From: Alphaproteobacteria bacterium
GTDB lineage: Bacteria > Pseudomonadota > Alphaproteobacteria > UBA8366 > GCA-2717185
DNA: 64,000 nt
Assembly: GCA_012103325.1 (NCBI GenBank)
Contig: WLWY01000006.1
Span: forward strand, 337,087-401,086
Direction: 5' to 3'
This document shows positions 1-64,000 of this stretch, one piece after another. The translations under genes were made by a program, and so were the position numbers. Below the pieces are notes generated by a model. That model ran no database searches. It was not told the origin of the DNA and saw nothing but the letters and a program-made list of their open reading frames with translations. The stretch's first letter is position 1. Every line of letters starts with the position of its first letter.

Positions 1-1
1 G

Positions 2-145
2 GAATGCGGCGTCTTTCCGGGACCCGCCGCAATCGCCGCCGCGATCGAGGACGCGCTATCGCCATATGGAATCCGAATCAATCGAGCGCCCATCGGCCCC
101 GCCGATATCTTGGCCTTGATCGAAGCCAGCAAGGCGAAAACGTAA
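2..145 (+). CDS. 3' end of a xanthine dehydrogenase/CoxL-family molybdopterin-binding subunit (partial, begins upstream of the window)
   Basis: Frame starting at base 2 reads ECGVFPGPAAIAAAIEDALSPYGIRINRAPIGPADILALIEASKAKT*, resembling the (G)E.G..P..AAI..AI.DAL...G....P..P C-terminus of this family. TAA at 143-145 overlaps the next ATG. Not in the ORF track. Confidence 0.75.
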   Translation, partial: ECGVFPGPAAIAAAIEDALSPYGIRINRAPIGPADILALIEASKAKT

Positions 146-1029
146 TGGCGATACGGTTCGATGATATTGGCAACCGGCTGCGCGCCTTCCGGCTCGGCTC
201 CGGCCTGAGCGCGGATGAAATCGCGAAGCAAATTGGCATCTCGCGCACCGCCCTGTACCGGTTCGAAAAAGGCGAGTTGGCGAAAATCGATACCTTGGAG
301 AAGCTGGCCGAACTGCTGGACGTGTCGATTCCGACGTTATTGGGTGTTGGTGTCGAATATGTCGCCTCGGCGGTCAGCTATTTCGAGCGCACTCGCCAGA
401 TTGAGGAAACTGCAGAACATATCGTCGTGCTGGCGGGACCTATTTCCTATCTGCTCGCCTCCGATTGTTTCGACGAAACCCTAGCAACCATTCTCCGAGA
501 AAACATTCCCGACGACCTGCCGGACCGGGATCAGGCCTTGGAGCAAGCCAGCGACCTCATGGGTGTTCTGACTGCCCGCAAGGCGACCTTCCGGGCCCGT
601 CAGCCCGGTGTACTTAACCTGCTATCCGCAACGGAAATGGATGGATTTCTGCGCAACGGTCTCGTCGGCCGGCTGGACCTCTCTGAACCGGAACGGGCCG
701 AGCGCCGCCAATTGGCCATCGCGGAAGCGACGCATCTCGCCGCTTTGATGGAGGAGGAACCCATCGGCGTACAAATCGGCATCGTCCCCGACACGCTGCC
801 GCATACCGGGTTCCAAATTTTCCGCCAGCCAGACCGGAAAGTACTGACCGTCAGCCCATTTCGGCTCGGCGCGCAGCCCAACGTCCGTGTCGGCGTGGCC
901 ATGATCACGTCTGCCCCGGAAGCCCTGAGCCTGCATGAAAAAATGGTGGCCGACATGTGGCGCCGGGCGCTCAAGGGCGCCGCGGCGGGCAAGTATATGC
1001 GGAAGCTTATCGCACGACATAAAGGTTAA
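145..1029 (+). CDS. XRE-family HTH transcriptional regulator with a long C-terminal domain
   Basis: N-terminal HTH (IGNRLRAFR..GLSADEIAKQIGISRTALYRFEKG). Start placed at ATG 145 (TAATG overlap) rather than the track's start at 4. Confidence 0.85.
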   Translation: MAIRFDDIGNRLRAFRLGSGLSADEIAKQIGISRTALYRFEKGELAKIDTLEKLAELLDVSIPTLLGVGVEYVASAVSYFERTRQIEETAEHIVVLAGPISYLLASDCFDETLATILRENIPDDLPDRDQALEQASDLMGVLTARKATFRARQPGVLNLLSATEMDGFLRNGLVGRLDLSEPERAERRQLAIAEATHLAALMEEEPIGVQIGIVPDTLPHTGFQIFRQPDRKVLTVSPFRLGAQPNVRVGVAMITSAPEALSLHEKMVADMWRRALKGAAAGKYMRKLIARHKG

Positions 1030-1096
1030 GCTGGATTTGTCCTATTTTTGGGATTATTATTTATTTTGAGTTAAATTTGAAAAATTTGGACCCCGC

Positions 1097-1975
1097 ATGA
1101 CCGGAATGGCAAATACCGTTTTTTCGTCCCGAGCCCATATTGTCGGCGGCGACAATACCGCAGATCACGCACCTAAGGCCCCCGTCGAAGAAGCGTTGAC
1201 AACCGTCCTGGCCAACGACTGGATCAATGACGAATACAAGCATCTGGTCGTAACCGCATCGCCCAAGTCCCTGGCAGCCAGGCCCGGACAATTCTTTCAT
1301 TGGCTCTGCCCCTCCCCCGACGAAGGTGATTTGTGGCTGCGACGGCCACAAAGCATTTACAGGGTCGACCGGGAGCGGGAGCGGCTTGAATTTCTCTACA
1401 AATGCGTCGGCCGGGGCACCAACGGGGCGGCTACACTGAAGCCGGACGACAAGTTCAACATGGTCGGACCGTTAGGCGTGGGCTTCTCTCTGCAACCTGA
1501 TTGGAAAGACGTAATCGTCCTGGGCCGTGGCGTCGGGCTCGCCACGCTGGCGCCGATTTCGCAAATGATCGCCGAAAACAACGTCAGCGCGACGGTTATC
1601 CTGAGCGCCCGCAGTCCAGAGTTGGCAATGTCGGGCGATCTGTTCGAAAAGGCCGGCGCGGATGTGGTTACGGTTACCGACACGGATGGCACCAGTGCCG
1701 TCGAGAATGTCGAATCGATCATCGAAGACAGGGTCGCGCATGGGCGGGCAGATGCTTTCTTCACCTGTGGGTCGAATCGGCTATTCATGCTGATGAAGCG
1801 TCTCGGCACGAAACACGGCATTCCGGGCCAGGTGGCGATGGAACAGATCATGGCGTGCGGCCTGGGCCCCTGTTACGTCTGCGTGCGCACATTCGTCATC
1901 GGCGGCGAAAAAACGCTGAAGCGAGTTTGCATCGACGGACCCGTCTTCGACATGCAGGAGGCCATGGGATGGTAG
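1097..1975 (+). CDS. pyrK: Dihydroorotate dehydrogenase electron-transfer subunit (PyrK-like; FAD and 2Fe-2S)
   Basis: PGQF, LRRPxSI, GPLGxGF, GRGVGLA, CGS and MACGLGPCYVC...VCIDGPVF motifs. Confidence 0.88.
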   Translation: MTGMANTVFSSRAHIVGGDNTADHAPKAPVEEALTTVLANDWINDEYKHLVVTASPKSLAARPGQFFHWLCPSPDEGDLWLRRPQSIYRVDRERERLEFLYKCVGRGTNGAATLKPDDKFNMVGPLGVGFSLQPDWKDVIVLGRGVGLATLAPISQMIAENNVSATVILSARSPELAMSGDLFEKAGADVVTVTDTDGTSAVENVESIIEDRVAHGRADAFFTCGSNRLFMLMKRLGTKHGIPGQVAMEQIMACGLGPCYVCVRTFVIGGEKTLKRVCIDGPVFDMQEAMGW

Positions 1976-2913
1976 ATCTTTCCGTCAAAATCGGTGATTT
2001 CGAGATGGCCAATCCGGTCATGCCGGCGTCCGGCACCTTCTCGCCGGAGATGGCGCAGGTTATCGATATCAATAGGCTTGGCGCGACCATGACGAAAACC
2101 GTCAGCCGCGAGTTGCGCGACGGCAATCCGCCCCCCCGCGTCGCGGAAGTCGAATGCGGCATGATCAATTGCATAGGACTGCCCGGCAAAGGTATCGACT
2201 ATTTCCTGACCGAGCTGATGCCCGAATATCTCCAATTTAGCCCTCCCCTGATCGTCAGCGTCACCTCGACTACGGAAGCCGATTTCGCCGCTATGGCACG
2301 CGACGTTACGGTGCCGGGCGTCAAAGCGCTTGAAATCAATATCTCCTGCCCGACGCGCGATCCGAATGGCGGCAATTTCGCACTTCACGCCGAGCATACG
2401 GCTGAGACTGTCCGCGGTGTCCGAGCGGCGACCGATCTACCGATTTTCGTCAAGCTGTCGCCAAACGCGGGCGACGTTGTCGGGATCGCCCGAGCTGCCG
2501 AAGAAGCCGGTGCCGATGCACTTACCGTCGCCAACACCATCTTATCGATGCGGATCGATACACACAGCTTTAAGCCATCACTCGGTTTCAAGACCGGCGG
2601 CATGTCCGGCCCGGCGGTAAAACCGATCATCATGCGTATGGTCTATCAAATCTCCAAGGCGGTCTCGATTCCGATCATCGGTTGTGGCGGCATCGTGAAG
2701 GCCGAAGACGTGGTGGAATATATGCTGGCCGGCGCCAGCGCCGTACAAATCGGCTACGCGTCGTTCCGTAACCCGACCGCGATGATTTCGATCATCGGGG
2801 ACCTCGAAGAATGGTGCGATCGGCGCGGCATCGCCCGCGTTTCCGACCTGACAGGTGCGGTGCAGGACGACATGGAAACCGACACTTATATTGCAGCCGC
2901 CGCCGGCATCTGA
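1969..2913 (+). CDS. pyrD: Class 1B dihydroorotate dehydrogenase-like catalytic subunit
   Basis: NPVMPASGT, TKT, GNPPPR, EINISCPT, VKLSPN, GGMSGPAVKP and IIGCGGI motifs. ATG 1969 overlaps the end of pyrK. Confidence 0.85.
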   Translation: MVDLSVKIGDFEMANPVMPASGTFSPEMAQVIDINRLGATMTKTVSRELRDGNPPPRVAEVECGMINCIGLPGKGIDYFLTELMPEYLQFSPPLIVSVTSTTEADFAAMARDVTVPGVKALEINISCPTRDPNGGNFALHAEHTAETVRGVRAATDLPIFVKLSPNAGDVVGIARAAEEAGADALTVANTILSMRIDTHSFKPSLGFKTGGMSGPAVKPIIMRMVYQISKAVSIPIIGCGGIVKAEDVVEYMLAGASAVQIGYASFRNPTAMISIIGDLEEWCDRRGIARVSDLTGAVQDDMETDTYIAAAAGI

Positions 2914-2922
2914 GCAACAACG

Positions 2923-5292
2923 TTGAGTTCGGAACGACATTCGAATCCAGCAAACCCTTATGTCGGGCAGTCGATCCGCCGTGTCGAAGATCACCGTCTA
3001 CTGACGGGACACGGATGTTACGTCGCGGATATTGCGGTCGAAAGCCAAGCCCATATGGCCGTGGTCCGATCGACCTACCCGCACGCCGATATCGTCGCTA
3101 TCGAGACAGATGCTGCGCGCAGGATGCCGGGCGTCCTTGGCGTCTGGACCGGGCAGGACGTCATTGCCGATGGCTTGGGTGCCATTCCCTGGGAACGCTT
3201 GCCGCCAACGCCGCAAGATGCGCCGCACCCGACACCTCCCGTGCCAGGTGACCCGGCAATCGCACAGCCGCAACCAATCCTGGCTAGCTCTCGTGTTCTA
3301 TATCTCGGCGAACCCGTCGCCGTCGCCGTCGCTGGGACGTTGGCGCAGGCGAAGGATGCCGCCGAAGCTGTTGTCGTCGACTACGCCGAGCGCCAACCGC
3401 TGATGGATGTACGTAGCGCTGCATCTCCGGGCGCCGACCTGCTTTGGGAACAAGCCCCCGGCAATGTGTGTTTCCGGACCGATCTGGGGGATCCAAAAGC
3501 GACGGCGGAAGCCTTCTCTAAAGCCACGCATGTCACGGCGATCTCCATAGAGAACGAACGCCTCGTCCAAAATCCTATGGAAACGCGCGGCTATGTCGGG
3601 CTGCACGACGCGGAGACGGACTGCTTCACCCTCTATGCGTCGGCAGGGAAACCGCAAAACACCGGACGCGCATTGGCCCGGGACATTTTTCACCTACCGG
3701 AAGACCGCGTGCGCGTCATCACCAAGGACGTGGGCGGCGGTTTCGGGGCGAAGAATCCACTCTATCCGGAACCGGCCTTGGTGCTCTGGGCCGCACGTCA
3801 GCTAGGACAGCCAGTACGCTGGCAAGCCGACCGGAGCGAATGTTTCCTTGCCGACTATCAAGGGCGCGGACAGGCCACGGATGCCGAATGCGCCTTCGAC
3901 GCGGACGGGCGTATCCTCGCATTGCGGGTTCGCGTGCTTGCCGATTTAGGCGCCTATCTTGGGCAACGTGGATCCACTGCCGCGAATATGTGGCGGACCA
4001 TGGGCACCAGCGTCTACGATATCCAGACGATCGATTTCGACCTCCGCGGCATCCACACAAACCGCGTGCCAACCTGCCCCTATCGCGGTGCCGGCGCGCC
4101 GGAAGCGATTTTCGTCATCGAGCGGCTGCTTGATACGGCGGCAAGTGAGCTGGGCCTTTCGCCGACCGAACTTCGCCGCCGTAATCTGATACCCGCCAGC
4201 GCGATGCCGTACCGCACACAGGGCATCTCCACCTACGACAGCGGCGACTTCGCCGCCAACATGGATGCTGTGGAAGCGATTGCGGATATTGAAGGCTTTG
4301 CAGAGCGAAAAGCGGAAAGCGCTGCGCGTGGCCTGCGGCGCGGCCTTGGCTACGCCAATCTCGTAGAGGCCTGTGGTGCCGGCATCGCCGACCGCGCCGA
4401 TATTTCCTGTACGCCAGACGGGCAAATCACGGTGCGTATCGGCACCATGTCCAACGGGCAATCGCACGAAACAGTCTACGCGCAGATGCTCGCCGACAAG
4501 CTCGGTATCGACATCGCCCGGATACGCATCGTTCAAGGCGACTCGAACGAGACACCGTGGGGCATGGGCACAGGCGCCAGCCGTTCCATGACGGTCGGTG
4601 GCAGCGCCCTTGTCCATGCCGGCGATGAGTTGATCGAAAACGGTTTGCCGGTCTCGGCGGATCTGCTGGAGGCGGCACCTCAAGATATCGAGTACGAGCA
4701 TGGGTGCTACCGTATCCGAGGTACCGACCGGCTGGTGACCCTGGAAGATGTGGCGGCGCGGGTCATTACCGACGGCGCGCCCGCGGATCGAGGCCTCGAG
4801 GCATCCCATTGCTACACGCCACAAGACAGCACCTATCCCAGCGGCTGCCACATCGCGGAAGTCGAGGTGGATATCGAAACCGGCGCCGTTGTGCTGCTTC
4901 GCTACAGCATGGCGCATGATGTCGGCCTGGCCCTCAACCCCATGGTCGTCGAAGGGCAACTGACCGGCGGCGTTGCCCAAGGTGTCGGTCAGGCCCTGCT
5001 GGAATCGAACATTCACGATCCGCAGTCGGGGCAGCTCTTGAGCGGATCCTTCATGGACTGCGGGATGCCGCGGGCGCACGGTTTGCCAAGCTTCGAGACG
5101 CGCATCATCGAAATCCCCTGCACACATACGCCGACCGGCGCCAAATCTGTCGGAGAAGCGGGCCCAACGGCCGCACCGGCCGCCGTGATCAATGCCATCG
5201 TCGATGCGCTAGCACCGTTGGGCGTACGCCATATCCCGATGCCGGCAACGCCGGAGACCGTTTACCGCGCGATACAGAGCGCAAAGCGTTAG
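2923..5292 (+). CDS. Xanthine dehydrogenase family molybdopterin-binding subunit (CoxL-like, not form I CODH)
   Basis: VGQSIRRVED.RLLTG.G.YVAD, DVGGGFGAK, active-site loop PYRGAG, GQSHET, GGVAQG and KSVGEAG. TTG start. Confidence 0.9.
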   Translation: MSSERHSNPANPYVGQSIRRVEDHRLLTGHGCYVADIAVESQAHMAVVRSTYPHADIVAIETDAARRMPGVLGVWTGQDVIADGLGAIPWERLPPTPQDAPHPTPPVPGDPAIAQPQPILASSRVLYLGEPVAVAVAGTLAQAKDAAEAVVVDYAERQPLMDVRSAASPGADLLWEQAPGNVCFRTDLGDPKATAEAFSKATHVTAISIENERLVQNPMETRGYVGLHDAETDCFTLYASAGKPQNTGRALARDIFHLPEDRVRVITKDVGGGFGAKNPLYPEPALVLWAARQLGQPVRWQADRSECFLADYQGRGQATDAECAFDADGRILALRVRVLADLGAYLGQRGSTAANMWRTMGTSVYDIQTIDFDLRGIHTNRVPTCPYRGAGAPEAIFVIERLLDTAASELGLSPTELRRRNLIPASAMPYRTQGISTYDSGDFAANMDAVEAIADIEGFAERKAESAARGLRRGLGYANLVEACGAGIADRADISCTPDGQITVRIGTMSNGQSHETVYAQMLADKLGIDIARIRIVQGDSNETPWGMGTGASRSMTVGGSALVHAGDELIENGLPVSADLLEAAPQDIEYEHGCYRIRGTDRLVTLEDVAARVITDGAPADRGLEASHCYTPQDSTYPSGCHIAEVEVDIETGAVVLLRYSMAHDVGLALNPMVVEGQLTGGVAQGVGQALLESNIHDPQSGQLLSGSFMDCGMPRAHGLPSFETRIIEIPCTHTPTGAKSVGEAGPTAAPAAVINAIVDALAPLGVRHIPMPATPETVYRAIQSAKR

Positions 5293-5876
5293 GGCGTTGC
5301 GGCCCGGCCCGTAAATAGCCGTACGACCGCATTCCATAGAATCTTGAAGATCAACGAGAGGCCAGAAACAGGTTTGACGGTCTCGATCTCCGGTTTCGTT
5401 TCCGAGGCCTCCGAAGAAGCCGGCGTTTTCGCAAGTTCGGCTTTCAAGTTTGCCGAGAACTGCTCGATGAGTTGCGTGGCAAGATCCTGCACCATGCCCA
5501 CGCCGCGGCCGTATTGTGCCACCGGTCCCGACAGCATCAGATTGGTATGTATCAATACCGTGGACTGGCCTTCCGCTGGCTCGACGCAAAAGTCGACGGC
5601 CGCGTTGGCACCGCCACGCCCCTTGGCATCTTTGCCGTCTGCTTTTACCAGCGCCTTGCGCTCGGCGTCGTTGACGTCCTCGAACCGCGCCTGGCCTTTG
5701 AAGGTCAGCGAAACCGGGCCAAGCCTGACCGCAACCTCGCCCTTGAACGTTTCCGCATCAACAGATTCGGTCAGCTTCGCGCCGGGCATGCAAGGGGCGA
5801 TCCGCTCGATGTCACGCAGCAGCGCCCATGTCTCATCAGGCGGCAAGGGTACATCAAATGAATTGTCGAACTCCAA
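5289..5876 (-). CDS. CoxG-like SRPBCC family protein
   Basis: W..L.D.ERIAPCMPGA and GPVAQYGRG motifs. TTG start preceded by a GAGGAGG RBS. Confidence 0.85.
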   Translation of the reverse strand: MEFDNSFDVPLPPDETWALLRDIERIAPCMPGAKLTESVDAETFKGEVAVRLGPVSLTFKGQARFEDVNDAERKALVKADGKDAKGRGGANAAVDFCVEPAEGQSTVLIHTNLMLSGPVAQYGRGVGMVQDLATQLIEQFSANLKAELAKTPASSEASETKPEIETVKPVSGLSLIFKILWNAVVRLFTGRAATP

Positions 5877-5903
5877 GGGGCCTCCTCGCTTACGGCAGAA
5901 ACA

Positions 5904-6539
5904 TTATGTTGCGGGCGTTTCTTTTGGTTCGGTCTCAAGCATCGCCGGGCGTTCAGAGAACGCGTCATACCAGCGCGAAAGACGCCCGTGTCCTGGCCTA
6001 AAATCTCCAAGCCAATCGCGCCAATCCTGGTATCCACAGGCAATACCAACCGTGATTTGTGCGAGATTCAGGGGGCCATCTAATTCTTCGGCGCAGCTCT
6101 CAATATGATCGAAGCATCGCGCAATGCGATCGCGCTGCTTATCGAGAAAACCTTCGGATCGCATGGCTTCGGGCCGCAGCATCTCCGCCCGTATCGCGAT
6201 CTGCGCTTCCAACAAACCATCGGCTACCGCATATAGCGACCACATATTCCAACGTGCCGCGCCGTCGGGAATAACGCTTTCTCCCGCCGCGATCTCGTTC
6301 AGGTGCTGGCAGATCAGCGTCGAATCGCCGAGCGCTGCCCCGCCGTCCGTAATCAGTGTTGGAATTCGCGCAACGGGATTCGCCTCGGCGAGCCCTTCCG
6401 TAAATTGGACGGTCGCGTAGCCCCAATCCAAGGGCCAAACCGTCGGTGCGATCTCGATGCGGTCCCATAATCCAAGTTCCCGCGCGGTCACCACGACCTT
6501 GCGCGTAAAGGGCGATGCCGGCGTCCAATAGAGCTTCAT
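5904..6539 (-). CDS. Glutathione S-transferase family protein
   Basis: SPFTRKV, NP.ARIPTL and DS.LI motifs. Confidence 0.88.
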   Translation of the reverse strand: MKLYWTPASPFTRKVVVTARELGLWDRIEIAPTVWPLDWGYATVQFTEGLAEANPVARIPTLITDGGAALGDSTLICQHLNEIAAGESVIPDGAARWNMWSLYAVADGLLEAQIAIRAEMLRPEAMRSEGFLDKQRDRIARCFDHIESCAEELDGPLNLAQITVGIACGYQDWRDWLGDFRPGHGRLSRWYDAFSERPAMLETEPKETPAT

Positions 6540-6545
6540 GTGTTA

Positions 6546-6806
6546 TACCAAGGAGCGTTGATAATGACCCATAGAGATCGCGCATGCGGTCCGCCGGTTA
6601 GGAGGGGCGGCGCAGTCGATGCGGGGCATTGTCAAGCCGTTCCGACGCCCTCCGACGGGCCGCATACGCGACCCGAAGGGCGGGTTATCCAGGCTTTCGG
6701 ACAGCGTCGCGCCCGGCTTCCTATGCCCCGCATCGCCGCACCGCGCGCTCCTTGCCGAAAACCTGGATAACCCGTCTCTATGTGTCATTATCAGCGCTCC
6801 TTGGTA
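6546..6806. mobile_element. MITE-like non-autonomous element, about 261 bp, with ~32-bp TIRs and a probable TTA target duplication
   Basis: Left end TACCAAGGAGCGTTGATAATGACCCATAGAGA matches the reverse complement of the right end with 2 mismatches. TTA flanks both sides (6543-6545 and 6807-6809). Internal inverted repeats at 6681-6700/6755-6774. Confidence 0.8.
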
Positions 6807-7507
6807 TTACCCTGCACCTGCGGCGTCTGCGCCGTCTGATTGAACAGATTCTTGCGTTCCTCGTCGCTCGGCGGTCCAGAACGGCGGAGTTCCTTGCCGA
6901 CATCGACCCCGCGCTGCGCGGCAGGCCGTTCCTTGATCACGTTCCGCCAACGCGACACATTGGGAAAATCATCAAGGGACTGACCGAGCGGCTTCGCGAT
7001 CAGGACCCAAGGCCAGCTGATCATGTCGACAATGGAATAGTCACCCAGAATAAACTCCTGGTCTTCCAGTCGCCGTTCGAGCACACCCAGACAGCGATTG
7101 TACTCGTTACCGTAACGGTTCTTGCCATATTCGACGCCGCCATCGGCGTAGTTGACGAAGTGACTCAGTTGCCCCGCCATTGGCCCTTGATTGCCGACCT
7201 GCCAGAACAGCCACTCCAGGACTTCCTTGCGGGCACGCCAATCATTCGGGATAAATTTGCCCGTCCGTTCTGCCAGATAATAAAGGATCGCCCCGGACTC
7301 GAAGACAGCGACCGGTTCCTCTCCCTCCACATCGTTGTCGACGATCGCTGGCATGCGGTTGTTCGGACTGATTTCGAGGAACTTGGGCTTGAACTGATCG
7401 CCCTTGCCGATGTTCACGGGAATCAGATTATAAGGGAGCTCGCACTCCTCCAGCATGATGGACACTTTCCAGCCGTTCGGGGTCGGCCAGTAGTAGAAAT
7501 CGAGCAT
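6791..7507 (-). CDS. YfcG/YghU-like glutathione S-transferase
   Basis: MLDFYYWPTPNGWK, ISPNNRMPAIVD, FESGAIL and QGPMAGQ motifs. Start at ATG 7507. The stop codon lies inside the MITE TIR. Confidence 0.9.
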   Translation of the reverse strand: MLDFYYWPTPNGWKVSIMLEECELPYNLIPVNIGKGDQFKPKFLEISPNNRMPAIVDNDVEGEEPVAVFESGAILYYLAERTGKFIPNDWRARKEVLEWLFWQVGNQGPMAGQLSHFVNYADGGVEYGKNRYGNEYNRCLGVLERRLEDQEFILGDYSIVDMISWPWVLIAKPLGQSLDDFPNVSRWRNVIKERPAAQRGVDVGKELRRSGPPSDEERKNLFNQTAQTPQVQGNTKER

Positions 7508-7642
7508 ATCGTTCCTCCGCGGTGCGGCGGTATCATAGGGTCGACGGCCCGCGAGGGCCACGTCTCGAATCGACACATCGCACCAGCAAATATAGTCTCG
7601 CTTAAATATGTATGGACAACTTTCCTCAGCGGAGGCTTCATT

Positions 7643-8437
7643 ATGGCGACAGTAGCCAGCATCGCAACGCAATCCACAGCGGCGCCAGCAGGCATGGCGC
7701 AGGACGAATGGGCAGCACGATGCGATCTCGCCGCCGCCTACCGGCTCGCGGCGCTATATGGCTGGACCGACCTCAACAACACGCATTTTTCGCTGCGCGT
7801 GCCGGGGACCGAAAATCATTTCCTGATCAATCCGTTCGGCATGTTCTTCGATGAGATTACGGCGGCGTCCCTCATCAAGGTCGACGACAAGGGCCATGTG
7901 CTGGGCGAAAGCGATTACCCCGTGAATCCGGCCGGCTTCGTCATACATGGTGCCGTTCATATGTCATCGCCCGACTTGCATTGCGTCATCCATACACATA
8001 GTCGTTTTGGTGCGGCCGTAGCGATGCAGAAGCAGGGCCTGCTGCCAGTCAGCCAGAAAGCGCTGACCGTGATGGGCTGGGTCGGTTATCACGATTTCGA
8101 AGGCCCAGCCGTCGATGCCAGCGAACAACCACGCATCGTCAGCGACTTAGGCGACAAACGAATCCTGATCCTGCGCAATCACGGCCTGCTCAGCGTGGGC
8201 AATACGGTCGGCGAAGCATTCGTGTGGATCTACCGCATCGAGACAGCCTGCCGTTTGCAGATCGATGCCCTGTCTGGCGGCAGCGAACTACAATCGCTGT
8301 CGGAAGAAACACAGGAAAAATCGATCCAGATGGGGCTGAAGATGTACGCCAAAGGAGGCTTCATCGAGGTCGGCCGCGAATGGCCCGCCCTGCTGCGCCA
8401 GCTCGAACGCGCCGGGATGGACGACTATGCGCGGTAG
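7643..8437 (+). CDS. Class II aldolase/adducin family protein
   Basis: DLAAAYRL, THFSLR, NPAGFVIH.AVH, CVIHTH and LRNHGLL motifs. GGAGG RBS before ATG 7643. Confidence 0.9.
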   Translation: MATVASIATQSTAAPAGMAQDEWAARCDLAAAYRLAALYGWTDLNNTHFSLRVPGTENHFLINPFGMFFDEITAASLIKVDDKGHVLGESDYPVNPAGFVIHGAVHMSSPDLHCVIHTHSRFGAAVAMQKQGLLPVSQKALTVMGWVGYHDFEGPAVDASEQPRIVSDLGDKRILILRNHGLLSVGNTVGEAFVWIYRIETACRLQIDALSGGSELQSLSEETQEKSIQMGLKMYAKGGFIEVGREWPALLRQLERAGMDDYAR

Positions 8438-8446
8438 CGGCGAAAG

Positions 8447-9637
8447 CTATTCTGCCGCTTCGCCCTTTTTGCGTTCCTGGTAGTTGTCGATCTCAGTCTG
8501 CACTGCCTTGGCTGCCTCGCCGACGAAGGCGTCGCGGTTCTCGTGACTATAATCGTAGCTGATGTCGCGTAGCCGGTTAAGGTGCTGGAAATGCGGGAAG
8601 ACATAGCGCGCGAGTAGCTCGTAGCTTTCCTTTGTATTTTCCCAGTTGGCCCAGTTGTGGGCAAGCTGCATCAGCGCGCCGAAACCGCCGGCACCTTCCA
8701 GTAGCGTTTCGATATACGCGATCGCATCGTCCGGCGTGCCGATCAGCGCCATCTTGTTCTCGGTCAGATAGGTATAGGGGTCGTCGATCTCCGCCGGCAC
8801 AATTGGGAAGGTCGCGATCTCGCGGAAATACTTTGCCCATTCCTCAAGCCCGAACTGGACGTTCTGCCGCGCCTTTTCCCGCGTTTCCGCCACATGCATA
8901 AGCGTGACAAGCCGCCACTTGTCGCGAGTTACCGTTTGGCCGTTCTCTGCCGCGGCCTCCTCGCACATGCGCCAATTGTTGGCGTGGGCTGCCAACGCGT
9001 CATCGCTGGTGCCGCCAATCGACAACATGCCGATGCCATGCTTGCCCGCCGCCAGGGCACCTGATGGCGAGCGCGCGCAAGCGACCGCCATTTCGACTCG
9101 CGGCTGCTGGAAAGACGGGATCTGGATGCGAGCATCTTGCAGATGAAACCAGTCGGTCTTCATACTGACCAGTTCGCCATCGAGCAGCCGGACCACGGCG
9201 TCGAGTGACTCGTTCATCATCCGGCGCTGCTCCGCCGGGTCGATGCCCATACGATAGGCATCGCCGGTCAGCGCACCAGGGCCGACACCGAACATGAAGC
9301 GACCGCCTGTCATGTGATCGAGTTGTGTCACTCGTCCGGCTACTGTGAACGGATTGTGATAGGGCAATGACACTACGCCGGTACCGAGTCGGATATGCTT
9401 CGTCCGTTCGGCAGCACCGGCGATGAACATTTCCGGACAGGCTATGATTTCCATACCGCCGGAATGATGCTCGCCGACCCAGGCCTCATGATAGCCAAGC
9501 CCGTCGAGATGTTCGAGCAGCAGCATGTCCCGGCGCATCGCTTGCGTCGGGTTCTCGTTCATGGCATGGAACGGGGCGAGAAATATCCCAAATTTCAGAT
9601 AGTTATTCGGAATCAGCGAAAGCGCGGACTGAGTCAT
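8447..9637 (-). CDS. LLM-class flavin-dependent monooxygenase (limonene monooxygenase-like subgroup)
   Basis: FGIFLAPFH, EAWVGEHHSGG, LGTGVVSLPYH and GVGPGAL motifs. Confidence 0.88.
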   Translation of the reverse strand: MTQSALSLIPNNYLKFGIFLAPFHAMNENPTQAMRRDMLLLEHLDGLGYHEAWVGEHHSGGMEIIACPEMFIAGAAERTKHIRLGTGVVSLPYHNPFTVAGRVTQLDHMTGGRFMFGVGPGALTGDAYRMGIDPAEQRRMMNESLDAVVRLLDGELVSMKTDWFHLQDARIQIPSFQQPRVEMAVACARSPSGALAAGKHGIGMLSIGGTSDDALAAHANNWRMCEEAAAENGQTVTRDKWRLVTLMHVAETREKARQNVQFGLEEWAKYFREIATFPIVPAEIDDPYTYLTENKMALIGTPDDAIAYIETLLEGAGGFGALMQLAHNWANWENTKESYELLARYVFPHFQHLNRLRDISYDYSHENRDAFVGEAAKAVQTEIDNYQERKKGEAAE

Positions 9638-9773
9638 TAGCGTCTGTTCCTCATCGGACTTAGCGGTTACAGCATATTGTGAAGCCTTCGACCTGATGCG
9701 GCAACAAACGTCTATCGAGGGTCGTTATCAAACTGAATTTGCCTCGATAAGGCGCAGAAAATTCGTCGATGGT

Positions 9774-10232
9774 TCATAGTGGAGGCCTGATAAAGAGCAC
9801 ATCGCCAAGCTGTATCTTGAGTTGATGCGGTGCAAGCTTCGAGAGATCCTTGTTGATTTCCGTGGCGATCAACTCTTGAAGAGGCTTGGACATTGCCCCC
9901 CGCAGGTCGCCCAAAAACTGCGGTGGGGCGACGACGACCAAGTGATCGAAGCTGCGTTTCTTCCGTTCCGCCTCGAGCAAACGGCCAATTTCGCGCGCCA
10001 GCACGGTCTTGGCATACCGTTTCGGATCGGAATGCGGCTCCATGGCATGCCGGCCATCCCCGCCTCGCTCGAACGTTCTTCCGGGACGATCGCTCGCGAG
10101 ATCGCGGCTTGCCAGCGCTTCACCAACGAGTTCGTGCGCGTACACCGAAACCAACTCATGGCCTTCCGATAGTTGGAAGAACCGGCCTCGCGCGCCGTCG
10201 GCAACAACCACCCAAACCTTTGGTTTCCGCAT
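9774..10232 (-). CDS. Host attachment family protein
   Basis: WVVVADGARGR, SDRPGR and LVVVAPP.FLG.LR..KDL motifs. Start placed at ATG 10232. Confidence 0.8.
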   Translation of the reverse strand: MRKPKVWVVVADGARGRFFQLSEGHELVSVYAHELVGEALASRDLASDRPGRTFERGGDGRHAMEPHSDPKRYAKTVLAREIGRLLEAERKKRSFDHLVVVAPPQFLGDLRGAMSKPLQELIATEINKDLSKLAPHQLKIQLGDVLFIRPPL

Positions 10233-10292
10233 TCGCAATGCTCCTTGAGGATCAGACCGAAACAAAAAGACCACGCGAACCAAACGTGCGCC

Positions 10293-10306
10293 GTGACACA
10301 GATCAA
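10293..10306 (-). promoter_or_regulatory. Putative FixK/FNR-type box
   Basis: Minus strand reads TTGAT-CTGT-GTCAC against the consensus TTGAY-N4-RTCAA, about 60 bp upstream of the host attachment gene. Confidence 0.45.
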
Positions 10307-10376
10307 CGCCACCGCGATCCGCGTCGATAGAGTCTCTGGCGATGCTTAGGAGCCGTTCGTCGCGAGGCAAAGCCAG

Positions 10377-11357
10377 ATGCAGAATATTCTCGTCACCGGT
10401 GCAAACGGACAAATCGGCTCGGAGCTGGTGCCGGCACTGCGCAACCGATATGGCATTGAACGCGTCATTGCTTCTGACATTCGAAGTCCGCCAAACGCCA
10501 ACAACGATGGCCCGTTCGAACATCTCGACTGCACCAGCCTGCGCCAAATCCAAGATGTTGTCCGGCAACACAACATCGGCACAATTTATCATCTCGCCGC
10601 CTTGCTTTCCGCCGTTGCAGAGCTGCAGCCACAATCGGCCTGGGATGTGAATATGGGCAGTGTTTATCGCGTCCTCGAAGTCGCGAGGCAGTGCAATTGC
10701 GCCCTATTCTTCCCGAGCTCCATCGGCGCCTTCGGCCCGAGCACGCCGAAGATGCAAACGCCGCAAGACACGATCCAGCGACCCACGACAATGTATGGGG
10801 TCACCAAAGTGGCTGGTGAGTTGTTGTGCGATTACTACGCCACGCGCTTTGGCGTCGATGCACGCGGGTTGCGTTTTCCCGGCCTTATATCCAGCGTTGC
10901 GCCGCCCGGCGGTGGAACGACCGATTACGCTGTCGATATTTTCTATCAAGCAATCCGTTATCGCCACTACACCTGCTATCTGCGTCCCGATACGCGGCTC
11001 GACATGATGTATATGCCCGATGCGATCCGTGCGATTCTTGAATTGATGGACGCCAGATCCGAAACGCTCATGCATCGGAATTCCTTCAACCTCACCGCTA
11101 TGAGCATCACGCCTGCCGATTTAGTAGGAGCGATCCGGGAGCATATTCCGGAATTTGCGATCACCTACGAAATCGATCCCGTACGACAAGCAATCGCGGA
11201 CTCCTGGCCACAATCGATCGACGACAGCGAAGCGCGCGCGCAATGGGGATGGGCGCCATGCTATGACCTTGTCGCTATGACAGCAGATATGCTCGATAAG
11301 CTGTCTGAAAAGATAATCCCGACGAACCCATCCCAAGGAACGCAAAATGCCCCATGA
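10377..11357 (+). CDS. L-threonine 3-dehydrogenase (SDR/epimerase type)
   Basis: TGANGQIG, HLAALLSA, PSSIGAFG, YGVTK and GGGTTDYA motifs. Overlaps a kbl-like gene. Confidence 0.85.
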   Translation: MQNILVTGANGQIGSELVPALRNRYGIERVIASDIRSPPNANNDGPFEHLDCTSLRQIQDVVRQHNIGTIYHLAALLSAVAELQPQSAWDVNMGSVYRVLEVARQCNCALFFPSSIGAFGPSTPKMQTPQDTIQRPTTMYGVTKVAGELLCDYYATRFGVDARGLRFPGLISSVAPPGGGTTDYAVDIFYQAIRYRHYTCYLRPDTRLDMMYMPDAIRAILELMDARSETLMHRNSFNLTAMSITPADLVGAIREHIPEFAITYEIDPVRQAIADSWPQSIDDSEARAQWGWAPCYDLVAMTADMLDKLSEKIIPTNPSQGTQNAP

Positions 11358-12573
11358 CCGGATCGAAAAAGCGCTCGCGAAGGAACTGGTGAGCTTGGCC
11401 GAAGCGGGCCGTCTGAAAGGTACGGAAACCGTGTTCGACGGCATTGTCGCACCAAAAGGCGGTAAAGGATCCCGCTACCGAATCGCAGGCGAAGCCGGGC
11501 GACCGTTTCTGCGGATGAACGCAAACAGCTATCTCGGCATGGCGTATCAGCCGGAAGTCATTGCAGCGGAGGAAGCGGCTGTCCGCACCTATGGCGCGGG
11601 GCCGGGCGCGGTACGGTTCATCAGCGGCACATGGTCGCCGCATGTTGCGCTCGAGAAACGGCTCGCCGCATTCCATGATCGCGAAGCGTCGATGATTTTC
11701 AGCTCGGCCTACGCCACGATCATGGGCCTGCTACCGCCGCTGATTAACGACCGGACCGCCGTAATCAGCGACGCACTCAATCATAACTGCATCATCAACG
11801 CGGTGCGGCTGGCACAGCCGAAACAGAAGCGCGTCTATCCCCATCTCGACATGACTGCCCTGGAAACCGAACTTGCAGCTGCGGCGGAGACCTGCGAACG
11901 GGCGATTGTCGTGACCGACGGCGTATTCAGCATGCGCGGCGATCATGCACCTTTGGGCGAGATTATGGGATTGGCCCGTCGCTACGACGATGATTTCAAG
12001 GAAAACGTTCTGGTGATCGTCGACGACTCGCACGGGATCGGCGCTTTCGGTGCGACCGGACGCGGCACCGAAGAAATCGAGAGCAGTGAGCCTGCCGACT
12101 TACTCGTCGGAACGCTCGGCAAGGCGTTCGGCGTCAACGGGGGCTATGTCACGGGAAACCTGACGATCATGGATTACCTGCGAGAGACGTCGCCCTTCTA
12201 CATCTATTCCAACCCCATCACGCCGGGCGAAGCCGCCGCCGCCAAGGCCGCCGTGGATATTCTCGACAGCCCGCAAGGCATCGCCCTACTCGATCATCTC
12301 CGCGCCATGATGGCGCGTTTCAGAAGTGGACTGAGCGATCTCGGCTTTGAAACGGTTCCCGGCGCGCATCCCGTCGTCCCATTGATGGTTCGCGATACGG
12401 GCCGGACGGCCGCTTTGGTCCAACATCTACGCGATCACGATATCTTGGCGACGGGTCTCGGTTATCCGGTCGTCCCCCGTAGCGATGAAGAAATCCGCTT
12501 CCAGATTTCCGCTGACCACACCGCTGCGGACATCGACGAGGTGCTCGCCGCACTAAAATCGTTCAACGCCTAA
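11347..12573 (+). CDS. kbl: 2-amino-3-ketobutyrate CoA ligase (glycine C-acetyltransferase)
   Basis: PLP class II: NSYLG, AVRFISGT, SDALNH, TDGVFSM.GD, DDSHG and GTLGKA. Coupled to the threonine dehydrogenase. Confidence 0.75.
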   Translation: MPHDRIEKALAKELVSLAEAGRLKGTETVFDGIVAPKGGKGSRYRIAGEAGRPFLRMNANSYLGMAYQPEVIAAEEAAVRTYGAGPGAVRFISGTWSPHVALEKRLAAFHDREASMIFSSAYATIMGLLPPLINDRTAVISDALNHNCIINAVRLAQPKQKRVYPHLDMTALETELAAAAETCERAIVVTDGVFSMRGDHAPLGEIMGLARRYDDDFKENVLVIVDDSHGIGAFGATGRGTEEIESSEPADLLVGTLGKAFGVNGGYVTGNLTIMDYLRETSPFYIYSNPITPGEAAAAKAAVDILDSPQGIALLDHLRAMMARFRSGLSDLGFETVPGAHPVVPLMVRDTGRTAALVQHLRDHDILATGLGYPVVPRSDEEIRFQISADHTAADIDEVLAALKSFNA

Positions 12574-14162
12574 TAGGCTGCAACCTGACCATCGCTTCGC
12601 GGATCAGCAGCGCCTTCCAGAAGACCATTGGCATAGCGAACAAGGGCGCCGGCGTGCCCCATGGCTTCGTCGAACTCACCGATTTCCTCGACATCGTGGC
12701 CGGCGGCGCGCAACGCCGCGATGACGGCGGGATCGAAACGGTTCTCGATTCTTAGGTTCGTTGCATCGGCACCCCATGTTCGGCCGAGCAACCAGCGCGG
12801 CGCGGTCACGGCCTGTTGCAGATCCTGCCCAAAGAGAACATGCCGGCTGAACAGCATCGCCTGCGTCTGCGGCTGTCCTTCGCCGCCCATCGTGCCGTAC
12901 GGCATGACGCGCCCGTCCGACAGTTGCGCAAGCGCCGGCTGAATGGTGTGGAATGGCCGGCGATGCGGCCGCAACGCATTGTGATGCGCCTCGTCGAGAC
13001 TGAAACTGACGCCACGGTTCTGCCAGGTAATACCGGTTTCGTCGAGCACGACCCCGGACCCGAACTCCCAATAGATACTCTGAATAAAACTGACCGTCCG
13101 GCCCTCGCCGTCGATGGCGCCGAGCCAGACCGTGTCGCCACCCGGTCTGGCTTCCGGCCATGGCAGGGCACGTGCCGGATCGATGTCGGCCGCCATTGCC
13201 GCAAATGTCTCATCATTTAGATACGATTGGGGATCGACATCCATATAAGCCGGGTCGGTGACATACCGGTCGCGGATACGGAAAGCCTGCTTTGTCGCCT
13301 CAACCAACCCGTGGACGAATTCGAACCCCTCCGCTTCGGAGACGCCGAGGCGGGAGAAAACGCCCAACAGGATCAGCGACGCCAATCCCTGCGTCGGCGG
13401 CGGCAGGTTGAAGACCTTGTGGCCGGCAACCTCCGTCATCAAAGGGGCGACCCGAAGTGCCTTGTGCCGTTCCAAATCTCCGAGACGAAGCGGCGTTCCG
13501 GCACGTTCCAGATCGACCGCTATCGCCCGGCCAAGTGTACCGCGATAGAAATCGTCCAGGCCTCGCTGGCCCAACTGGTTGAGTGTCTCAGCAAGCTTCG
13601 GTTGACGGAAAAGTGCGCCTTCGACCAGCGGTTTGCCGTTGTCGAGATAGGTTTCGGCAAACCCCGGAGACGCCTTCATTTCCCCCATCTTGCTGGCCGT
13701 ATTGTCGGCCTGTGTCCTCGTTACGGCGATACCGTCCTTGGCCAGAAACGCAGCATCTTCGAGCAGACGGTTAAGCGGCAAGGTCCCGCCCCAATCGTCT
13801 GTACTGATATTAAGCGCTTCCTGCCAGCCGGAAACCGCGCCGCCTACCGTCAGGGCCGCGAGCGGCCCACGTGACGGAATTTCGTTGAAGCCTTGATTCC
13901 GATAGAACGCGATATCGGCCTGGGCCGCAGCGGCACCACAGGCATCGATGCCAACTACCTCTCGCCCGGGGGTATGGATAAGCCAGAAATTGTCACCGCC
14001 GAGGGCATTCATATGCGGATAGGCCACCGCGATCGTGCTGGCCGCGGCGACCATCGCCTCCATCGCGTTGCCACCCTCTTCCAGCACGCGAAGCCCGGCT
14101 TGCGATGCCAGGTGATGAGGCGCGACGATCATGCCGCGGCGAGACCGCGCCGTCCGCAGCAT
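12570..14162 (-). CDS. Gamma-glutamyltransferase family protein, HpxW (oxamate amidohydrolase)-like
   Basis: Autoprocessing Thr in GGDTVW...SFIQSIYWEFGSG, plus PFHT and GTMGGEGQPQTQ motifs. Confidence 0.85.
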   Translation of the reverse strand: MLRTARSRRGMIVAPHHLASQAGLRVLEEGGNAMEAMVAAASTIAVAYPHMNALGGDNFWLIHTPGREVVGIDACGAAAAQADIAFYRNQGFNEIPSRGPLAALTVGGAVSGWQEALNISTDDWGGTLPLNRLLEDAAFLAKDGIAVTRTQADNTASKMGEMKASPGFAETYLDNGKPLVEGALFRQPKLAETLNQLGQRGLDDFYRGTLGRAIAVDLERAGTPLRLGDLERHKALRVAPLMTEVAGHKVFNLPPPTQGLASLILLGVFSRLGVSEAEGFEFVHGLVEATKQAFRIRDRYVTDPAYMDVDPQSYLNDETFAAMAADIDPARALPWPEARPGGDTVWLGAIDGEGRTVSFIQSIYWEFGSGVVLDETGITWQNRGVSFSLDEAHHNALRPHRRPFHTIQPALAQLSDGRVMPYGTMGGEGQPQTQAMLFSRHVLFGQDLQQAVTAPRWLLGRTWGADATNLRIENRFDPAVIAALRAAGHDVEEIGEFDEAMGHAGALVRYANGLLEGAADPRSDGQVAAY

Positions 14163-14164
14163 CG

Positions 14165-15649
14165 TCAGGCCACCGGCTCGACACAGGCGAGCGCATATAT
14201 AGCCGCATCCGCATTGGAGGGCGCGACAACGACCCCTGCCGCTTCCAATGTCGCGACCTGCGCCGCACGGCCCTGCGGGTCTTCGTCGGTACCGGTCACC
14301 GACGCGACGACAATCGGCCGTTCGCCGCCAACGCTCGCTAGCACGCCGGCGAGATGGCCTGCCGGATCTTCGTGGGCGCCGTAACCGATCACGATATCGA
14401 TCAGAATAGCCCCAACCGATGGATCGCTAAGGGTTTCACACAACAAATCGTCTCGCACGCTAGGGTCGATCATCGGGTGAGGTTTACCACGGGTGAATTC
14501 ATCGTCGCCCAGATCGATAAAGGCATGGCCGCGCGAATTTTCACCCAAAGCTGCGACACCTGGTATCGGCGCGTTGGATCCAAGCGGCAGCCTGGCGTCG
14601 CGGAATACGATCTGAGCCTCCGCGCATAGCGTCCCTCCCGAAAAAAGACCGACGGCGCGGCGGCCTTCGGGAACCGATACTGGCAGCGTATCAAAGTTGG
14701 GAAAAGCGCGGTCGCCCAAAGATTGTTCCGCCGCTGCTTTCAGTGTCGCCGCGGCAGCCGCGTTATCCGGCACCGCCACATTCTCCGCCCCGACGAAGCA
14801 GACAGTGTAAGGCTTCGAACTCTTCGCAATCCGCTCAATGACTTGCCGTGCGACATCTGTGGCGGGCGGCTTCGAAATCAAGACGATGTGGCGCGTCCCG
14901 CTGCCCCTTTCCAGAAGATCCATCGCCATCAAGGTCGTGATGCCGCCGACTTCCGCAGAAAGATCGCGCCCGCCGACACCGATGGCGTGGCTTATGCCGC
15001 CACCATTTTGTGCAATCAGGCAACTTACTTCCTGGATACCCGTGCCGGAGGCGCCGATAATTCCGATGTCGCCGCGCGGAACCACATTGGCAAAAGCCAA
15101 TGGAACGCCGCCGATTATGGCGGTGCCGCAATCCGGCCCCATGACAAGCCTTCCCGCCTCACGCGCTTCCTCTTTGAGCGCGCGTTCCGCGTCGACTGGG
15201 ACGTTGTCGCTGAAGATCATCGCGTGGAGACCGTGCCGGACCGCCTTGCGAGCCTCGGCGATCGCGTAGTCGCCGGGCACCGAAATCAGGGCGAAGTTGC
15301 TTGCCGGCGCCGACTTTACCGCCTGTCGAAGCGTTCTCGGCCGCCAGGACGCCGTTTCGGTCTGCGTCTTGGGCTGGTCGAGTTGCCGAATGGCCTCGGC
15401 AATCGCTTCGTCCGCGGCCGTCTGACTATCGGCACGAACAGCGACAACCAAATCATTTCCCTCCGCACTAGCGCCTTCGGCGTCGAGCACCCCGGCATCC
15501 TGCATGATTTGTCGGTTTGCCGCCGTACCCATCATGAGCGCGGATTCCGCGACACCGGGCATTAAACCAATAGTGCGCGCGACTCGCATCAAGGCCACTG
15601 AATCGAGATAGAAGCCTCGTCGCACTTGGTTGATCATCACCGACGCCAT
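14165..15649 (-). CDS. FdrA/AllF-like acyl-CoA synthetase-fold protein
   Basis: YLDSVALM, ISVPG.YA, FSDNV, MGPDCGT, GASGTG.QE, GGRDL, SGGTLC and DLGDDEFT.G.PHPMIDP motifs. Confidence 0.85.
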   Translation of the reverse strand: MASVMINQVRRGFYLDSVALMRVARTIGLMPGVAESALMMGTAANRQIMQDAGVLDAEGASAEGNDLVVAVRADSQTAADEAIAEAIRQLDQPKTQTETASWRPRTLRQAVKSAPASNFALISVPGDYAIAEARKAVRHGLHAMIFSDNVPVDAERALKEEAREAGRLVMGPDCGTAIIGGVPLAFANVVPRGDIGIIGASGTGIQEVSCLIAQNGGGISHAIGVGGRDLSAEVGGITTLMAMDLLERGSGTRHIVLISKPPATDVARQVIERIAKSSKPYTVCFVGAENVAVPDNAAAAATLKAAAEQSLGDRAFPNFDTLPVSVPEGRRAVGLFSGGTLCAEAQIVFRDARLPLGSNAPIPGVAALGENSRGHAFIDLGDDEFTRGKPHPMIDPSVRDDLLCETLSDPSVGAILIDIVIGYGAHEDPAGHLAGVLASVGGERPIVVASVTGTDEDPQGRAAQVATLEAAGVVVAPSNADAAIYALACVEPVA

Positions 15650-15772
15650 GAAACCCCTTTTCGCCCGTCATAAAACCCAGGCGCAATGTACCCCATCGCC
15701 AGCGCTTTGACAGCGCGGCGGTAAAGCGTTTGAGTAAGAATAGGAAATCACGAAACAACGAGGGCGCAGATC

Positions 15773-16792
15773 ATGGGCACGCACGACGATTGGCTGGCAT
15801 TGACCGTTGAAGAGACCCTGGAACCGGACCTGCCGATTTGCGACCCGCACCATCATCTCTGGGAGTTCAAGACCGAACACACCCAGCCACGCTATCTGCT
15901 GGATGAGATCCTCGAAGATCTCAACAGCGGCCACAACATCGTCTCCACCGTCTTCATCGAATGCGGCGCCATGTTCAAGACGGACGGGCCGGAAGCCATG
16001 CGGCCCCTCGGCGAGACCGAATTCGTCCGCGGGATCGCGGCAATGAGCGCCTCCGGCCTGTATAGCGATTGCCGAGTTGCCAAGGGGATCATTGGCACGA
16101 CGGACCTGAAGATCGGCGATGCCGCCGCCGATGTGCTGGACGCACAAATCGAAGCCGGCGGCGGACGCTTCAAAGGTATTCGCCTCGGCATGGCCTGGAA
16201 CGAACACGACGCCATCGGCAATCACCGTACCAATCCGCCGGGCGATCTGGTGCTTCGTGACGAATTTCGCGCCGGCTTCAAGCATTTAGGGCCGCGGAAC
16301 CTCAGCTACGAGGCCTGGTGCTATCACCCGCAAATTCCGGACGTCACAAGCCTCGCGCGCGCGTTCCCGGACACGACAATCATTCTTGACCATTTTGGCG
16401 GACCAATCGGCATCGGGCCCTATGCCGGCAAGTCCGATGAGGTCTTTGCCGAATGGCGCAAATCTATTGACGAACTGTCAACTTGTCAAAATGTCATGGC
16501 CAAGCTCGGCGGCATCAATATGGAGGTGAACGGCTTCGCCTGGCACGAGAAACCAAAACCGCCAACGAGCCAGGAGCTGCTCGACGCCACGCGGCATTAT
16601 TACGAATACACGATCGAGAAATTCGGCGCCGACCGCTGCATGTTCGAATCGAACTTCCCGGTCGACAAGCTGAGTTGCAGCTACAACGTGCTCTATAACT
16701 CCTTCAAGCGGCTATCCGCAGATTACTCGGCCGACGAAAAGGCCAAGCTGTATCACGACACTGCCACGCGGGTTTACAAACTCAACAGCTAG
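15773..16792 (+). CDS. Amidohydrolase_2 family protein
   Basis: DPHHHLW, ILDH.G and CMFESNFPVD motifs. Confidence 0.88.
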   Translation: MGTHDDWLALTVEETLEPDLPICDPHHHLWEFKTEHTQPRYLLDEILEDLNSGHNIVSTVFIECGAMFKTDGPEAMRPLGETEFVRGIAAMSASGLYSDCRVAKGIIGTTDLKIGDAAADVLDAQIEAGGGRFKGIRLGMAWNEHDAIGNHRTNPPGDLVLRDEFRAGFKHLGPRNLSYEAWCYHPQIPDVTSLARAFPDTTIILDHFGGPIGIGPYAGKSDEVFAEWRKSIDELSTCQNVMAKLGGINMEVNGFAWHEKPKPPTSQELLDATRHYYEYTIEKFGADRCMFESNFPVDKLSCSYNVLYNSFKRLSADYSADEKAKLYHDTATRVYKLNS

Positions 16793-16798
16793 AGTTCG

Positions 16799-17209
16799 TT
16801 ACGCCGCGGTAAAGCGCTGCCCCGAAATCGCGGGATGATAGATTGGCTGAATGACATTACCGGCCGGATCCTTGACGTGGAAGCTGCGCGCACCGTCGGC
16901 GTGGTCGCTTGGCTGATCCAGCACATCGACATCCTTGGACTTGAAGTAGTCGAACCAGTCCTGCAACTCTTCCTTCGTCCGGACGATGAAGCCGTAGTGA
17001 TCGAAGCAGCCCTTGCCGTCCGTCGGCTTTTTTGCGCGCGCCAGGGACAAATTGTCGTTGCCGCAGGTCAAGTAGACCAGATTCTCGTTGGCCCGGTTCA
17101 GGATCTCCATACCCATAATCTCGGTATAGAACTTTTCGCATTCCTCCAGGTTCGGCACGGCAAAGGCGACATGGCGAATGCCGCTGAATGGCGTCGGACG
17201 GTCGGTCAT
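16799..17209 (-). CDS. VOC (glyoxalase/bleomycin resistance) family protein
   Basis: IRHVAF, FYTEIMG, DHYGF and DPAGN motifs. Start at ATG 17209. Confidence 0.85.
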   Translation of the reverse strand: MTDRPTPFSGIRHVAFAVPNLEECEKFYTEIMGMEILNRANENLVYLTCGNDNLSLARAKKPTDGKGCFDHYGFIVRTKEELQDWFDYFKSKDVDVLDQPSDHADGARSFHVKDPAGNVIQPIYHPAISGQRFTAA

Positions 17210-17336
17210 CGGTCGGCTCCGGTTCGTTTCGGTTCCGTCTACTCTATGAAAAACCCGCGCCACATTGAAGCCCAGTGAATTAGGTGCCAAGATCGACGTC
17301 AGGAACAGGCCTGCGAAACCGGAAGGAGATCAAGCC

Positions 17337-18740
17337 ATGACCGCGCCAGACCGCTACGATCCGAGGGAATTCAAGGCGCTCACCTTTCATGATGCTGTAC
17401 CCACTTTCCGCGACGGCACGGATACGCCACGCTCCTATCTGGAGCGCTGTCTGGAAACCATCGCCGAACGCGAACCGGTGGTGAAGGCCTATGTTTCCCT
17501 AGACGAAGATGACGCTCGCGCTGCCGCCGATGCCAGTTCAGCGCGTTACAAGGACGGTAAGGCGCTTTCCGCCATCGACGGGCTACCGATCAGCATCAAA
17601 GATCTGCTTGAGACCAAGGACATGCCGACGCAGATGGGCTGCGAGGCTTATACCGGGAACTTCCCAAAGAACGACAACGCGGCGGTTTGGGCGCTGCGCG
17701 AAGCAGGCGCGGTGGTATTCGGCAAAACAGTCACGGCGGAACTTGGTGGGTCACATCCGGGACCAACGACAAACCCGTTCGATCCGACCCGCACGCCCGG
17801 CGGCTCGTCTTCCGGCTCCGCCGCCGCAGTGGCATCACGCATGGTACCCGCGGCGATTGGCACCCAAGTCGGCGGCTCGATCATCCGCCCCGCCGCGTAT
17901 TGCGGCAATGTCGCGCTGAAGCCGACGCAAGGCGGCATTAATCGCGGCGAACGGCAAGCCACGAGTATGAGTACCCATGGGCCCCATGCCGGCTGTATCG
18001 AGGATATGTGGCAGGTCGCGATTGAGATTGCCAGCCGCGCCGGCGGCGACCGTGGCGCGCTCGGCCTGTTCGGCCCGGCGACACCGCCCGCCGCCGCGAA
18101 GCCCGAACGGCTGATCGTTCTGGAAACCGCGGGATGGGCGATCCTCGACGACGACAGCAAGGTGGCCTTTGAAGGTCTGCTGGAAAACCTGCAGCAGTCC
18201 GGCGTCACATTGCTGCGGCGCAGTGACCATCCGCTGGTGGAGAAACTGGAGCAGGCTGTTGTCGACGCGCCCAGCATCACGGGCAACATCACCCCATGGG
18301 AGAACCGCTGGGCGCAGCGCAACCTCGTCAATCAGAAGGGCGAGTTCGTCAGCGATCGCTTGAAGGCGACCCTGGCCAAGGCGGAAGCGATGAGCCCGGA
18401 CGATTACCGCGCCGCGATGCTGGCGCGCGATGCAGCACAGCGCTGCCATGCTGCCGTCGGTAATTTGGCCGATGCGATGATCACACTCTCCTGCCCGGGT
18501 CCGGCACCACTGTGGCCGGGCGACACCCAGGGACAACCACTCGCGCCGCGCCCGACCGGCGACGCCATTTTCAACACCCCGAGCTCGATGCTGTTCGCGC
18601 CGTGTGTGACGATGCCGCTCATGAGCGTCGGTGGCATGCCAGTGGGCGCGCAGGTCATGGGACAACAACATCAGGACGCCCGCATGACCGCAATCGCGCG
18701 CTGGATCCTCGACAATGTCTCGCCTGTCGTCGTGGGATAA
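17337..18740 (+). CDS. Amidase (amidase-signature family)
   Basis: SIKD, TPGGSSSGSAAAV and GTQVGGSIIRPA motifs. AAGGAG RBS before ATG 17337. Confidence 0.9.
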   Translation: MTAPDRYDPREFKALTFHDAVPTFRDGTDTPRSYLERCLETIAEREPVVKAYVSLDEDDARAAADASSARYKDGKALSAIDGLPISIKDLLETKDMPTQMGCEAYTGNFPKNDNAAVWALREAGAVVFGKTVTAELGGSHPGPTTNPFDPTRTPGGSSSGSAAAVASRMVPAAIGTQVGGSIIRPAAYCGNVALKPTQGGINRGERQATSMSTHGPHAGCIEDMWQVAIEIASRAGGDRGALGLFGPATPPAAAKPERLIVLETAGWAILDDDSKVAFEGLLENLQQSGVTLLRRSDHPLVEKLEQAVVDAPSITGNITPWENRWAQRNLVNQKGEFVSDRLKATLAKAEAMSPDDYRAAMLARDAAQRCHAAVGNLADAMITLSCPGPAPLWPGDTQGQPLAPRPTGDAIFNTPSSMLFAPCVTMPLMSVGGMPVGAQVMGQQHQDARMTAIARWILDNVSPVVVG

Positions 18741-18752
18741 CGACCGGGAAGA

Positions 18753-19802
18753 TCAGTCAGCGGCGGGAAAGCCCATGATGCGTTCGAAGCGTTCGCGGTA
18801 GGCCGGCCACGCTTCAGTATTGACCAACCGCGGTGGCTTGCCACCCGAGAAGATCGTCCGCCATTGCTCGCCTGCTGCGGTCATCCCCTTCAGTGCGCTT
18901 TCCGGCGTGATCGCCGCGATGTGCGGCGAGGCAAGCACGTTGTCGAATTCCAAGAGCGGATGCCCCAGTGGCGGCGGCTCTTCTATCCAGACGTCCAGCC
19001 CTGCCCCCGCCAGTTCGTTCGCAGTTAGCGCTTTCGCCAGCGCATCCTCGTCATGAATGCCGCCGCGCCCGATCGTCACGAAATAGGCGGTCGGTTTCAT
19101 GCGGGCGAAGGCCTCGGTTGAGAACATGCCGCGCGTTTCGTCGTTCAGGCCGCAAGCCACAAGCACGAAATCAGACTGCGCGAGCAATTCGTCGAACGAA
19201 ACCAGCCGCGCCCCGCGCCGCGCGCCTTCCTCGGCGGAAATGCGCGGGTGATAGGCGATCGCCTCCATCCCAAAGGCCAGTTTGCACATCTCCGCCACCC
19301 GCGCACCGATCTGTCCAAGACCGACGATGCCCAACGTCTTGCCGAAAATGTCGTTGTTCATGTAATCGCGGCGCACCCAGTTGCGGTCCCGCCGGAGCGC
19401 CTGGTTCACCTGTGCGATCTTCTTGGTCAGACACAGCATCATGCCGACCGCGTGTTCCGCAACGGCTTCGGCGTTCATTCCCGCCTGATTGACGGCCAGC
19501 ACGCCCGCTTTCGTACAATCGTCGACATGAATCGTGTCATAACCGGCACCGCCCGTCGAAATGGCCAGCAAATTCGGGCAGCGCGCGATGAATTCCGCAT
19601 GACCGCGAAACTCATCCCGCACATCGCGCCAGTTGCCGCGGATCTGATACCCATGCGTTTTCTGCAGAGTTTTTTCGATCTCGCCCACCGGCATGGCTTG
19701 GTCAAGCCGGGTTAGAACAATGTCGCCGTCTTGCGTGAGGGTTTGTTCGAACGCTTCGGGGTTGGTCAGGAAATCAAAATAAAAAACGTGCTTTTCCGGC
19801 AT
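18753..19802 (-). CDS. D-isomer-specific 2-hydroxyacid dehydrogenase (SerA-like)
   Basis: GAGYD, VAEHA, GIVGLGQIG, GRGG, GLDVW.EEP and SPHIA motifs. Confidence 0.88.
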   Translation of the reverse strand: MPEKHVFYFDFLTNPEAFEQTLTQDGDIVLTRLDQAMPVGEIEKTLQKTHGYQIRGNWRDVRDEFRGHAEFIARCPNLLAISTGGAGYDTIHVDDCTKAGVLAVNQAGMNAEAVAEHAVGMMLCLTKKIAQVNQALRRDRNWVRRDYMNNDIFGKTLGIVGLGQIGARVAEMCKLAFGMEAIAYHPRISAEEGARRGARLVSFDELLAQSDFVLVACGLNDETRGMFSTEAFARMKPTAYFVTIGRGGIHDEDALAKALTANELAGAGLDVWIEEPPPLGHPLLEFDNVLASPHIAAITPESALKGMTAAGEQWRTIFSGGKPPRLVNTEAWPAYRERFERIMGFPAAD

Positions 19803-19849
19803 CTTGCTTGGCTTCCTATGAGTTAGCTCGGCAGAATTGTTAGATCAAA

Positions 19850-19863
19850 TTGATCCATGTCGT
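19850..19863 (+). promoter_or_regulatory. Possible FixK/FNR-type box upstream of the USP gene
   Basis: TTGAT-CCAT-GTCGT about 70 bp before ATG 19932, preceded by an ATCAA half-site. Confidence 0.3.
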
Positions 19864-19931
19864 TGGTGACGATGCCTCTCTCGGCCATATTAGGGGCAAG
19901 TTTCGATTTCGCGGAAGAATGAGAGAGTACG

Positions 19932-20753
19932 ATGGCCCTGAAAAACATTCTCGTACATGTGACGGAAACAAGGCAATCCGAACTTCGATTGGAGACCGCC
20001 GTCGCACTTTGCGTTGCGCATGACGCCCATCTTACCGGGCTCATCGTTCGGGCGATGCCCGTTTTGCCCGCCTACAGCGTCGGCCCGATACCGGACATGG
20101 TTCTCGAGCCCTTCGAAGCGCAACAGGATGCGGCGATCGCGAAAGCCCGCGAAACTTTCGACACCGTGGTAAAACATGCGGGATGGACAGATCGCAGCAG
20201 TTGCCTGCAGACCGAGGGCAACGCAACCGATATCGTCGGCATCCACGCGCGCTACGCCGACCTGACGGTGACGGGCCAGGACATGCCCGACGAGGATCAA
20301 TGGGAAATCAGCACGGTCGATCTTATCTTACGGTCTGGCCGTCCGGTTTTAGTCACGCCGCATGGCACCGAAAACAAACCCATCGGCAAGCGAATCGTCA
20401 TCGCCTGGAACGCAAGCCGCGAAGCCGCCCGTGCCGTCGCCGATGCGGTACCGTTGCTTGAAACTGCCGACTCGGTTGAAATATTGACGGTCGCACCGCA
20501 ATCCCGCGGGGAAGTGCCGGGTGTGAATATCGCAAAACACCTCGCGCATCATGGCATTGCCGCTGAAGTTAAGCGGTTGGGCGTCTCCGAAACCGATGCT
20601 GGCGAAGCGCTCTTAAACTACATCGAAAATAACAACGCGGATTTGCTCGTGATGGGCGCCTATGGGCATTCTCGTCTTCGCGAGTTCGTGTTCGGCGGCA
20701 CGACACGGCATGTATTGCGAACGATGACGATCCCCGTGCTGATGTCCCACTAA
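19932..20753 (+). CDS. Universal stress protein (tandem USP)
   Basis: SGRPVLV, IAWNASREAARA and LVMGAYGHSRLRE..FGG.T motifs. Confidence 0.92.
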   Translation: MALKNILVHVTETRQSELRLETAVALCVAHDAHLTGLIVRAMPVLPAYSVGPIPDMVLEPFEAQQDAAIAKARETFDTVVKHAGWTDRSSCLQTEGNATDIVGIHARYADLTVTGQDMPDEDQWEISTVDLILRSGRPVLVTPHGTENKPIGKRIVIAWNASREAARAVADAVPLLETADSVEILTVAPQSRGEVPGVNIAKHLAHHGIAAEVKRLGVSETDAGEALLNYIENNNADLLVMGAYGHSRLREFVFGGTTRHVLRTMTIPVLMSH

Positions 20754-20755
20754 GT

Positions 20756-21499
20756 CTATTCGATACCCCGTTCCTTTTTCCAATCGACGACACGGCCGAT
20801 TTCTGGATTATCAGGCCGCTCGCGGTAATAGGGCACCAGCGGATGCAGCTTGTCGAACAGCCGCCATAGTTCCTGCATCGGCGCATCGTGGTCGTCCACG
20901 CGCAGATTGACGATAGTGTAGCCTTCGTTCTCGTGGACTAAGATCGCAGCGGCACGCTGCCCGTCCGGTTGACCGCCGGCATCGGTGCCGGCACTGATCG
21001 CGTTCATGAGACGCGTCTCAATGTCTTCCGCCTCGAACTCTTCCATCGCACGCCCCATGGCGCCGACGACATCCTCACTGACAACCGCATTGCCCATAAC
21101 AACCCAGCCATCACCGGCGATGTGGCCGGCCCAGCCATTGTTACGAGCACCGGTCCGCACGGCTGTGCGGCCATACCGATCGACGATACCCAGCTGCCGC
21201 CATTCGATGTGAGGGTCGCTGGATTCGAGTTCCGTCATCACCCGCTGCGCCGGATAGCCCAGCTCAAGCAGGCGGATCGCCAGGGGACCCAAGCGGGGAT
21301 CGGTATAGGCTTGCGTCCCCACCGCGCCGACATTCGCCATCACCGAAGGAACACGCCCACCGGTGCCGATTTCACCAGTCGTGACCGAGACACCGAGACG
21401 TCCCGTACGGGGGCAGCGCCCAATGGCCGTGAAGGTATGGGTTTCCGTGCCGCGTTCGAAGGTAATGTCCTTGAGGATATCCATCGGCTGCATCTCCAT
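20756..21499 (-). CDS. DUF1028 (Ntn-hydrolase-like) protein
   Basis: TFTAIGRCP.TG.LG, GAVGTQ, RQLGIVD, AGG and LRVDDH..P..EL motifs. Confidence 0.8.
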   Translation of the reverse strand: MEMQPMDILKDITFERGTETHTFTAIGRCPRTGRLGVSVTTGEIGTGGRVPSVMANVGAVGTQAYTDPRLGPLAIRLLELGYPAQRVMTELESSDPHIEWRQLGIVDRYGRTAVRTGARNNGWAGHIAGDGWVVMGNAVVSEDVVGAMGRAMEEFEAEDIETRLMNAISAGTDAGGQPDGQRAAAILVHENEGYTIVNLRVDDHDAPMQELWRLFDKLHPLVPYYRERPDNPEIGRVVDWKKERGIE

Positions 21500-21514
21500 A
21501 ATTTCCGGTTTCGC

Positions 21515-22522
21515 TCAGCTTGGCAGCGATATCTTTGGCGCGCCGGGCAGTAGTCCGCTCATCTGCGCGCGCAGTCGGACAAGCGCCAACACGGTATCGA
21601 TCGTCGGGGTTTTAACACCTACGAGCTCGGCCAGTTCGGCGGCAGCACCGACAATCGGGTTGATTTCCATTGGCCGGCCCCGTTCGAGGTCTTGCAACAT
21701 CGACGTCTTGTGGAAGGCAGCCCCTTTCCGCGTGCCTTCGATGCGGGCATCGATGGACGCATCCGGATCCGAACCCAGCGCCTTGCCGATGGCGATGACC
21801 TCGGACATCAACCGCCGCAGAAGTGCTTCCGAAGCCGGATCTTCGACCAGCGCACCGCTATGCGCCAAGGTCAACGCGCTGGTCGGATTGTACGCCATAT
21901 TGCCCATCAGTTTGATCCAGATATCCTTGCGAATTTCCGGACGCACCAAGGCCTCGATGCCGCACGCGTTGACGACTTCCTGGAATTTCAGGCAACGCTC
22001 CGACTCCGAACCGTCCGGCTCACCGATCAGGTAGCGGAAACTACCGCCGGATTTCACCACGCCGGGCTCGATGACCTCGCTCGCCACATAGGTGATGCAA
22101 CCGATGGCGCGTTCCGGTCCAACGCCGGCCCACAACGCGCCATCCGGATCGACCGATTTGACCTGATAATTCTCCCACTGCCCTGGCAGTTTGTAGAAGT
22201 ACCACCAGGGAATGCCGTTCATCGCGTTCGCTACGGTGGTATCCGGGCCGAGCAGCGGCCGAATCGCATCGACCATACCCGGCGCCTGATGCGACTTGAG
22301 CGAAATAACGACATAGTCCTGCGGGCCGAGGGTCGCGGGATCGTCGGTAACATTGGGATGCGTCACGAACTGTCGGTCGCCGGTGATGAGCTTGAGACCG
22401 TTCTCGCGCATCGCCGTCAGGTGCGCCCCGCGTGCGACGAGACTCACATCGACGCCGTTCCGGCTCAAGAGCGCGCCCAAATGGCCGCCGATAGCGCCGG
22501 CGCCGACTACAGTGATTTTCAT
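21515..22522 (-). CDS. Ketopantoate reductase family protein
   Basis: GAGAIG, LKS, MNGIPWW, WIKL.GN and SMLQD...GRP.E motifs. Confidence 0.88.
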   Translation of the reverse strand: MKITVVGAGAIGGHLGALLSRNGVDVSLVARGAHLTAMRENGLKLITGDRQFVTHPNVTDDPATLGPQDYVVISLKSHQAPGMVDAIRPLLGPDTTVANAMNGIPWWYFYKLPGQWENYQVKSVDPDGALWAGVGPERAIGCITYVASEVIEPGVVKSGGSFRYLIGEPDGSESERCLKFQEVVNACGIEALVRPEIRKDIWIKLMGNMAYNPTSALTLAHSGALVEDPASEALLRRLMSEVIAIGKALGSDPDASIDARIEGTRKGAAFHKTSMLQDLERGRPMEINPIVGAAAELAELVGVKTPTIDTVLALVRLRAQMSGLLPGAPKISLPS

Positions 22523-22604
22523 GAATGTTTCCCTTCGTTCATCTGCCCACGCCTATTAAAGCCTCTCAGGCCGGCTCAGAACAACGGGTTGGCGCAAGCG
22601 CCCG

Positions 22605-23420
22605 CTAAACCGTCTCAACCGTGTCCTTTGCCGCAGACGCGGAAGCGCCGGCGACCTTGCGCAGCGCGTTCATCTCGTTCTGGATGATCCGTTGCAGCAT
22701 ACGACCATCGGTCGAATGCAGCACGAACCGCGCACCGAGCTTGATCGCCTTGCTCGACGTATCGATGGTCTGCTGATGCACCATGACGGGGATCTTGCGC
22801 GCCTCGCACCGCTTGATGATATCCCCGATCACTCGCAAGTATTTCTTGTTCGAGTAGTCGTCGGGAATACCCAACGAGGTCGACATATCGTTCGGGCCGA
22901 TGAACACACCATTGATACCGCCGACATCGAGAATGGCATCGAGGTTCTTGTAAGCCGGTTCCGACTCGATCCCGATAATGACGAATGATTCCTTACGCCG
23001 GTTTTGCAAGTATTTCTTGGTTGCTGGACTCGGCAGAACGTTGTCTTCCACCGCACGGCGCAGATATTCGCCCTTCAGAGGATGCCATTTCGCGGTCGCG
23101 ACCACGGCCTGAACTTCTTCCACCGTCTCGCAATAGGGCACGAGCACGCCCGCCGTGCCGGCGTCGAGTGCCATCGCGACCCATTCCGACTTCGGGATCG
23201 GCACTCGAACGATCGGCGTTATGTCGGCGCGGCGCAGCATGCCTGCCAGTTGTTGGATCTCGGTCCGGTCTCTAGACCCGTGTTCGGAATCGATAATGGC
23301 GTAGTCGAGCGTGCTGCCAGACAAGACCTGCTCGAACCGGGTCGACGCCATCTGGGACAACATGCAGCCGAAGACATGGCCACCGGATTTTAATGTGCGT
23401 CGCAGTTTGGTCGCGTTCAT
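22605..23420 (-). CDS. HpcH/HpaI aldolase family protein
   Basis: IDSEHG, VRVP, LDAG..G..VP, IES and FIGPND motifs. Confidence 0.88.
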   Translation of the reverse strand: MNATKLRRTLKSGGHVFGCMLSQMASTRFEQVLSGSTLDYAIIDSEHGSRDRTEIQQLAGMLRRADITPIVRVPIPKSEWVAMALDAGTAGVLVPYCETVEEVQAVVATAKWHPLKGEYLRRAVEDNVLPSPATKKYLQNRRKESFVIIGIESEPAYKNLDAILDVGGINGVFIGPNDMSTSLGIPDDYSNKKYLRVIGDIIKRCEARKIPVMVHQQTIDTSSKAIKLGARFVLHSTDGRMLQRIIQNEMNALRKVAGASASAAKDTVETV

Positions 23421-23441
23421 TAGATTTCTCTCCCTCGTATC

Positions 23442-23566
23442 CTGATCGGGAAATTCAATTTTTTGAATTTCGCGTGAATCAGCACACCAATTATTACTTT
23501 CTAGTGTGATTCAGATCCTGAACTTCGTCGCATCAAATGCGACAAACTTAAGAATCATCACACTAG
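23442..23566. repeat. Two-hairpin intergenic palindromic element (RIME/REP-like)
   Basis: Hairpin GAAATTCAA-N4-TTGAATTTC (23450-23471), an AT-rich linker, then CTAGTGTGAT...ATCACACTAG (23501-23566) with inner GTCGCAT-CAA-ATGCGAC. Confidence 0.65.
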
Positions 23567-23636
23567 TTTCAGCCACCGTGATAGCGCCCCAGCGCGGCAC
23601 ATGCAAAAATCAATTCGAAACATAAGGAGAAATCCC

Positions 23637-24266
23637 ATGGCCGAGATCGAGTATTTCTATTCTTCCCATTCGGGGTATGCCTATATCGGATCGACCCGGT
23701 TCATGAAGATCGTCCGCGCGGCAGGACAAAGCATCACGCACAGACCGATGGATTTGCGCAAGGTCGTGGCCACAACCGGCCCCGGCCCAACCAACAGTCT
23801 GACGCCCCAACGAAGTGCCTATTTCTCCGGCCGGGAAATCCAGCGCTGGGCGGAAGCGCGCGGTGCAGGAATTCTGCTTGGCAGGCCCGCCCACCATGAT
23901 AACGGTATCGCTTTGTCGAATGGCATGCTGATCGCGGGCCTCCAACAGGGCGTCAATATCGATGCTCTCGCGCACGGCATGCTGGAAGGGCATTGGCGCG
24001 ACGACGCAGATCTCGACGACCGTGACACACTCATGAGAATGGGCGACGCTGCGGGTGTGGATTCCGCCTCCTTGCTCGACGCCGCGCTATCGCCGGAAAT
24101 CCAGGCGATCTACGACGCGAATACACAGGAGGCGATTGAGCGTTCCGTCTTCGGCTCGCCAACCTATTTCGTCGATGGCGACATGTTCTACGGTCAGGAC
24201 CATTTAGAGCTAGTCGAGCGAGCGATCGCAAAGCCGTTCTCCGGGACGTGGCCGCCGGTTGGTTGA
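23637..24266 (+). CDS. 2-hydroxychromene-2-carboxylate isomerase-like (DsbA/kappa-GST) protein
   Basis: IEYFYS..S.YAY and VFGSPTY.VDG..FYGQD motifs. AAGGAG RBS before ATG 23637. Confidence 0.85.
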   Translation: MAEIEYFYSSHSGYAYIGSTRFMKIVRAAGQSITHRPMDLRKVVATTGPGPTNSLTPQRSAYFSGREIQRWAEARGAGILLGRPAHHDNGIALSNGMLIAGLQQGVNIDALAHGMLEGHWRDDADLDDRDTLMRMGDAAGVDSASLLDAALSPEIQAIYDANTQEAIERSVFGSPTYFVDGDMFYGQDHLELVERAIAKPFSGTWPPVG

Positions 24267-24294
24267 AGCTAGTACTGGTATGTAGGGGGAACGA

Positions 24295-25317
24295 ATGGCG
24301 AGCTACCACGTCTATATCAGCGTCTCCGGCGACGACCGGATTGCGCGCTTCACGATGAACGCGGAAACCGGCCGGTTAAAGCCGGGTGAAGACATTGCGT
24401 TGTCCGGCCGACCCGCCTACACCGCAGTCGATCCGACGCGCCGCTTCATGTATGTCGCGCGAAAGGGATCACTGAAGATCAGCAGCTTCGCGATCGACCC
24501 CGCTACCGGCGACCTCTCCGAAATTGGTACGATCCCAATCGGCGCCGACCCCGCCTATCTGTCGACAGACAAGACGGGCCGGTTCCTGTTCTCAGCGTCC
24601 TATTTCGATGGGATCACAGCCGTACACCGCATAGGCGACGACGGCGCGGTCCTTGAAGATCCAATCGAATGGCGCGCGACGGGCATGCGGGCCCATTGCA
24701 TCGAGTCCGACCCGTCGAACCGGTTCGTCTTCGTGCCCCATATCCATCGCGAAGACGCGCCGAACACAACCTTTCAGTTCCGGTTCGACGAAACGACGGG
24801 GACGCTTACGCCCAACATGCCAGACCGATGTGACCCACCAGGGCCGGACGGTCCGCGGCATTTCTGTTTCCATCCAGACAAACCCATCGTCTATGTCTCG
24901 AACGAGCAAGGCTGCAGCGTCGGCGCCTATGCGCTCGACCCGGAGGCCGGGACCCTTTCACACATCCGAACCGTAAGCACGCTGCCGGACGGCTGGTCGG
25001 GTGAAAACAAATGCTCGCAGATCCGCATGACACCGTGCGGTCGGTTCCTCTACGCACCAAATCGGGGCCATGACAGCATTGCAGAATTCGCGGTTAATCC
25101 GGATGGAGCCTTGCGGTGGCTCGGTTACATCCCGGCGGAAAAAATCCCGCGCGTGTTCCAGATCGATCCTGCGGGACGCTTCCTGCTCTCCGCCGGACAC
25201 GAGTCCGGCCGCCTTGGGGTTTTCCGCATTGATGGCGAGACAGGGCGATTGGAGCGGCGTTCGACGCACCCGCTCGGTAGCCTGCCGATGTGGATCACGA
25301 TCCTGCCGATAACGTAA
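24295..25317 (+). CDS. Lactonase family beta-propeller (6-phosphogluconolactonase-like)
   Basis: RAHCI, GPRH..FHP, SNE, NRGHDSIA and PR.F motifs. Confidence 0.88.
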   Translation: MASYHVYISVSGDDRIARFTMNAETGRLKPGEDIALSGRPAYTAVDPTRRFMYVARKGSLKISSFAIDPATGDLSEIGTIPIGADPAYLSTDKTGRFLFSASYFDGITAVHRIGDDGAVLEDPIEWRATGMRAHCIESDPSNRFVFVPHIHREDAPNTTFQFRFDETTGTLTPNMPDRCDPPGPDGPRHFCFHPDKPIVYVSNEQGCSVGAYALDPEAGTLSHIRTVSTLPDGWSGENKCSQIRMTPCGRFLYAPNRGHDSIAEFAVNPDGALRWLGYIPAEKIPRVFQIDPAGRFLLSAGHESGRLGVFRIDGETGRLERRSTHPLGSLPMWITILPIT

Positions 25318-25337
25318 ACAATCGGAACAACACCGTG

Positions 25338-25745
25338 ATGTTCGACACAAAGATCGCCATAGTCGTCCGAGACGACCTCGCCACGTGGCAGAAGCTGAAC
25401 GTTACCGCCTTCCTGACCAGTGGAATTGTCGGGGCGCACGAAAACCTGTTGGGTGACGATTACGAGGATGCGGCAGGAAACATCTATAACCCACTCGCCA
25501 TTCAGCCGATGATCGTGCTTAGCACCGACGCGCAGCGCATGCAGACAATCTACAACCGCGCGATGGACCGTGGCGCACGCCTATCGCTTTACATCGACGA
25601 CATGTTCGAAACAGGACACGATGCTGCAAACCGAGCCGCCGTGAAGAACCGCCTACCCGAGGATATGCACATCGCAGGTCTTGCCCTACAGGAGGAACGG
25701 AAGCTGGTAGATAAGATCACTAAAGGCGCGAAGCTGCATAGCTAG
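25338..25745 (+). CDS. DUF2000 family protein
   Basis: FDTKIAIVVRDDL..WQKLNVTAFL and VDKITKG..LH motifs. Confidence 0.8.
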   Translation: MFDTKIAIVVRDDLATWQKLNVTAFLTSGIVGAHENLLGDDYEDAAGNIYNPLAIQPMIVLSTDAQRMQTIYNRAMDRGARLSLYIDDMFETGHDAANRAAVKNRLPEDMHIAGLALQEERKLVDKITKGAKLHS

Positions 25746-25763
25746 CCCAGGTGAATAAGATTC

Positions 25764-26816
25764 TTATATACCCGCCAGCAGACTCGGACTCGCATCGGCC
25801 TCGCCGCGTTCGACCTTCTTGACGGCGGCAATCAGGACTTCGTTGGCCGGGGTCGCGATGCCGGTCTCCTTGCCCTTCTGTACCACCAGACCGTTCATAT
25901 AATCGATCTCGGTACGGCGGCCTTTCATCATATCCTGCCCCATCGACGGACGTGCGTTCGGATTGCCTTTGCCCGCGGTGGTGATGTAGTTGTCCTCGAC
26001 GATCTTACGCGCTTCGCTATCGCCGTCCGCGGCCGCGACATAGACGTCGCTCTCTAGCCCGCCCAGCTTTTCCAGCTTGAAGCCAGACGCCCTACCGACG
26101 CGGATGCATTCCGAGATCAGTTTCATCTTCACGTCGCGCAGATGCGGGTCGGCTGCGATCGCAGCCCCGCCGAGACCGGTACTCGCGGACACACCGTTGC
26201 TGCTGCCGTTGAGGCACAGCTTGCTCCATCGCTCGCCCCAGATGTTCGTCGTCACCATGGCGCTGTCGGTGTAACCGCACAGCCGCGCGACTTGCCGCGT
26301 CCGCTCGGTCTCCTCACCGTGCACCTCACCCGCACGGAACACCGTATGGGCATTACCGTGCACCGGCACGTTGCGGTTAACATGAGCCGGACCGCGTAGC
26401 TCGACCGAAATCTTCGCCGCAATACAACCGACCACCTTGCCCCAGCCGACGATGCCGGCGATGAATTCCTCGTTCATGCAGTTCTGCAGCGAGACGACGA
26501 ATCCGTCCGGCGCCAGATACGGTTTGATAAGATAAGTCGCCATCTCCGTCTCGTAGGACTTCATGCAGACGAAAGCGATGTCGATCGGCCGTCCCTTCGA
26601 CAAGGCCTGCACGTCGGAGAAATGCATAGCGTTGACAGGCACGGTGAACTCTTCCGCCTCCGTGACGCCGGTCAGATGCAGCCCATCGCTGCGCATCTTC
26701 TCGACATGTTCGGGCCAGCCATCGATGAAGACGACATCCTCGCCGTTCTTCGCCATGAAGCCTCCGACCTGCGCGCCGACCGCGCCAGCGCCGACGATTG
26801 CGATTTTCAAACCCAT
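25764..26816 (-). CDS. Ketopantoate reductase family protein
   Basis: GAGAVG, MKSY, SLQN, RWSKL..N and SMGQD..KGRRTEID motifs. GGAGGA RBS before ATG 26816. Confidence 0.88.
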   Translation of the reverse strand: MGLKIAIVGAGAVGAQVGGFMAKNGEDVVFIDGWPEHVEKMRSDGLHLTGVTEAEEFTVPVNAMHFSDVQALSKGRPIDIAFVCMKSYETEMATYLIKPYLAPDGFVVSLQNCMNEEFIAGIVGWGKVVGCIAAKISVELRGPAHVNRNVPVHGNAHTVFRAGEVHGEETERTRQVARLCGYTDSAMVTTNIWGERWSKLCLNGSSNGVSASTGLGGAAIAADPHLRDVKMKLISECIRVGRASGFKLEKLGGLESDVYVAAADGDSEARKIVEDNYITTAGKGNPNARPSMGQDMMKGRRTEIDYMNGLVVQKGKETGIATPANEVLIAAVKKVERGEADASPSLLAGI

Positions 26817-26856
26817 CTTTTCCTCCACTTCATTACCCGTTGTCCTGCGATGCTGC

Positions 26857-27909
26857 CTAAAGGTTGGCGACGTTTTCGGGACTGGGTTCGATTTCCCCGC
26901 GCTCGCAGCGCTTGACCAGATCGACCATGGCCGCGTTCAACGGCGTCGAAATTCCGACTTCGGCCCCCTTCTCGACGACGAATCCGTTCATGGCGTCGAT
27001 TTCGGTCTTGCGGCCCTTTAGCATGTCTTGTCCCATCGACGGGCGCGCGCCATCGCTGCGGTTGGCGATTTCGGCGAACAACAGTTCTTCGATCTCCTTC
27101 AGCGCCTTCTTGTCACCTTCGGCAGCCGCATACCATTGCTCTGCAGTGGTTCCCTTCTTGGTGCCGACAGCGAAGCCCAGCGCTCTGCCAACCCGAAGGG
27201 TTTCCGCTGTGAGACGGATATTTACCGAACGAGCGCCATCGTCCCGGACCATATCGTTGCCGCCCAGACCTGTGCATGCCGACAGGCCATTATGACTCGA
27301 ATTGATCACCAGCTTGGTCCAGCGTTCACCCCATATGTTCTTGGTCACCATGGAGCTGTCCGTGTGTCCAACCAGTTCGGCGACTTCTTCGACCCGGTCC
27401 GTCACCCGGCCGTGCAGTTCGCCGGCCCGAAACACGGTGTAGCTATCGCCGCGGATCGGAACTTGGCGACGGACCAGCGCCGGACCATCCAAACCGCAAC
27501 TGATGCTGCTCGCAATGCAACCAATCACCCGATGCGCCCCAACAACAGCGGCGATCGCTTCCTCGTTGATCGCATTCTGCAAGGAAACAACGAAACCGTC
27601 CGGCGCCAGATAGCCTTCGATCAGAGAGGCCGCAAACTGCGTTTCGTACGACTTCACCGAAATGAAGGCGATGTCGATCGGACCGTCCTTCGGCAGATTC
27701 GATACTTCGCAGATGTTGATCGCCTTGACCGGAACCTCGTGGCTCTCTGCCTCGGTGGTGCCGCGCAGCGACAGACCGTCCTTGTTCATCTTCTCGACAT
27801 GATCGGGCCAGGCGTCGATCAACGTAACGTCGGCGCCGTTGCGGACCATATTCCCGGCGACATAGCCGCCAACCGCACCGCTGCCGACCATCGCAATTCG
27901 TTTACCCAA
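26857..27909 (-). CDS. Ketopantoate reductase family protein (tandem paralogue)
   Basis: GSGAVG, VKSY, SLQN, RWTKL..N and SMGQD..KGRKTEID motifs. TTG start with a GGAGG RBS. Confidence 0.88.
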   Translation of the reverse strand: MGKRIAMVGSGAVGGYVAGNMVRNGADVTLIDAWPDHVEKMNKDGLSLRGTTEAESHEVPVKAINICEVSNLPKDGPIDIAFISVKSYETQFAASLIEGYLAPDGFVVSLQNAINEEAIAAVVGAHRVIGCIASSISCGLDGPALVRRQVPIRGDSYTVFRAGELHGRVTDRVEEVAELVGHTDSSMVTKNIWGERWTKLVINSSHNGLSACTGLGGNDMVRDDGARSVNIRLTAETLRVGRALGFAVGTKKGTTAEQWYAAAEGDKKALKEIEELLFAEIANRSDGARPSMGQDMLKGRKTEIDAMNGFVVEKGAEVGISTPLNAAMVDLVKRCERGEIEPSPENVANL

Positions 27910-27979
27910 GGGTATCCCTCCCGTGTCTGCTCGTTATTCGTTGCGGCAAGCTTAGACGCTGGCGCCCATTTCCTCCAAA

Positions 27980-28837
27980 TCAGCCGCGGAACAGTGCGCG
28001 CCCGTCACTGATCGCTTTCGAGCCGTCCGCCGCATAGACTTCATAGCGGGCGCCCCTGTCGGTCGCCGCATGACGCACGGTAATATCCGTGCCCGGAATG
28101 ACCATCCCCGTAAAGCGTCCGGTAAAGCGCTCAAGCCGCTCCGGATCCCCGCCGAGTAAATCCGCAACAACCTCCCTCACCGCAAGCGCCCAGGTCGCGG
28201 TGCCGTGCAGGATGATATCCGGCAGGCCCGCCGCGAGCGCCACTTCCCGCTCGGTATGGATCGGGTTCCAGATATCAGCGCATTCCGTATAGACATGCGG
28301 CAGTTCGCGCACGATCGGAATAACCGTCTCGGTCCAGTTCCCCGTCACGGGGTCGTCGGACCAGGCCGGCGCTTCCTCAATGACGCGATCTTCGCCCTCG
28401 ACCTCGACGCCGCGGCTGATCCCGGTGGTATAGGTGGTGGACACCGGTTCGCCTTCCGCTGTCGTCAGATCGACACGCGTCATGGTCAGGGCGCCCGGTT
28501 TGATGCGTCTGATGGCAACGATTTTACCGGTCACACGCAGCTTATCGCCTGGGCGCATCAAGCGATGGAACTGCGTATCCTGAGCGGCATGAACGCCGCG
28601 CCGGCTTTCCTCAGGCGAGGCACCGAATTCCGGCGTCGTTCGAATATCGCGTGACGCCGGCCATTCCGGGGTGACGACCATCGCCGGCGGCGCCACGATG
28701 CCGCCCGGCCGCGCGTCATCAAAATAGACATCGGCGGTCTCGCCTAACCCGGCAGCGTAGGCCAGGCATTTACGGACATCGATATCGAAGGCGTAAGGCG
28801 CGACATCGCAACCGACGGCAGCGGAACGGATTGGCAT
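27980..28837 (-). CDS. MaoC-like double hot-dog dehydratase
   Basis: Hydratase motif DIWNPIH......AGLP..ILHG and an N-terminal GVHA.Q..FHR. Confidence 0.85.
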   Translation of the reverse strand: MPIRSAAVGCDVAPYAFDIDVRKCLAYAAGLGETADVYFDDARPGGIVAPPAMVVTPEWPASRDIRTTPEFGASPEESRRGVHAAQDTQFHRLMRPGDKLRVTGKIVAIRRIKPGALTMTRVDLTTAEGEPVSTTYTTGISRGVEVEGEDRVIEEAPAWSDDPVTGNWTETVIPIVRELPHVYTECADIWNPIHTEREVALAAGLPDIILHGTATWALAVREVVADLLGGDPERLERFTGRFTGMVIPGTDITVRHAATDRGARYEVYAADGSKAISDGRALFRG

Positions 28838-28900
28838 GAGTTGGTCTCCTCGGAAGATTGTTCCGGTACCTTAAACGGCACCGACAGGCCGGCCAAACCG

Positions 28901-29710
28901 TCAGTCCGCATCAACCTTTTGCAGCACGGCGCGAAGGCCGGCGATCTCGTCACGGAGGCCGGCGATTTCACCGCGGAGGATCGCTGTCTCGGACTCGACA
29001 TGATCTTCGATCTCTTCGGCTTCTTCCCGGTGCTGGGTTTGCATGGCATCGACGATAACGCCGATGAACAGGTTTATGACCGCAAAGCTGGTTACCAGAA
29101 TGAACGGAACGAAGAAGGCCCAGGCAAGTGGAAATTCCTTCATGACTGGGCGTACGATGCCCATCGACCAGCTTTCCAAGGTCATGATCTGGAACAATGA
29201 ATACATCGAAGCACCAACACTGCCGAACCATTCGTCAAACGCAGCGCCGTAAAAATTCGTCGCGAGAACCGCGGACACGTAAAAGATAAGTGCGATCAAT
29301 CCCACGATCGAAAGCATGCCGGGCACCGCGGTAATCAACGCCTGAATAACGACCCGCATCTGCGGCACCACGGACATAAGGCGCAGGACACGCAAGACCC
29401 GCAGCGCGCGCAACACGGCCAGCGGTCCCGACGCGGGCAACAGGGCGATGCCGACGACGATCAAGTCGAAGATATTCCATCCGTCCTTGAAGAAACCGAG
29501 GCCGCGGCCAAACATCTTCGCGGCGATTTCCGCCACGAAAACGCAGAGTACAAAGGCATCGAACGCATGAAACAAGTGCTCGCGGCCTTCCATAATGACC
29601 GGCGAGGTTTCCAGGCCCAACGTAATGGCATTCAGGACAATCAGGGTGATGATGAAGAATTGGATCTTGGCGTTTTCGATAAACGCCGTGACCCGGTTTC
29701 TAACTGACAT
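28901..29710 (-). CDS. Bacterial voltage-gated Na+ channel (NaChBac/NavAb type)
   Basis: WNIFD in S3, S4 LRALRVLRVLRL, filter QIMTLESWSMG, S6 NLFIGVIVDAM and a C-terminal coiled coil. Confidence 0.92.
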   Translation of the reverse strand: MSVRNRVTAFIENAKIQFFIITLIVLNAITLGLETSPVIMEGREHLFHAFDAFVLCVFVAEIAAKMFGRGLGFFKDGWNIFDLIVVGIALLPASGPLAVLRALRVLRVLRLMSVVPQMRVVIQALITAVPGMLSIVGLIALIFYVSAVLATNFYGAAFDEWFGSVGASMYSLFQIMTLESWSMGIVRPVMKEFPLAWAFFVPFILVTSFAVINLFIGVIVDAMQTQHREEAEEIEDHVESETAILRGEIAGLRDEIAGLRAVLQKVDAD

Positions 29711-29908
29711 GGTTGGCGACCCATACGTTCCGACAAAAGCGACGCATGACCGCAGATAAGGTCCGGCAGCCTTCGGGTCAATATGGGACAGAGGGTCAAT
29801 TACCCAGATTTCCGGGACTTTTGAGCGATTTAAGGCGGTGCGCTAGCGGCAGATCGCGCGATAGGCAATAATAATTGCCACGAACAACGAACCGACCGGA
29901 GCGAAAAT

Positions 29909-30799
29909 ATGGCCGATATCGCCGCAGCGTCATCCCAAGATCAGACCTACAAACGGATTGCTGTCAAACCGATTGCCGGCGCGTTGGGTGCGGAAATCGA
30001 AGGCGTCGATATTGCGGGCGGCGTCGACCCGGAAGTGTTCGACGAAATCTACCGCGCCTGGCTGGAAAACAATGTGATCTTCTTTCGCGGCCAAAGCATT
30101 TCTCCCGCCCAGCAAATCGAGTTCGCAAAACGGTTCGGCGACATTCATGTCCATCTCTTCAATAAGGCGATGGACGACCATCCCGAAATCACCGAAATCC
30201 TCAAGACGCCGGAGATGAAGTCGAACGCCGGCGGCCGCTGGCATTCCGATCAGATGTACACACCCGTGCCGGCCAAGGCGACGATGCTGTACAGCCGTGA
30301 AATACCCGAAGGCCGTGGCGACACGATGTTCTCGAACATGTACCTCGCCTACGAAACGCTCTCCGAGGGGATGAAGGCGTCGCTGCAAGGGCTGAAGGCG
30401 ATCCACAATGGCGACAGCCGCAACCACCCCTCCGGCATGACCCGAATGGAGCGGGTCAAAGCGGGATCAATCCATATGCCGCAGATCGATCCAGGCAAAG
30501 CCCAAACAATTTCGTCGCATCCGGTCGTGCGCACCCATCCGGAAACCGGCCGAAAGCTGCTCTATATCGGCGGGCACACGGAACGTTTCGAGGGCTGGGC
30601 CGAAGAAGAAAGCAAGCCGCTGCTGGATTACTTGAAGACACATGCGACCCGGCCCGAGTTCGTTTGCCGCTTCCACTGGACGGAGAACGCGATGGCGATG
30701 TGGGACAATCGCTGCTGTCAGCATTTCGCGATCAACGACTATGACGGCTACCAGCGTCGCATGCACAAAATCATGGTCAAGGGCGACGCACCGTTCTAA
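29909..30799 (+). CDS. TauD/TfdA family 2-oxoglutarate-dependent dioxygenase
   Basis: WHSD, GDT.F, HPVVRTHPETG and WDNR..QH motifs. Confidence 0.92.
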   Translation: MADIAAASSQDQTYKRIAVKPIAGALGAEIEGVDIAGGVDPEVFDEIYRAWLENNVIFFRGQSISPAQQIEFAKRFGDIHVHLFNKAMDDHPEITEILKTPEMKSNAGGRWHSDQMYTPVPAKATMLYSREIPEGRGDTMFSNMYLAYETLSEGMKASLQGLKAIHNGDSRNHPSGMTRMERVKAGSIHMPQIDPGKAQTISSHPVVRTHPETGRKLLYIGGHTERFEGWAEEESKPLLDYLKTHATRPEFVCRFHWTENAMAMWDNRCCQHFAINDYDGYQRRMHKIMVKGDAPF

Positions 30800-31725
30800 C
30801 CGACAGGATCGATCGACGACCAGTCGCGTTGGCTGAAGGCCGAGACGAGGTAGTCGATGAAAAGCCGCGTCTTGACCGATAGATAGCGCTTGCTGAGATA
30901 GACGGCGTAAATGCCGAAATCCAAATCTGTCGCCGTCGCAACATAATCGCCCAGCGCCCGTTCGAGCCCGCCACCAAGCAGACCGTCTTTGATCGACCAT
31001 GCCGGCAGCAATGCTACTCCGAGACCCTCCAGGGTCGCGATGCGCAATGCTTCGGCGTTATTCGACTGAAAATTTCCCGCCACCTCCATCTCAGTAGATG
31101 CGTCCTCTGGTCCGCGGAACTTCCAGAGCGCCGGTGCCGCGCCGATGCGGTAGATAAGGCAATTGTGGTCCGCGAGTTCTTTGGGCGTCTCCGGACGCGG
31201 ATGTGCTGCCCAGTACCCCGGGCTCGCACAGACGACACGCGGACTGGAAGAAATACGGCGTGCGATCAGAGAGGAGTCCGACTGGTTGCCCGTGCGAATG
31301 GCGACGTCGATTCCATGTTCCGTCAAGTCCAGGTCGGTGTCGGTGAGCCAGAGATCGATCTCAAGATCCGGATATTGCGCCAGGATGTCGGGAATTAGCG
31401 GCGCGACGTGCTGCGTGCCGAGCGAAATGCGTGACTGGACCCTCAGCCTGCCGCGCGGCCGAACCGTGAGTTCGGAAACTTCCTCGCGCATTTCGTCCAG
31501 ATCCTGCAGCCATCGCTCAGCTCGCTGCAGATAGATTTGGCCGGCTTCGGTGAGGGACAACCTGCGGCTCGTCCGGTTCAGCAGGCGTACGCCGAGATCG
31601 TCCTCGAGGCTCGATATCTGCCGCGATACGCTCGCGGGTGACAAGCCGAATTCCCGGCCCGCGCCGGACAGGCTCCCGATCTGCGCGGCCTGCAGGAACA
31701 AACGGATCGCCTTCACATTGTCCAT
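30796..31725 (-). CDS. LysR family transcriptional regulator
   Basis: GSLSGAG...SPASVSRQI..LE..LGVRLLNRTSR HTH and DVAIR motifs. Confidence 0.92.
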   Translation of the reverse strand: MDNVKAIRLFLQAAQIGSLSGAGREFGLSPASVSRQISSLEDDLGVRLLNRTSRRLSLTEAGQIYLQRAERWLQDLDEMREEVSELTVRPRGRLRVQSRISLGTQHVAPLIPDILAQYPDLEIDLWLTDTDLDLTEHGIDVAIRTGNQSDSSLIARRISSSPRVVCASPGYWAAHPRPETPKELADHNCLIYRIGAAPALWKFRGPEDASTEMEVAGNFQSNNAEALRIATLEGLGVALLPAWSIKDGLLGGGLERALGDYVATATDLDFGIYAVYLSKRYLSVKTRLFIDYLVSAFSQRDWSSIDPVG

Positions 31726-31864
31726 ACCATCTTTCCGTTTTTCGTAAAGCTGCTACGCAAAAATACAAATTTTCATCATAAACTGTAGGGAATACTATCC
31801 CAACGATGGCCAATGTGACGGATAATTCCCGCATGGGATCCGCAGACGGATAGGACACGACACG

Positions 31865-33103
31865 ATGAAATTCGGCATTTTCTACGAACATCAACTTCCC
31901 CGGCCCTGGAACGAACAGTCGGAATATCAGCTTCTGCAGGATTCCTTGACGCAGATCGAAATGGCCGACCAACTTGGCTACGACTTTGCGTGGGAAGTGG
32001 AGCACCACTTCCTGGAGGAATATTCCCATTCCTCCGCGCCGGAAGTGTTCCTGGGCGCGGCCAGCCAGCGGACCAAGAATATCCGGCTTGGCCATGGCGT
32101 GATCCAACTGCCCACCAACCAGCCGCACCGCGTCGCGGAGCGGGTCGCCACCCTGGACCTGCTGTCCGGCGGCCGGGTCGAGCTCGGCATGGGCGAAGGC
32201 GCGGGGCCGGCGGAACTGCATCCGTTCGGCACGCAAGTCCGCACCAAGCGCGACCGCTGGGAAGAAGCCGTCAAGGCGATCATCCCCATGTTCACGAAAG
32301 AAAGCTGGGAATTCCACGGCGAATATCACGACTTCCCGGCGCGCAACGTGATCCCGAAACCGTTCCAGAAACCGCACCCGCCGCTTTGGGTCGCGTGCTC
32401 GAACATCAAGACCATTGGCCAGGCCGGCGAATGGGGCATGGGCGCGCTCGGCTTCACCTTCGTCTCGCCGGACGCCGCCACCGCGTGGGTGAACAAGTAT
32501 TACAATAACCTGCTGAACCATCCGAACCGGCTGACGGATTATCCGATCAATCCGAATATCGCCATGGTGTCGGGCTTCATGTGCGCCGAAACCGACGAGG
32601 AGGCCTACGAAAAAGCATCCGGCTGGACCTTCTTCATCTTTGCCCTGTCCTATTACGGCCGTAAAGGCGTCGATGCGCCGGGCGAAGGAAATTTGTGGGA
32701 GGAATTCCAGGACTGGCGACACAGCAAGAAGGCGCAGGACGCGTTCAAGGGCGCCCTGATCGGTTCGCCGAAAACGATCCGCGAAAAGCTGCACCAGTTC
32801 CAGGACGCCCATGTCGACCAGGTCATCCTGCTGAACCAAGCCGGTAAGACGTCACACGAAGACATCTGCGGCAGCCTCAAGATGTTCGCTGAGGAAGTCA
32901 TGCCTGAGTTTCACGCTAAGGAAGAAGAACACGCCAAATGGAAGGCGGACGTGCTGGCAGGCCACATCGTCCTAGAGGATTTGGAAACCCAGCCTTACGA
33001 CATCTTCAGCCACCAAAACGCCGACATTGTCCGCCTGACCCCGGAAGAACTCAAGGCGCGCATGGCGGAGAAGGACGCCGCGCAGAAAGAAGCATCAGAT
33101 TAG
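31865..33103 (+). CDS. LLM-class flavin-dependent oxidoreductase
   Basis: WEVEHHFLEEYSHSSAPE, RVAERVATLD and PKP.Q.PHPP.W motifs. Confidence 0.9.
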   Translation: MKFGIFYEHQLPRPWNEQSEYQLLQDSLTQIEMADQLGYDFAWEVEHHFLEEYSHSSAPEVFLGAASQRTKNIRLGHGVIQLPTNQPHRVAERVATLDLLSGGRVELGMGEGAGPAELHPFGTQVRTKRDRWEEAVKAIIPMFTKESWEFHGEYHDFPARNVIPKPFQKPHPPLWVACSNIKTIGQAGEWGMGALGFTFVSPDAATAWVNKYYNNLLNHPNRLTDYPINPNIAMVSGFMCAETDEEAYEKASGWTFFIFALSYYGRKGVDAPGEGNLWEEFQDWRHSKKAQDAFKGALIGSPKTIREKLHQFQDAHVDQVILLNQAGKTSHEDICGSLKMFAEEVMPEFHAKEEEHAKWKADVLAGHIVLEDLETQPYDIFSHQNADIVRLTPEELKARMAEKDAAQKEASD

Positions 33104-33239
33104 AGCAAATCGGGGTTTGTTGGAATCGCCTCCGGCAATCCAACAACCGCGTGAATCTGCTCTCAACTATTTAGATAGAACGGATTCACAAGCGTATCCG
33201 AACCCATGTAATGGGTTCGTCTAAACTTGATCCGTTCTA
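33101..33239. repeat. RIME/BRU-RS-like two-hairpin intergenic element
   Basis: Hairpin 1 AGAGCAAATC..TTGTTGGA..TCCAACAA..GAATCTGCTCT (33102-33163). Hairpin 2 TAGAACGGAT..GAACCCAT-GTA-ATGGGTTC..ATCCGTTCTA (33176-33239). Confidence 0.7.
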
Positions 33240-34967
33240 AGGCGCCGCGCAGACAACGTGCAGGAGCGCCTGGCGCTTCTCCACCGTCACCGCATGCACC
33301 GCACGGGCCAGCGCTTCCGGTAACGACGCTGGGTCCTCGACCCTTTCGCCGTAACCGCCGGCGGCCTCACAGGCTTTGTCGAACGCCACCATCGGCTCCA
33401 GGCTGGTCAGCGGCATGTCGTTCGACCGGACCGCATTACCGTCCGGATACATGTCCCGCACCGCGCGGCGCACCGCACCCCAGGCCGAATTGTCGAGGAT
33501 GATGTAGAGCACCGGCAGATCGTAGGCGCGCGCGCAATAATGCGCCGACGGGGGGTTACCAAAATAGTACGACCCATCGCCAATCGCGGCAACCACAAGC
33601 TTATCCGGCGCGGCGAGCTTCGCGCCCAGCGCTGCGCCGAGCCCCCAACCGAGACCGCTAACCGGACTCGCAGCAAAGAAACTGCCCGGCGTCTTCAGCG
33701 TTGCATGCGGCAGCGCCAACCCCATCTCGTTCAACAGAATTGTGTCGTCGTCGATGATCCCGCTGACGCAATGGGCGAGCCACGACGCCTTGATCGGTGC
33801 CGCCGTCTCCATTCCCTCTTCCGCCTTGCGCCAGCGCGCGCGGACTTCCTCCCGCGCCGCGGCGGCCCGTTCGCGCCGCGCCGCGATACGGTCTTCATGG
33901 GCCGCGAAACCACGCTCCATCGCCACGGAAAGGATTGGCAACGAGATCCCGGACTCCGCGGTGATCGCCACGTCGCACGGGTAGCCGCGCATCGGGTAGC
34001 GGCTGTACAGCGGATCGGTTCCCATATGGATCACCCGTGCATCTGCGGGCGCGCCATCCTTGGCCGGTATCCAAGGCACGTCGCAGTTGAGCACCAGCAC
34101 GGCGTCCGCCTTTTCGATATGGGCACCCACGGCATAGTCGAGCAGCATCGGGTGATCGCTCGGCAAGTTCAGATAGCGCGGATAGGCGGAAATAACCGGA
34201 AGAGCGAACCTCTCCGCCAACGCACCCAGATGCCCCATCGCTGCCGGATCGCGGCCCGTATCCGATGTGATGATGAGCGGGTTCTCTGCCGCGAGCAGTA
34301 TCTCGGCCGCCTGCGCGATGGCCTCAGCATTCGGATACGGCGTCGCAGCCGTGGCCCGGGCCGGAATCTTCGCTGGCGGCGGCGCGGCGGAGCCCAGCAC
34401 CTCGCGTGGCAACGACAAATAGGATATCCCCTTCGGGATCGATTGCGCCATGTTGAGCGCGCGGTCGATGACCTTGTCTACCTCATCCGGCGCGCGCAAC
34501 TCGTAGTCCCATTTCGCGACTTCGCGCACCATGGCCCCCTGGTCGAACATTTCCTGCGCCCAATGGACGTAGACCGTGCGCGCGCCTTCGGAGGCTGACC
34601 GGTCTTCCGTAATCGGCGTGCGGCCGGCCATGAAGATCATCGGAATTTCCAAGCGGCTCGCATTCATCACCGCGCACAGGGCGTTTGCCGTGCCGACGCT
34701 AACATGCACCATGACTGCCTGCGGTTCGCCAGTGACCATCGTGTAGCCATGCGCCATGGCCACCGCGACGCCTTCATGCGGCACGAGGATCGGCTCGATC
34801 ATGGCATCGCTGTCGCTGCCGGCCATCGACTCGACGATCGAGGCGAAATCGGTCCCCGCGTTGGCAAACAGGTAACGCACGCCAGCGTCGCGCAACCGCG
34901 TCAGGATCGCATCCGACGCCGTCCGTTCGGTGGATACTGAAGTCCGATATTCAAGGTCCGTATTCAT
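33237..34967 (-). CDS. Thiamine pyrophosphate-requiring enzyme (acetolactate synthase-like)
   Basis: N.GTDF, PHE..AV.MAHGY, HV.VGTAN and TPP motif GDGS...DN..W. Start placed at ATG 34967. Confidence 0.88.
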   Translation of the reverse strand: MNTDLEYRTSVSTERTASDAILTRLRDAGVRYLFANAGTDFASIVESMAGSDSDAMIEPILVPHEGVAVAMAHGYTMVTGEPQAVMVHVSVGTANALCAVMNASRLEIPMIFMAGRTPITEDRSASEGARTVYVHWAQEMFDQGAMVREVAKWDYELRAPDEVDKVIDRALNMAQSIPKGISYLSLPREVLGSAAPPPAKIPARATAATPYPNAEAIAQAAEILLAAENPLIITSDTGRDPAAMGHLGALAERFALPVISAYPRYLNLPSDHPMLLDYAVGAHIEKADAVLVLNCDVPWIPAKDGAPADARVIHMGTDPLYSRYPMRGYPCDVAITAESGISLPILSVAMERGFAAHEDRIAARRERAAAAREEVRARWRKAEEGMETAAPIKASWLAHCVSGIIDDDTILLNEMGLALPHATLKTPGSFFAASPVSGLGWGLGAALGAKLAAPDKLVVAAIGDGSYYFGNPPSAHYCARAYDLPVLYIILDNSAWGAVRRAVRDMYPDGNAVRSNDMPLTSLEPMVAFDKACEAAGGYGERVEDPASLPEALARAVHAVTVEKRQALLHVVCAAP

Positions 34968-35035
34968 CACACCCTCGCCCGCCATCCGTAATCCGCTTAG
35001 TGTAGACCTGGAACGCTTCAAAACGCGAGATATCG

Positions 35036-35665
35036 ATGGCGAACACACCCACGGTCGTGAACCATCCACTGGTTCAGCACAAACTCAGCTATTTGCGCGC
35101 GCGGGAAACGCCGCCCGCGGAATTCCGGCGGCTCCTGCGCGAGATCGGCCAACTGATGATCTACGAGGTGTTGCGCGACCTGCCTTTGACGACAAAGACA
35201 ATCGAGACGCCATTGACGCCCATGCAGGCACCGGTCATCGACGGCAAGAAGTTGGTGCTCGTATCGATCCTGCGTGCCGGCAATGGCCTACTCGACGGCA
35301 TGCTGGAACTGGTCCCGCTAGCCCGTGTCGGTCATGTCGGTCTCTACCGCGATCCGGAGAGCCTCGAAGCCGTGGAGTATTACATGAAGCTCCCGCCAGA
35401 CATCGCCGCGCGGCAAACCATTGTCGTCGATCCGATGCTGGCGACGGCGAATACGGCAACGGCCGCCGTGACCAAGCTGAAAGACGCCGGTGCGGCCCAG
35501 ATCAAATTCGCTTGCGTCCTTGCTGCGCCTGAGGGAGTCGCAAAGTTCTCAAACGCCCATCCGGACGTACCGCTCTACACAGCCGCCATCGACGATCACC
35601 TCAACGACCACGGCTACATCGTGCCGGGATTAGGCGATGCGGGCGACCGGATCTACGGGACCTAA
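35036..35665 (+). CDS. upp: Uracil phosphoribosyltransferase
   Basis: [18 protein letters not shown] and [12 protein letters not shown] motifs. Confidence 0.97.
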
Positions 35666-35669
35666 TCGC

Positions 35670-36044
35670 CTAGCGCGGGAAAGTTACGGCTTCGACCTTA
35701 TTGCCGTCGAGATCGAAGATAAAAGCACCGAAATAGATCGACATGGACGCTTTGCGTAAGCCGGGATCGCCGGCGTTCCGGCCGCCCTGTTCGAGTGCCG
35801 CCGCGTGAAACGCTTTCACGGCTTCGTTGTCCGCTGCACGCAAGCAGACATGGTTGCCGGTGTCGTCGGTTCCCGGTGTCATGTCGGGCCGGGCGTTGAG
35901 CCAAAACTCCGGATACTTTTTGCCGAACCCGACGGTTCGGGCCCGATCCACCAGCCTGGTGAGACCGACCGGCTCCAGGACCTTTTCGTAGAACGCCGCG
36001 CTCTCCTCCAGCCGGCTTACGGGAATAGAAACATGATCGATCAT
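35670..36044 (-). CDS. VOC family protein
   Basis: MIDHVSI, FYE.VL, H...RA, GG...G.PG.R and D.DGN..EAV motifs. Confidence 0.85.
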   Translation of the reverse strand: MIDHVSIPVSRLEESAAFYEKVLEPVGLTRLVDRARTVGFGKKYPEFWLNARPDMTPGTDDTGNHVCLRAADNEAVKAFHAAALEQGGRNAGDPGLRKASMSIYFGAFIFDLDGNKVEAVTFPR

Positions 36045-36057
36045 GTATTCACTCCAC

Positions 36058-37245
36058 TTAAGCGGTAGCAAGCCTCGCTACGGGCCGTTCAGCAATTGGC
36101 CAGTGTAAAGCAGCCGAAATCAGACCCAAGGCGACGCTCAACCACCACATCGCATCATAGGAGCCTAACAGATCATAGAAATGGCCGGCCAGCCAAGCGC
36201 CAAGGAAGCCGCCGAACTGATGGCCAAGAAAAACCATGCCGAACAGCATCGACATATAGCTGGTGCCGAAGATCGTCGCGACCAGGGCGCTGGTCAACGG
36301 CACGGTGCCGAGCCAGAGGAAACCCATCGCTGCGCCGAAGACGATCACCGAGACCTCCGAGATCGGGAAGATCAGGAACCCCGCGAAAATCAGCGCGCGG
36401 CCGATATACATCAAGCTCAGGAGTTTCTTCTTCGCGAAGCGATCGCCGAGCCAGCCGCAGCCATAACTGCCGACAATGTTGCAGATACCCACCGCTGCCA
36501 GCGACGCGGTGGCAAGCCAGGGCTCGAATCCCTGATCGGCGAGATAGGCCGGCAGATGCACGATGACGAAGGCGAGATGGAAGCCGCAGACGAAGAATCC
36601 CGCATTCAACAGCCAAAAACTGCGATTGCCGCAGGCCTCGTTGAAGGCCTGGCGCATCGTTTGACTGCTGAGGCCCGCCGCCTGAACCGGCTTGCCGGAG
36701 ACGCCCTTCGCCAGCGGCACGATTAACAGCGTGCTAGCCGCGAGGATGAGCAGGCTCGCATACCACCCGAAATGATCGATCGTCGCGAACGTATAGGGTA
36801 GCGCGACAAGTTGCCCGATGGAGCCGCACATCGCCACCGCGCCCAGCGCCATGCCGCGCTTCTCCTCCGGCGCGGCGCGGCCGACCGTGCCGAGGATGAC
36901 AGAGAAACCCGCACCGCTAAGCCCGAAGCCGAGGAGGATGCCACCAAGGAGAAGCTGTTCGCCATTGCCGCTCAGCGTCATCGCGGCCAGTCCGGCGGCG
37001 TAGCAGAGCCCACCGAGCGCCGCGACACGCCCCGCGCCATGACGGTCCGCAACCGCTCCCGCGAAGGGTGCCGCCAAGCCCCAAAACAGGTTCATCAACC
37101 CCATGCCGAGGGCGAAGGTCTCGCGGCCGATGCCCATATCGAGCGAGATCGGCGTCAGGAACAGGCCAAGGCTCTGCCGGAAGCCGAGCGACAGGCCCAT
37201 GATGGTGCCGCCGCACAGTATGACGATCCAAAGGGGACGGGACAT
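36058..37245 (-). CDS. MFS transporter
   Basis: Many hydrophobic helices, GAVADRHG, FFVCGFH and HQFGGFLGAW. Start at ATG 37245. Confidence 0.9.
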   Translation of the reverse strand: MSRPLWIVILCGGTIMGLSLGFRQSLGLFLTPISLDMGIGRETFALGMGLMNLFWGLAAPFAGAVADRHGAGRVAALGGLCYAAGLAAMTLSGNGEQLLLGGILLGFGLSGAGFSVILGTVGRAAPEEKRGMALGAVAMCGSIGQLVALPYTFATIDHFGWYASLLILAASTLLIVPLAKGVSGKPVQAAGLSSQTMRQAFNEACGNRSFWLLNAGFFVCGFHLAFVIVHLPAYLADQGFEPWLATASLAAVGICNIVGSYGCGWLGDRFAKKKLLSLMYIGRALIFAGFLIFPISEVSVIVFGAAMGFLWLGTVPLTSALVATIFGTSYMSMLFGMVFLGHQFGGFLGAWLAGHFYDLLGSYDAMWWLSVALGLISAALHWPIAERPVARLATA

Positions 37246-37345
37246 AGAGGTGTTTCCAATCTGCAAAACCGACGTAACTTGCGTCGCGAACCGGCAGTGT
37301 AAAAAACTTCTTTCCATCATTCAAATTAATTATTAGTATTTAATA

Positions 37346-37360
37346 ATCTTATTAACTGAT
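37346..37360. promoter_or_regulatory. Putative LysR T-N11-A box in the AT-rich divergent promoter
   Basis: ATC-TTATTAACT-GAT between the MFS gene and the LysR gene. Confidence 0.4.
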
Positions 37361-37369
37361 GATTAAATC

Positions 37370-38239
37370 ATGAAAACCGATCTTGAAATCGACCTCCTCC
37401 GCTCGTTTAGCGCCGTCGCGGAAACCAAGCATTTTACACGCGCGGCGGAACGTCTGAACTGTGCCCAATCGGCGGTCAGCATGCAGATCAAGCGCCTGGA
37501 AACCCTGGTCGGCGCCAGGCTGTTCGACCGGACCAAACGAACCGTAAAACTGACCACGGATGGCGAAGTCTTCCGCCGCTACGCAAACCGCATCCTGCGC
37601 CTCAACGAAGAAACCCTCGCCGCCTTCGGCGGGCCGCCGTTACAGGGACGCGTGCGGCTCGGCGCGACGGACACCTCGATGTGCTTCCTGCCCCCGATCC
37701 TGTCCCGCTTCGCGCAGCGCTATCCGCTCATCGAGCTGGAAATCCGCTGCGACCGAAGCTGGGAGTCGCTCGACGCGCTGGACGCGGGAGAGATCGACCT
37801 CGCGCTGGTAACCCAGCCCTGCGGCCGTCGCGGCGGCACCACCGTGCACCGCGAACCGCTCGTCTGGGCCGCTGCCCAGGGCACGGCGATAGAAGACGTC
37901 GATCCCTTGCCCCTCGCCCTGTTCGGCCCCGGCTGCATCTACCGCGAAGCCACCATCGAAGCCCTCGACACCCTCGGCCGCCCCTGGCGTCACGCCTATA
38001 ACAGCCCCAGCCGCGACGGCCTGGACGTCGCCGTCGACGCCGGCCTCGCGGTGACCGTCGTCCCGGAGAATGCGATCAAGCCGAACTGGCGTATCCTCGA
38101 CTCGCAAGACACGTTGCCACCACTGCCGGAAATCGAATTGCTGCTCTACCACGCCACGGGCGAGGCCTCGGCGCCGGTGGAGACACTGGGAAATGTAATC
38201 GTGGATATGTTTGCGAACACAAGCCGTGCAGCCGCCTAA
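37370..38239 (+). CDS. LysR family transcriptional regulator
   Basis: LLRSF.AVAE..HFT.AAE.L...QSAVSMQIKRLE HTH. Confidence 0.92.
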   Translation: MKTDLEIDLLRSFSAVAETKHFTRAAERLNCAQSAVSMQIKRLETLVGARLFDRTKRTVKLTTDGEVFRRYANRILRLNEETLAAFGGPPLQGRVRLGATDTSMCFLPPILSRFAQRYPLIELEIRCDRSWESLDALDAGEIDLALVTQPCGRRGGTTVHREPLVWAAAQGTAIEDVDPLPLALFGPGCIYREATIEALDTLGRPWRHAYNSPSRDGLDVAVDAGLAVTVVPENAIKPNWRILDSQDTLPPLPEIELLLYHATGEASAPVETLGNVIVDMFANTSRAAA

Positions 38240-38252
38240 ATCCAGGTCGACA

Positions 38253-38462
38253 TTAATCGAGCCGCCGTATCTCCGCACCCAGCCCGGCCAACTCATGCAA
38301 TATATCGTCCAGATAGGTTGCGATTTCGGTGTCGGGTAAATCCGAGGGGATCACAAAATCGAAAACGCGCCGGCGGCCGCCACGGTCCGGGCGGTAAACC
38401 GCCCAACCGTCATCTTGCCGTTCAACCTCTAGCGTATAACGACCGTAAATATCGAACCGCAT
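38253..38462 (-). CDS. Small hypothetical protein
   Basis: 69-aa ORF (FDIYGR...W.VY...G.RR...FVIP.DL...I..YLDD..HE) that fills the intergenic gap. Confidence 0.6.
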   Translation of the reverse strand: MRFDIYGRYTLEVERQDDGWAVYRPDRGGRRRVFDFVIPSDLPDTEIATYLDDILHELAGLGAEIRRLD

Positions 38463-38474
38463 ACACCGCCAGTC

Positions 38475-38735
38475 CTACAGCTTTTTTTTCGCGTTCATCA
38501 CGGACGACATCAATTCGGTGACCCGCTCCCGCGTGGCCTCGCTCAACAACGCAGCCCTTTCATCCCCCGTATTCGTCCATTTGAATTCGTCGATACTAAT
38601 ATCCGCGGTGTCCGCAACAGCCTGTAGCGCCTCCGGGTTCTGACCGAAGCCGTGATGCATAAAGGCCATGAGGCACAGCTTCAGCGCCGCAATCTCGGCC
38701 ATAAATCGTTCGTTCTCGTCGAGCTCTTCAAACAT
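38475..38735 (-). CDS. Hypothetical protein
   Basis: GGAGG RBS before ATG 38735 (MFEELDENE...). No motif recognised. Confidence 0.55.
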   Translation of the reverse strand: MFEELDENERFMAEIAALKLCLMAFMHHGFGQNPEALQAVADTADISIDEFKWTNTGDERAALLSEATRERVTELMSSVMNAKKKL

Positions 38736-38921
38736 TTGTGCCTCCCGTTGCCTAAATCGGACCGTACCGCGCCGTGAAACCGCGTGTCGAATCGTCTGAT
38801 CGTATAAAATGGCCCTGCTAGCGCCCAAGTACGTCCGGCCAAAACATGGAACGGCGGAAAGGGCAAAATCATCCGTTTCGGTTGCATTGTGACGGTTTCA
38901 TAATCGCCGTAAGCTGTATGA

Positions 38922-40220
38922 ATGGAATGGGCAGAATATTTTCAGACAGCCCGAGAGTGGCTTACCGACACGGGACTCTGGAAACAGGTACTCGAGCACG
39001 CCAACATATTGGCGACCATCGGCGGGGCGGCCGGATTTTTCGTTCTCGTTTACAACGTGCCGTCCATCCGACGTCGACGGCGGGAAGCAAACGAAGACCG
39101 CCAACGCAATCTGGAACAGAGTCAGCAGATCGGCGAAGTCCACGCAGGATTCGAGATGCTGGCGCGGAGGCTGACGGAATCCGCCGCCGCAACGTCGCCA
39201 GGACCTCAACGGATCGAACAAATCAGCGATGCGCTCGAAGCCGCCGAAGAAGACGCGGAAACCGGCGATGCGCGCATGGCGGAAGCGCTGGACTTGCTCG
39301 AAAACAATCAAACGGACAAAGCGCTGCTTCTCTTCCGTGCGGTGGCGGAAGAGAAGTCCGAACGCATTGCGAAAGACAGCCAAGACGCCGCTGCCGCCTG
39401 GCGGCATGTCGGTGCGATCGCCGGCTTGGCGGACCCCGCGCAAGCGCGCGCCGCGTATGCCAAGGCCGTTGAGCTGGACCCCACCAATCCGGAAAGCCAG
39501 TTTTGGCATGGCTGGCTGCAGATGGATGCCGGGCAAATCGCCGCAGCGCGGACAGCGTTCGAGCGTGTGCTGTCCCTGGCCAATACAGGCGCGACGAACC
39601 GCCATATCTTCTGGTCGCGAATTGGAATCGTCGATGTGCTGGTCGCCCAGGGAAACCTCGCCGACGCCCTGGTCAGTTACCGCGCCGCGATGGCCATCGC
39701 CGAGCGTCTCGCCGTAGACGATCCCCACAATGCCGAATGGCAGCGCGACCTCTCCGTGTCGCACAACAAGATCGGCGACGTGCTGGTCGCCCAGGGAAAC
39801 CTCGCCGACGCCCTGGTCAGTTACCGCGCCGCGATGGCCATCAGAGAGCGTCTCGCCGAAGACGATCCCCACAATGCCGGATGGCAGCGCGACCTCTCCG
39901 TGTCGCACAACAAGATCGGCGACGTGCTGGTCGCCCAGAGAAACCTCGCCGACGCCCTGGTCAGTTACCGCGCCGCGATGACCATCGTCGAGCGTCTCGC
40001 CGAAGACGATCCCCACAATGCCGGATGGCAGCGCGACCTGGCCTTAAGCTATGGCCGTGTCGCGACGATCCAAGTACGAGAAGCGAAACGCGATGACGCC
40101 CTGCTAGGGTTCAATAAAGGCCGGGCGATCATCGCTACCCTGGCGGTAGCGTCACCAGACAACGCGACGCTACCGAACGATTTAGCGTGGTTCGACCGGC
40201 AAATTGCCGTCCTCGATTAA
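38922..40220 (+). CDS. Membrane-anchored tetratricopeptide repeat protein
   Basis: N-terminal hydrophobic helix, TPRs (AYAKAVELDP) and three 48-aa repeats (..DVLVAQ.NLADALVSYRAAM.I.ERLA.DDPHNA.WQRDL). Confidence 0.85.
   Translation: MEWAEYFQTAREWLTDTGLWKQVLEHANILATIGGAAGFFVLVYNVPSIRRRRREANEDRQRNLEQSQQIGEVHAGFEMLARRLTESAAATSPGPQRIEQISDALEAAEEDAETGDARMAEALDLLENNQTDKALLLFRAVAEEKSERIAKDSQDAAAAWRHVGAIAGLADPAQARAAYAKAVELDPTNPESQFWHGWLQMDAGQIAAARTAFERVLSLANTGATNRHIFWSRIGIVDVLVAQGNLADALVSYRAAMAIAERLAVDDPHNAEWQRDLSVSHNKIGDVLVAQGNLADALVSYRAAMAIRERLAEDDPHNAGWQRDLSVSHNKIGDVLVAQRNLADALVSYRAAMTIVERLAEDDPHNAGWQRDLALSYGRVATIQVREAKRDDALLGFNKGRAIIATLAVASPDNATLPNDLAWFDRQIAVLD
39627..40038 (+). repeat. About three near-identical 144-bp tandem units in the TPR gene
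   Basis: Units begin at 39627, 39771 and 39915. Confidence 0.9.
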
Positions 40221-40345
40221 AGGCTCAAACCCGCATCGAAAACCCGGGACAGAAGCCGCGTCCACGTGTCAGCTTCAATCGAAGACAGCAGCAATTTTTT
40301 TCTGCTACCATTGCCCTAAACGCCAACAACTGCGGCTGATAACCC

Positions 40346-41656
40346 ATGGACGATAGGACCACCTTCATCGAAGACCGGCTCGACGACGGCGTCTTTCGCA
40401 TCGATCGGGGTATCTATACGCAGCCGGAGATATTCGCGGCCGAGATGGATCGCGTCTTCGGGCATACCTGGGTTTATCTGTGCCATGAGAGCCAGGTGTC
40501 AGAATACGGCGACTATTACGCGACCGATATCGGCCGACAGCCGGTCTTCGTTATCCGCCAGGAAGACGGCGGGTTGGGCGCGTTCATCAATGCCTGCGCG
40601 CATCGCGGCGCAATCCTGACGCCACGCCGGCGCGGCACCATGCAGACCATCGCCTGCCGGTTCCATGGCTGGTGCTACAACACGAAGGGCCAGTGCACAC
40701 ATATCAAAAACGAAGAAACCGGCTGGTTGAACGGATCAGAAAGCGCCCGGCAAGGGCTGACACCCGTACCGCGCATGGCGAGCTACAAGGGGTTCGTGTT
40801 TGGCTGCCTCGATGAGAACATCGAACCGCTGGAAGACCATCTCGGCGAAACGCTGCCCTTCATCGACCATTTGGCGGATCAATCGCCGGAAGGTCTCGAA
40901 GTCGTGCGCGGCGGCCAGACCTACATGGTGCGGGGTAACTGGAAACTGAACGCGGAGAATGGCGTCGACGGCTATCACGTCAGCACCGTGCACAAGGTCT
41001 TCGTGAAGGCGATGGAGAAGCGCGAGCAGCTCGGCGACAACGACGGTCTTCGCCGCACCGAGTCGGGACGGCTGCGCGGGACGCAGCCCGCCGGCTGCTA
41101 CGATTTCGGCAATGGCCACAACATGATCTGGTCCGACCGCGAAACGCCCGAAGTGATGCCACTCTACGAATCCGAAGGCCGGCTGTTGGAAGAATTTCCA
41201 AAGGAGAAAGTGGACTGGATGCTGCGGCGCGGTCGCAACCTGTTTCTGTTCCCCAACGTGCACCTGATGGACCAGCCTTCGACGCAAATCCGCGTCACGC
41301 GGCCGATTGCGCCGGACCGCACCGAAGTCCGGGTCTATTGCATCGCGCCCAAGGGCGAGAGCCGCTCAGCGCGGGCCGCACGGCTGCGCAAGTTCGAGGA
41401 TTTCTACACCGTCACCGGCATGGCGACGCCGGACGATCTCGCCGCCCTGGAAGATTGCCAATATGGCGCGCAAGGAACGGCGTCACGGTGGAGCGGGTTG
41501 GAGCGCGGCCTCGGCATCGCGCTGGATGGTCCGGACGGACCCGCACGCGGGATCGGGGCGAACCCGGTTTCCAGCGGCACGACCTACGATCAGGAAACGC
41601 TCTATTACGGCTTCTTCCGAAAGTGGCGGTCGCTGATGGGCGACGCGGCGGACTAG
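40346..41656 (+). CDS. Rieske aromatic ring-hydroxylating dioxygenase, alpha subunit (benzoate/anthranilate-like)
   Basis: Rieske motif CAH...CRFHGW, NWKL..EN.VDGYHV..VH and TPDD. Confidence 0.9.
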   Translation: MDDRTTFIEDRLDDGVFRIDRGIYTQPEIFAAEMDRVFGHTWVYLCHESQVSEYGDYYATDIGRQPVFVIRQEDGGLGAFINACAHRGAILTPRRRGTMQTIACRFHGWCYNTKGQCTHIKNEETGWLNGSESARQGLTPVPRMASYKGFVFGCLDENIEPLEDHLGETLPFIDHLADQSPEGLEVVRGGQTYMVRGNWKLNAENGVDGYHVSTVHKVFVKAMEKREQLGDNDGLRRTESGRLRGTQPAGCYDFGNGHNMIWSDRETPEVMPLYESEGRLLEEFPKEKVDWMLRRGRNLFLFPNVHLMDQPSTQIRVTRPIAPDRTEVRVYCIAPKGESRSARAARLRKFEDFYTVTGMATPDDLAALEDCQYGAQGTASRWSGLERGLGIALDGPDGPARGIGANPVSSGTTYDQETLYYGFFRKWRSLMGDAAD

Positions 41657-42151
41657 ATGTCTTCAGGAACATACGAAGCGGTGCGCGACCTGCTGCACCT
41701 GGAAGCCGATCTGCTCGACCGGCGGCAATGGGATGAATGGTTGGCGCTATACATACAGGACTGCGTCTATTGGGTGCCGTCCTGGGCGACCGAGGACGAG
41801 CTGACCGAGGACCCGGAGCTTGAGGTAAACATGATTTACCTCACTGGGAAACCCAGTCTCGAGGCGCGCATCTACCGCATCCAGTCCGGCCAAGCCTACG
41901 CGACCTCGCCGCTGGCGCGGACCAGTCACCTGGTCGATACCATCCGCCTGCTGGACGAAGACGATGAAAAAATCGAAGCCTCGGCGAAATGGCTGGCGTT
42001 CTCCCTGGACGCTCGGTGGGGCAAGCAGATCCGTGGCGGTTGGTATGAATATCAATTACACCGGTCCGACGATGGGCTGCGCATCGCGCAAAAGAAAATC
42101 GTGCTGCTCGAAAACGTCATCGACGGCGCCATCGACATTCACCAAATCTGA
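41657..42151 (+). CDS. Ring-hydroxylating dioxygenase beta subunit
   Basis: EA.LLD...WDEWL.LY..DC.YWVP.W, RT.H and KKI.L motifs. Confidence 0.88.
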   Translation: MSSGTYEAVRDLLHLEADLLDRRQWDEWLALYIQDCVYWVPSWATEDELTEDPELEVNMIYLTGKPSLEARIYRIQSGQAYATSPLARTSHLVDTIRLLDEDDEKIEASAKWLAFSLDARWGKQIRGGWYEYQLHRSDDGLRIAQKKIVLLENVIDGAIDIHQI

Positions 42152-42161
42152 CAGGCATCTC

Positions 42162-43196
42162 ATGCTCGCATTATCCAAAACGGCCGACGGTGTCGGCGGC
42201 ATCGCCCTAACCGAACACGATGTGCCAAACCCGGGACCCGGCGAATTCCGGCTGAAGGTCGCCGCCGCCGGCATCTGCGGCACCGATATGCAGATCTATC
42301 ACTGGGCGCCGCGCATGGCCCGCCGCATGGCGCTGCCGCGTATCTTGGGACACGAAGTGAGCGGTGTTGTCGAAGCGGTCGGCGCCAATGTCACCCGAGT
42401 CGCGCTGGGCGACCATGTCTCCCTGGAAAGCCATATCTATTGCGGAGAATGCGTGCCCTGCAAACGGGACCGCGCGCATCTTTGCGACGCAACCCGGTAT
42501 CCCGGGATCGATATCGACGGCGCCTTCGCCAGCCATATCGCGGTGCCGGAAAGCATCGCCTGGAAAAATCCGAAAGACCTGCCCCACGAAGATGCCGCGA
42601 TGCTGGAGCCGTTCGGCATCGCCGTGCATGCCTGTCTGGAAGGCTCCGGCGTCAAGGATCAAAGCGTGCTCGTCAATGGCTGCGGCCCCATCGGATTGAT
42701 GGCGGTGGCCGCCTCACGCGCCTTGGGCGCCGAGACGATTATCGCTGCCGACCCAAATCCATTGCGACGCGCGCAGGCCTTGAAGTCAGGCGCGGATCAC
42801 GCTTTCGACCCAACGACCATCGATCTCGTCGCCGCCATTGCTGATGTCACCGATAATGTCGGTGTCGACGCGGCCATCGAGTTTTCCGGCCAGCCAAACG
42901 GGTTCCGCGCCAGCATCGAAGCCGTCTGCAAAGGCGGCGATTTCCGCCTTGTCGGCGCGCCGGCGCATCCGCTGGAAATCGACCTGACCCGCTGGCTGCT
43001 GCGCTGCCCGCGCATCATCAACATCCATGGGCGGCGCATCTGGGAAAGTTGGGAGGCTTCGACGCGTCTCGTCCAGGACGGCGCCATCGACCTCGCCCCG
43101 ATCCGCAGTCATGTCCTGCCGCTGTCGGAAGGCATGCGGGGCTTCGATCTCATCCTCAAAGGCGAAGCCCTGAAACCGATCCTAATCCCCGACTAA
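42162..43196 (+). CDS. Zn-dependent medium-chain dehydrogenase (Tdh-like)
   Basis: GICGTD, GHE.SG, CGEC..C.......C and GCGPIG motifs. Start at ATG 42162. Confidence 0.85.
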   Translation: MLALSKTADGVGGIALTEHDVPNPGPGEFRLKVAAAGICGTDMQIYHWAPRMARRMALPRILGHEVSGVVEAVGANVTRVALGDHVSLESHIYCGECVPCKRDRAHLCDATRYPGIDIDGAFASHIAVPESIAWKNPKDLPHEDAAMLEPFGIAVHACLEGSGVKDQSVLVNGCGPIGLMAVAASRALGAETIIAADPNPLRRAQALKSGADHAFDPTTIDLVAAIADVTDNVGVDAAIEFSGQPNGFRASIEAVCKGGDFRLVGAPAHPLEIDLTRWLLRCPRIINIHGRRIWESWEASTRLVQDGAIDLAPIRSHVLPLSEGMRGFDLILKGEALKPILIPD

Positions 43197-44573
43197 GGTC
43201 GCGCTAATCAGATCAGCCGTCTTGTCCAGCGTGTCGATCCTCGAACACGTCTCTATCAACGCTTCAAACTGATCCGGTGAGATCGGCAAGCCCGGCTTGA
43301 GTTCGCGGATCCGCTGCGCCTCTTCCTCGAAGTTCCAGATAAACTCGCGACCGGTCGCCACTTTGGTGAAGCTGCGGCCGTCCTTCATATGGATCGTCAC
43401 GGTTGGTCCGAACAGCGTGTGTGCATGGACGGGCACTATGGTCACCCGCTTCATGAGGTCCAGGACCTCCGGCGGGTCGGCCTCACCAACACCGCGCGCT
43501 ACATTTTTGAGCAGCGGGAAACCGCGCTTCACCACGCCATAGGCCGCGTAATAATGCGGGCTGTCGATCTTCGGCATGGTGCCGCGCGACGGAAAAGCGG
43601 GGCTCGGATACTGGGTTTCCAGGAAGTTGACCTGTGTAACGACCCGGTCGACGTCCGCCGGCTGAATATCCTGCTCCGCGCACAGCGCCGCGGTCACATC
43701 GACATGGGCAATGTTATAACCAGGCGTCGAATAGATCCGGTACAGCGTTTCCAGGAACATCCAGTCGTTGCCGAGACCCGCCGTCAGCGTGTCGAGACTG
43801 GTCGCATTGTCGCCCGTGAAGCTGTAGCGCAGCTTGCCCAGATTGTTGCCGGTGTAGGAATGATAGAAACCGCCCTCGCCTTCCAGCACCGTTTCGCCGC
43901 CGGGCGTGCCATGCCGCGCCATCGCCACGGCCAACAAGGCATTCCGCACCGCGCCACCTTCGCGCAGTGATTTGCCGCCGCTGCGCGCACCCTCGACATT
44001 GCCGCTGGCCAGATTGACGCATTGTGTGATGGCGCCATGGATTTGCTCGGCGTCCAATCCGGTGATCTTGGCGATGGCGATGGCCGCACCGAAGATCCCG
44101 AAAACCGGACCGGGGTGAAACCCGCGCGACATCACCGTCGGAATGACGTCGGCCGCCATCCGCAGCATGACCTCGTAGCCCGCGACGATGCCGGTGATGT
44201 AATCCCGCCCCGAAGCGCCTTCGAGTTCGGCCGACACCAGCCCAGCGGGCAGGATCGCGCAGCCGGGATGGGTCAGCATACGGAACGTGTCCCACTTGCC
44301 GCCGGCAAACATCATTTCCGAGTTGACCAGCGCCGCCCCCGCCTTGGTAAGGCGCACACCGTCGACCAGAACCGTCGCCGCACCGCCGCCGCCGGCCTCT
44401 TCCTCCTGCATCATGCGCAGCGCCTGCTCGGCATCCGGCGTGTCGCGCCCGATCAGCGCCGACGCCAGCCCGTGCAAGGTCACACCCTTGGCCCGGTCCA
44501 CCACGTCCGGCGGCAGGTCTTCGTACTTTAGCCCAGCCACCCATTCGGCAAACTGCCGGCTGATTGACGCCAT
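43182..44573 (-). CDS. MmgE/PrpD family protein
   Basis: L.YEDLP.DVV, THPG, GYEV, GFH and EG..GF motifs. Confidence 0.85.
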   Translation of the reverse strand: MASISRQFAEWVAGLKYEDLPPDVVDRAKGVTLHGLASALIGRDTPDAEQALRMMQEEEAGGGGAATVLVDGVRLTKAGAALVNSEMMFAGGKWDTFRMLTHPGCAILPAGLVSAELEGASGRDYITGIVAGYEVMLRMAADVIPTVMSRGFHPGPVFGIFGAAIAIAKITGLDAEQIHGAITQCVNLASGNVEGARSGGKSLREGGAVRNALLAVAMARHGTPGGETVLEGEGGFYHSYTGNNLGKLRYSFTGDNATSLDTLTAGLGNDWMFLETLYRIYSTPGYNIAHVDVTAALCAEQDIQPADVDRVVTQVNFLETQYPSPAFPSRGTMPKIDSPHYYAAYGVVKRGFPLLKNVARGVGEADPPEVLDLMKRVTIVPVHAHTLFGPTVTIHMKDGRSFTKVATGREFIWNFEEEAQRIRELKPGLPISPDQFEALIETCSRIDTLDKTADLISATLVGD

Positions 44574-44698
44574 GCGCCGTCCTCCCCTGCTCGATTTGCG
44601 TCTTTGGGATGATGGTATCGCTTGTGGGACGCCATGAAAACGCTGGCTGGTAACTACCGGTTATCTACCGGGTGATTTGAGGGGGTGTAAAAAAACGC

Positions 44699-44741
44699 TT
44701 GATTATGAACGGCGTTCAATATACGTTTTGAACATTGTTCA
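44699..44741 (+). promoter_or_regulatory. Putative sigma70 promoter overlapped by two TetR-type operators
   Basis: -35 TTGATT (44699-44704), 17-bp spacer, -10 TACGTT (44722-44727). Palindromes TGAAC-GGC-GTTCA (44706-44718) and TGAAC-ATT-GTTCA (44729-44741). Confidence 0.7.
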
Positions 44742-44767
44742 TTATTGACCGAACAAAGGACGGAAAA

Positions 44768-45379
44768 ATGGCGCGCAGAGCCGATCATAGCCGCGAAGAG
44801 CTTTACGAGAATGCCCTTCAGGCGGCGCGGCAGATCGTCGAGGCGGACGGCTACCGGGCCCTGACGGCCCGCAATGTCGCAGACGCCATCGGTTATTCGC
44901 CGGGCACGCTGTATAACGTGTTCGAGAATCTCGACGATCTGATCGTCCATCTCAACGGGCGCACGCTGGACACGCTGCACGACAGGCTCGCCCCGCAGCA
45001 ACAAGCGGAAACGCCGGAAGCCGCGCTCGGCAAACTGCTCGACGGTTATCTGGGCTTCCTGGAAGCGCATCCCAACCTGTGGAACGTGCTGTTCGAGTAC
45101 AGCCTGCCACGCGGCCAGCAGCCGCCGGACTGGTATACGAGGAAGGTCAACAAGGTTCTCGGCCTTCTCGAAGCGGCCCTGTCTCCGCTATTCCCCGACG
45201 GCGACTCCGACGCGACCGGTCACGCGGCGCGGATTCTCTGGGCCGGCCTGCACGGTATCTGTTCCCTGTCCGACAGCGGCAAGCTGCAGGTTGTCACCAC
45301 GCAATCCGTCCGCGCGATGGCCGAAGGGCTCGTGGCGAACTACGTCACGGGCCTTCGGGTCAATCTCGGGAGGCAATAG
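44768..45379 (+). CDS. TetR/AcrR family regulator (WHG-type C-terminal domain)
   Basis: HTH LTARNVADAIGYSPGTLYNVF and LWAGLHGI. Start at ATG 44768. Confidence 0.92.
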   Translation: MARRADHSREELYENALQAARQIVEADGYRALTARNVADAIGYSPGTLYNVFENLDDLIVHLNGRTLDTLHDRLAPQQQAETPEAALGKLLDGYLGFLEAHPNLWNVLFEYSLPRGQQPPDWYTRKVNKVLGLLEAALSPLFPDGDSDATGHAARILWAGLHGICSLSDSGKLQVVTTQSVRAMAEGLVANYVTGLRVNLGRQ

Positions 45380-45382
45380 GTC

Positions 45383-46309
45383 ATGAGCGCTTCATCGCTT
45401 CTTCGCCTTCCCTGCGGACAAGAGGGTACGCACCCGTCACTTCCAATGCCGACCTTCGGAGGCTTGCAATTCTGGCGGGACACGCGTGTCAACGCGGGCT
45501 GGCGGATACAGCAAAACATCCGGACGGGGGCCGCGCGCCTGCTGGATCCGGCAAACCGGCAACAGTGCCGCGGCGACGAAAATTCCTGCCTCGCCCGTCT
45601 CGATGCGCTCAAGGCATCGCGTGGGATCGAACCGGCAAGCGATCACACCGTCCTGCTGCTACACGGCATCGCACGGTCGACAGGCACATTCAGAAAGCTG
45701 GAGGACGCGCTCCGCAATCAAGGCTATGACGCAACCGCCATCAGCTATCCCAGCACACGAACCGACATCGAAACCCACGCCGACGGTCTCGAAACGCTGC
45801 TGAGCCGGCTGGACCGCACGAAAACCGTCTCCTTCGTCACGCACAGCATGGGCGCGCTCGTCTTGCGGCACACATTGTCCCGGAAGGCGGACTGGATGGA
45901 ACGGATAACGGTCGGCAGAATCGTCATGATCGCACCGCCCAACCAAGGCGCCGCCGTCGCCGGTTTTCTGAAGAACATATCGCTCTACCGATGGCTCTAT
46001 GGACCGTCGGGGCAACAGCTCGTGCCCGGGACGGTCGCGGACATGCCCGGTCTCGAGGGGCGGGAAGTCGCCGTCATCGCCGGCGGCCGCGGAAACGGCA
46101 AAGGCTTCAATCCATTTTTACCCGGCGACGACGACGGCACCGTAACCGTCGCCGAAACTGAACTCGATGGCGTCCGGGACCGGATCGTCATCTCCTCCAC
46201 GCACAACGGAATTTCCAACCACCCCGACACCGTCAATGCGACCACCACTTTTTTGAGATCCGGCGGTCTTCGGGTGTCATCAACAGCAACAGGAGAAAAA
46301 AATGCATAA
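45383..46309 (+). CDS. Alpha/beta-fold hydrolase (lipase/esterase-like)
   Basis: Oxyanion LLHG, nucleophile THSMG, PPNQG, DDGTV (Asp) and STH (His). N-terminal PTFGGLQFW.D extension. Confidence 0.85.
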   Translation: MSASSLLRLPCGQEGTHPSLPMPTFGGLQFWRDTRVNAGWRIQQNIRTGAARLLDPANRQQCRGDENSCLARLDALKASRGIEPASDHTVLLLHGIARSTGTFRKLEDALRNQGYDATAISYPSTRTDIETHADGLETLLSRLDRTKTVSFVTHSMGALVLRHTLSRKADWMERITVGRIVMIAPPNQGAAVAGFLKNISLYRWLYGPSGQQLVPGTVADMPGLEGREVAVIAGGRGNGKGFNPFLPGDDDGTVTVAETELDGVRDRIVISSTHNGISNHPDTVNATTTFLRSGGLRVSSTATGEKNA

Positions 46310-46751
46310 TTTGTTCAAAGCCGGGATAATCGCTCTCGTCGCCGGTCAGGTGACAGCCGTATCGGCCACCGCATCCGCGAACAGTCAGACTCGCGCCTCA
46401 AAGGCATCAGCGGCAGCTCTGAGTCATATCGCCGATGGCAGCGTGTCGATCGTTCGCGGCAGCGGCACGATCCTCGAAGGCAGTTTCGAATTGGTCGTCG
46501 CATCCGCCACTTTCGTTGGCGACAGCACGGTCGTCGTGCTCAAGAATGTGTCGACCGGCGCGGAAATCGTTCTTGAAACGGCGGGCGAAGGCCTCCAGAA
46601 AATCTCTGAATTCACGGGGCACACGGTGCAGACCGTCGCCACATCCGCCGGCACGATCATAACCGAAGGTGCGAAAGTCGTCCTTTTCATTCCCAAAAAG
46701 ACGGTTGGCGCCCTCTTCGAAGCGTCGAACTATAAGGGGCAGGAACAATGA
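46302..46751 (+). CDS. Secreted hypothetical protein
   Basis: Signal-peptide-like N-terminus ending ..ATASA, beta-rich body, AGGAG RBS, overlaps both neighbours. Confidence 0.75.
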   Translation: MHNLFKAGIIALVAGQVTAVSATASANSQTRASKASAAALSHIADGSVSIVRGSGTILEGSFELVVASATFVGDSTVVVLKNVSTGAEIVLETAGEGLQKISEFTGHTVQTVATSAGTIITEGAKVVLFIPKKTVGALFEASNYKGQEQ

Positions 46752-47614
46752 ACCCGAAAGCGGGAATTCTGGCTCTTGGCCTCTGCATGACCATCGGAAT
46801 CAGCCATCATGCAGCGGCCGGCCAGAGCTGTGCCGCCCACGATATCACCGTCGGCGAGTTGCAATCGGCCCTTCATGTGGCAACCAAGGTTCGGACCGTT
46901 CTCGCTCAGGACAAATCCGAATTCGCGCTGATCGCGCGAGTCGGGAGCGATATCTCCGCCCATGGGCTCGAGTTCACGCATTTCGGGTTTGCCCAAAAAC
47001 GGGATAGGGACGGCGAGTGGGTTGTCGTGCACCAGCTAAATCCGTGCGCATCGGCAGAGTCCGGCCTTTTCCTGCAAGGTTTGGGCACCTTCATGCTGGA
47101 CGACTTGCTGACGCATGACGTGCTTGTCGTCACGCTGAGCGAAGCGATCAGCCGACAGCTCGAGCAGGTCTTCGCGGAAAACGGACCACATAAATTCTAC
47201 GACCCGCAGTACAATATGATTTCCTATCCGGGGACGCCCGTGAAATATCAGAACTCGAATGAATGGCTGCTTGAACTTCTGGCAAAAGCCCAGGCCGGTG
47301 CCGAAGGCGTGGCCATCGAGACCAGAACCGACGCGCATCGCTTCTATATCGAACGCGGCTTCAGGGGGTCCATTATTCGGATTTCGCCGTTGCGCCGCGC
47401 CGTCGCTTCGAGAGTATCGAAGAATATCCGGTTCGACGACCATCCTGAAACGAGCCACAGCAGCGGCCGATACGAAGTGGTGTCCGTCAAATCGATCGTC
47501 GACTACTTACAGGTAACGGGAGATGCTTCGAAAATCAGGAGAATTCAGGGAAGCTATCGCCGCGCCGACCGTCGGCCGAACGATCCTTCAAACGACGAAA
47601 CCGCGAGCGACTGA
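46748..47614 (+). CDS. DUF2145-like exported protein
   Basis: Signal peptide; ARVG.D.S.HGL.FTH.GF, VVHQLN.C....S.L..QGL..F, YN.ISYP...YQNSNEW..E and FDDHP. ATGA overlap with the upstream gene. Confidence 0.75.
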   Translation: MNPKAGILALGLCMTIGISHHAAAGQSCAAHDITVGELQSALHVATKVRTVLAQDKSEFALIARVGSDISAHGLEFTHFGFAQKRDRDGEWVVVHQLNPCASAESGLFLQGLGTFMLDDLLTHDVLVVTLSEAISRQLEQVFAENGPHKFYDPQYNMISYPGTPVKYQNSNEWLLELLAKAQAGAEGVAIETRTDAHRFYIERGFRGSIIRISPLRRAVASRVSKNIRFDDHPETSHSSGRYEVVSVKSIVDYLQVTGDASKIRRIQGSYRRADRRPNDPSNDETASD

Positions 47615-47639
47615 ACGCAGTATCGGCGAGGAGCAAGAG

Positions 47640-50600
47640 ATGTCGGAAAACCAAATCCATCTGCTGTCGACCAAGCGATTCCTGCCGCTGTTCGTCACGC
47701 AGGCGCTCGGCGCGCTGAACGACAATCTGTTCAAGAACGCGCTGGCCTTGCTAATCATCTACCGGATCGCCGAGGCGGCGGACATCAATGGACAGATCAT
47801 GGTCACCATCGCCGGCGGCATTTTCATCCTGCCGTTCTTCCTGTTCTCCGCCGTGGCGGGCCAGATCGCCGACAAGTTCGAAAAATCCCGTTTGATCCGG
47901 ATTATCAAGGCGGCCGAAGTCGTCATCATGGCGCTGGCGGCGGTCGGGTTCGTCTTCGGCAATGTGTATTTCCTGCTGACCGTCCTGTTCCTGATGGGCA
48001 TGCAATCGTCGTTCTTCGGCCCGATCAAATACGGCATCCTTCCCGACCATCTGGCGAAAGACGAGCTGATCGGCGGCAATGCCCTCATCGAGGCGGGGAC
48101 GTTTCTCGCCATTCTCATCGGCACGATTGCGGGCGGGCTGCTGATCCTGCAGCAGGGCGGCATCGCCGTTGTTTCCAGCGGCGTAATCCTTCTTGCGATC
48201 CTCGGCCTGGCCAGCAGTTTCGCCATTCCGAAAGCGCCGGCACCTGCCCCAACGCTCAAGATCAATCCCAACTTCCTGGCGGAGACCGGGGCGCTCGTCA
48301 AAATGGCCGCCGATCAACGGGACATTTTCCTCTCCATCCTCGGCATTTCCTGGTTCTGGCTCGTTGGCGCGACCTTCCTGGCCCAGTTTCCGGCCTTCGC
48401 CAAGGACATCCTGTCTGCCGACGAGACCGTCGTTACGCTGTTCCTGACCTTGTTCTCTGTCGGTATCGCCATCGGGTCGCTGCTCTGCAACAAGCTGCTC
48501 AAGGGAAACATCTCCGCGAAATATGTTCCCCTCGCTGCCATCGGCATGGCGGCTTTTATCACCGATCTTTATTTCGCCAGCCAGGCTCACACGCCATCGC
48601 CATCGCTGATTTCAGCCTTCGCTTTCTTATCGGAACCGGCGAATTGGCGGATCGTGTTCGATCTGCTCGCCATATCGGTCTGCGGCGGGCTTTTCATCGT
48701 ACCGCTCTACGCCATCCTGCAGACCCGCAGCGAGGAGGCCTTTCGCTCCCGGATGGTCGCCGCGAACAACATCATGAATGCCCTGTTCATGGTCACCGGC
48801 GCGCTGGCGGCGACAGCGATGCTGGCGGCAAGCTTCTCGGTTCCGGAAGTCTTCCTGGCCCTGGCGGTCCTGAACGGCTTCGTCGCCCTCTATATCTGCC
48901 GCCTGCTGCCCGACGCCCTGATCAAAGCCTTCCTGATTTCCACCCTGAAGCTCTTCTACAGGGTCGAGGTCCGCGGCCTGGAGCATTACGGCAAGGCCGG
49001 CGACCGGGCGGTCATCGTCGTCAACCATGTCTCTTTCCTCGACGCCGTGCTGCTTGCAGCATACCTGCCGGTAAAGCCGCTCTTCGCAATTGACACGCAC
49101 CATGCCGAGGCATGGTGGATCAAACCCTTCCTGCGGCTCGTCGACGCCTTTCCCATGGACCCGACCAACCCGATGGCAACCAAGTCGCTGATCAAGGCCG
49201 TGCGGGAGGACCGCCATTGCGTTATTTTTCCCGAAGGCCGCATCACGGTCACCGGGGCGCTGATGAAAATCTACGAAGGCCCCGGCATGATCGCCGACAA
49301 GGCCGACGCGATGCTGGTGCCGATCCGCATCGACGGGGCGCAATACAGCCCCTTCTCGCGCCTCAAGGGAAAGGTCCGCATTCGCTGGTTTCCGAAAATC
49401 ACCGTGACGATCATGCCGCCCCGACGGTTCGACATCGCCGAGGAGATCGTCGGCCGCGAGCGGCGGCAGATGGCGGGCGTAAAGCTGTACGATGTGATGA
49501 GCGAAATGGTCTTCGAAACCTGCGACCGCCGGCAAACCCTATTCGAGGCGTTGCTGGACGCGCAGTCCCTGAACGGCAGAAAACATGTCATTGCCGAGGA
49601 TGTCGAACGCCAGCCGATCTCATACGGCCGCCTGGTCACGGGTGCGCTCGTGCTGGGCCGGACGCTCGCCCGGGTGACAAAGCCCGGCCAATATGTCGGC
49701 TTCCTGTTGCCGAATTCGGTCGGCGCGATTGTCACCTTCTTTGCGCTGCAGGCGTTCGGGCGAGTCCCGGCCATGCTGAATTTCTCCACCGGCACCGCGA
49801 ACATGCAGGCGGCGCTCACCGCCGGCAACATCGAAACGGTCGTAACGTCGCGCCGCTTCGTGGAACTCGGCAAGCTGGAGGACGCCGTCGCCGCCCTCGG
49901 GACCCAGGCGGAGATCGTGTATCTCGAAGATGTGCGGCAGGAGATTTCCCTTATCGACAAACTGTTGGGCCTGTTCTCACGCCATTTCGCGCGGTCCATC
50001 CACGAAAGCCACGCCGCCCCGCCCGACGCGCCGGCGGTTATCCTGTTCACGTCGGGATCGGAAGGCACGCCGAAGGGAGTCGTGCTGAGCCACGAGAACC
50101 TGTTGGCCAACCGCTATCAGCTGGCCGCACGGATCGACTTCAATCCCACGGACACCGTGTTCAACGCCTTGCCCATCTTTCATTCCTTCGGCCTCACCGG
50201 CGGCACGTTGCTGCCCATGCTGTCGGGCGTGAAGACGTTTCTCTACCCCTCACCGTTGCATTACCGGATCGTGCCGGCCCTGGTCTACGACACCAATGCG
50301 ACGATCATGTTCGGCACCGATACGTTCCTGACCGGCTATGCAAGGGTGGCGCACCCCTACGACTTCTACAGCCTGCGTTACGTTTTCGCCGGTGCGGAGA
50401 AGGTCAAGGACGAGACGCGCCGCGTCTGGTCCGACAAATTCGGCCTGCGCATTCTGGAAGGCTATGGCGCCACCGAAACGGCACCGGTGATCGCGGCCAA
50501 CACCCCGATGCATTTCAAGGCGAGGACCGTAGGGCGTGCGATGCCGGGCATCGAATGCGAACTGGAGCCGGTGCCGGGGATCGAGGAAGGCGGCAAACTG

Positions 50601-51056
50601 ATCGTGTCCGGCCCGAACGTCATGCTGGGCTATCTACGCGCCGAGAATCCCGGCGTTCTGGAAGCGACGGAGAACAACCGCTACGACACCGGAGACATCG
50701 TCACGATCGACGGCGAAGGCTTCATCACCATCCAGGGCCGCGCCAAACGCTTCGCCAAAATCGCCGGCGAAATGGTGTCGCTGACCGCCGTCGAAGCCCT
50801 GGCCGCCGCCGTCTGGCCGAACCACATGCACGCCGCCATGAGCATTCCGGATGCCCGCAAGGGCGAACAGATCGTCCTGCTGACCGAAAACCCGGACGCT
50901 GTCCGTGCCGAATTGTCGAACCACGCCCAGTCGAACGGCATGTCCGAACTCGCCGTGCCCCGCACCGTGCAAACGGTTGCCGCCATTCCCGTGCTGGGCA
51001 CAGGCAAGGTGGACTATGTCGGCGTCGGGGCGCTGCTCTCCACGACAGCGGTTTGA
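47640..51056 (+). CDS. Acyl-[ACP]--phospholipid O-acyltransferase (LplT-like MFS + PlsC + acyl-ACP synthetase fusion; Aas-like)
   Basis: MFS (GALNDNLFKNAL, FGPIKYGILP), PlsC motifs NHVSFLD and FPEGR, adenylation motifs FTSGSEGTPKG, EGYGATE and YDTGD. GAGGAG RBS before ATG 47640. Confidence 0.92.
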   Translation: MSENQIHLLSTKRFLPLFVTQALGALNDNLFKNALALLIIYRIAEAADINGQIMVTIAGGIFILPFFLFSAVAGQIADKFEKSRLIRIIKAAEVVIMALAAVGFVFGNVYFLLTVLFLMGMQSSFFGPIKYGILPDHLAKDELIGGNALIEAGTFLAILIGTIAGGLLILQQGGIAVVSSGVILLAILGLASSFAIPKAPAPAPTLKINPNFLAETGALVKMAADQRDIFLSILGISWFWLVGATFLAQFPAFAKDILSADETVVTLFLTLFSVGIAIGSLLCNKLLKGNISAKYVPLAAIGMAAFITDLYFASQAHTPSPSLISAFAFLSEPANWRIVFDLLAISVCGGLFIVPLYAILQTRSEEAFRSRMVAANNIMNALFMVTGALAATAMLAASFSVPEVFLALAVLNGFVALYICRLLPDALIKAFLISTLKLFYRVEVRGLEHYGKAGDRAVIVVNHVSFLDAVLLAAYLPVKPLFAIDTHHAEAWWIKPFLRLVDAFPMDPTNPMATKSLIKAVREDRHCVIFPEGRITVTGALMKIYEGPGMIADKADAMLVPIRIDGAQYSPFSRLKGKVRIRWFPKITVTIMPPRRFDIAEEIVGRERRQMAGVKLYDVMSEMVFETCDRRQTLFEALLDAQSLNGRKHVIAEDVERQPISYGRLVTGALVLGRTLARVTKPGQYVGFLLPNSVGAIVTFFALQAFGRVPAMLNFSTGTANMQAALTAGNIETVVTSRRFVELGKLEDAVAALGTQAEIVYLEDVRQEISLIDKLLGLFSRHFARSIHESHAAPPDAPAVILFTSGSEGTPKGVVLSHENLLANRYQLAARIDFNPTDTVFNALPIFHSFGLTGGTLLPMLSGVKTFLYPSPLHYRIVPALVYDTNATIMFGTDTFLTGYARVAHPYDFYSLRYVFAGAEKVKDETRRVWSDKFGLRILEGYGATETAPVIAANTPMHFKARTVGRAMPGIECELEPVPGIEEGGKLIVSGPNVMLGYLRAENPGVLEATENNRYDTGDIVTIDGEGFITIQGRAKRFAKIAGEMVSLTAVEALAAAVWPNHMHAAMSIPDARKGEQIVLLTENPDAVRAELSNHAQSNGMSELAVPRTVQTVAAIPVLGTGKVDYVGVGALLSTTAV

Positions 51057-51065
51057 GCCCGAATC

Positions 51066-51854
51066 ATGGACCGCCTGACATTCACGCACCGCATCCTGAT
51101 CCTGGGCATAATGTTCAGCGCGACACTGGCCGCGCTTGGCTTCGTCCCCCCTATTCCGCAAGACCCGAACTACCACAACCTTGCCGATCCGCGGCCTTAT
51201 CTAGGTATTCCGAATTTCGGCGACGTTACCTCGAATGCCGGATTCCTGATTGTCGGCGTCCTCGGTCTCATGACGGTTCTGGGGCGGAAGGGCAGAGAAA
51301 TATTCACCAACCGAACGGACGCGTTGCCCTACATCGTGTTCTTCGCCGGTGTCGGTTTGGTCAGCATCGGATCAAGCTACTATCACCTCGTGCCCGACAA
51401 TGACCGGCTGTTCTGGGACCGCCTGCCGATGACAATCGCCTTCACGGCCTTGTTCTCGGCAATCGTCGCCGACCGTATCGACCGCACCACCGGCATAAAA
51501 TGGCTGTTGCCGATACTCATCGCCCTCGGGATCGCCAGCCTGCTCTATTGGGACTGGACCGAGAGCCAGGGCCGCGGCGATTTGCGGTTCTATGGACTCG
51601 TGCAGTTCTATCCGATGATTGCGCTTCCGGTGATCTGCTGGCTGTTCCCGAAGGCGCGCTATACCGGCGGCGGTTATCTGATCTGGGTAATCTTCTGGTA
51701 CGCGGCGGCCAAGGTTCTGGAATATTTCGACGCTGAAATCCTCGCCTTGCTCGGCGGCGCGGTTAGCGGCCACAGCTTGAAACACCTCGCGGCCGCCATG
51801 GCGACGCTTGCTGTGCTGAGGATGGTCGCGGGTTCACGGCGCCCTGCCGTGTAG
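51066..51854 (+). CDS. CREST-superfamily membrane hydrolase (alkaline ceramidase-like)
   Basis: Multi-pass membrane protein with PQD..YH..AD, SN, SSYYH, WDRLPM and GHSLKH metal motifs. Confidence 0.8.
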   Translation: MDRLTFTHRILILGIMFSATLAALGFVPPIPQDPNYHNLADPRPYLGIPNFGDVTSNAGFLIVGVLGLMTVLGRKGREIFTNRTDALPYIVFFAGVGLVSIGSSYYHLVPDNDRLFWDRLPMTIAFTALFSAIVADRIDRTTGIKWLLPILIALGIASLLYWDWTESQGRGDLRFYGLVQFYPMIALPVICWLFPKARYTGGGYLIWVIFWYAAAKVLEYFDAEILALLGGAVSGHSLKHLAAAMATLAVLRMVAGSRRPAV

Positions 51855-51906
51855 GATGCGAATTCGAAAACGCCGGACGAGCGCTCAAATTGAGCCGCAA
51901 AAATAT

Positions 51907-52446
51907 TTAGTCTAAATGAACTGTCCTACCCTGTTCGAAGAGGGCGCAGGTAAGAAGCTCTTGCCACAACAGGCGTTCCGGTTCTTGATTTTTGGTTATT
52001 TGGATTCCGTCTTTGGTTCCATGATCTATTCCCTTAGCATAGTTCTGTGAACCATTTTTCCAAAAATTATTCGAACATGATTCAAAATTTGAGAAAAAAT
52101 CTTCCGCAAGGACTCCATAGGACTGCACTTGTTCGATAAACAAAAACAAATGCTCTGCTACGAAATTTATTATGCGGTCTTCGTTATCTTTCTTCTTTTC
52201 AGATTTTATCTTCCTAAGTTCTTTTGTGGACAGAATTTGGACAAAACCACGTATATATCCGTGTAGATATCCATTATTTAGAATAGGTTTAAAAAATATA
52301 CTATGTTCTTGGTGTTATTCAATTATTTCCATTTGTATTCTTATAGCTAATACTATTGGAGATCCTACATTCCATAAATTTTCGTCGTCGATCCATTCAT
52401 CCTTCGAAAAATTGAACATCTGTGCAATCTTCGAAAAATTGAACAT
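51907..52446 (-). pseudogene. AT-rich hypothetical gene interrupted by one in-frame TAA
   Basis: AAGGA RBS and ATG 52446, then MFNFSKIAQMFNFSKDEW...MEIIE*, TAA at 52315-52317, then an open frame that continues into the ORF 51907..52149. Confidence 0.6.
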
Positions 52447-52451
52447 CTGTG
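52402..52451. repeat. Direct repeat, 23 bp x2, 27-bp period
   Basis: CTTCGAAAAATTGAACATCTGTG at 52402-52424 and 52429-52451. Confidence 0.9.
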
Positions 52452-52483
52452 TGATCCTTGATCCTCAATCATGGGCCAATTAC

Positions 52484-52517
52484 ACGCTCCTGGTTATAGA
52501 ATTATAACGAGGAGCGT
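52484..52517. other. Near-perfect hairpin with 15-bp arms
   Basis: ACGCTCCTGGTTATA-GAAT-TATAACGAGGAGCGT, 1 mismatch. Confidence 0.7.
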
Positions 52518-52583
52518 CTCACTGTGTCTAATTTGAATTCGACATTCAAAAGCACCATTTGATGTCGCGTAGAACATGAAATA

Positions 52584-52685
52584 TGAATAGCCCCGAGTTT
52601 TCTAGACACCCTCGGTTCATATATCCTTCTGCCGTTCGAACTCGACGGGCGACAGCATCCCGTTCCTCACATGCTTGCGTTTCGC
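52584..52685 (-). mobile_element. IS3-family remnant: transposase C-terminus plus right inverted repeat
   Basis: Minus strand encodes KRKHVRNGMLSPVEFERQ..*TEGV*, followed by GGTGTCTAGAAAACTCGGGGCTATTCA, an IS3-type end terminating in CA. Confidence 0.8.
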
Positions 52686-52696
52686 ACATGAAGCCT

Positions 52697-52860
52697 AGGG
52701 TCAGGTCTTGCAATACGACAAATCCACCAACGTTAGCTCGTCTAATTAGCTCTGTCCCACGCCGCGAGATTTTAGATTGCTCCAGCGAGTATTATTCGCA
52801 AAGGTCAAGCTGCTCGGCAGCAGTTCATGAGACAATCGTAGGATTGCAAGACCTGAGCCT
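52697..52860. repeat. Inverted repeat pair (REP doublet or MITE-like)
   Basis: AGGGTCAGGTCTTGCAAT (52697-52714) and ATTGCAAGACCTGAGCCT (52843-52860), 1 mismatch. Confidence 0.65.
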
Positions 52861-53008
52861 GAAGTTCTGCGATACTATATTCGTTGGCAGAGACCTGCGT
52901 CGTGTTGCGAATGATTGCGGTAGCACCGTACTGGAAATGATTCGCCTGACGCCTTTCGCCACCGTGGTCTAAAATACCTGGCATCGCGAACCGAAGTTTG
53001 GATTATGG

Positions 53009-53623
53009 ATGCCGTTTCGCCGCGCTGCCTTATGGATATCATTTTCTGCTGCGATCCTCATGTCGCCACGCGTGCAAGCAGATGACATCGTCTTGCATGC
53101 AGCGAAAGATGTCGAATGTCCCGTAGCGGTTACGGCCGACAAAAAATGGCACGTCCTGAAGGTTCGAGTCTCGCCCGACAATACCGATGGAGGCCGGTGC
53201 AGAATCGATAAAGAGAAGACCCAGAGGGCCCTAACGTTTGCATTTCGAGCGCTAGCCGAAAGTGGTGACCCAACACGCTACGAATCGGTATTTTTGGGAC
53301 GCATCGAATTCTACAAATGGCTCAGCCGTTATCTCGTGGTCCGTGCCCGCGGGCATCAAGATTAGTCGACGGAAACGGGCCGACCGGCGCGGGACAAAAA
53401 CATTAACGCTTTGGTGAACGGAATTTTGGGCGAGCCCACCGTGTTGGATGCTCTACGCCCTGCCCTCCAGCGTGCCGGGTATCGGCCGGCCGGGTTCTCC
53501 TGCGAGAAAGTTCTCGTGTCCGGCCCCGGCACCCGGCATGTCGAGCCCGCGTGGGCGTCGAAGGCGAAACACGTTCCCTACGATGCGATGTGCTGGCTGA
53601 AACTGGAAAAGGGGAGCGGGTGA
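53009..53623 (+). pseudogene. Exported hypothetical gene split by one in-frame TAG
   Basis: ORFs 53009..53365 and 53411..53623 are in the same frame, joined as ...GHQD*STETGRPARDKNINALVNGIL.... Signal-peptide-like N-terminus. Confidence 0.65.
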
Positions 53624-53648
53624 CGCCACCCACCCATTTCATTGATTT

Positions 53649-53795
53649 CGTCATCCTCGACTTGATCGAGGATCCAGTCCACTGCAGAAAGGCCACCGTC
53701 CCCGCGAAGGTTTGCGTTGGGCGCGCGAAGCCATTTCTTTAACCGGCTGTCGGAATTCACCGTTTCCTGGATCCCGCATCAAGTGCGGGATGACG
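53649..53795. repeat. Inverted pair of alphaproteobacterial REP-like palindromes
   Basis: CGTCATCCTCGACTTGATCGAGGATCCAG (53649-53677) and CTGGATCCCGCATCAAGTGCGGGATGACG (53767-53795). Confidence 0.75.
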
Positions 53796-53971
53796 GCCTT
53801 TGTTGCTGGAAGCGGAGGCGCGCTATTGGCAATTGCCCCGCCGCGAGACGGCCAAAACGAATAAGCGTCCCTTCCAATCGGTCAATTCGGCATTACCTGA
53901 AAGACTTCGGACGAACCGACAAGAAAATCTTTACGGCGTATGCGGTATCGCTGAGGCGAAAGGACGAATTT

Positions 53972-56050
53972 ATGACGGGCAATTCAACGAAGACAATCGA
54001 CGTCAACCCGGCGATAGCGGCCTGGAACGGCCCGCTGGGCTTGCCCGAATTCGCGAAAATTGCGGACCGGGATTTAGAGGCCGCGTTCGACGCCGCCCTG
54101 CCCGCGCATTTGGCGGACATCGAAGCGATTGCCAACAATTCCGAAGCGCCGACCTTCGAAAACACCATCGTGGCATTGGAATTGGCGGGTGAGCTGTTGG
54201 ACCGGGCGTCCGGCATTTTCTGGAACCTGTCCGGGGCAAATACGAACGACACGCTGCAGGCGCTGGAGCGTAAGCTTTCCCCCGAATTCTCCCGGCACTA
54301 CTCCGCCATCATGATGAACCGCGCGTTGTTCGGCCGTATCGACGCGCTGTATCGGGACCGGGATGGCCTCGGTCTCGATGCGGAGGCCAGCCGCGTGCTG
54401 GAACTGACCTGGAAGTCCTTCGTGCGGTCGGGCGCGCAGCTCGACGATGCGGATCAGACACGGCTCGCGGCAATCAACGAACGTCTTGCGACACTCGGCA
54501 CAGCGTTTTCGCAGAATGTGCTGGCCGACGAATCCGGTTATGCGTTGGTGCTTGAAACGAAGGAAGATCTGGCGGGACTGCCGGACTCGCTGGTTGCCAG
54601 TATGGGCGCGGCGGCGGCCGAGCGCGGCCACGCGGGCAAGCATGCCGTGACCTTGTCGCGGTCGATCATCGAGCCGTTCCTGACCTTCTCGACGCGGCGC
54701 GATTTGCGCGAGACGGCCTTCCAGGCCTGGATCGCCCGGGGCGAGCATGCGGGTGAGCACGACAATCGCCCGATTGTCACGGAGATGGTGAAGCTGCGCG
54801 CCGAGAAAGCGGCGCTGCTCGGATACGACAGCTTCGCGCATTTCAAGCTGGACAATACCATGGCGAAGACGCCGGAGACCGTCCGTTCGCTACTCGAAAC
54901 CGTATGGGAAAAGGCGTGCGGCCGCGCCGCCGAAGAAACGGCAGAGCTTGCCGGCCTGATCTCGGCGGAGGGCCACAATCACGACGTCGCGCCGTGGGAT
55001 TGGCGCCATTACAGCGAAAAGGCGCGGGCAGCACGGTACGATTTCAACGAAGCGGAGATAAAGCCGTATCTGCAGCTGGAGAAGATGATCGACGCGGCCT
55101 TCCATACGGCAGAGAATCTGTTCGGCATCACCTTCCGCAAACATGACGATGTGAAAGCCTATCACCCCGATGTGCGGATCTTCGAAGTACTCGGCGCGGA
55201 CGGCAAGCGGATCGCGGTCTTCCTCGGCGATTACTTCGCCCGGCCATCGAAACGGTCCGGCGCGTGGATGAGTTCGTTTCAGGATCAGCACAAGCTGACG
55301 GCGGATGGCGAGGGCCAGACGCCGATCGTCGTGAACGTGTCCAACTTCGCCAAGGCGCCGGCGGGCGAACCGGTCCTGATCACCATGGATGACGCAAGAA
55401 CCCTGTTCCACGAATTCGGGCACGCCCTGCACGGCATGCTGTCGGACGTCACCTATCCGTCGATTTCCGGCACGTCGGTCAGCCGCGATTTCGTGGAACT
55501 GCCGTCGCAGCTGTACGAGCACTGGCTGACCGTGCCGGAGGTGCTGCAGCGTTTCGCGGTGCATCACGAAACCGGCGAGGCGATCCCCGAGGCGCTGCTC
55601 GACAAGATGCGGGCGGCCGAGAAGTTCAACAAGGGCTTCGCCAATGTGGAGTTCACGTCGTCGGCGCTCGTCGACATGGCGTTCCACACGCTCGACCCGA
55701 AACAAGCTGAAAATGTCGACCCGCTGGCCTTTCAGGCCGATGTTCTGGCCGGACTCGACATGCCCGCGGCGATCGTCATGCGCCACGCGACGCTGCATTT
55801 CAGCCACGTGTTCGCCGGCGACGGCTATTCGGCCGGGTACTATTCCTACATGTGGTCCGGCGTGCTCGACGCCGACGCGTTCCTCGCCTTCAAGGAAGCC
55901 GGCAATGCGTTCGACCCCGCAATCGCCGGCAAGCTCCACCGCTACATTTATTCGTCCGGCGGCTCCCTGGACCCGGAAGACGCCTACATCGCCTTCCGCG
56001 GCAAACTGCCCTCGCCGGACGCCCTGCTCGAGAAAGAGGGGCTGTCATAG
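53972..56050 (+). CDS. dcp: M3 metallopeptidase, peptidyl-dipeptidase Dcp-like
   Basis: KRSGAWM, FHEFGHALH, DFVELPSQ and YSAGYYSY.W motifs. Start placed at ATG 53972. Confidence 0.9.
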   Translation: MTGNSTKTIDVNPAIAAWNGPLGLPEFAKIADRDLEAAFDAALPAHLADIEAIANNSEAPTFENTIVALELAGELLDRASGIFWNLSGANTNDTLQALERKLSPEFSRHYSAIMMNRALFGRIDALYRDRDGLGLDAEASRVLELTWKSFVRSGAQLDDADQTRLAAINERLATLGTAFSQNVLADESGYALVLETKEDLAGLPDSLVASMGAAAAERGHAGKHAVTLSRSIIEPFLTFSTRRDLRETAFQAWIARGEHAGEHDNRPIVTEMVKLRAEKAALLGYDSFAHFKLDNTMAKTPETVRSLLETVWEKACGRAAEETAELAGLISAEGHNHDVAPWDWRHYSEKARAARYDFNEAEIKPYLQLEKMIDAAFHTAENLFGITFRKHDDVKAYHPDVRIFEVLGADGKRIAVFLGDYFARPSKRSGAWMSSFQDQHKLTADGEGQTPIVVNVSNFAKAPAGEPVLITMDDARTLFHEFGHALHGMLSDVTYPSISGTSVSRDFVELPSQLYEHWLTVPEVLQRFAVHHETGEAIPEALLDKMRAAEKFNKGFANVEFTSSALVDMAFHTLDPKQAENVDPLAFQADVLAGLDMPAAIVMRHATLHFSHVFAGDGYSAGYYSYMWSGVLDADAFLAFKEAGNAFDPAIAGKLHRYIYSSGGSLDPEDAYIAFRGKLPSPDALLEKEGLS

Positions 56051-56088
56051 AAATCGCAACTTGCTTTTAAACGTGTGCTCTATGTCGA

Positions 56089-59000
56089 TTACGCATCCCA
56101 TGCCGCCTGAAGCGCATTTTGAAAGTCAGTATCGTTGGCAATGCCAGACGGCAAGTCCGGGTCGCTTCCGGTAGGCGCCGTAAAGCCAGCCATTGCATTG
56201 ACAAGCGACTGGACTTCATTCGCCTCCAACACGCCTGTTTCGTCCGCCACCTCAATACGGTCGACCCTTTTTGCTGTATCAGTAAACCAATTTGTCAGCG
56301 ATACGGTGTCGCTTAACCCAACGATACTGATTTCCAGATTGTTGCCGGATTGCGTCAGCCAAAGCTGATCCGACGCAATTCCGGCGTCGAACGTCAACGT
56401 ATCGGTCGACGAGCCGTCGCTGCCGGTATTATCGAGAGTATCTACGCCGTCGCCGCGGCCGAACATGTAGGTGTCGCTGCCAGTACCGCCATTCAAAATG
56501 TCGTTCCCCGCACCACCATCCAGTGTATCCGCGCCTTCTTGACCGACGAGCCAGTCGTTGCCACCGTCACCGTTCAGGATGGCGCCTTCCGTACCGGCAT
56601 CAAGTGTATCGTTGCCATCCCCGCCGCGTAGCGTATCGAAGCCTGCGCCGCCATGCAGATAATCGGCACCGGCATCGCCGTTAACGACGTCCGCGCCACC
56701 GCTGCCATAGAGGTCATCGTCGCCATCGCCGCCATGCAAGGTATCTGCGTCCGCACCGCCATCGAGGTAATCCGCGCCATCACCGCCGCCAAGGATATCG
56801 TTTCCGGCACTGCCGTTCAGCGTATCGGCGCCACCGAGGCCGACAAGAACGTCGCCACCGGCATTGCCGGTAAGCGTATCGCCGCCGGAGCCACCAGCCA
56901 GCCAGTCGATCCCGCTGCCGCCGGTCTGCGTCACACCCGTGGTGTTGCCCAGCGCGTTCTGCGTCGTCGACAGCGAAGAAATAGCGATCGTCGTACCGTC
57001 GAAGAACTTCAGCGTTTCGATCTTGTCCTTCGTGTCCGTCCAGTTTTCGATCGTGACCCGGTCAGACAAGGATGCGAACGCGGTATCAGGGCTGGCCGAA
57101 TCGACGATGCCAACTTTCAGCGTGCTTCCGCTCAAATCCAGAGCAACGTCCGAAACGGCAATGTCGGAACCGAAGGATAGAATGTCGCTCCCCGCATTGT
57201 ATTCCACTGTCGGATAGGTCATATGGCTGGTATCGACCCAGTTTTCACCGTCATGATAACCACTGACCACCCAGGTCGGCACGACCGCTTGATATTCATC
57301 GCGGATCGTATCAAGCCCGTCGCCGCGCAAGAAACCATAGGTATCATTGCCGTCGCCGCCTTCCAGGCGATCCGTCCCCGTACCGCCATATAACTCGTCG
57401 GCACCACCGCTGCCGATCAGCGTATCCGTTCCCGCAAACCCATAGAGCGCATTGGCGCTGCTGTTTCCGGATACGGTTTCATTCGACGATGTCCCGGCAA
57501 TAAGACCTGCCGGATTGCTCACCGTAACCGACACCGTCGCCGTGTCCGTACCACCATTCAGATCGTCGACCTGCGCCGTGAAGCTGTCGGTACCGTAGAA
57601 CCCAAGTTCCGGCCGGTAGCTGAACACCCCGTCCGTCCCCATATCTACAAAACCATCCGAAGGTCCGGCGGTGATCGAATAGGACTGTGCCTGACCACTA
57701 TCAACATCAGTCGCGCTCAGCGTCCCAACGCCGGTGCTGTTCGGGCTCAGCGTAATGCTTTGATCCGATGCGACAGGCGCGTCGTTCACAGCGGCAACAT
57801 TCACCGTCACCGTCCCGTTCGACGTCCCGCCATTGCCGTCACCCGCCGTGTACTCGAATGTTGCCGCACCGTTGAAGTTCGCGCTCGGCGTGAACACAAC
57901 GTCCCCATTCACATCCAGCGTCGCCGTCCCGTTCACCGCGTTCTGAACCGCCGTCAAGGTCAGCGAATCGTTCTCGATGTCCGTGTCGTTCGACAGCAGC
58001 GTCGATGCCAGGATCGTCTTCGCTGTATCCTCCGTCGCCGAAACGCTGTCCGAAACCACTACCGGTGCATCGTTCACCGCGGCCACGTTCACCGTCACCG
58101 TCCCGTTCGACGTCCCGCCATTGCCGTCACCCGCCGTGTACTCGAATGTCGCCGCACCGTTGAAGTTCGCACTCGGCGTGAACACAACGTCGCCGTTCAC
58201 GTCCAGCGTCGCCGTCCCGTTCACCGCATTCTGAACCGTTGTTATAGTCAGTGTGTCGTTCTCGATATCCGTGTCGTTCGACAGCAGCGTCGATGCCAGG
58301 ATCGTCTTCGCCGTGTCCTCCGTCGCCGAAACGCTGTCCGAAACCGCTACCGGCGCATCGTTCACCGCGGCCACGTTCACCGTCACCGTCCCATTCGACG
58401 TTCCGCCATTACCATCACCCGCCGTGTATTCGAACGTCGCCGCACCGTTGAAGTTCGCGCCCGGCGTGAACACAACGTCCCCATTCACGTCCAGCGTCGC
58501 CGTCCCGTTCACCGCATTCTGAACCGCCGTCAAGGTCAGCGAATCGTTCTCGATATCCGTGTCGTTCGACAGCAGCGTCGATGCCAGGATCGTCTTCGCC
58601 GTGTCCTCCGTCGCCGAAACGCTGTCCGAAACCGCCACTGGCGCGTCGTTCACAGCGGCGACGTTCACCGTCACCGTCCCGTTCGACGTTCCGCCATTGC
58701 CATCACCCGCCGTGTACTCGAACGTCGCCGCACCGTTAAAGTTCGCGCCCGGCGTGAACACAACGTCCCCATTCACGTCCAGCGTCGCCGTCCCATTCAC
58801 CGCATTCTGAACCGCCGTCAAGGTTAGCGAATCGTTATCAATGTCCGTGTCGTTCGACAGCAGGGTCGATGCCAGAATTGTCTTCGGTGTGTCCTCCGTC
58901 GCCGAAACGCTGTCCGAAACCGCCACCGGTGCGTTATTCACCGTGACATTGACCGTCGCGTTCGACGTTCCGCCCTTGCCGTCACTCACCACGTAATCGA

Positions 59001-62000
59001 ACGTCGCCACCCCAGAGAAGGTCGGGTCCGGCGTGAACAGCACGTCGCCGTTCACGTCCAGCGTTGCCGTCCCATCCGCCGCATTTTGCACCGCAACAAG
59101 GAATGGCGTATCGCCGTCCACGTCGCTGTCGTTAGACAACAATGACGACGCAAGAATTGTGACCGCAGCACCCTTCTGCGTCACCGCACTGTCCGCGACC
59201 ACCGTCGGCGCGTCGTTCAGGCCATCGATGGTTACCGTTACCGTGCCGGCGGATGCGCCACCCTGACCGTCCGATACGGCGTAAGTGAAGCTGTCCGTAT
59301 CCGTTTCATTGCTAGCCAGCCCATCAAACTGTCCATTCGGATCATAATCGAAGGTGCCGTCCGCATTCAGCGTCAGCAAAGCACCCGATGCCAGAGTCGT
59401 CTGGGTACCGACATCGGCGGTTTCGTTGTTCACACCGGAGATGGTCAGCGTCCCGCCATCCAAATCCGAATCCGCGCCTGCGCCGCCCAGCACATCGCCG
59501 CTGATGATCGTATCCTGGTTGGTGAATTCTGCGTCAGGGCGCGCAATCGGCAGCAAATTGTCGTTATCGACAACAACCGATTGATCCGCGAAGGAGAGCA
59601 GCTCAACGCCCATGACCGTGTCCGTACCATTGGTACCAACCTGATCCGTCACCGTCAGCGTCGAGCCGGACCACGAGAAGCCGTAATCGGCCAGGTCACC
59701 CGAGAACACCGCCGTATCCACACCGGCGCCGCCGTCCAGGGCATCGTTGCCCCCACGCCCTTCCAGGATATCGTCTTCCCCGCCGCCATTCAGCGTATCA
59801 GCACCGCTCTGACCGGCAAGCTGGTCGTTACCGTCGCCACCGTTCAGAAGGCCGCCATCGAGCCCCGCGTCGAGTATGTCGTCGCCGATACCGCCATCCA
59901 ACGTATCGAAGCCGCTACCACCCTGTAGCGTGTCAGCACCATCGCCACCGGCAAGCGAGTCGGCGCCGGCACCGCCATCGAGGAAATCAGCCCCGTCTTC
60001 GCCAGATATAGCGTCATTGCCACCGTGACCGAAAAGGGTGTTCGCGCCGCTGTCACCGGTAATCGTGTCTGCACCGACATTCGACCCGAAGACGTTTTCG
60101 ATCGAGGTTAACGTATCGCTGCCGTCACCGCTGGCAACGCCATTGCCACTACCATTATCCAGATCGACCGTCACCGCGCCCGATACATCGTAAAAATCGA
60201 CGCTATCGATCCCGCCACCGCCATCAAGCGTATCGTTGCCGGCGCCGCCGACCAAAGTATCGTTGCCGCCGAAGCCTTCGATCACATTGCCGGCACCATC
60301 GCCAATCAACACATCGCCAAATGCCCCGCCGCGAAGATTTTCGAACGCCAAAAGCGTATCGTCGCCAGAACCACCGGACGCCGTGCCCGCCGCCAAGTCG
60401 GCATGCACGCCGTCGGTTGCGGACGCAAAAGATGCCGTGTCGGTACCATCACCGCCGGTCAGCACGTCCGAGCCAGCCCCACCATCCACAACATCATTGC
60501 CAGCAAAACCGTTCAGGACGTTTGCACCGGAATTTCCGACAATCGTATCGTCGCCGGTATTCGATCCGTACGCATTCTCGATCGAGACCAAGGTATCGTT
60601 TCCATCGGTACCCGTCATCGTGCCGCCGGCGAGGTCGATATTCACCGCACCCGTCGCATAAAAATAGTCGGCTAAATCGGTGCCCGCACCGCCATCCAGC
60701 GCATCGTTGCCTAAATCACCACGGAAGTTATCGTCACCAGCGCCGCCATAGACAACGTCGTTGCCACTGCCGGCAACCAACTGGTCATTGCCATCTTCGC
60801 CGTACAGCGTGTCAGTACCATCAACACCATAGAGCACGTCGTTACCCGCGCCGCCATAGACAGTGTCGTTGCCGGCACTGCCGTCGACGAGATCGTCCCC
60901 CGCGCCGCCGTTTACAACATCGTCGCCGCCATTCCCATACAATGCGTCAGCACCGGCCAAGCCCTGCAGGTTATCGTTACCGTCATAACCGAACAGGGTA
61001 TTTATTCCGTCGTCGCCAGTCAGCGTATCGGCAAAGTTCGATCCGTTGATATTCTCGATACCAATCAGCGTGTCGCCCTGCGCATCGCCACCAACACCCG
61101 TTCCTGCTTCGAGGTCGACGGTTACACCCGCACCGGAAGCCAAATATGTCGCAGTATCCGCGCCATCACCGCCGCTCAACACATCCGCACCAGCACCGCC
61201 ACTAATGAGATCGGCGCCACCGAGGCCGACAAGAACGTCGCCACCGGCATTGCCGGTAAGCGTATCGCCGCCAGAACCACCAGCCAGCCAGTCCATACCG
61301 CTGCCGCCGGTTTGCGTCACACCCGTGGTGTTGCCCAGCGCGTTCTGCGTCGTCGACAATGAAGAAATAGCGATCGTCGTGCCGTCGAAGAACTCCAGCG
61401 TTTCAACCTTGTCGTTCGTGTTCGTCCAATTCTCAATTGTGACCCGGTCCGAGAGAGAACCGAATGCCGTATCAGGACTGCTGGAATCGACGATACCGAC
61501 TTTCAGCGTGCTTCCACTCAATTCAAGCGCAACATCCGAAACGGCGATGTCGGAGCCGAAGGAAATGATATCCGAACCACCGTCCTGTGATACCGGCCCT
61601 GGTCCAAGGACCGGTGGGACATAGTTGTTTTCATCATCGGTGTATCCCGGTACGACGACCACCTGGTTCGCTACCATCGGTGTATAATCATCATGGATGG
61701 TATCGAGGCCATCTCCACGCAGGAACCCGTAGGTATCGTTGTGCTGGCCACCTTCAAGACGGTCTGCGCCCGTACCGCCATATAACTCGTCGGCACCACC
61801 GCTGCCGATCAGCGTATCCGTTCCCGCAAACCCATAGAGCGCATTAGCGCTGCTGTTTCCGGATACGGTTTCATTCGACGATGTCCCGGCAATAAGACCC
61901 GCCGGGTTGCTCACCGTAACCGACACCGTCGCCGTATCCGTACCGCCATTCAAATCGTCGACCTGCGCCGTGAAACTGTCGGTGCCGTAGAACCCAAGTT

Positions 62001-63999
62001 CCGGCCGGTAGCTGAACACCCCGTCCGTTCCCATATCCACAAAACCATCCGAAGGTCCGGAAGAGATCGAATAGGACTGTGCCTGACCACTATCAACGTC
62101 AGTCGCGCTCAGCGTTCCAACACCGGTGCTATTCGGGCTCAGCGTGATGCTCTGATCCGATGCGACAGGCGCGTCATTCACAGCGGCGACGTTTACCGTC
62201 ACCGTCGCGCTCGATACTGCCCCATTCCCATCACCCGCCGTGTACTCGAATGTTGCCGCACCGTTAAAGTTCGCGCTCGGCGTGAACACAACGTCCCCAT
62301 TCACGTCCAGCGTCGCCGTCCCATTCACCGCGTTCTGGACCGTTGTCAGAGTCAGCGTGTCGTTGTTCATGTCGGTATCGTTGCCAAGCAACGACGCCGC
62401 CGTGATCGTCCCAATCGTATCTTCAGTTCCTGCAATGACATCGTCGACCGCTTCCGGCGCAAAATTCACGGAACCAACCGTCACCGTGACCGTTGCACTC
62501 GACGTACCGCCTTGACCATCCGAAATCGTATAGGTGAAGGTGTCGGTATCTGTCTCGCCGTTGCCCAGGGTATCGAACTGTCCGTTCGGGTCGTAATCAA
62601 ACGTCCCATTCCCGTTCAGTGTCAGCAAGGCACCCGATGTCAGCGTAATCTGATTGCCGAGATTGCCTGCCGCACCTTCAACCTCGGTCACGGTAAGTGT
62701 GCCGCCGTCGATATCGATATCCGCCCCGGCACCACTCAGGACGTCGCCGCTGATCGCAGTCTCCTTGTTCGTTGCGGCAGAATCGGAAACAGCAACCGGA
62801 CCGGCATTGGTCGCACTGATTGCCATACCGTGATCGTCGAACTGAAGCGTCTCGATTCCCGTCAGCGTATCCGCTCCGCCCCCGCCGGTTAGCGCAGTCA
62901 CTGTCACTGTAGAGCCTGACCACACGGCGGTATAATCCGCCGCACTGCCCGTAAAGACCGCCGTATCAGCGCCGGCGCCACCGGTCAAAACATCGCTGCC
63001 GTCACCGCCGCTCAAGGTATCGTCGCCAACACCGCCAAGCAGCGAATCATGACCGGCGGCGCCATATAGAATATTGTTCCCGCTGTCGCCCGTCAGGACA
63101 TCATCGAATCCCGACCCCGAAACACCCTCGACACCAATAAGCGTATCGGTTTCGCTGAGCGTCCCATTCGGGACCGCTACTGTGATTGTCGAGCCCGCGG
63201 AAAGATCCACCGTCACGCCGGCACTCGCTTCGGCAAAGGAAGCGACGTCCAGGCCAACGCCACCGTCCAACCAATCTGCGCCCGTACCGCCGGCCAGAGT
63301 ATCGTCACCGTCGCCGCCGAGTAGCGTATCGCCGCCGCCAAGGCCGGACAGAACGTTCGCGCCAGTATTGCCGGTTAGTGTGTTGACGTCCGCGTTGCCG
63401 GTCGCCGAAACGTCCGCCGAACCCGTCAGCGCCAGAATATCGACCCGATTCGGCAAGGCAAACGATTCCGCACTTTCGATACGATCGACCCCCGCATCCG
63501 GCAGGATCGCCGCGCCCTCGGTCTTCACGTAGTCGCCAAGCGCATTGCCTGCTTCAATCTGTGCGCCCCAGACGTAAACATTCTCGCCTTCGGTAAGCGT
63601 GTTCTCGCTGCCAAGCCGGAAGTAGTGCTGTCCGGTGTTGACGATATCCGCCGATACCGAGAAGCGTTGCCATTCGCCCGTTATGTCAATCGATTCACTG
63701 GTCAGCACCGTCCAACCGCTAGTGTTGTCGGCCACGAGCAATTGCGTCGAGACTGTTCCGCCGTCGGCACTCTTAAGATAAATCGACCACTGATACGTTC
63801 CCGTCTCGGTCAGACTGGGAAGTAGGCTTAAGTCCGCATTGCCTGATGCATCCGGTGTGAGCAAATCCGCTGTTTCGGAACCGTCGGGCGCGATAGCCGC
63901 ATCCGCTGTGACGGACGACTCATACTTACTCCAACTCGAGTCGCCGAATTCTTCCGAATAAACAACCAGGTTCGAGCCTTCACCCACGACCGTGTCGTC
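56089..63999 (-). CDS. Giant RTX/cadherin-like repeat adhesin (T1SS substrate), 5'-truncated by the window edge
   Basis: Many GGxGxDxLx nonapeptides, NDAPVA..D cadherin/Ig-like repeats, VCBS-like TFDYDPNGQF units and a haemolysin-type C-terminus (LWLTQSGNNLEI...NWF...LVNAMA.F). The frame is open to the window end. Confidence 0.92.
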   Translation of the reverse strand, partial: DDTVVGEGSNLVVYSEEFGDSSWSKYESSVTADAAIAPDGSETADLLTPDASGNADLSLLPSLTETGTYQWSIYLKSADGGTVSTQLLVADNTSGWTVLTSESIDITGEWQRFSVSADIVNTGQHYFRLGSENTLTEGENVYVWGAQIEAGNALGDYVKTEGAAILPDAGVDRIESAESFALPNRVDILALTGSADVSATGNADVNTLTGNTGANVLSGLGGGDTLLGGDGDDTLAGGTGADWLDGGVGLDVASFAEASAGVTVDLSAGSTITVAVPNGTLSETDTLIGVEGVSGSGFDDVLTGDSGNNILYGAAGHDSLLGGVGDDTLSGGDGSDVLTGGAGADTAVFTGSAADYTAVWSGSTVTVTALTGGGGADTLTGIETLQFDDHGMAISATNAGPVAVSDSAATNKETAISGDVLSGAGADIDIDGGTLTVTEVEGAAGNLGNQITLTSGALLTLNGNGTFDYDPNGQFDTLGNGETDTDTFTYTISDGQGGTSSATVTVTVGSVNFAPEAVDDVIAGTEDTIGTITAASLLGNDTDMNNDTLTLTTVQNAVNGTATLDVNGDVVFTPSANFNGAATFEYTAGDGNGAVSSATVTVNVAAVNDAPVASDQSITLSPNSTGVGTLSATDVDSGQAQSYSISSGPSDGFVDMGTDGVFSYRPELGFYGTDSFTAQVDDLNGGTDTATVSVTVSNPAGLIAGTSSNETVSGNSSANALYGFAGTDTLIGSGGADELYGGTGADRLEGGQHNDTYGFLRGDGLDTIHDDYTPMVANQVVVVPGYTDDENNYVPPVLGPGPVSQDGGSDIISFGSDIAVSDVALELSGSTLKVGIVDSSSPDTAFGSLSDRVTIENWTNTNDKVETLEFFDGTTIAISSLSTTQNALGNTTGVTQTGGSGMDWLAGGSGGDTLTGNAGGDVLVGLGGADLISGGAGADVLSGGDGADTATYLASGAGVTVDLEAGTGVGGDAQGDTLIGIENINGSNFADTLTGDDGINTLFGYDGNDNLQGLAGADALYGNGGDDVVNGGAGDDLVDGSAGNDTVYGGAGNDVLYGVDGTDTLYGEDGNDQLVAGSGNDVVYGGAGDDNFRGDLGNDALDGGAGTDLADYFYATGAVNIDLAGGTMTGTDGNDTLVSIENAYGSNTGDDTIVGNSGANVLNGFAGNDVVDGGAGSDVLTGGDGTDTASFASATDGVHADLAAGTASGGSGDDTLLAFENLRGGAFGDVLIGDGAGNVIEGFGGNDTLVGGAGNDTLDGGGGIDSVDFYDVSGAVTVDLDNGSGNGVASGDGSDTLTSIENVFGSNVGADTITGDSGANTLFGHGGNDAISGEDGADFLDGGAGADSLAGGDGADTLQGGSGFDTLDGGIGDDILDAGLDGGLLNGGDGNDQLAGQSGADTLNGGGEDDILEGRGGNDALDGGAGVDTAVFSGDLADYGFSWSGSTLTVTDQVGTNGTDTVMGVELLSFADQSVVVDNDNLLPIARPDAEFTNQDTIISGDVLGGAGADSDLDGGTLTISGVNNETADVGTQTTLASGALLTLNADGTFDYDPNGQFDGLASNETDTDSFTYAVSDGQGGASAGTVTVTIDGLNDAPTVVADSAVTQKGAAVTILASSLLSNDSDVDGDTPFLVAVQNAADGTATLDVNGDVLFTPDPTFSGVATFDYVVSDGKGGTSNATVNVTVNNAPVAVSDSVSATEDTPKTILASTLLSNDTDIDNDSLTLTAVQNAVNGTATLDVNGDVVFTPGANFNGAATFEYTAGDGNGGTSNGTVTVNVAAVNDAPVAVSDSVSATEDTAKTILASTLLSNDTDIENDSLTLTAVQNAVNGTATLDVNGDVVFTPGANFNGAATFEYTAGDGNGGTSNGTVTVNVAAVNDAPVAVSDSVSATEDTAKTILASTLLSNDTDIENDTLTITTVQNAVNGTATLDVNGDVVFTPSANFNGAATFEYTAGDGNGGTSNGTVTVNVAAVNDAPVVVSDSVSATEDTAKTILASTLLSNDTDIENDSLTLTAVQNAVNGTATLDVNGDVVFTPSANFNGAATFEYTAGDGNGGTSNGTVTVNVAAVNDAPVASDQSITLSPNSTGVGTLSATDVDSGQAQSYSITAGPSDGFVDMGTDGVFSYRPELGFYGTDSFTAQVDDLNGGTDTATVSVTVSNPAGLIAGTSSNETVSGNSSANALYGFAGTDTLIGSGGADELYGGTGTDRLEGGDGNDTYGFLRGDGLDTIRDEYQAVVPTWVVSGYHDGENWVDTSHMTYPTVEYNAGSDILSFGSDIAVSDVALDLSGSTLKVGIVDSASPDTAFASLSDRVTIENWTDTKDKIETLKFFDGTTIAISSLSTTQNALGNTTGVTQTGGSGIDWLAGGSGGDTLTGNAGGDVLVGLGGADTLNGSAGNDILGGGDGADYLDGGADADTLHGGDGDDDLYGSGGADVVNGDAGADYLHGGAGFDTLRGGDGNDTLDAGTEGAILNGDGGNDWLVGQEGADTLDGGAGNDILNGGTGSDTYMFGRGDGVDTLDNTGSDGSSTDTLTFDAGIASDQLWLTQSGNNLEISIVGLSDTVSLTNWFTDTAKRVDRIEVADETGVLEANEVQSLVNAMAGFTAPTGSDPDLPSGIANDTDFQNALQAAWDA
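56826..62340 (-). repeat. Dispersed ~1.1-kb intragenic duplication (copies at ~56826-57960 and ~61212-62340)
   Basis: Near-identical DNA at an offset of 4386-4392 bp. The 6-bp offset change falls at the variable insert. Confidence 0.85.
57780..58935 (-). repeat. Four tandem 288-bp (96-aa) cadherin-like repeats
   Basis: GTCGCCGAAACGCTGTCCGAAAC recurs at about 58034, 58322, 58610 and 58898. Confidence 0.9.
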
Positions 64000-64000
64000 C

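Follow-up and report, generated by a model that had tools for sequence, protein, structure and literature searches.

The flipping of lysolipids by LplT, and the loading of fatty acid and re-acylation by Aas, are established for the separately encoded proteins of Escherichia coli, which carry out the 2-acyl-GPE cycle. Fused LplT-Aas open reading frames exist in some bacteria and are described as uncharacterized (PMC11416262). According to PMC8926400, Arc3 prevents lysophospholipid accumulation, aas neighbors arc3 in many bacteria, both limit lysophospholipids, and arc3-aas is tied to defense against phospholipase toxins. Two further groups of enzymes resemble proteins described here. The permuted NlpC/P60 enzymes possess a hydrophobic pocket, and one of them, E. 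coli YiiX, annotated as a "putative lipid-binding hydrolase," was crystallized with a fatty acid (PMC3142127). The members of the CREST superfamily all conserve an S-x3-H, an Asp, and an H-x3-H motif (PMC9436119), with three His, one Asp, and one Ser also used as the criterion in PMC3146951; they include ceramidases and GPI-PLA2 enzymes, among which PGAP3 makes a lyso-lipid that is afterwards re-acylated (PMC13562381).

The window, which is the whole stretch of 64,000 nucleotides analyzed here, derives from an uncultured MAG of a sponge-associated alphaproteobacterium (6.33 Mb, 92.5% complete). Positions 44768 to 51854 hold six genes, all on the + strand, with successive gaps of +3, −8, −4, +25, and +9 nt, and ORF mapping matched exactly the co-oriented layout given in an earlier note on this DNA. 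The two operators placed there by that note correspond to the palindromes described below, and the gene identities it had named (TetR, hydrolase, secreted protein, DUF2145, LplT-Aas, and ceramidase-like protein) are supported. Position 44699, at which the earlier note began the locus, is the start of a putative −35 hexamer and carries no start codon. A site scan found no terminator-like site in the five gaps between the genes of this putative operon; over the whole region such sites occur at chance level (9 found versus 9.7 expected). The locus is probably a TetR-repressed regulon for the remodeling and repair of envelope (lyso)phospholipids, arranged around the cell's only LplT-Aas. Its three accessory modules are each linked to LplT/Aas independently in other lineages.

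The largest gene (47640 to 51056, + strand) encodes a fusion of 1138 amino acids that joins an LplT (MFS) part, a PlsC part, and an acyl-ACP synthetase (AMP-binding) part. It matches NF005291 ("acyl-[ACP]--phospholipid O-acyltransferase") with 1713.2 bits (cut-off, 1349) over residues 4 to 1134 of 1138, and the alignment from residue 4 supports the start at 47640. All three domains were recovered (MFS_1, 47.1 bits; Acyltransferase, 68.3 bits; AMP-binding, 199.1 bits), and the translation contains NHVSFLD (HX4D), FPEGR, and TSGSEGTPKG. The MFS flippase, the PlsC-type acyltransferase, and the acyl-ACP synthetase domain are thus held in common with E. coli LplT/Aas, which is encoded by a bicistronic aas-lplT without partners of the kind found here (PMC11416262), whereas the window has a single polypeptide predicted to be under TetR together with four further genes. 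By its sequence, the MFS part is LplT-like and not an equivalog of the stand-alone protein, as it scores 108.4 bits against NF008397, whose cut-off is 297. The fusion is the sole LplT/Aas found in the genome, where the other 18 matches cover the AMP-binding part alone.

The first gene (44768 to 45379, + strand) encodes a TetR-family repressor of 203 amino acids with an HTH and a TetR_C_33 ligand domain, matching PF00440 (TetR_N) with 34.4 bits (cut-off, 24) and PF13305 (TetR_C_33) with 57 bits (cut-off, 26.8). An AGGA motif lies 8 nt 5' of its ATG. Among NCBIfam models no equivalog was reached, the best being the Bacillus-type FadR at 28 bits versus a cut-off of 200. A consensus scan reported no sigma-70-like site at the promoter of this gene. 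The region from 44699 to 44741 (+ strand) nevertheless reads as a putative promoter with candidate operators, and we infer its hexamers to be TTGATT (44699 to 44704) and TACGTT (44722 to 44727), 17 nt apart, because aligned relatives carry TATATT or TATAAA at the −10 position. Two 13-bp palindromes of the form TGAAC-N3-GTTCA precede the TetR gene on the + strand: operator O1, TGAACGGCGTTCA, at 44706 to 44718 within the promoter spacer, and operator O2, TGAACATTGTTCA, at 44729 to 44741 just downstream of the −10 hexamer. The number of single operators in the window is within chance (2 matches versus a shuffle mean of 1.40), and with one mismatch allowed at least two matches occurred in 39 of 100 shuffles. 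The pair is a single occurrence in the entire 6.33-Mb genome, with none for a reversed-pattern control, and it is kept at orthologous promoters, with the same layout at loci L008, L009, and L010.

In sequence comparison, five TetR homologues keep the two palindromes at their promoters, and the palindromes also recur at candidate target genes. The pair occurs once each in G000 (the genome of the window), G001, and G012 and twice each in G096 and G212, with no occurrence of the reversed control in all five. In G096 and G212, which belong to another family, site 1 separates a divergent TetR homologue from LplT-Aas, site 2 precedes an unlinked CREST gene, and neither genome has further pair sites. 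In G012 and at locus L088 the pair lies ahead of the genes for the small protein and DUF2145. In the proposed mechanism, TetR dimers would occupy both palindromes, of which O1 lies in the promoter spacer and O2 at the transcription start, and would thereby shut the operon until a lipid signal (fatty acids, acyl-thioesters, or lysolipids, for example) releases them.

The second gene (45383 to 46309, + strand) encodes an alpha/beta hydrolase of the DUF676/DUF7379 esterase-lipase type with 308 amino acids. It passes the cut-offs of DUF7379 (34.8 bits; cut-off, 33) and Abhydrolase_6 (28.3 bits; cut-off, 26.3) and falls narrowly below that of DUF676 (20.2 bits; cut-off, 20.3), and its nearest Atlas clusters are DUF676/DUF7379 "esterase/lipase" clusters with scores of 0.97 to 0.98. 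The translation reveals a nucleophile elbow, T-H-S-M-G-A, of the GxSxG type and no evident signal peptide. Homologue alignments begin at residues 18 to 24 of the protein and its conservation near residues 19 to 22, so that translation may in fact begin at the ATG at 45446. Homologues abut LplT/Aas at 6 of the 29 loci outside the window's own, in six families, and TetR is also present at two of these; in G212 the homologue lies directly 3' of LplT-Aas. This cytoplasmic DUF676-type esterase may hydrolyze an ester lipid.

The last gene (51066 to 51854, + strand) encodes an integral membrane protein of 262 amino acids, a putative Zn hydrolase of the CREST superfamily. Its score against PF05875 (Ceramidase), 31.4 bits, is just below the cut-off of 32.5, and that of its homologue at locus L126 is 21.6 bits; profile matches were also obtained to SID-1 (E = 0.0022) and SIDT2 (E = 0.0031). 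The residues that define the superfamily are all present, with S103-x3-H107, D118, and H236-x3-H240 invariant in 26 sequences. The structure model (pLDDT, 94.7) has 8 helices and contains the seven-helix transmembrane core of the superfamily. Its best match is ACER3 (Z = 17.1; 212 residues aligned; RMSD, 3.5), followed by SIDT2 (14.6), SID-1 (14.2), and AdipoR2 (13.2), to be read against a GPCR background of about 13 (at most 13.3). Unlike ACER3, SID-1/SIDT, AdipoR, and Per1/PGAP3, the protein is bacterial, and a conserved YHxFAD loop accompanies an additional helix at its N terminus. It is probably a member of the "hypothetical groups" that Pei et al. described in bacteria and for which their analysis found no functional association (PMC3146951). 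LplT-PlsC directly adjoins the CREST homologue at 6 of 23 places outside the window's own, and at locus L057 the CREST gene is directly upstream of a PlsC-AMP Aas. In 3 of 20 wider CREST regions, LplT-PlsC is followed at a distance of up to about 2 kb by the genes of the small protein and DUF2145. As judged from the motifs and the modeled fold, the CREST protein would be an intramembrane hydrolase of the Zn type acting on an acyl ester or amide linkage in a membrane lipid, and its place beside LplT-PlsC re-acylation would follow the same logic as PGAP3.

Between the hydrolase and the fusion lie the genes of a small protein (46302 to 46751, + strand; 149 amino acids) and of a DUF2145 protein (46748 to 47614, + strand; 288 amino acids), both predicted to be exported as judged by eye from their N termini (A-x-A sites). 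The small protein belongs to a family without a Pfam model: no Pfam family at an E value of ≤0.1 was common to more than 3 of 53 members. Its homologues number 863 representatives at E ≤ 0.001 and 624 at E ≤ 1e-10. In each of the 80 loci compared, which represent the Alpha-, Beta-, and Gammaproteobacteria as well as "Delta" MAGs, the gene of the small protein immediately precedes that of DUF2145 in the same orientation, and the small protein is the obligate upstream partner of DUF2145. The two are modeled to bind each other, with ipSAE values of 0.68, 0.66, and 0.67 against 0.00 for the best control, a score that expresses model confidence and is no measurement. Among 80 solved complexes, 58 attained this ipSAE mark, as did 2 of 110 mismatched pairs; in the complex model, the pLDDT of the partner is 71 and the contact agreement is at least 66%.

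DUF2145 matches PF09916 with 179.5 bits (cut-off, 25) over profile positions 2 to 200 of 200. Its AF2 model (pLDDT, 89.9; pTM, 0.85) contains a papain-like core, aligning with YiiX (2if6) with a Z score of 11.5 over 167 residues (RMSD, 3.6), with the Bacillus cereus structure 3kw0 with a Z score of 9.6 over 150 residues, and with TseH with a Z score of 7.5; the next unrelated structures have Z scores of about 5. Foldseek alone gave an E value of 0.064 for this model, and at the sequence level no link between DUF2145 and YiiX was detected by hhalign (probability, 0.1). Modeling assigns DUF2145 a permuted NlpC/P60 fold of the YiiX type in which Ser stands for Cys. An invariant His lies N-terminal to the invariant Ser proposed as nucleophile, and this order, H78...S170, with a helix starting at residue 170, fits the permuted members. 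Unlike the YaeF/YiiX-like enzymes, it carries Ser for the catalytic Cys and is about 80 to 100 residues longer. DUF2145 was previously listed among the Ser-based papain-like families by authors who regard its catalysis as speculative and its pocket as positively charged (PMC10318531).

The consequence of this exchange is where two readings of the pair part. The papain-type Cys/His dyad is absent, since only the His is retained (H78, invariant) and S170 occupies the helix start, and the activity of DUF2145 is uncertain because Ser replaces the papain-type Cys. On one reading, which we consider improbable, the change has disabled the papain-type site, and DUF2145 and the small protein bind lysophospholipids or fatty acids in the periplasm and pass them on to LplT, or bind and block incoming phospholipase toxins, noncatalytically. 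The replacement of the nucleophilic Cys (PMC10318531), the annotation of YiiX as lipid binding and its crystallization with a fatty acid (PMC3142127), and the presence of the pair in arc3-aas neighborhoods tied to phospholipase-toxin defense (PMC8926400) are in keeping with such a role. The conservation speaks for an enzyme instead: over 53 sequences 30 to 58% identical to the protein of the window, H78, S170 with its whole YQNSN motif, R64, Y155, Y167, and H232 are invariant, a pattern typical of an active site. Moreover, PMC10318531 cites papain-like enzymes that retain some activity with Ser. C28 and C100 of DUF2145 are invariant as well. We propose S170 as the nucleophile and place DUF2145, as a Ser/His variant, among the permuted NlpC/P60 enzymes that hydrolyze or transfer lipid acyl chains.

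The genomic neighborhoods of DUF2145 point to LplT. Within the fetched flanks, an LplT-PlsC gene is present at 30 of 80 DUF2145 loci (25 as MFS+PlsC and 5 as MFS+PlsC+AMP), 3 more loci have an MFS gene cut by the contig end, and 1 has PlsC+AMP only. No LplT gene was found in the fetched flanks of the remaining 46, 19 of which have at least 9 kb on both sides. Where the flanks reach at least 9 kb in each direction, LplT is present at 21 of 40 loci, a span in which our own arithmetic would expect a single-copy gene in roughly 0.4% of cases; related genomes are nonindependent in these counts, with Janthinobacterium alone accounting for 8 loci. At 12 loci LplT immediately follows DUF2145 in the same orientation, and there are at least six different DUF2145-LplT arrangements. 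The genes arc3A (DUF2339) and arc3B (DUF3999) lie within 10 kb at 17 and 13 of the 80 loci, respectively, in four arrangements and frequently next to LplT-PlsC. In Betaproteobacteria the DUF2145 pair sits inside the published aas-arc3 lysophospholipid-defense neighborhood. There, the two-domain MFS-PlsC protein beside DUF2145 is like the aas product of Pseudomonas aeruginosa (PA3267), in which LplT is fused to an acylation domain. Unlike P. aeruginosa, with its aas/Arc3A/Arc3B (DUF2339/PF13163) set, the window's genome showed no PF10101 (DUF2339) match in its 92.5% complete assembly, and its fusion retains the AAS domain. The account of aas and arc3 in PMC8926400, in the parts that bear on them, does not mention DUF2145 or its small partner.

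These counts also bear on whether the genes belong together at all. DUF2145, CREST, and the hydrolase are each more often away from LplT/Aas than next to it (46/80, 17/23, and 23/29, respectively), so that the links are frequent and not obligatory. This would fit a loose juxtaposition in which only LplT-Aas acts on lysophospholipids, and TetR, the hydrolase, the small protein with DUF2145, and CREST are unrelated envelope or stress genes. We regard it as very improbable, as each of three separate modules is found repeatedly next to LplT/Aas, in various families and orientations, the shared operator pair joins TetR/LplT-Aas to an unlinked CREST gene with only two sites per genome in two genomes, and genes in the window overlap by 8 and 4 nt. 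The association of DUF2145 and CREST with aas elsewhere, on which the earlier note had staked its proposal in advance, is present in several lineages and arrangements, and recurrent neighborhoods uphold its idea of a coherent lipid operon around LplT-Aas that gives uncharacterized families a context. Its word "undescribed" applies to no more than a part of the system: LplT/Aas, its fused forms, and the aas-arc3 linkage are in print (PMC11416262, PMC8926400). These partnerships, recurring in distant bacteria, give four poorly known lipid-hydrolase-like proteins a testable role in membrane-lipid repair.

The transfer of an acyl chain from a phospholipid to an envelope acceptor is known from Lnt, PagP, and LnsAB. 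A rather unlikely reading, on which the pair would generate lysolipids, makes DUF2145 and the small protein an envelope acyltransferase of this kind, acting on the N terminus of lipoproteins, on lipid A, or on another acceptor, with LplT-PlsC linked only as the recycler of the lysophospholipid by-product. Among secreted enzymes of the permuted NlpC/P60 type, the closest functional precedent is LnsA, which is partner dependent and uses the sn-1 chain of PG (PMC7387801, PMC13559823); Lnt and PagP are named as sources of lyso-PE for LplT/Aas (PMC11416262), and DUF2145 likewise has an obligate partner and is tightly linked to LplT-PlsC. The secreted LnsA of Staphylococcus aureus, however, works with LnsB in the membrane (PMC13559823), whereas the partner of DUF2145 is small, soluble-looking, and predicted to be exported, not a polytopic membrane protein of the CPBP type like LnsB. 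Furthermore, no acceptor-related gene is conserved nearby, where the small protein, LplT-PlsC, and arc3A/B alone recur, and co-location with arc3, which prevents lysolipid buildup, fits a clearing role at least equally well (PMC8926400).

For the remodeling and repair regulon that we favor, the steps would be as follows. DUF2145 and the small protein would be exported and form the modeled complex in the periplasm, where, at the periplasmic face of the membrane, DUF2145 may strip a phospholipid or lysophospholipid of an acyl chain or transfer that chain. LplT would flip the resulting lysolipids inward, AAS would load free fatty acid onto ACP, and PlsC would re-acylate. Together these steps would make up an inducible Lands-type cycle in bacteria, by which detergent-like lysolipids are cleared and acyl chains reset. 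More tentatively, and as a possibility short of an even chance, the pair may be an unrecognized periplasmic two-subunit enzyme of the Ser/His permuted NlpC/P60 type that turns over lysophospholipids, as a lysophospholipase or a lysolipid transacylase. It would act alongside LplT-PlsC, Arc3, and a bacterial CREST hydrolase, with a lipid-sensing TetR in control. Such lysophospholipid turnover is the reaction type of the papain-like lysosomal enzyme CLN5. If so, the pair would be the missing extracytoplasmic arm of bacterial lysophospholipid homeostasis and a dedicated defense against phospholipase attack and membrane damage.

The obligate small-protein partner, the modeled permuted NlpC/P60 fold of DUF2145, and the aas-arc3 setting are observations that go beyond the earlier note.

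The six co-oriented genes described in the earlier note were recovered by the ORF listing and by family scans, and the listing reproduced the intergenic distances of +3, −8, −4, +25, and +9 nt. The predicted operon, all on the plus strand, begins with a TetR gene (44768-45379; TetR_N plus TetR_C_33), followed by an alpha/beta hydrolase (45383-46309) that is matched by DUF7379 at 34.8 bits (cut-off 33) and Abhydrolase_6 at 28.3 bits (cut-off 26.3), with a DUF676 score of 20.2 bits that falls slightly below the cut-off of 20.3. A small protein of 149 aa with no family match (46302-46751) and a DUF2145 protein (46748-47614; 179.5 bits) precede an MFS-PlsC-AMP-binding fusion of 1138 aa (47640-51056), which matches the NCBIfam equivalog NF005291 with 1713 bits (cut-off 1349). 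The last gene encodes a CREST-like membrane protein of 262 aa (51066-51854) that scores 31.4 bits with Pfam Ceramidase (cut-off 32.5) and also touches the SID-1 model. The fusion is the sole LplT/Aas detected in the genome, a metagenome-assembled genome (MAG) of 24 contigs and 92.5% completeness, where 18 other matches are confined to the AMP-binding part. Sequencing runs containing the stretch are sponge metagenomes (DNA), with no RNA run among those listed, and an Rfam search of 44000-54000 gave no matches.

In Gram-negative bacteria, lysophospholipids are repaired through the known LplT/Aas route, being flipped by LplT and re-acylated by Aas; their sources are named in PMC11416262 as Lnt, PagP, PldA, and foreign phospholipases. 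A neighborhood-conservation test bore out the grouping proposed in the earlier note: the small protein-DUF2145, LplT, CREST, and hydrolase associations all recur in other genomes. For DUF2145, the best 80 of 284 confirmed matches, on contigs from one genome per species, were analyzed with our own ORF calls and iterated profiles of the six window proteins, and relatives among the compared loci are not independent of one another. These loci come from Alphaproteobacteria, many Betaproteobacteria, Gammaproteobacteria (Rheinheimera and Legionella erythra), and MAGs labelled Deltaproteobacteria.

The small protein is an obligate partner of DUF2145. All 80 loci have a member of its family immediately 5′ of DUF2145 and in the same orientation; for six of them, the small ORF sits inside the DUF2145 call, in another frame and still 5′ of the homology, because that call was over-extended. 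Five Janthinobacterium loci carry two tandem small-protein paralogues. The family has no Pfam model, and a Pfam scan of 53 members gave only scattered matches (E at least 0.0027), with no family matched by more than three of them. The Atlas returned "hypothetical" clusters and one weak structural neighbor, DUF7765 (TM 0.51). Among 1.84 billion 50%-identity clusters the family has 863 representatives at an E value of ≤0.001 and 624 at ≤1e-10, nearly all of them 130-175 aa long in the 150 rows listed. The open-access main texts searched yielded no obligate small partner of DUF2145. In an alphaproteobacterial MAG (locus L088), DUF2145 (9974-10792) is divided into two ORFs, 9974-10363 and 10400-10792, through a frameshift or else a fault of assembly. 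The idea that the pair is a toxin-immunity system was set aside: both proteins carry signal peptides, as judged by eye, and no secretion-system or mobile-element genes were noticed among the recurrent neighbors, where housekeeping lipid genes recur instead.

A gene combining MFS and PlsC domains (approximately 630-730 aa, without the synthetase domain) is found near DUF2145 in 25 of the 80 loci, and one that also contains the AMP-binding domain in 5. The others comprise 3 loci with an MFS gene cut by the contig end, 1 with a PlsC-AMP Aas alone, and 46 with none. When only the 40 loci having at least 9 kb on both sides are considered, an LplT-type gene is present in 21, whereas the expected chance of finding a single-copy gene within such a span is about 0.4% by our own arithmetic. 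The LplT-type gene is directly downstream of DUF2145 (same strand, <300 bp) in 12 loci; elsewhere it lies 1.7-2.1 kb downstream, convergent, divergent at 1.3 kb upstream, or divergent with two genes in between. Since these arrangements vary among lineages, the DUF2145-LplT link is not one inherited block.

De novo clustering of all ORFs revealed just two more recurrent neighbors, DUF2339 (17/80 loci) and DUF3999 (13/80), which are Arc3A and Arc3B of Pseudomonas aeruginosa. The arc3 paper (PMC8926400) reports that Arc3A and Arc3B prevent lysophospholipid accumulation under phospholipase-toxin attack, that aas genes adjoin arc3 in many bacteria, and that the P. aeruginosa aas (PA3267) is LplT joined to the acylation domain; the mechanism of Arc3 is stated there as unknown. 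The term DUF2145 is absent from the main text of that paper, whose aas-neighborhood figure supplement may show further genes. The small protein/DUF2145 pair occurs inside arc3 clusters in four layouts: aas on the opposite strand, then arc3A, arc3B, two small-protein genes, and DUF2145 (Janthinobacterium); aas on the opposite strand, then small protein, DUF2145, arc3A, and arc3B (Pseudoduganella); small protein, DUF2145, aas, and arc3A (Rhodocyclaceae); and arc3B, arc3A, and aas downstream of DUF2145 on the opposite strand (Casimicrobiaceae, L043). Loci in which arc3A, arc3B, the small protein, DUF2145, and a divergent LplT-PlsC gene share one cluster are L045, L067, L070, L075, L080, L082, L084, and L085 of Janthinobacterium and L022, L025, L028, and L083 of Pseudoduganella. 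The arc3 context leans toward a DUF2145 that clears lysolipids instead of making them. The converse, in which DUF2145 makes lysolipids like LnsA, Lnt, and PagP, is considered unlikely.

The CREST and hydrolase modules also recur beside LplT/Aas. A search of 401 genomes of the phylum retrieved CREST-like matches in 23, the window's own included. LplT-PlsC directly adjoins the CREST gene at 6 of 23 non-own places, all in one other family (three of its four genera), and the remaining 17 places have no LplT-PlsC neighbor. Among 20 wider CREST regions, 5 show this adjacency, and in 3 of the 5 the small protein and DUF2145 come after LplT-PlsC at a distance of no more than about 2 kb, with a DUF3047 gene between. 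This DUF3047 gene (10910-11644 on the minus strand of L126, 208.8 bits; also in L127 and L128) stands on the strand opposite to its neighbors, LplT-PlsC and the small protein/DUF2145 pair, and the CREST gene there precedes LplT-PlsC. In a Rhodocyclaceae locus (L057), the CREST gene is immediately 5′ of a PlsC-AMP Aas. Hydrolase matches were obtained in 39 of 301 genomes of the class, again counting the window's own. At 6 of 29 fetched non-own loci, from six families, the hydrolase homologue abuts LplT/Aas, two of them with a TetR in front; all six belong to the 21 full-length homologues, and the other 23 loci have no LplT/Aas link. Accessory genes are mostly commoner away from LplT/Aas than beside it.

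Of the single promoter with two operators proposed in the earlier note, the candidate operators are two perfect TGAAC-N3-GTTCA palindromes (44706-44718 and 44729-44741). Their number in the window alone is within chance: shuffled sequence gave 1.40 on average, and as many as 2 turned up in 39 of 100 shuffles (one mismatch allowed). As a pair, however, they are unique in the 6.33-Mb genome, where the reversed-pattern control gave 0. A promoter scan found no sigma-70-like site at 44699-44741; from alignment with four orthologous promoters we infer a putative promoter, TTGATT-17 nt-TACGTT, with TATATT or TATAAA at the −10 position of the relatives. Operator 1 occupies the spacer of this putative promoter, and operator 2 is immediately 3′ of the −10.

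The exact palindrome pair precedes TetR in three orthologous loci, the small protein/DUF2145 pair in genome G012 and locus L088, without an adjoining TetR, and the CREST gene in G096 and G212, two genomes of another family. Whole-genome pattern searches found it once each in the window's own genome (G000), G001, and G012 and twice each in G096 and G212, with no occurrence of the reversed pattern in any of the five. In G096, a complete genome of 8.0 Mb, the second site separates a divergent TetR homologue (30-32% identical) from an LplT-Aas fusion of 1134 aa (NF005291, 1733 bits). G212 has the same layout, and a hydrolase homologue (35% identical) then follows the fusion. In G012, the contig with TetR and LplT-Aas is distinct from the one that carries the small protein/DUF2145 pair and its palindromes. 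Because the same predicted operator stands at TetR, LplT-Aas, CREST, and small protein/DUF2145, these genes are tied even where they are unlinked. The putative shared operator defines a predicted TetR regulon, and this evidence is independent of gene order. Mere juxtaposition of the six genes is very improbable, given three modules recurrently linked to LplT/Aas and an operator common to unlinked genes. A search of open-access main texts for the operator with TetR, or for a lysophospholipid transporter with TetR and operon, returned nothing relevant.

In the G096 locus (L153), an 88-aa ORF without family (8403-8668) and a spacer of about 360 bp (8669-9029) separate the palindrome pair from the LplT-Aas start; a leader peptide or an untranslated leader region may be present here. 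TetR homologues also adjoin the small protein/DUF2145 pair in L018 and L064, even without an LplT gene within 10 kb. That of L018 (10846-11466) is 50% identical and 56 bp downstream of the pair, and that of L064 (415-1110) is 42% identical and divergent, with one exact operator palindrome between the genes.

The AF2 model of DUF2145 has a pLDDT of 89.9 and a pTM of 0.85. Foldseek retrieved nothing from the PDB at an E value of ≤0.001 (top, 3kw0 at 0.064), and an exhaustive aligner placed first Escherichia coli YiiX (2if6; Z 11.5, 167 aligned residues, RMSD 3.6), followed by 3kw0 of Bacillus cereus (Z 9.6) and the effector TseH (Z 7.5), with CLN5 (Z 5.3) and PLAAT4 (Z 5.1) at background level. 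YiiX and 3kw0 are of the permuted NlpC/P60 group, members of which have a hydrophobic pocket that contains a fatty acid in YiiX (PMC3142127). A peptidoglycan-hydrolase reading was set aside as the less likely one, the closest structural matches being this lipid-pocket group and not canonical P60. At the sequence level, the DUF2145 profile retrieved only EXLX1 from PDB sequences (E 1.1), and hhalign against YiiX was not significant (probability 0.1, E 0.51); its local alignment puts the YiiX cysteine four residues past S170, so the residue mapping has no sequence-level support.

Invariant residues over 53 DUF2145 sequences include H78 (in a strand), Y155, Y167, C28, C100, and S170, which starts helix 170-185 of the model inside a Y-Q-N-S-N motif. 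From these we infer a predicted dyad of His78 and Ser170, permuted in order, and a disulfide between C28 and C100. One published survey (PMC10318531) places DUF2145 among papain-like families with Ser replacing Cys and calls catalysis speculative. A non-catalytic carrier or defense role is judged quite improbable. Among the open-access main texts searched, DUF2145 was found in one paper only.

Modeling of DUF2145 with the small protein gave ipSAE values of 0.68, 0.66, and 0.67, the best of three controls reaching 0.00. Of 80 solved complexes, 58 attain a mark of this level, as do 2 of 110 mismatched pairs; this calibration is just approximate because our own alignments were used. The partner has a pLDDT of 71 and contact agreement of at least 66%, and in the model its conserved C-terminal segment 137-146 is paired with residues 106-114 of DUF2145, which comprise strand 106-111 and the beginning of the next helix. 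The model supports a putative complex of the small protein with DUF2145.

Over 26 sequences, the CREST-like protein keeps S103-x3-H107, D118, and H236-x3-H240 invariant; PMC9436119 and PMC3146951 describe these residues as common to every CREST member. Its profile matches SID-1 (E 0.0022) and SIDT2 (E 0.0031). Foldseek with the model (pLDDT 94.7) returned nothing at an E value of ≤0.001 (top, ACER3 at 4.5e-3), and VIA-align ranked ACER3 first (Z 17.1), ahead of SIDT2 (14.6) and SID-1 (14.2), against a GPCR background of about 13. Bacterial "hypothetical groups" are placed close to the ceramidases by Pei et al., whose gene-association analysis gave no functional lead for them (PMC3146951).

The operon probably belongs to a TetR-controlled (lyso)phospholipid remodelling or repair regulon, as sequence comparisons and structure models suggest. 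TetR would repress the operon until a lipid ligand relieves repression, and DUF2145 with its small partner would act as a periplasmic Ser/His acyl-hydrolase or transferase on phospholipids or lysophospholipids. The CREST protein, as an intramembrane Zn hydrolase, and the hydrolase, as a cytoplasmic esterase, may cleave further acyl bonds, and the fusion would turn the lysolipids and free fatty acids back into diacyl lipids. LplT/Aas, its fused forms, and the aas-arc3 linkage are already published. The open-access main texts searched contained no LplT/Aas linkage of DUF2145, the bacterial CREST group, or the DUF676-type esterase, no linking of LplT with NlpC, ceramidase, or DUF676, and no TetR operator regulon of this kind. 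Four families of unknown function are tied to the LplT/Aas route by this locus and its relatives: the small protein (863 representatives), DUF2145, the bacterial CREST group, and the DUF676-type esterase. Should the enzyme roles hold, they would be new steps in bacterial membrane homeostasis and phospholipase-toxin defense, and bacterial CREST proteins would be placed in a physiological context for the first time.

The genes 5′ of the operon (41657-44573) are non-lipid: a ring-hydroxylating dioxygenase beta subunit, a Zn-dependent alcohol dehydrogenase, and an MmgE/PrpD-family gene. The last is the divergent upstream neighbor and is syntenic in loci L009 and L010 (93-94% identity). Directly 3′ of the operon, a stretch of about 650 bp (51900-52550) has a GC content of 41-46% against about 60% around it. 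Its ORFs, on either strand, are short and broken (those of the minus strand include pieces of 80 and 43 aa), and it contains two copies of the direct repeat ttcgaaaaattgaacatctgtg and several minus-strand promoter-like sites (TAGACA-18-TATAAT, 11/12). It looks like a foreign-DNA remnant or a decayed gene. Between this stretch and an M3 peptidase gene lies a 118-aa ORF (53009-53365) without Pfam family and with a signal-peptide-like N terminus.
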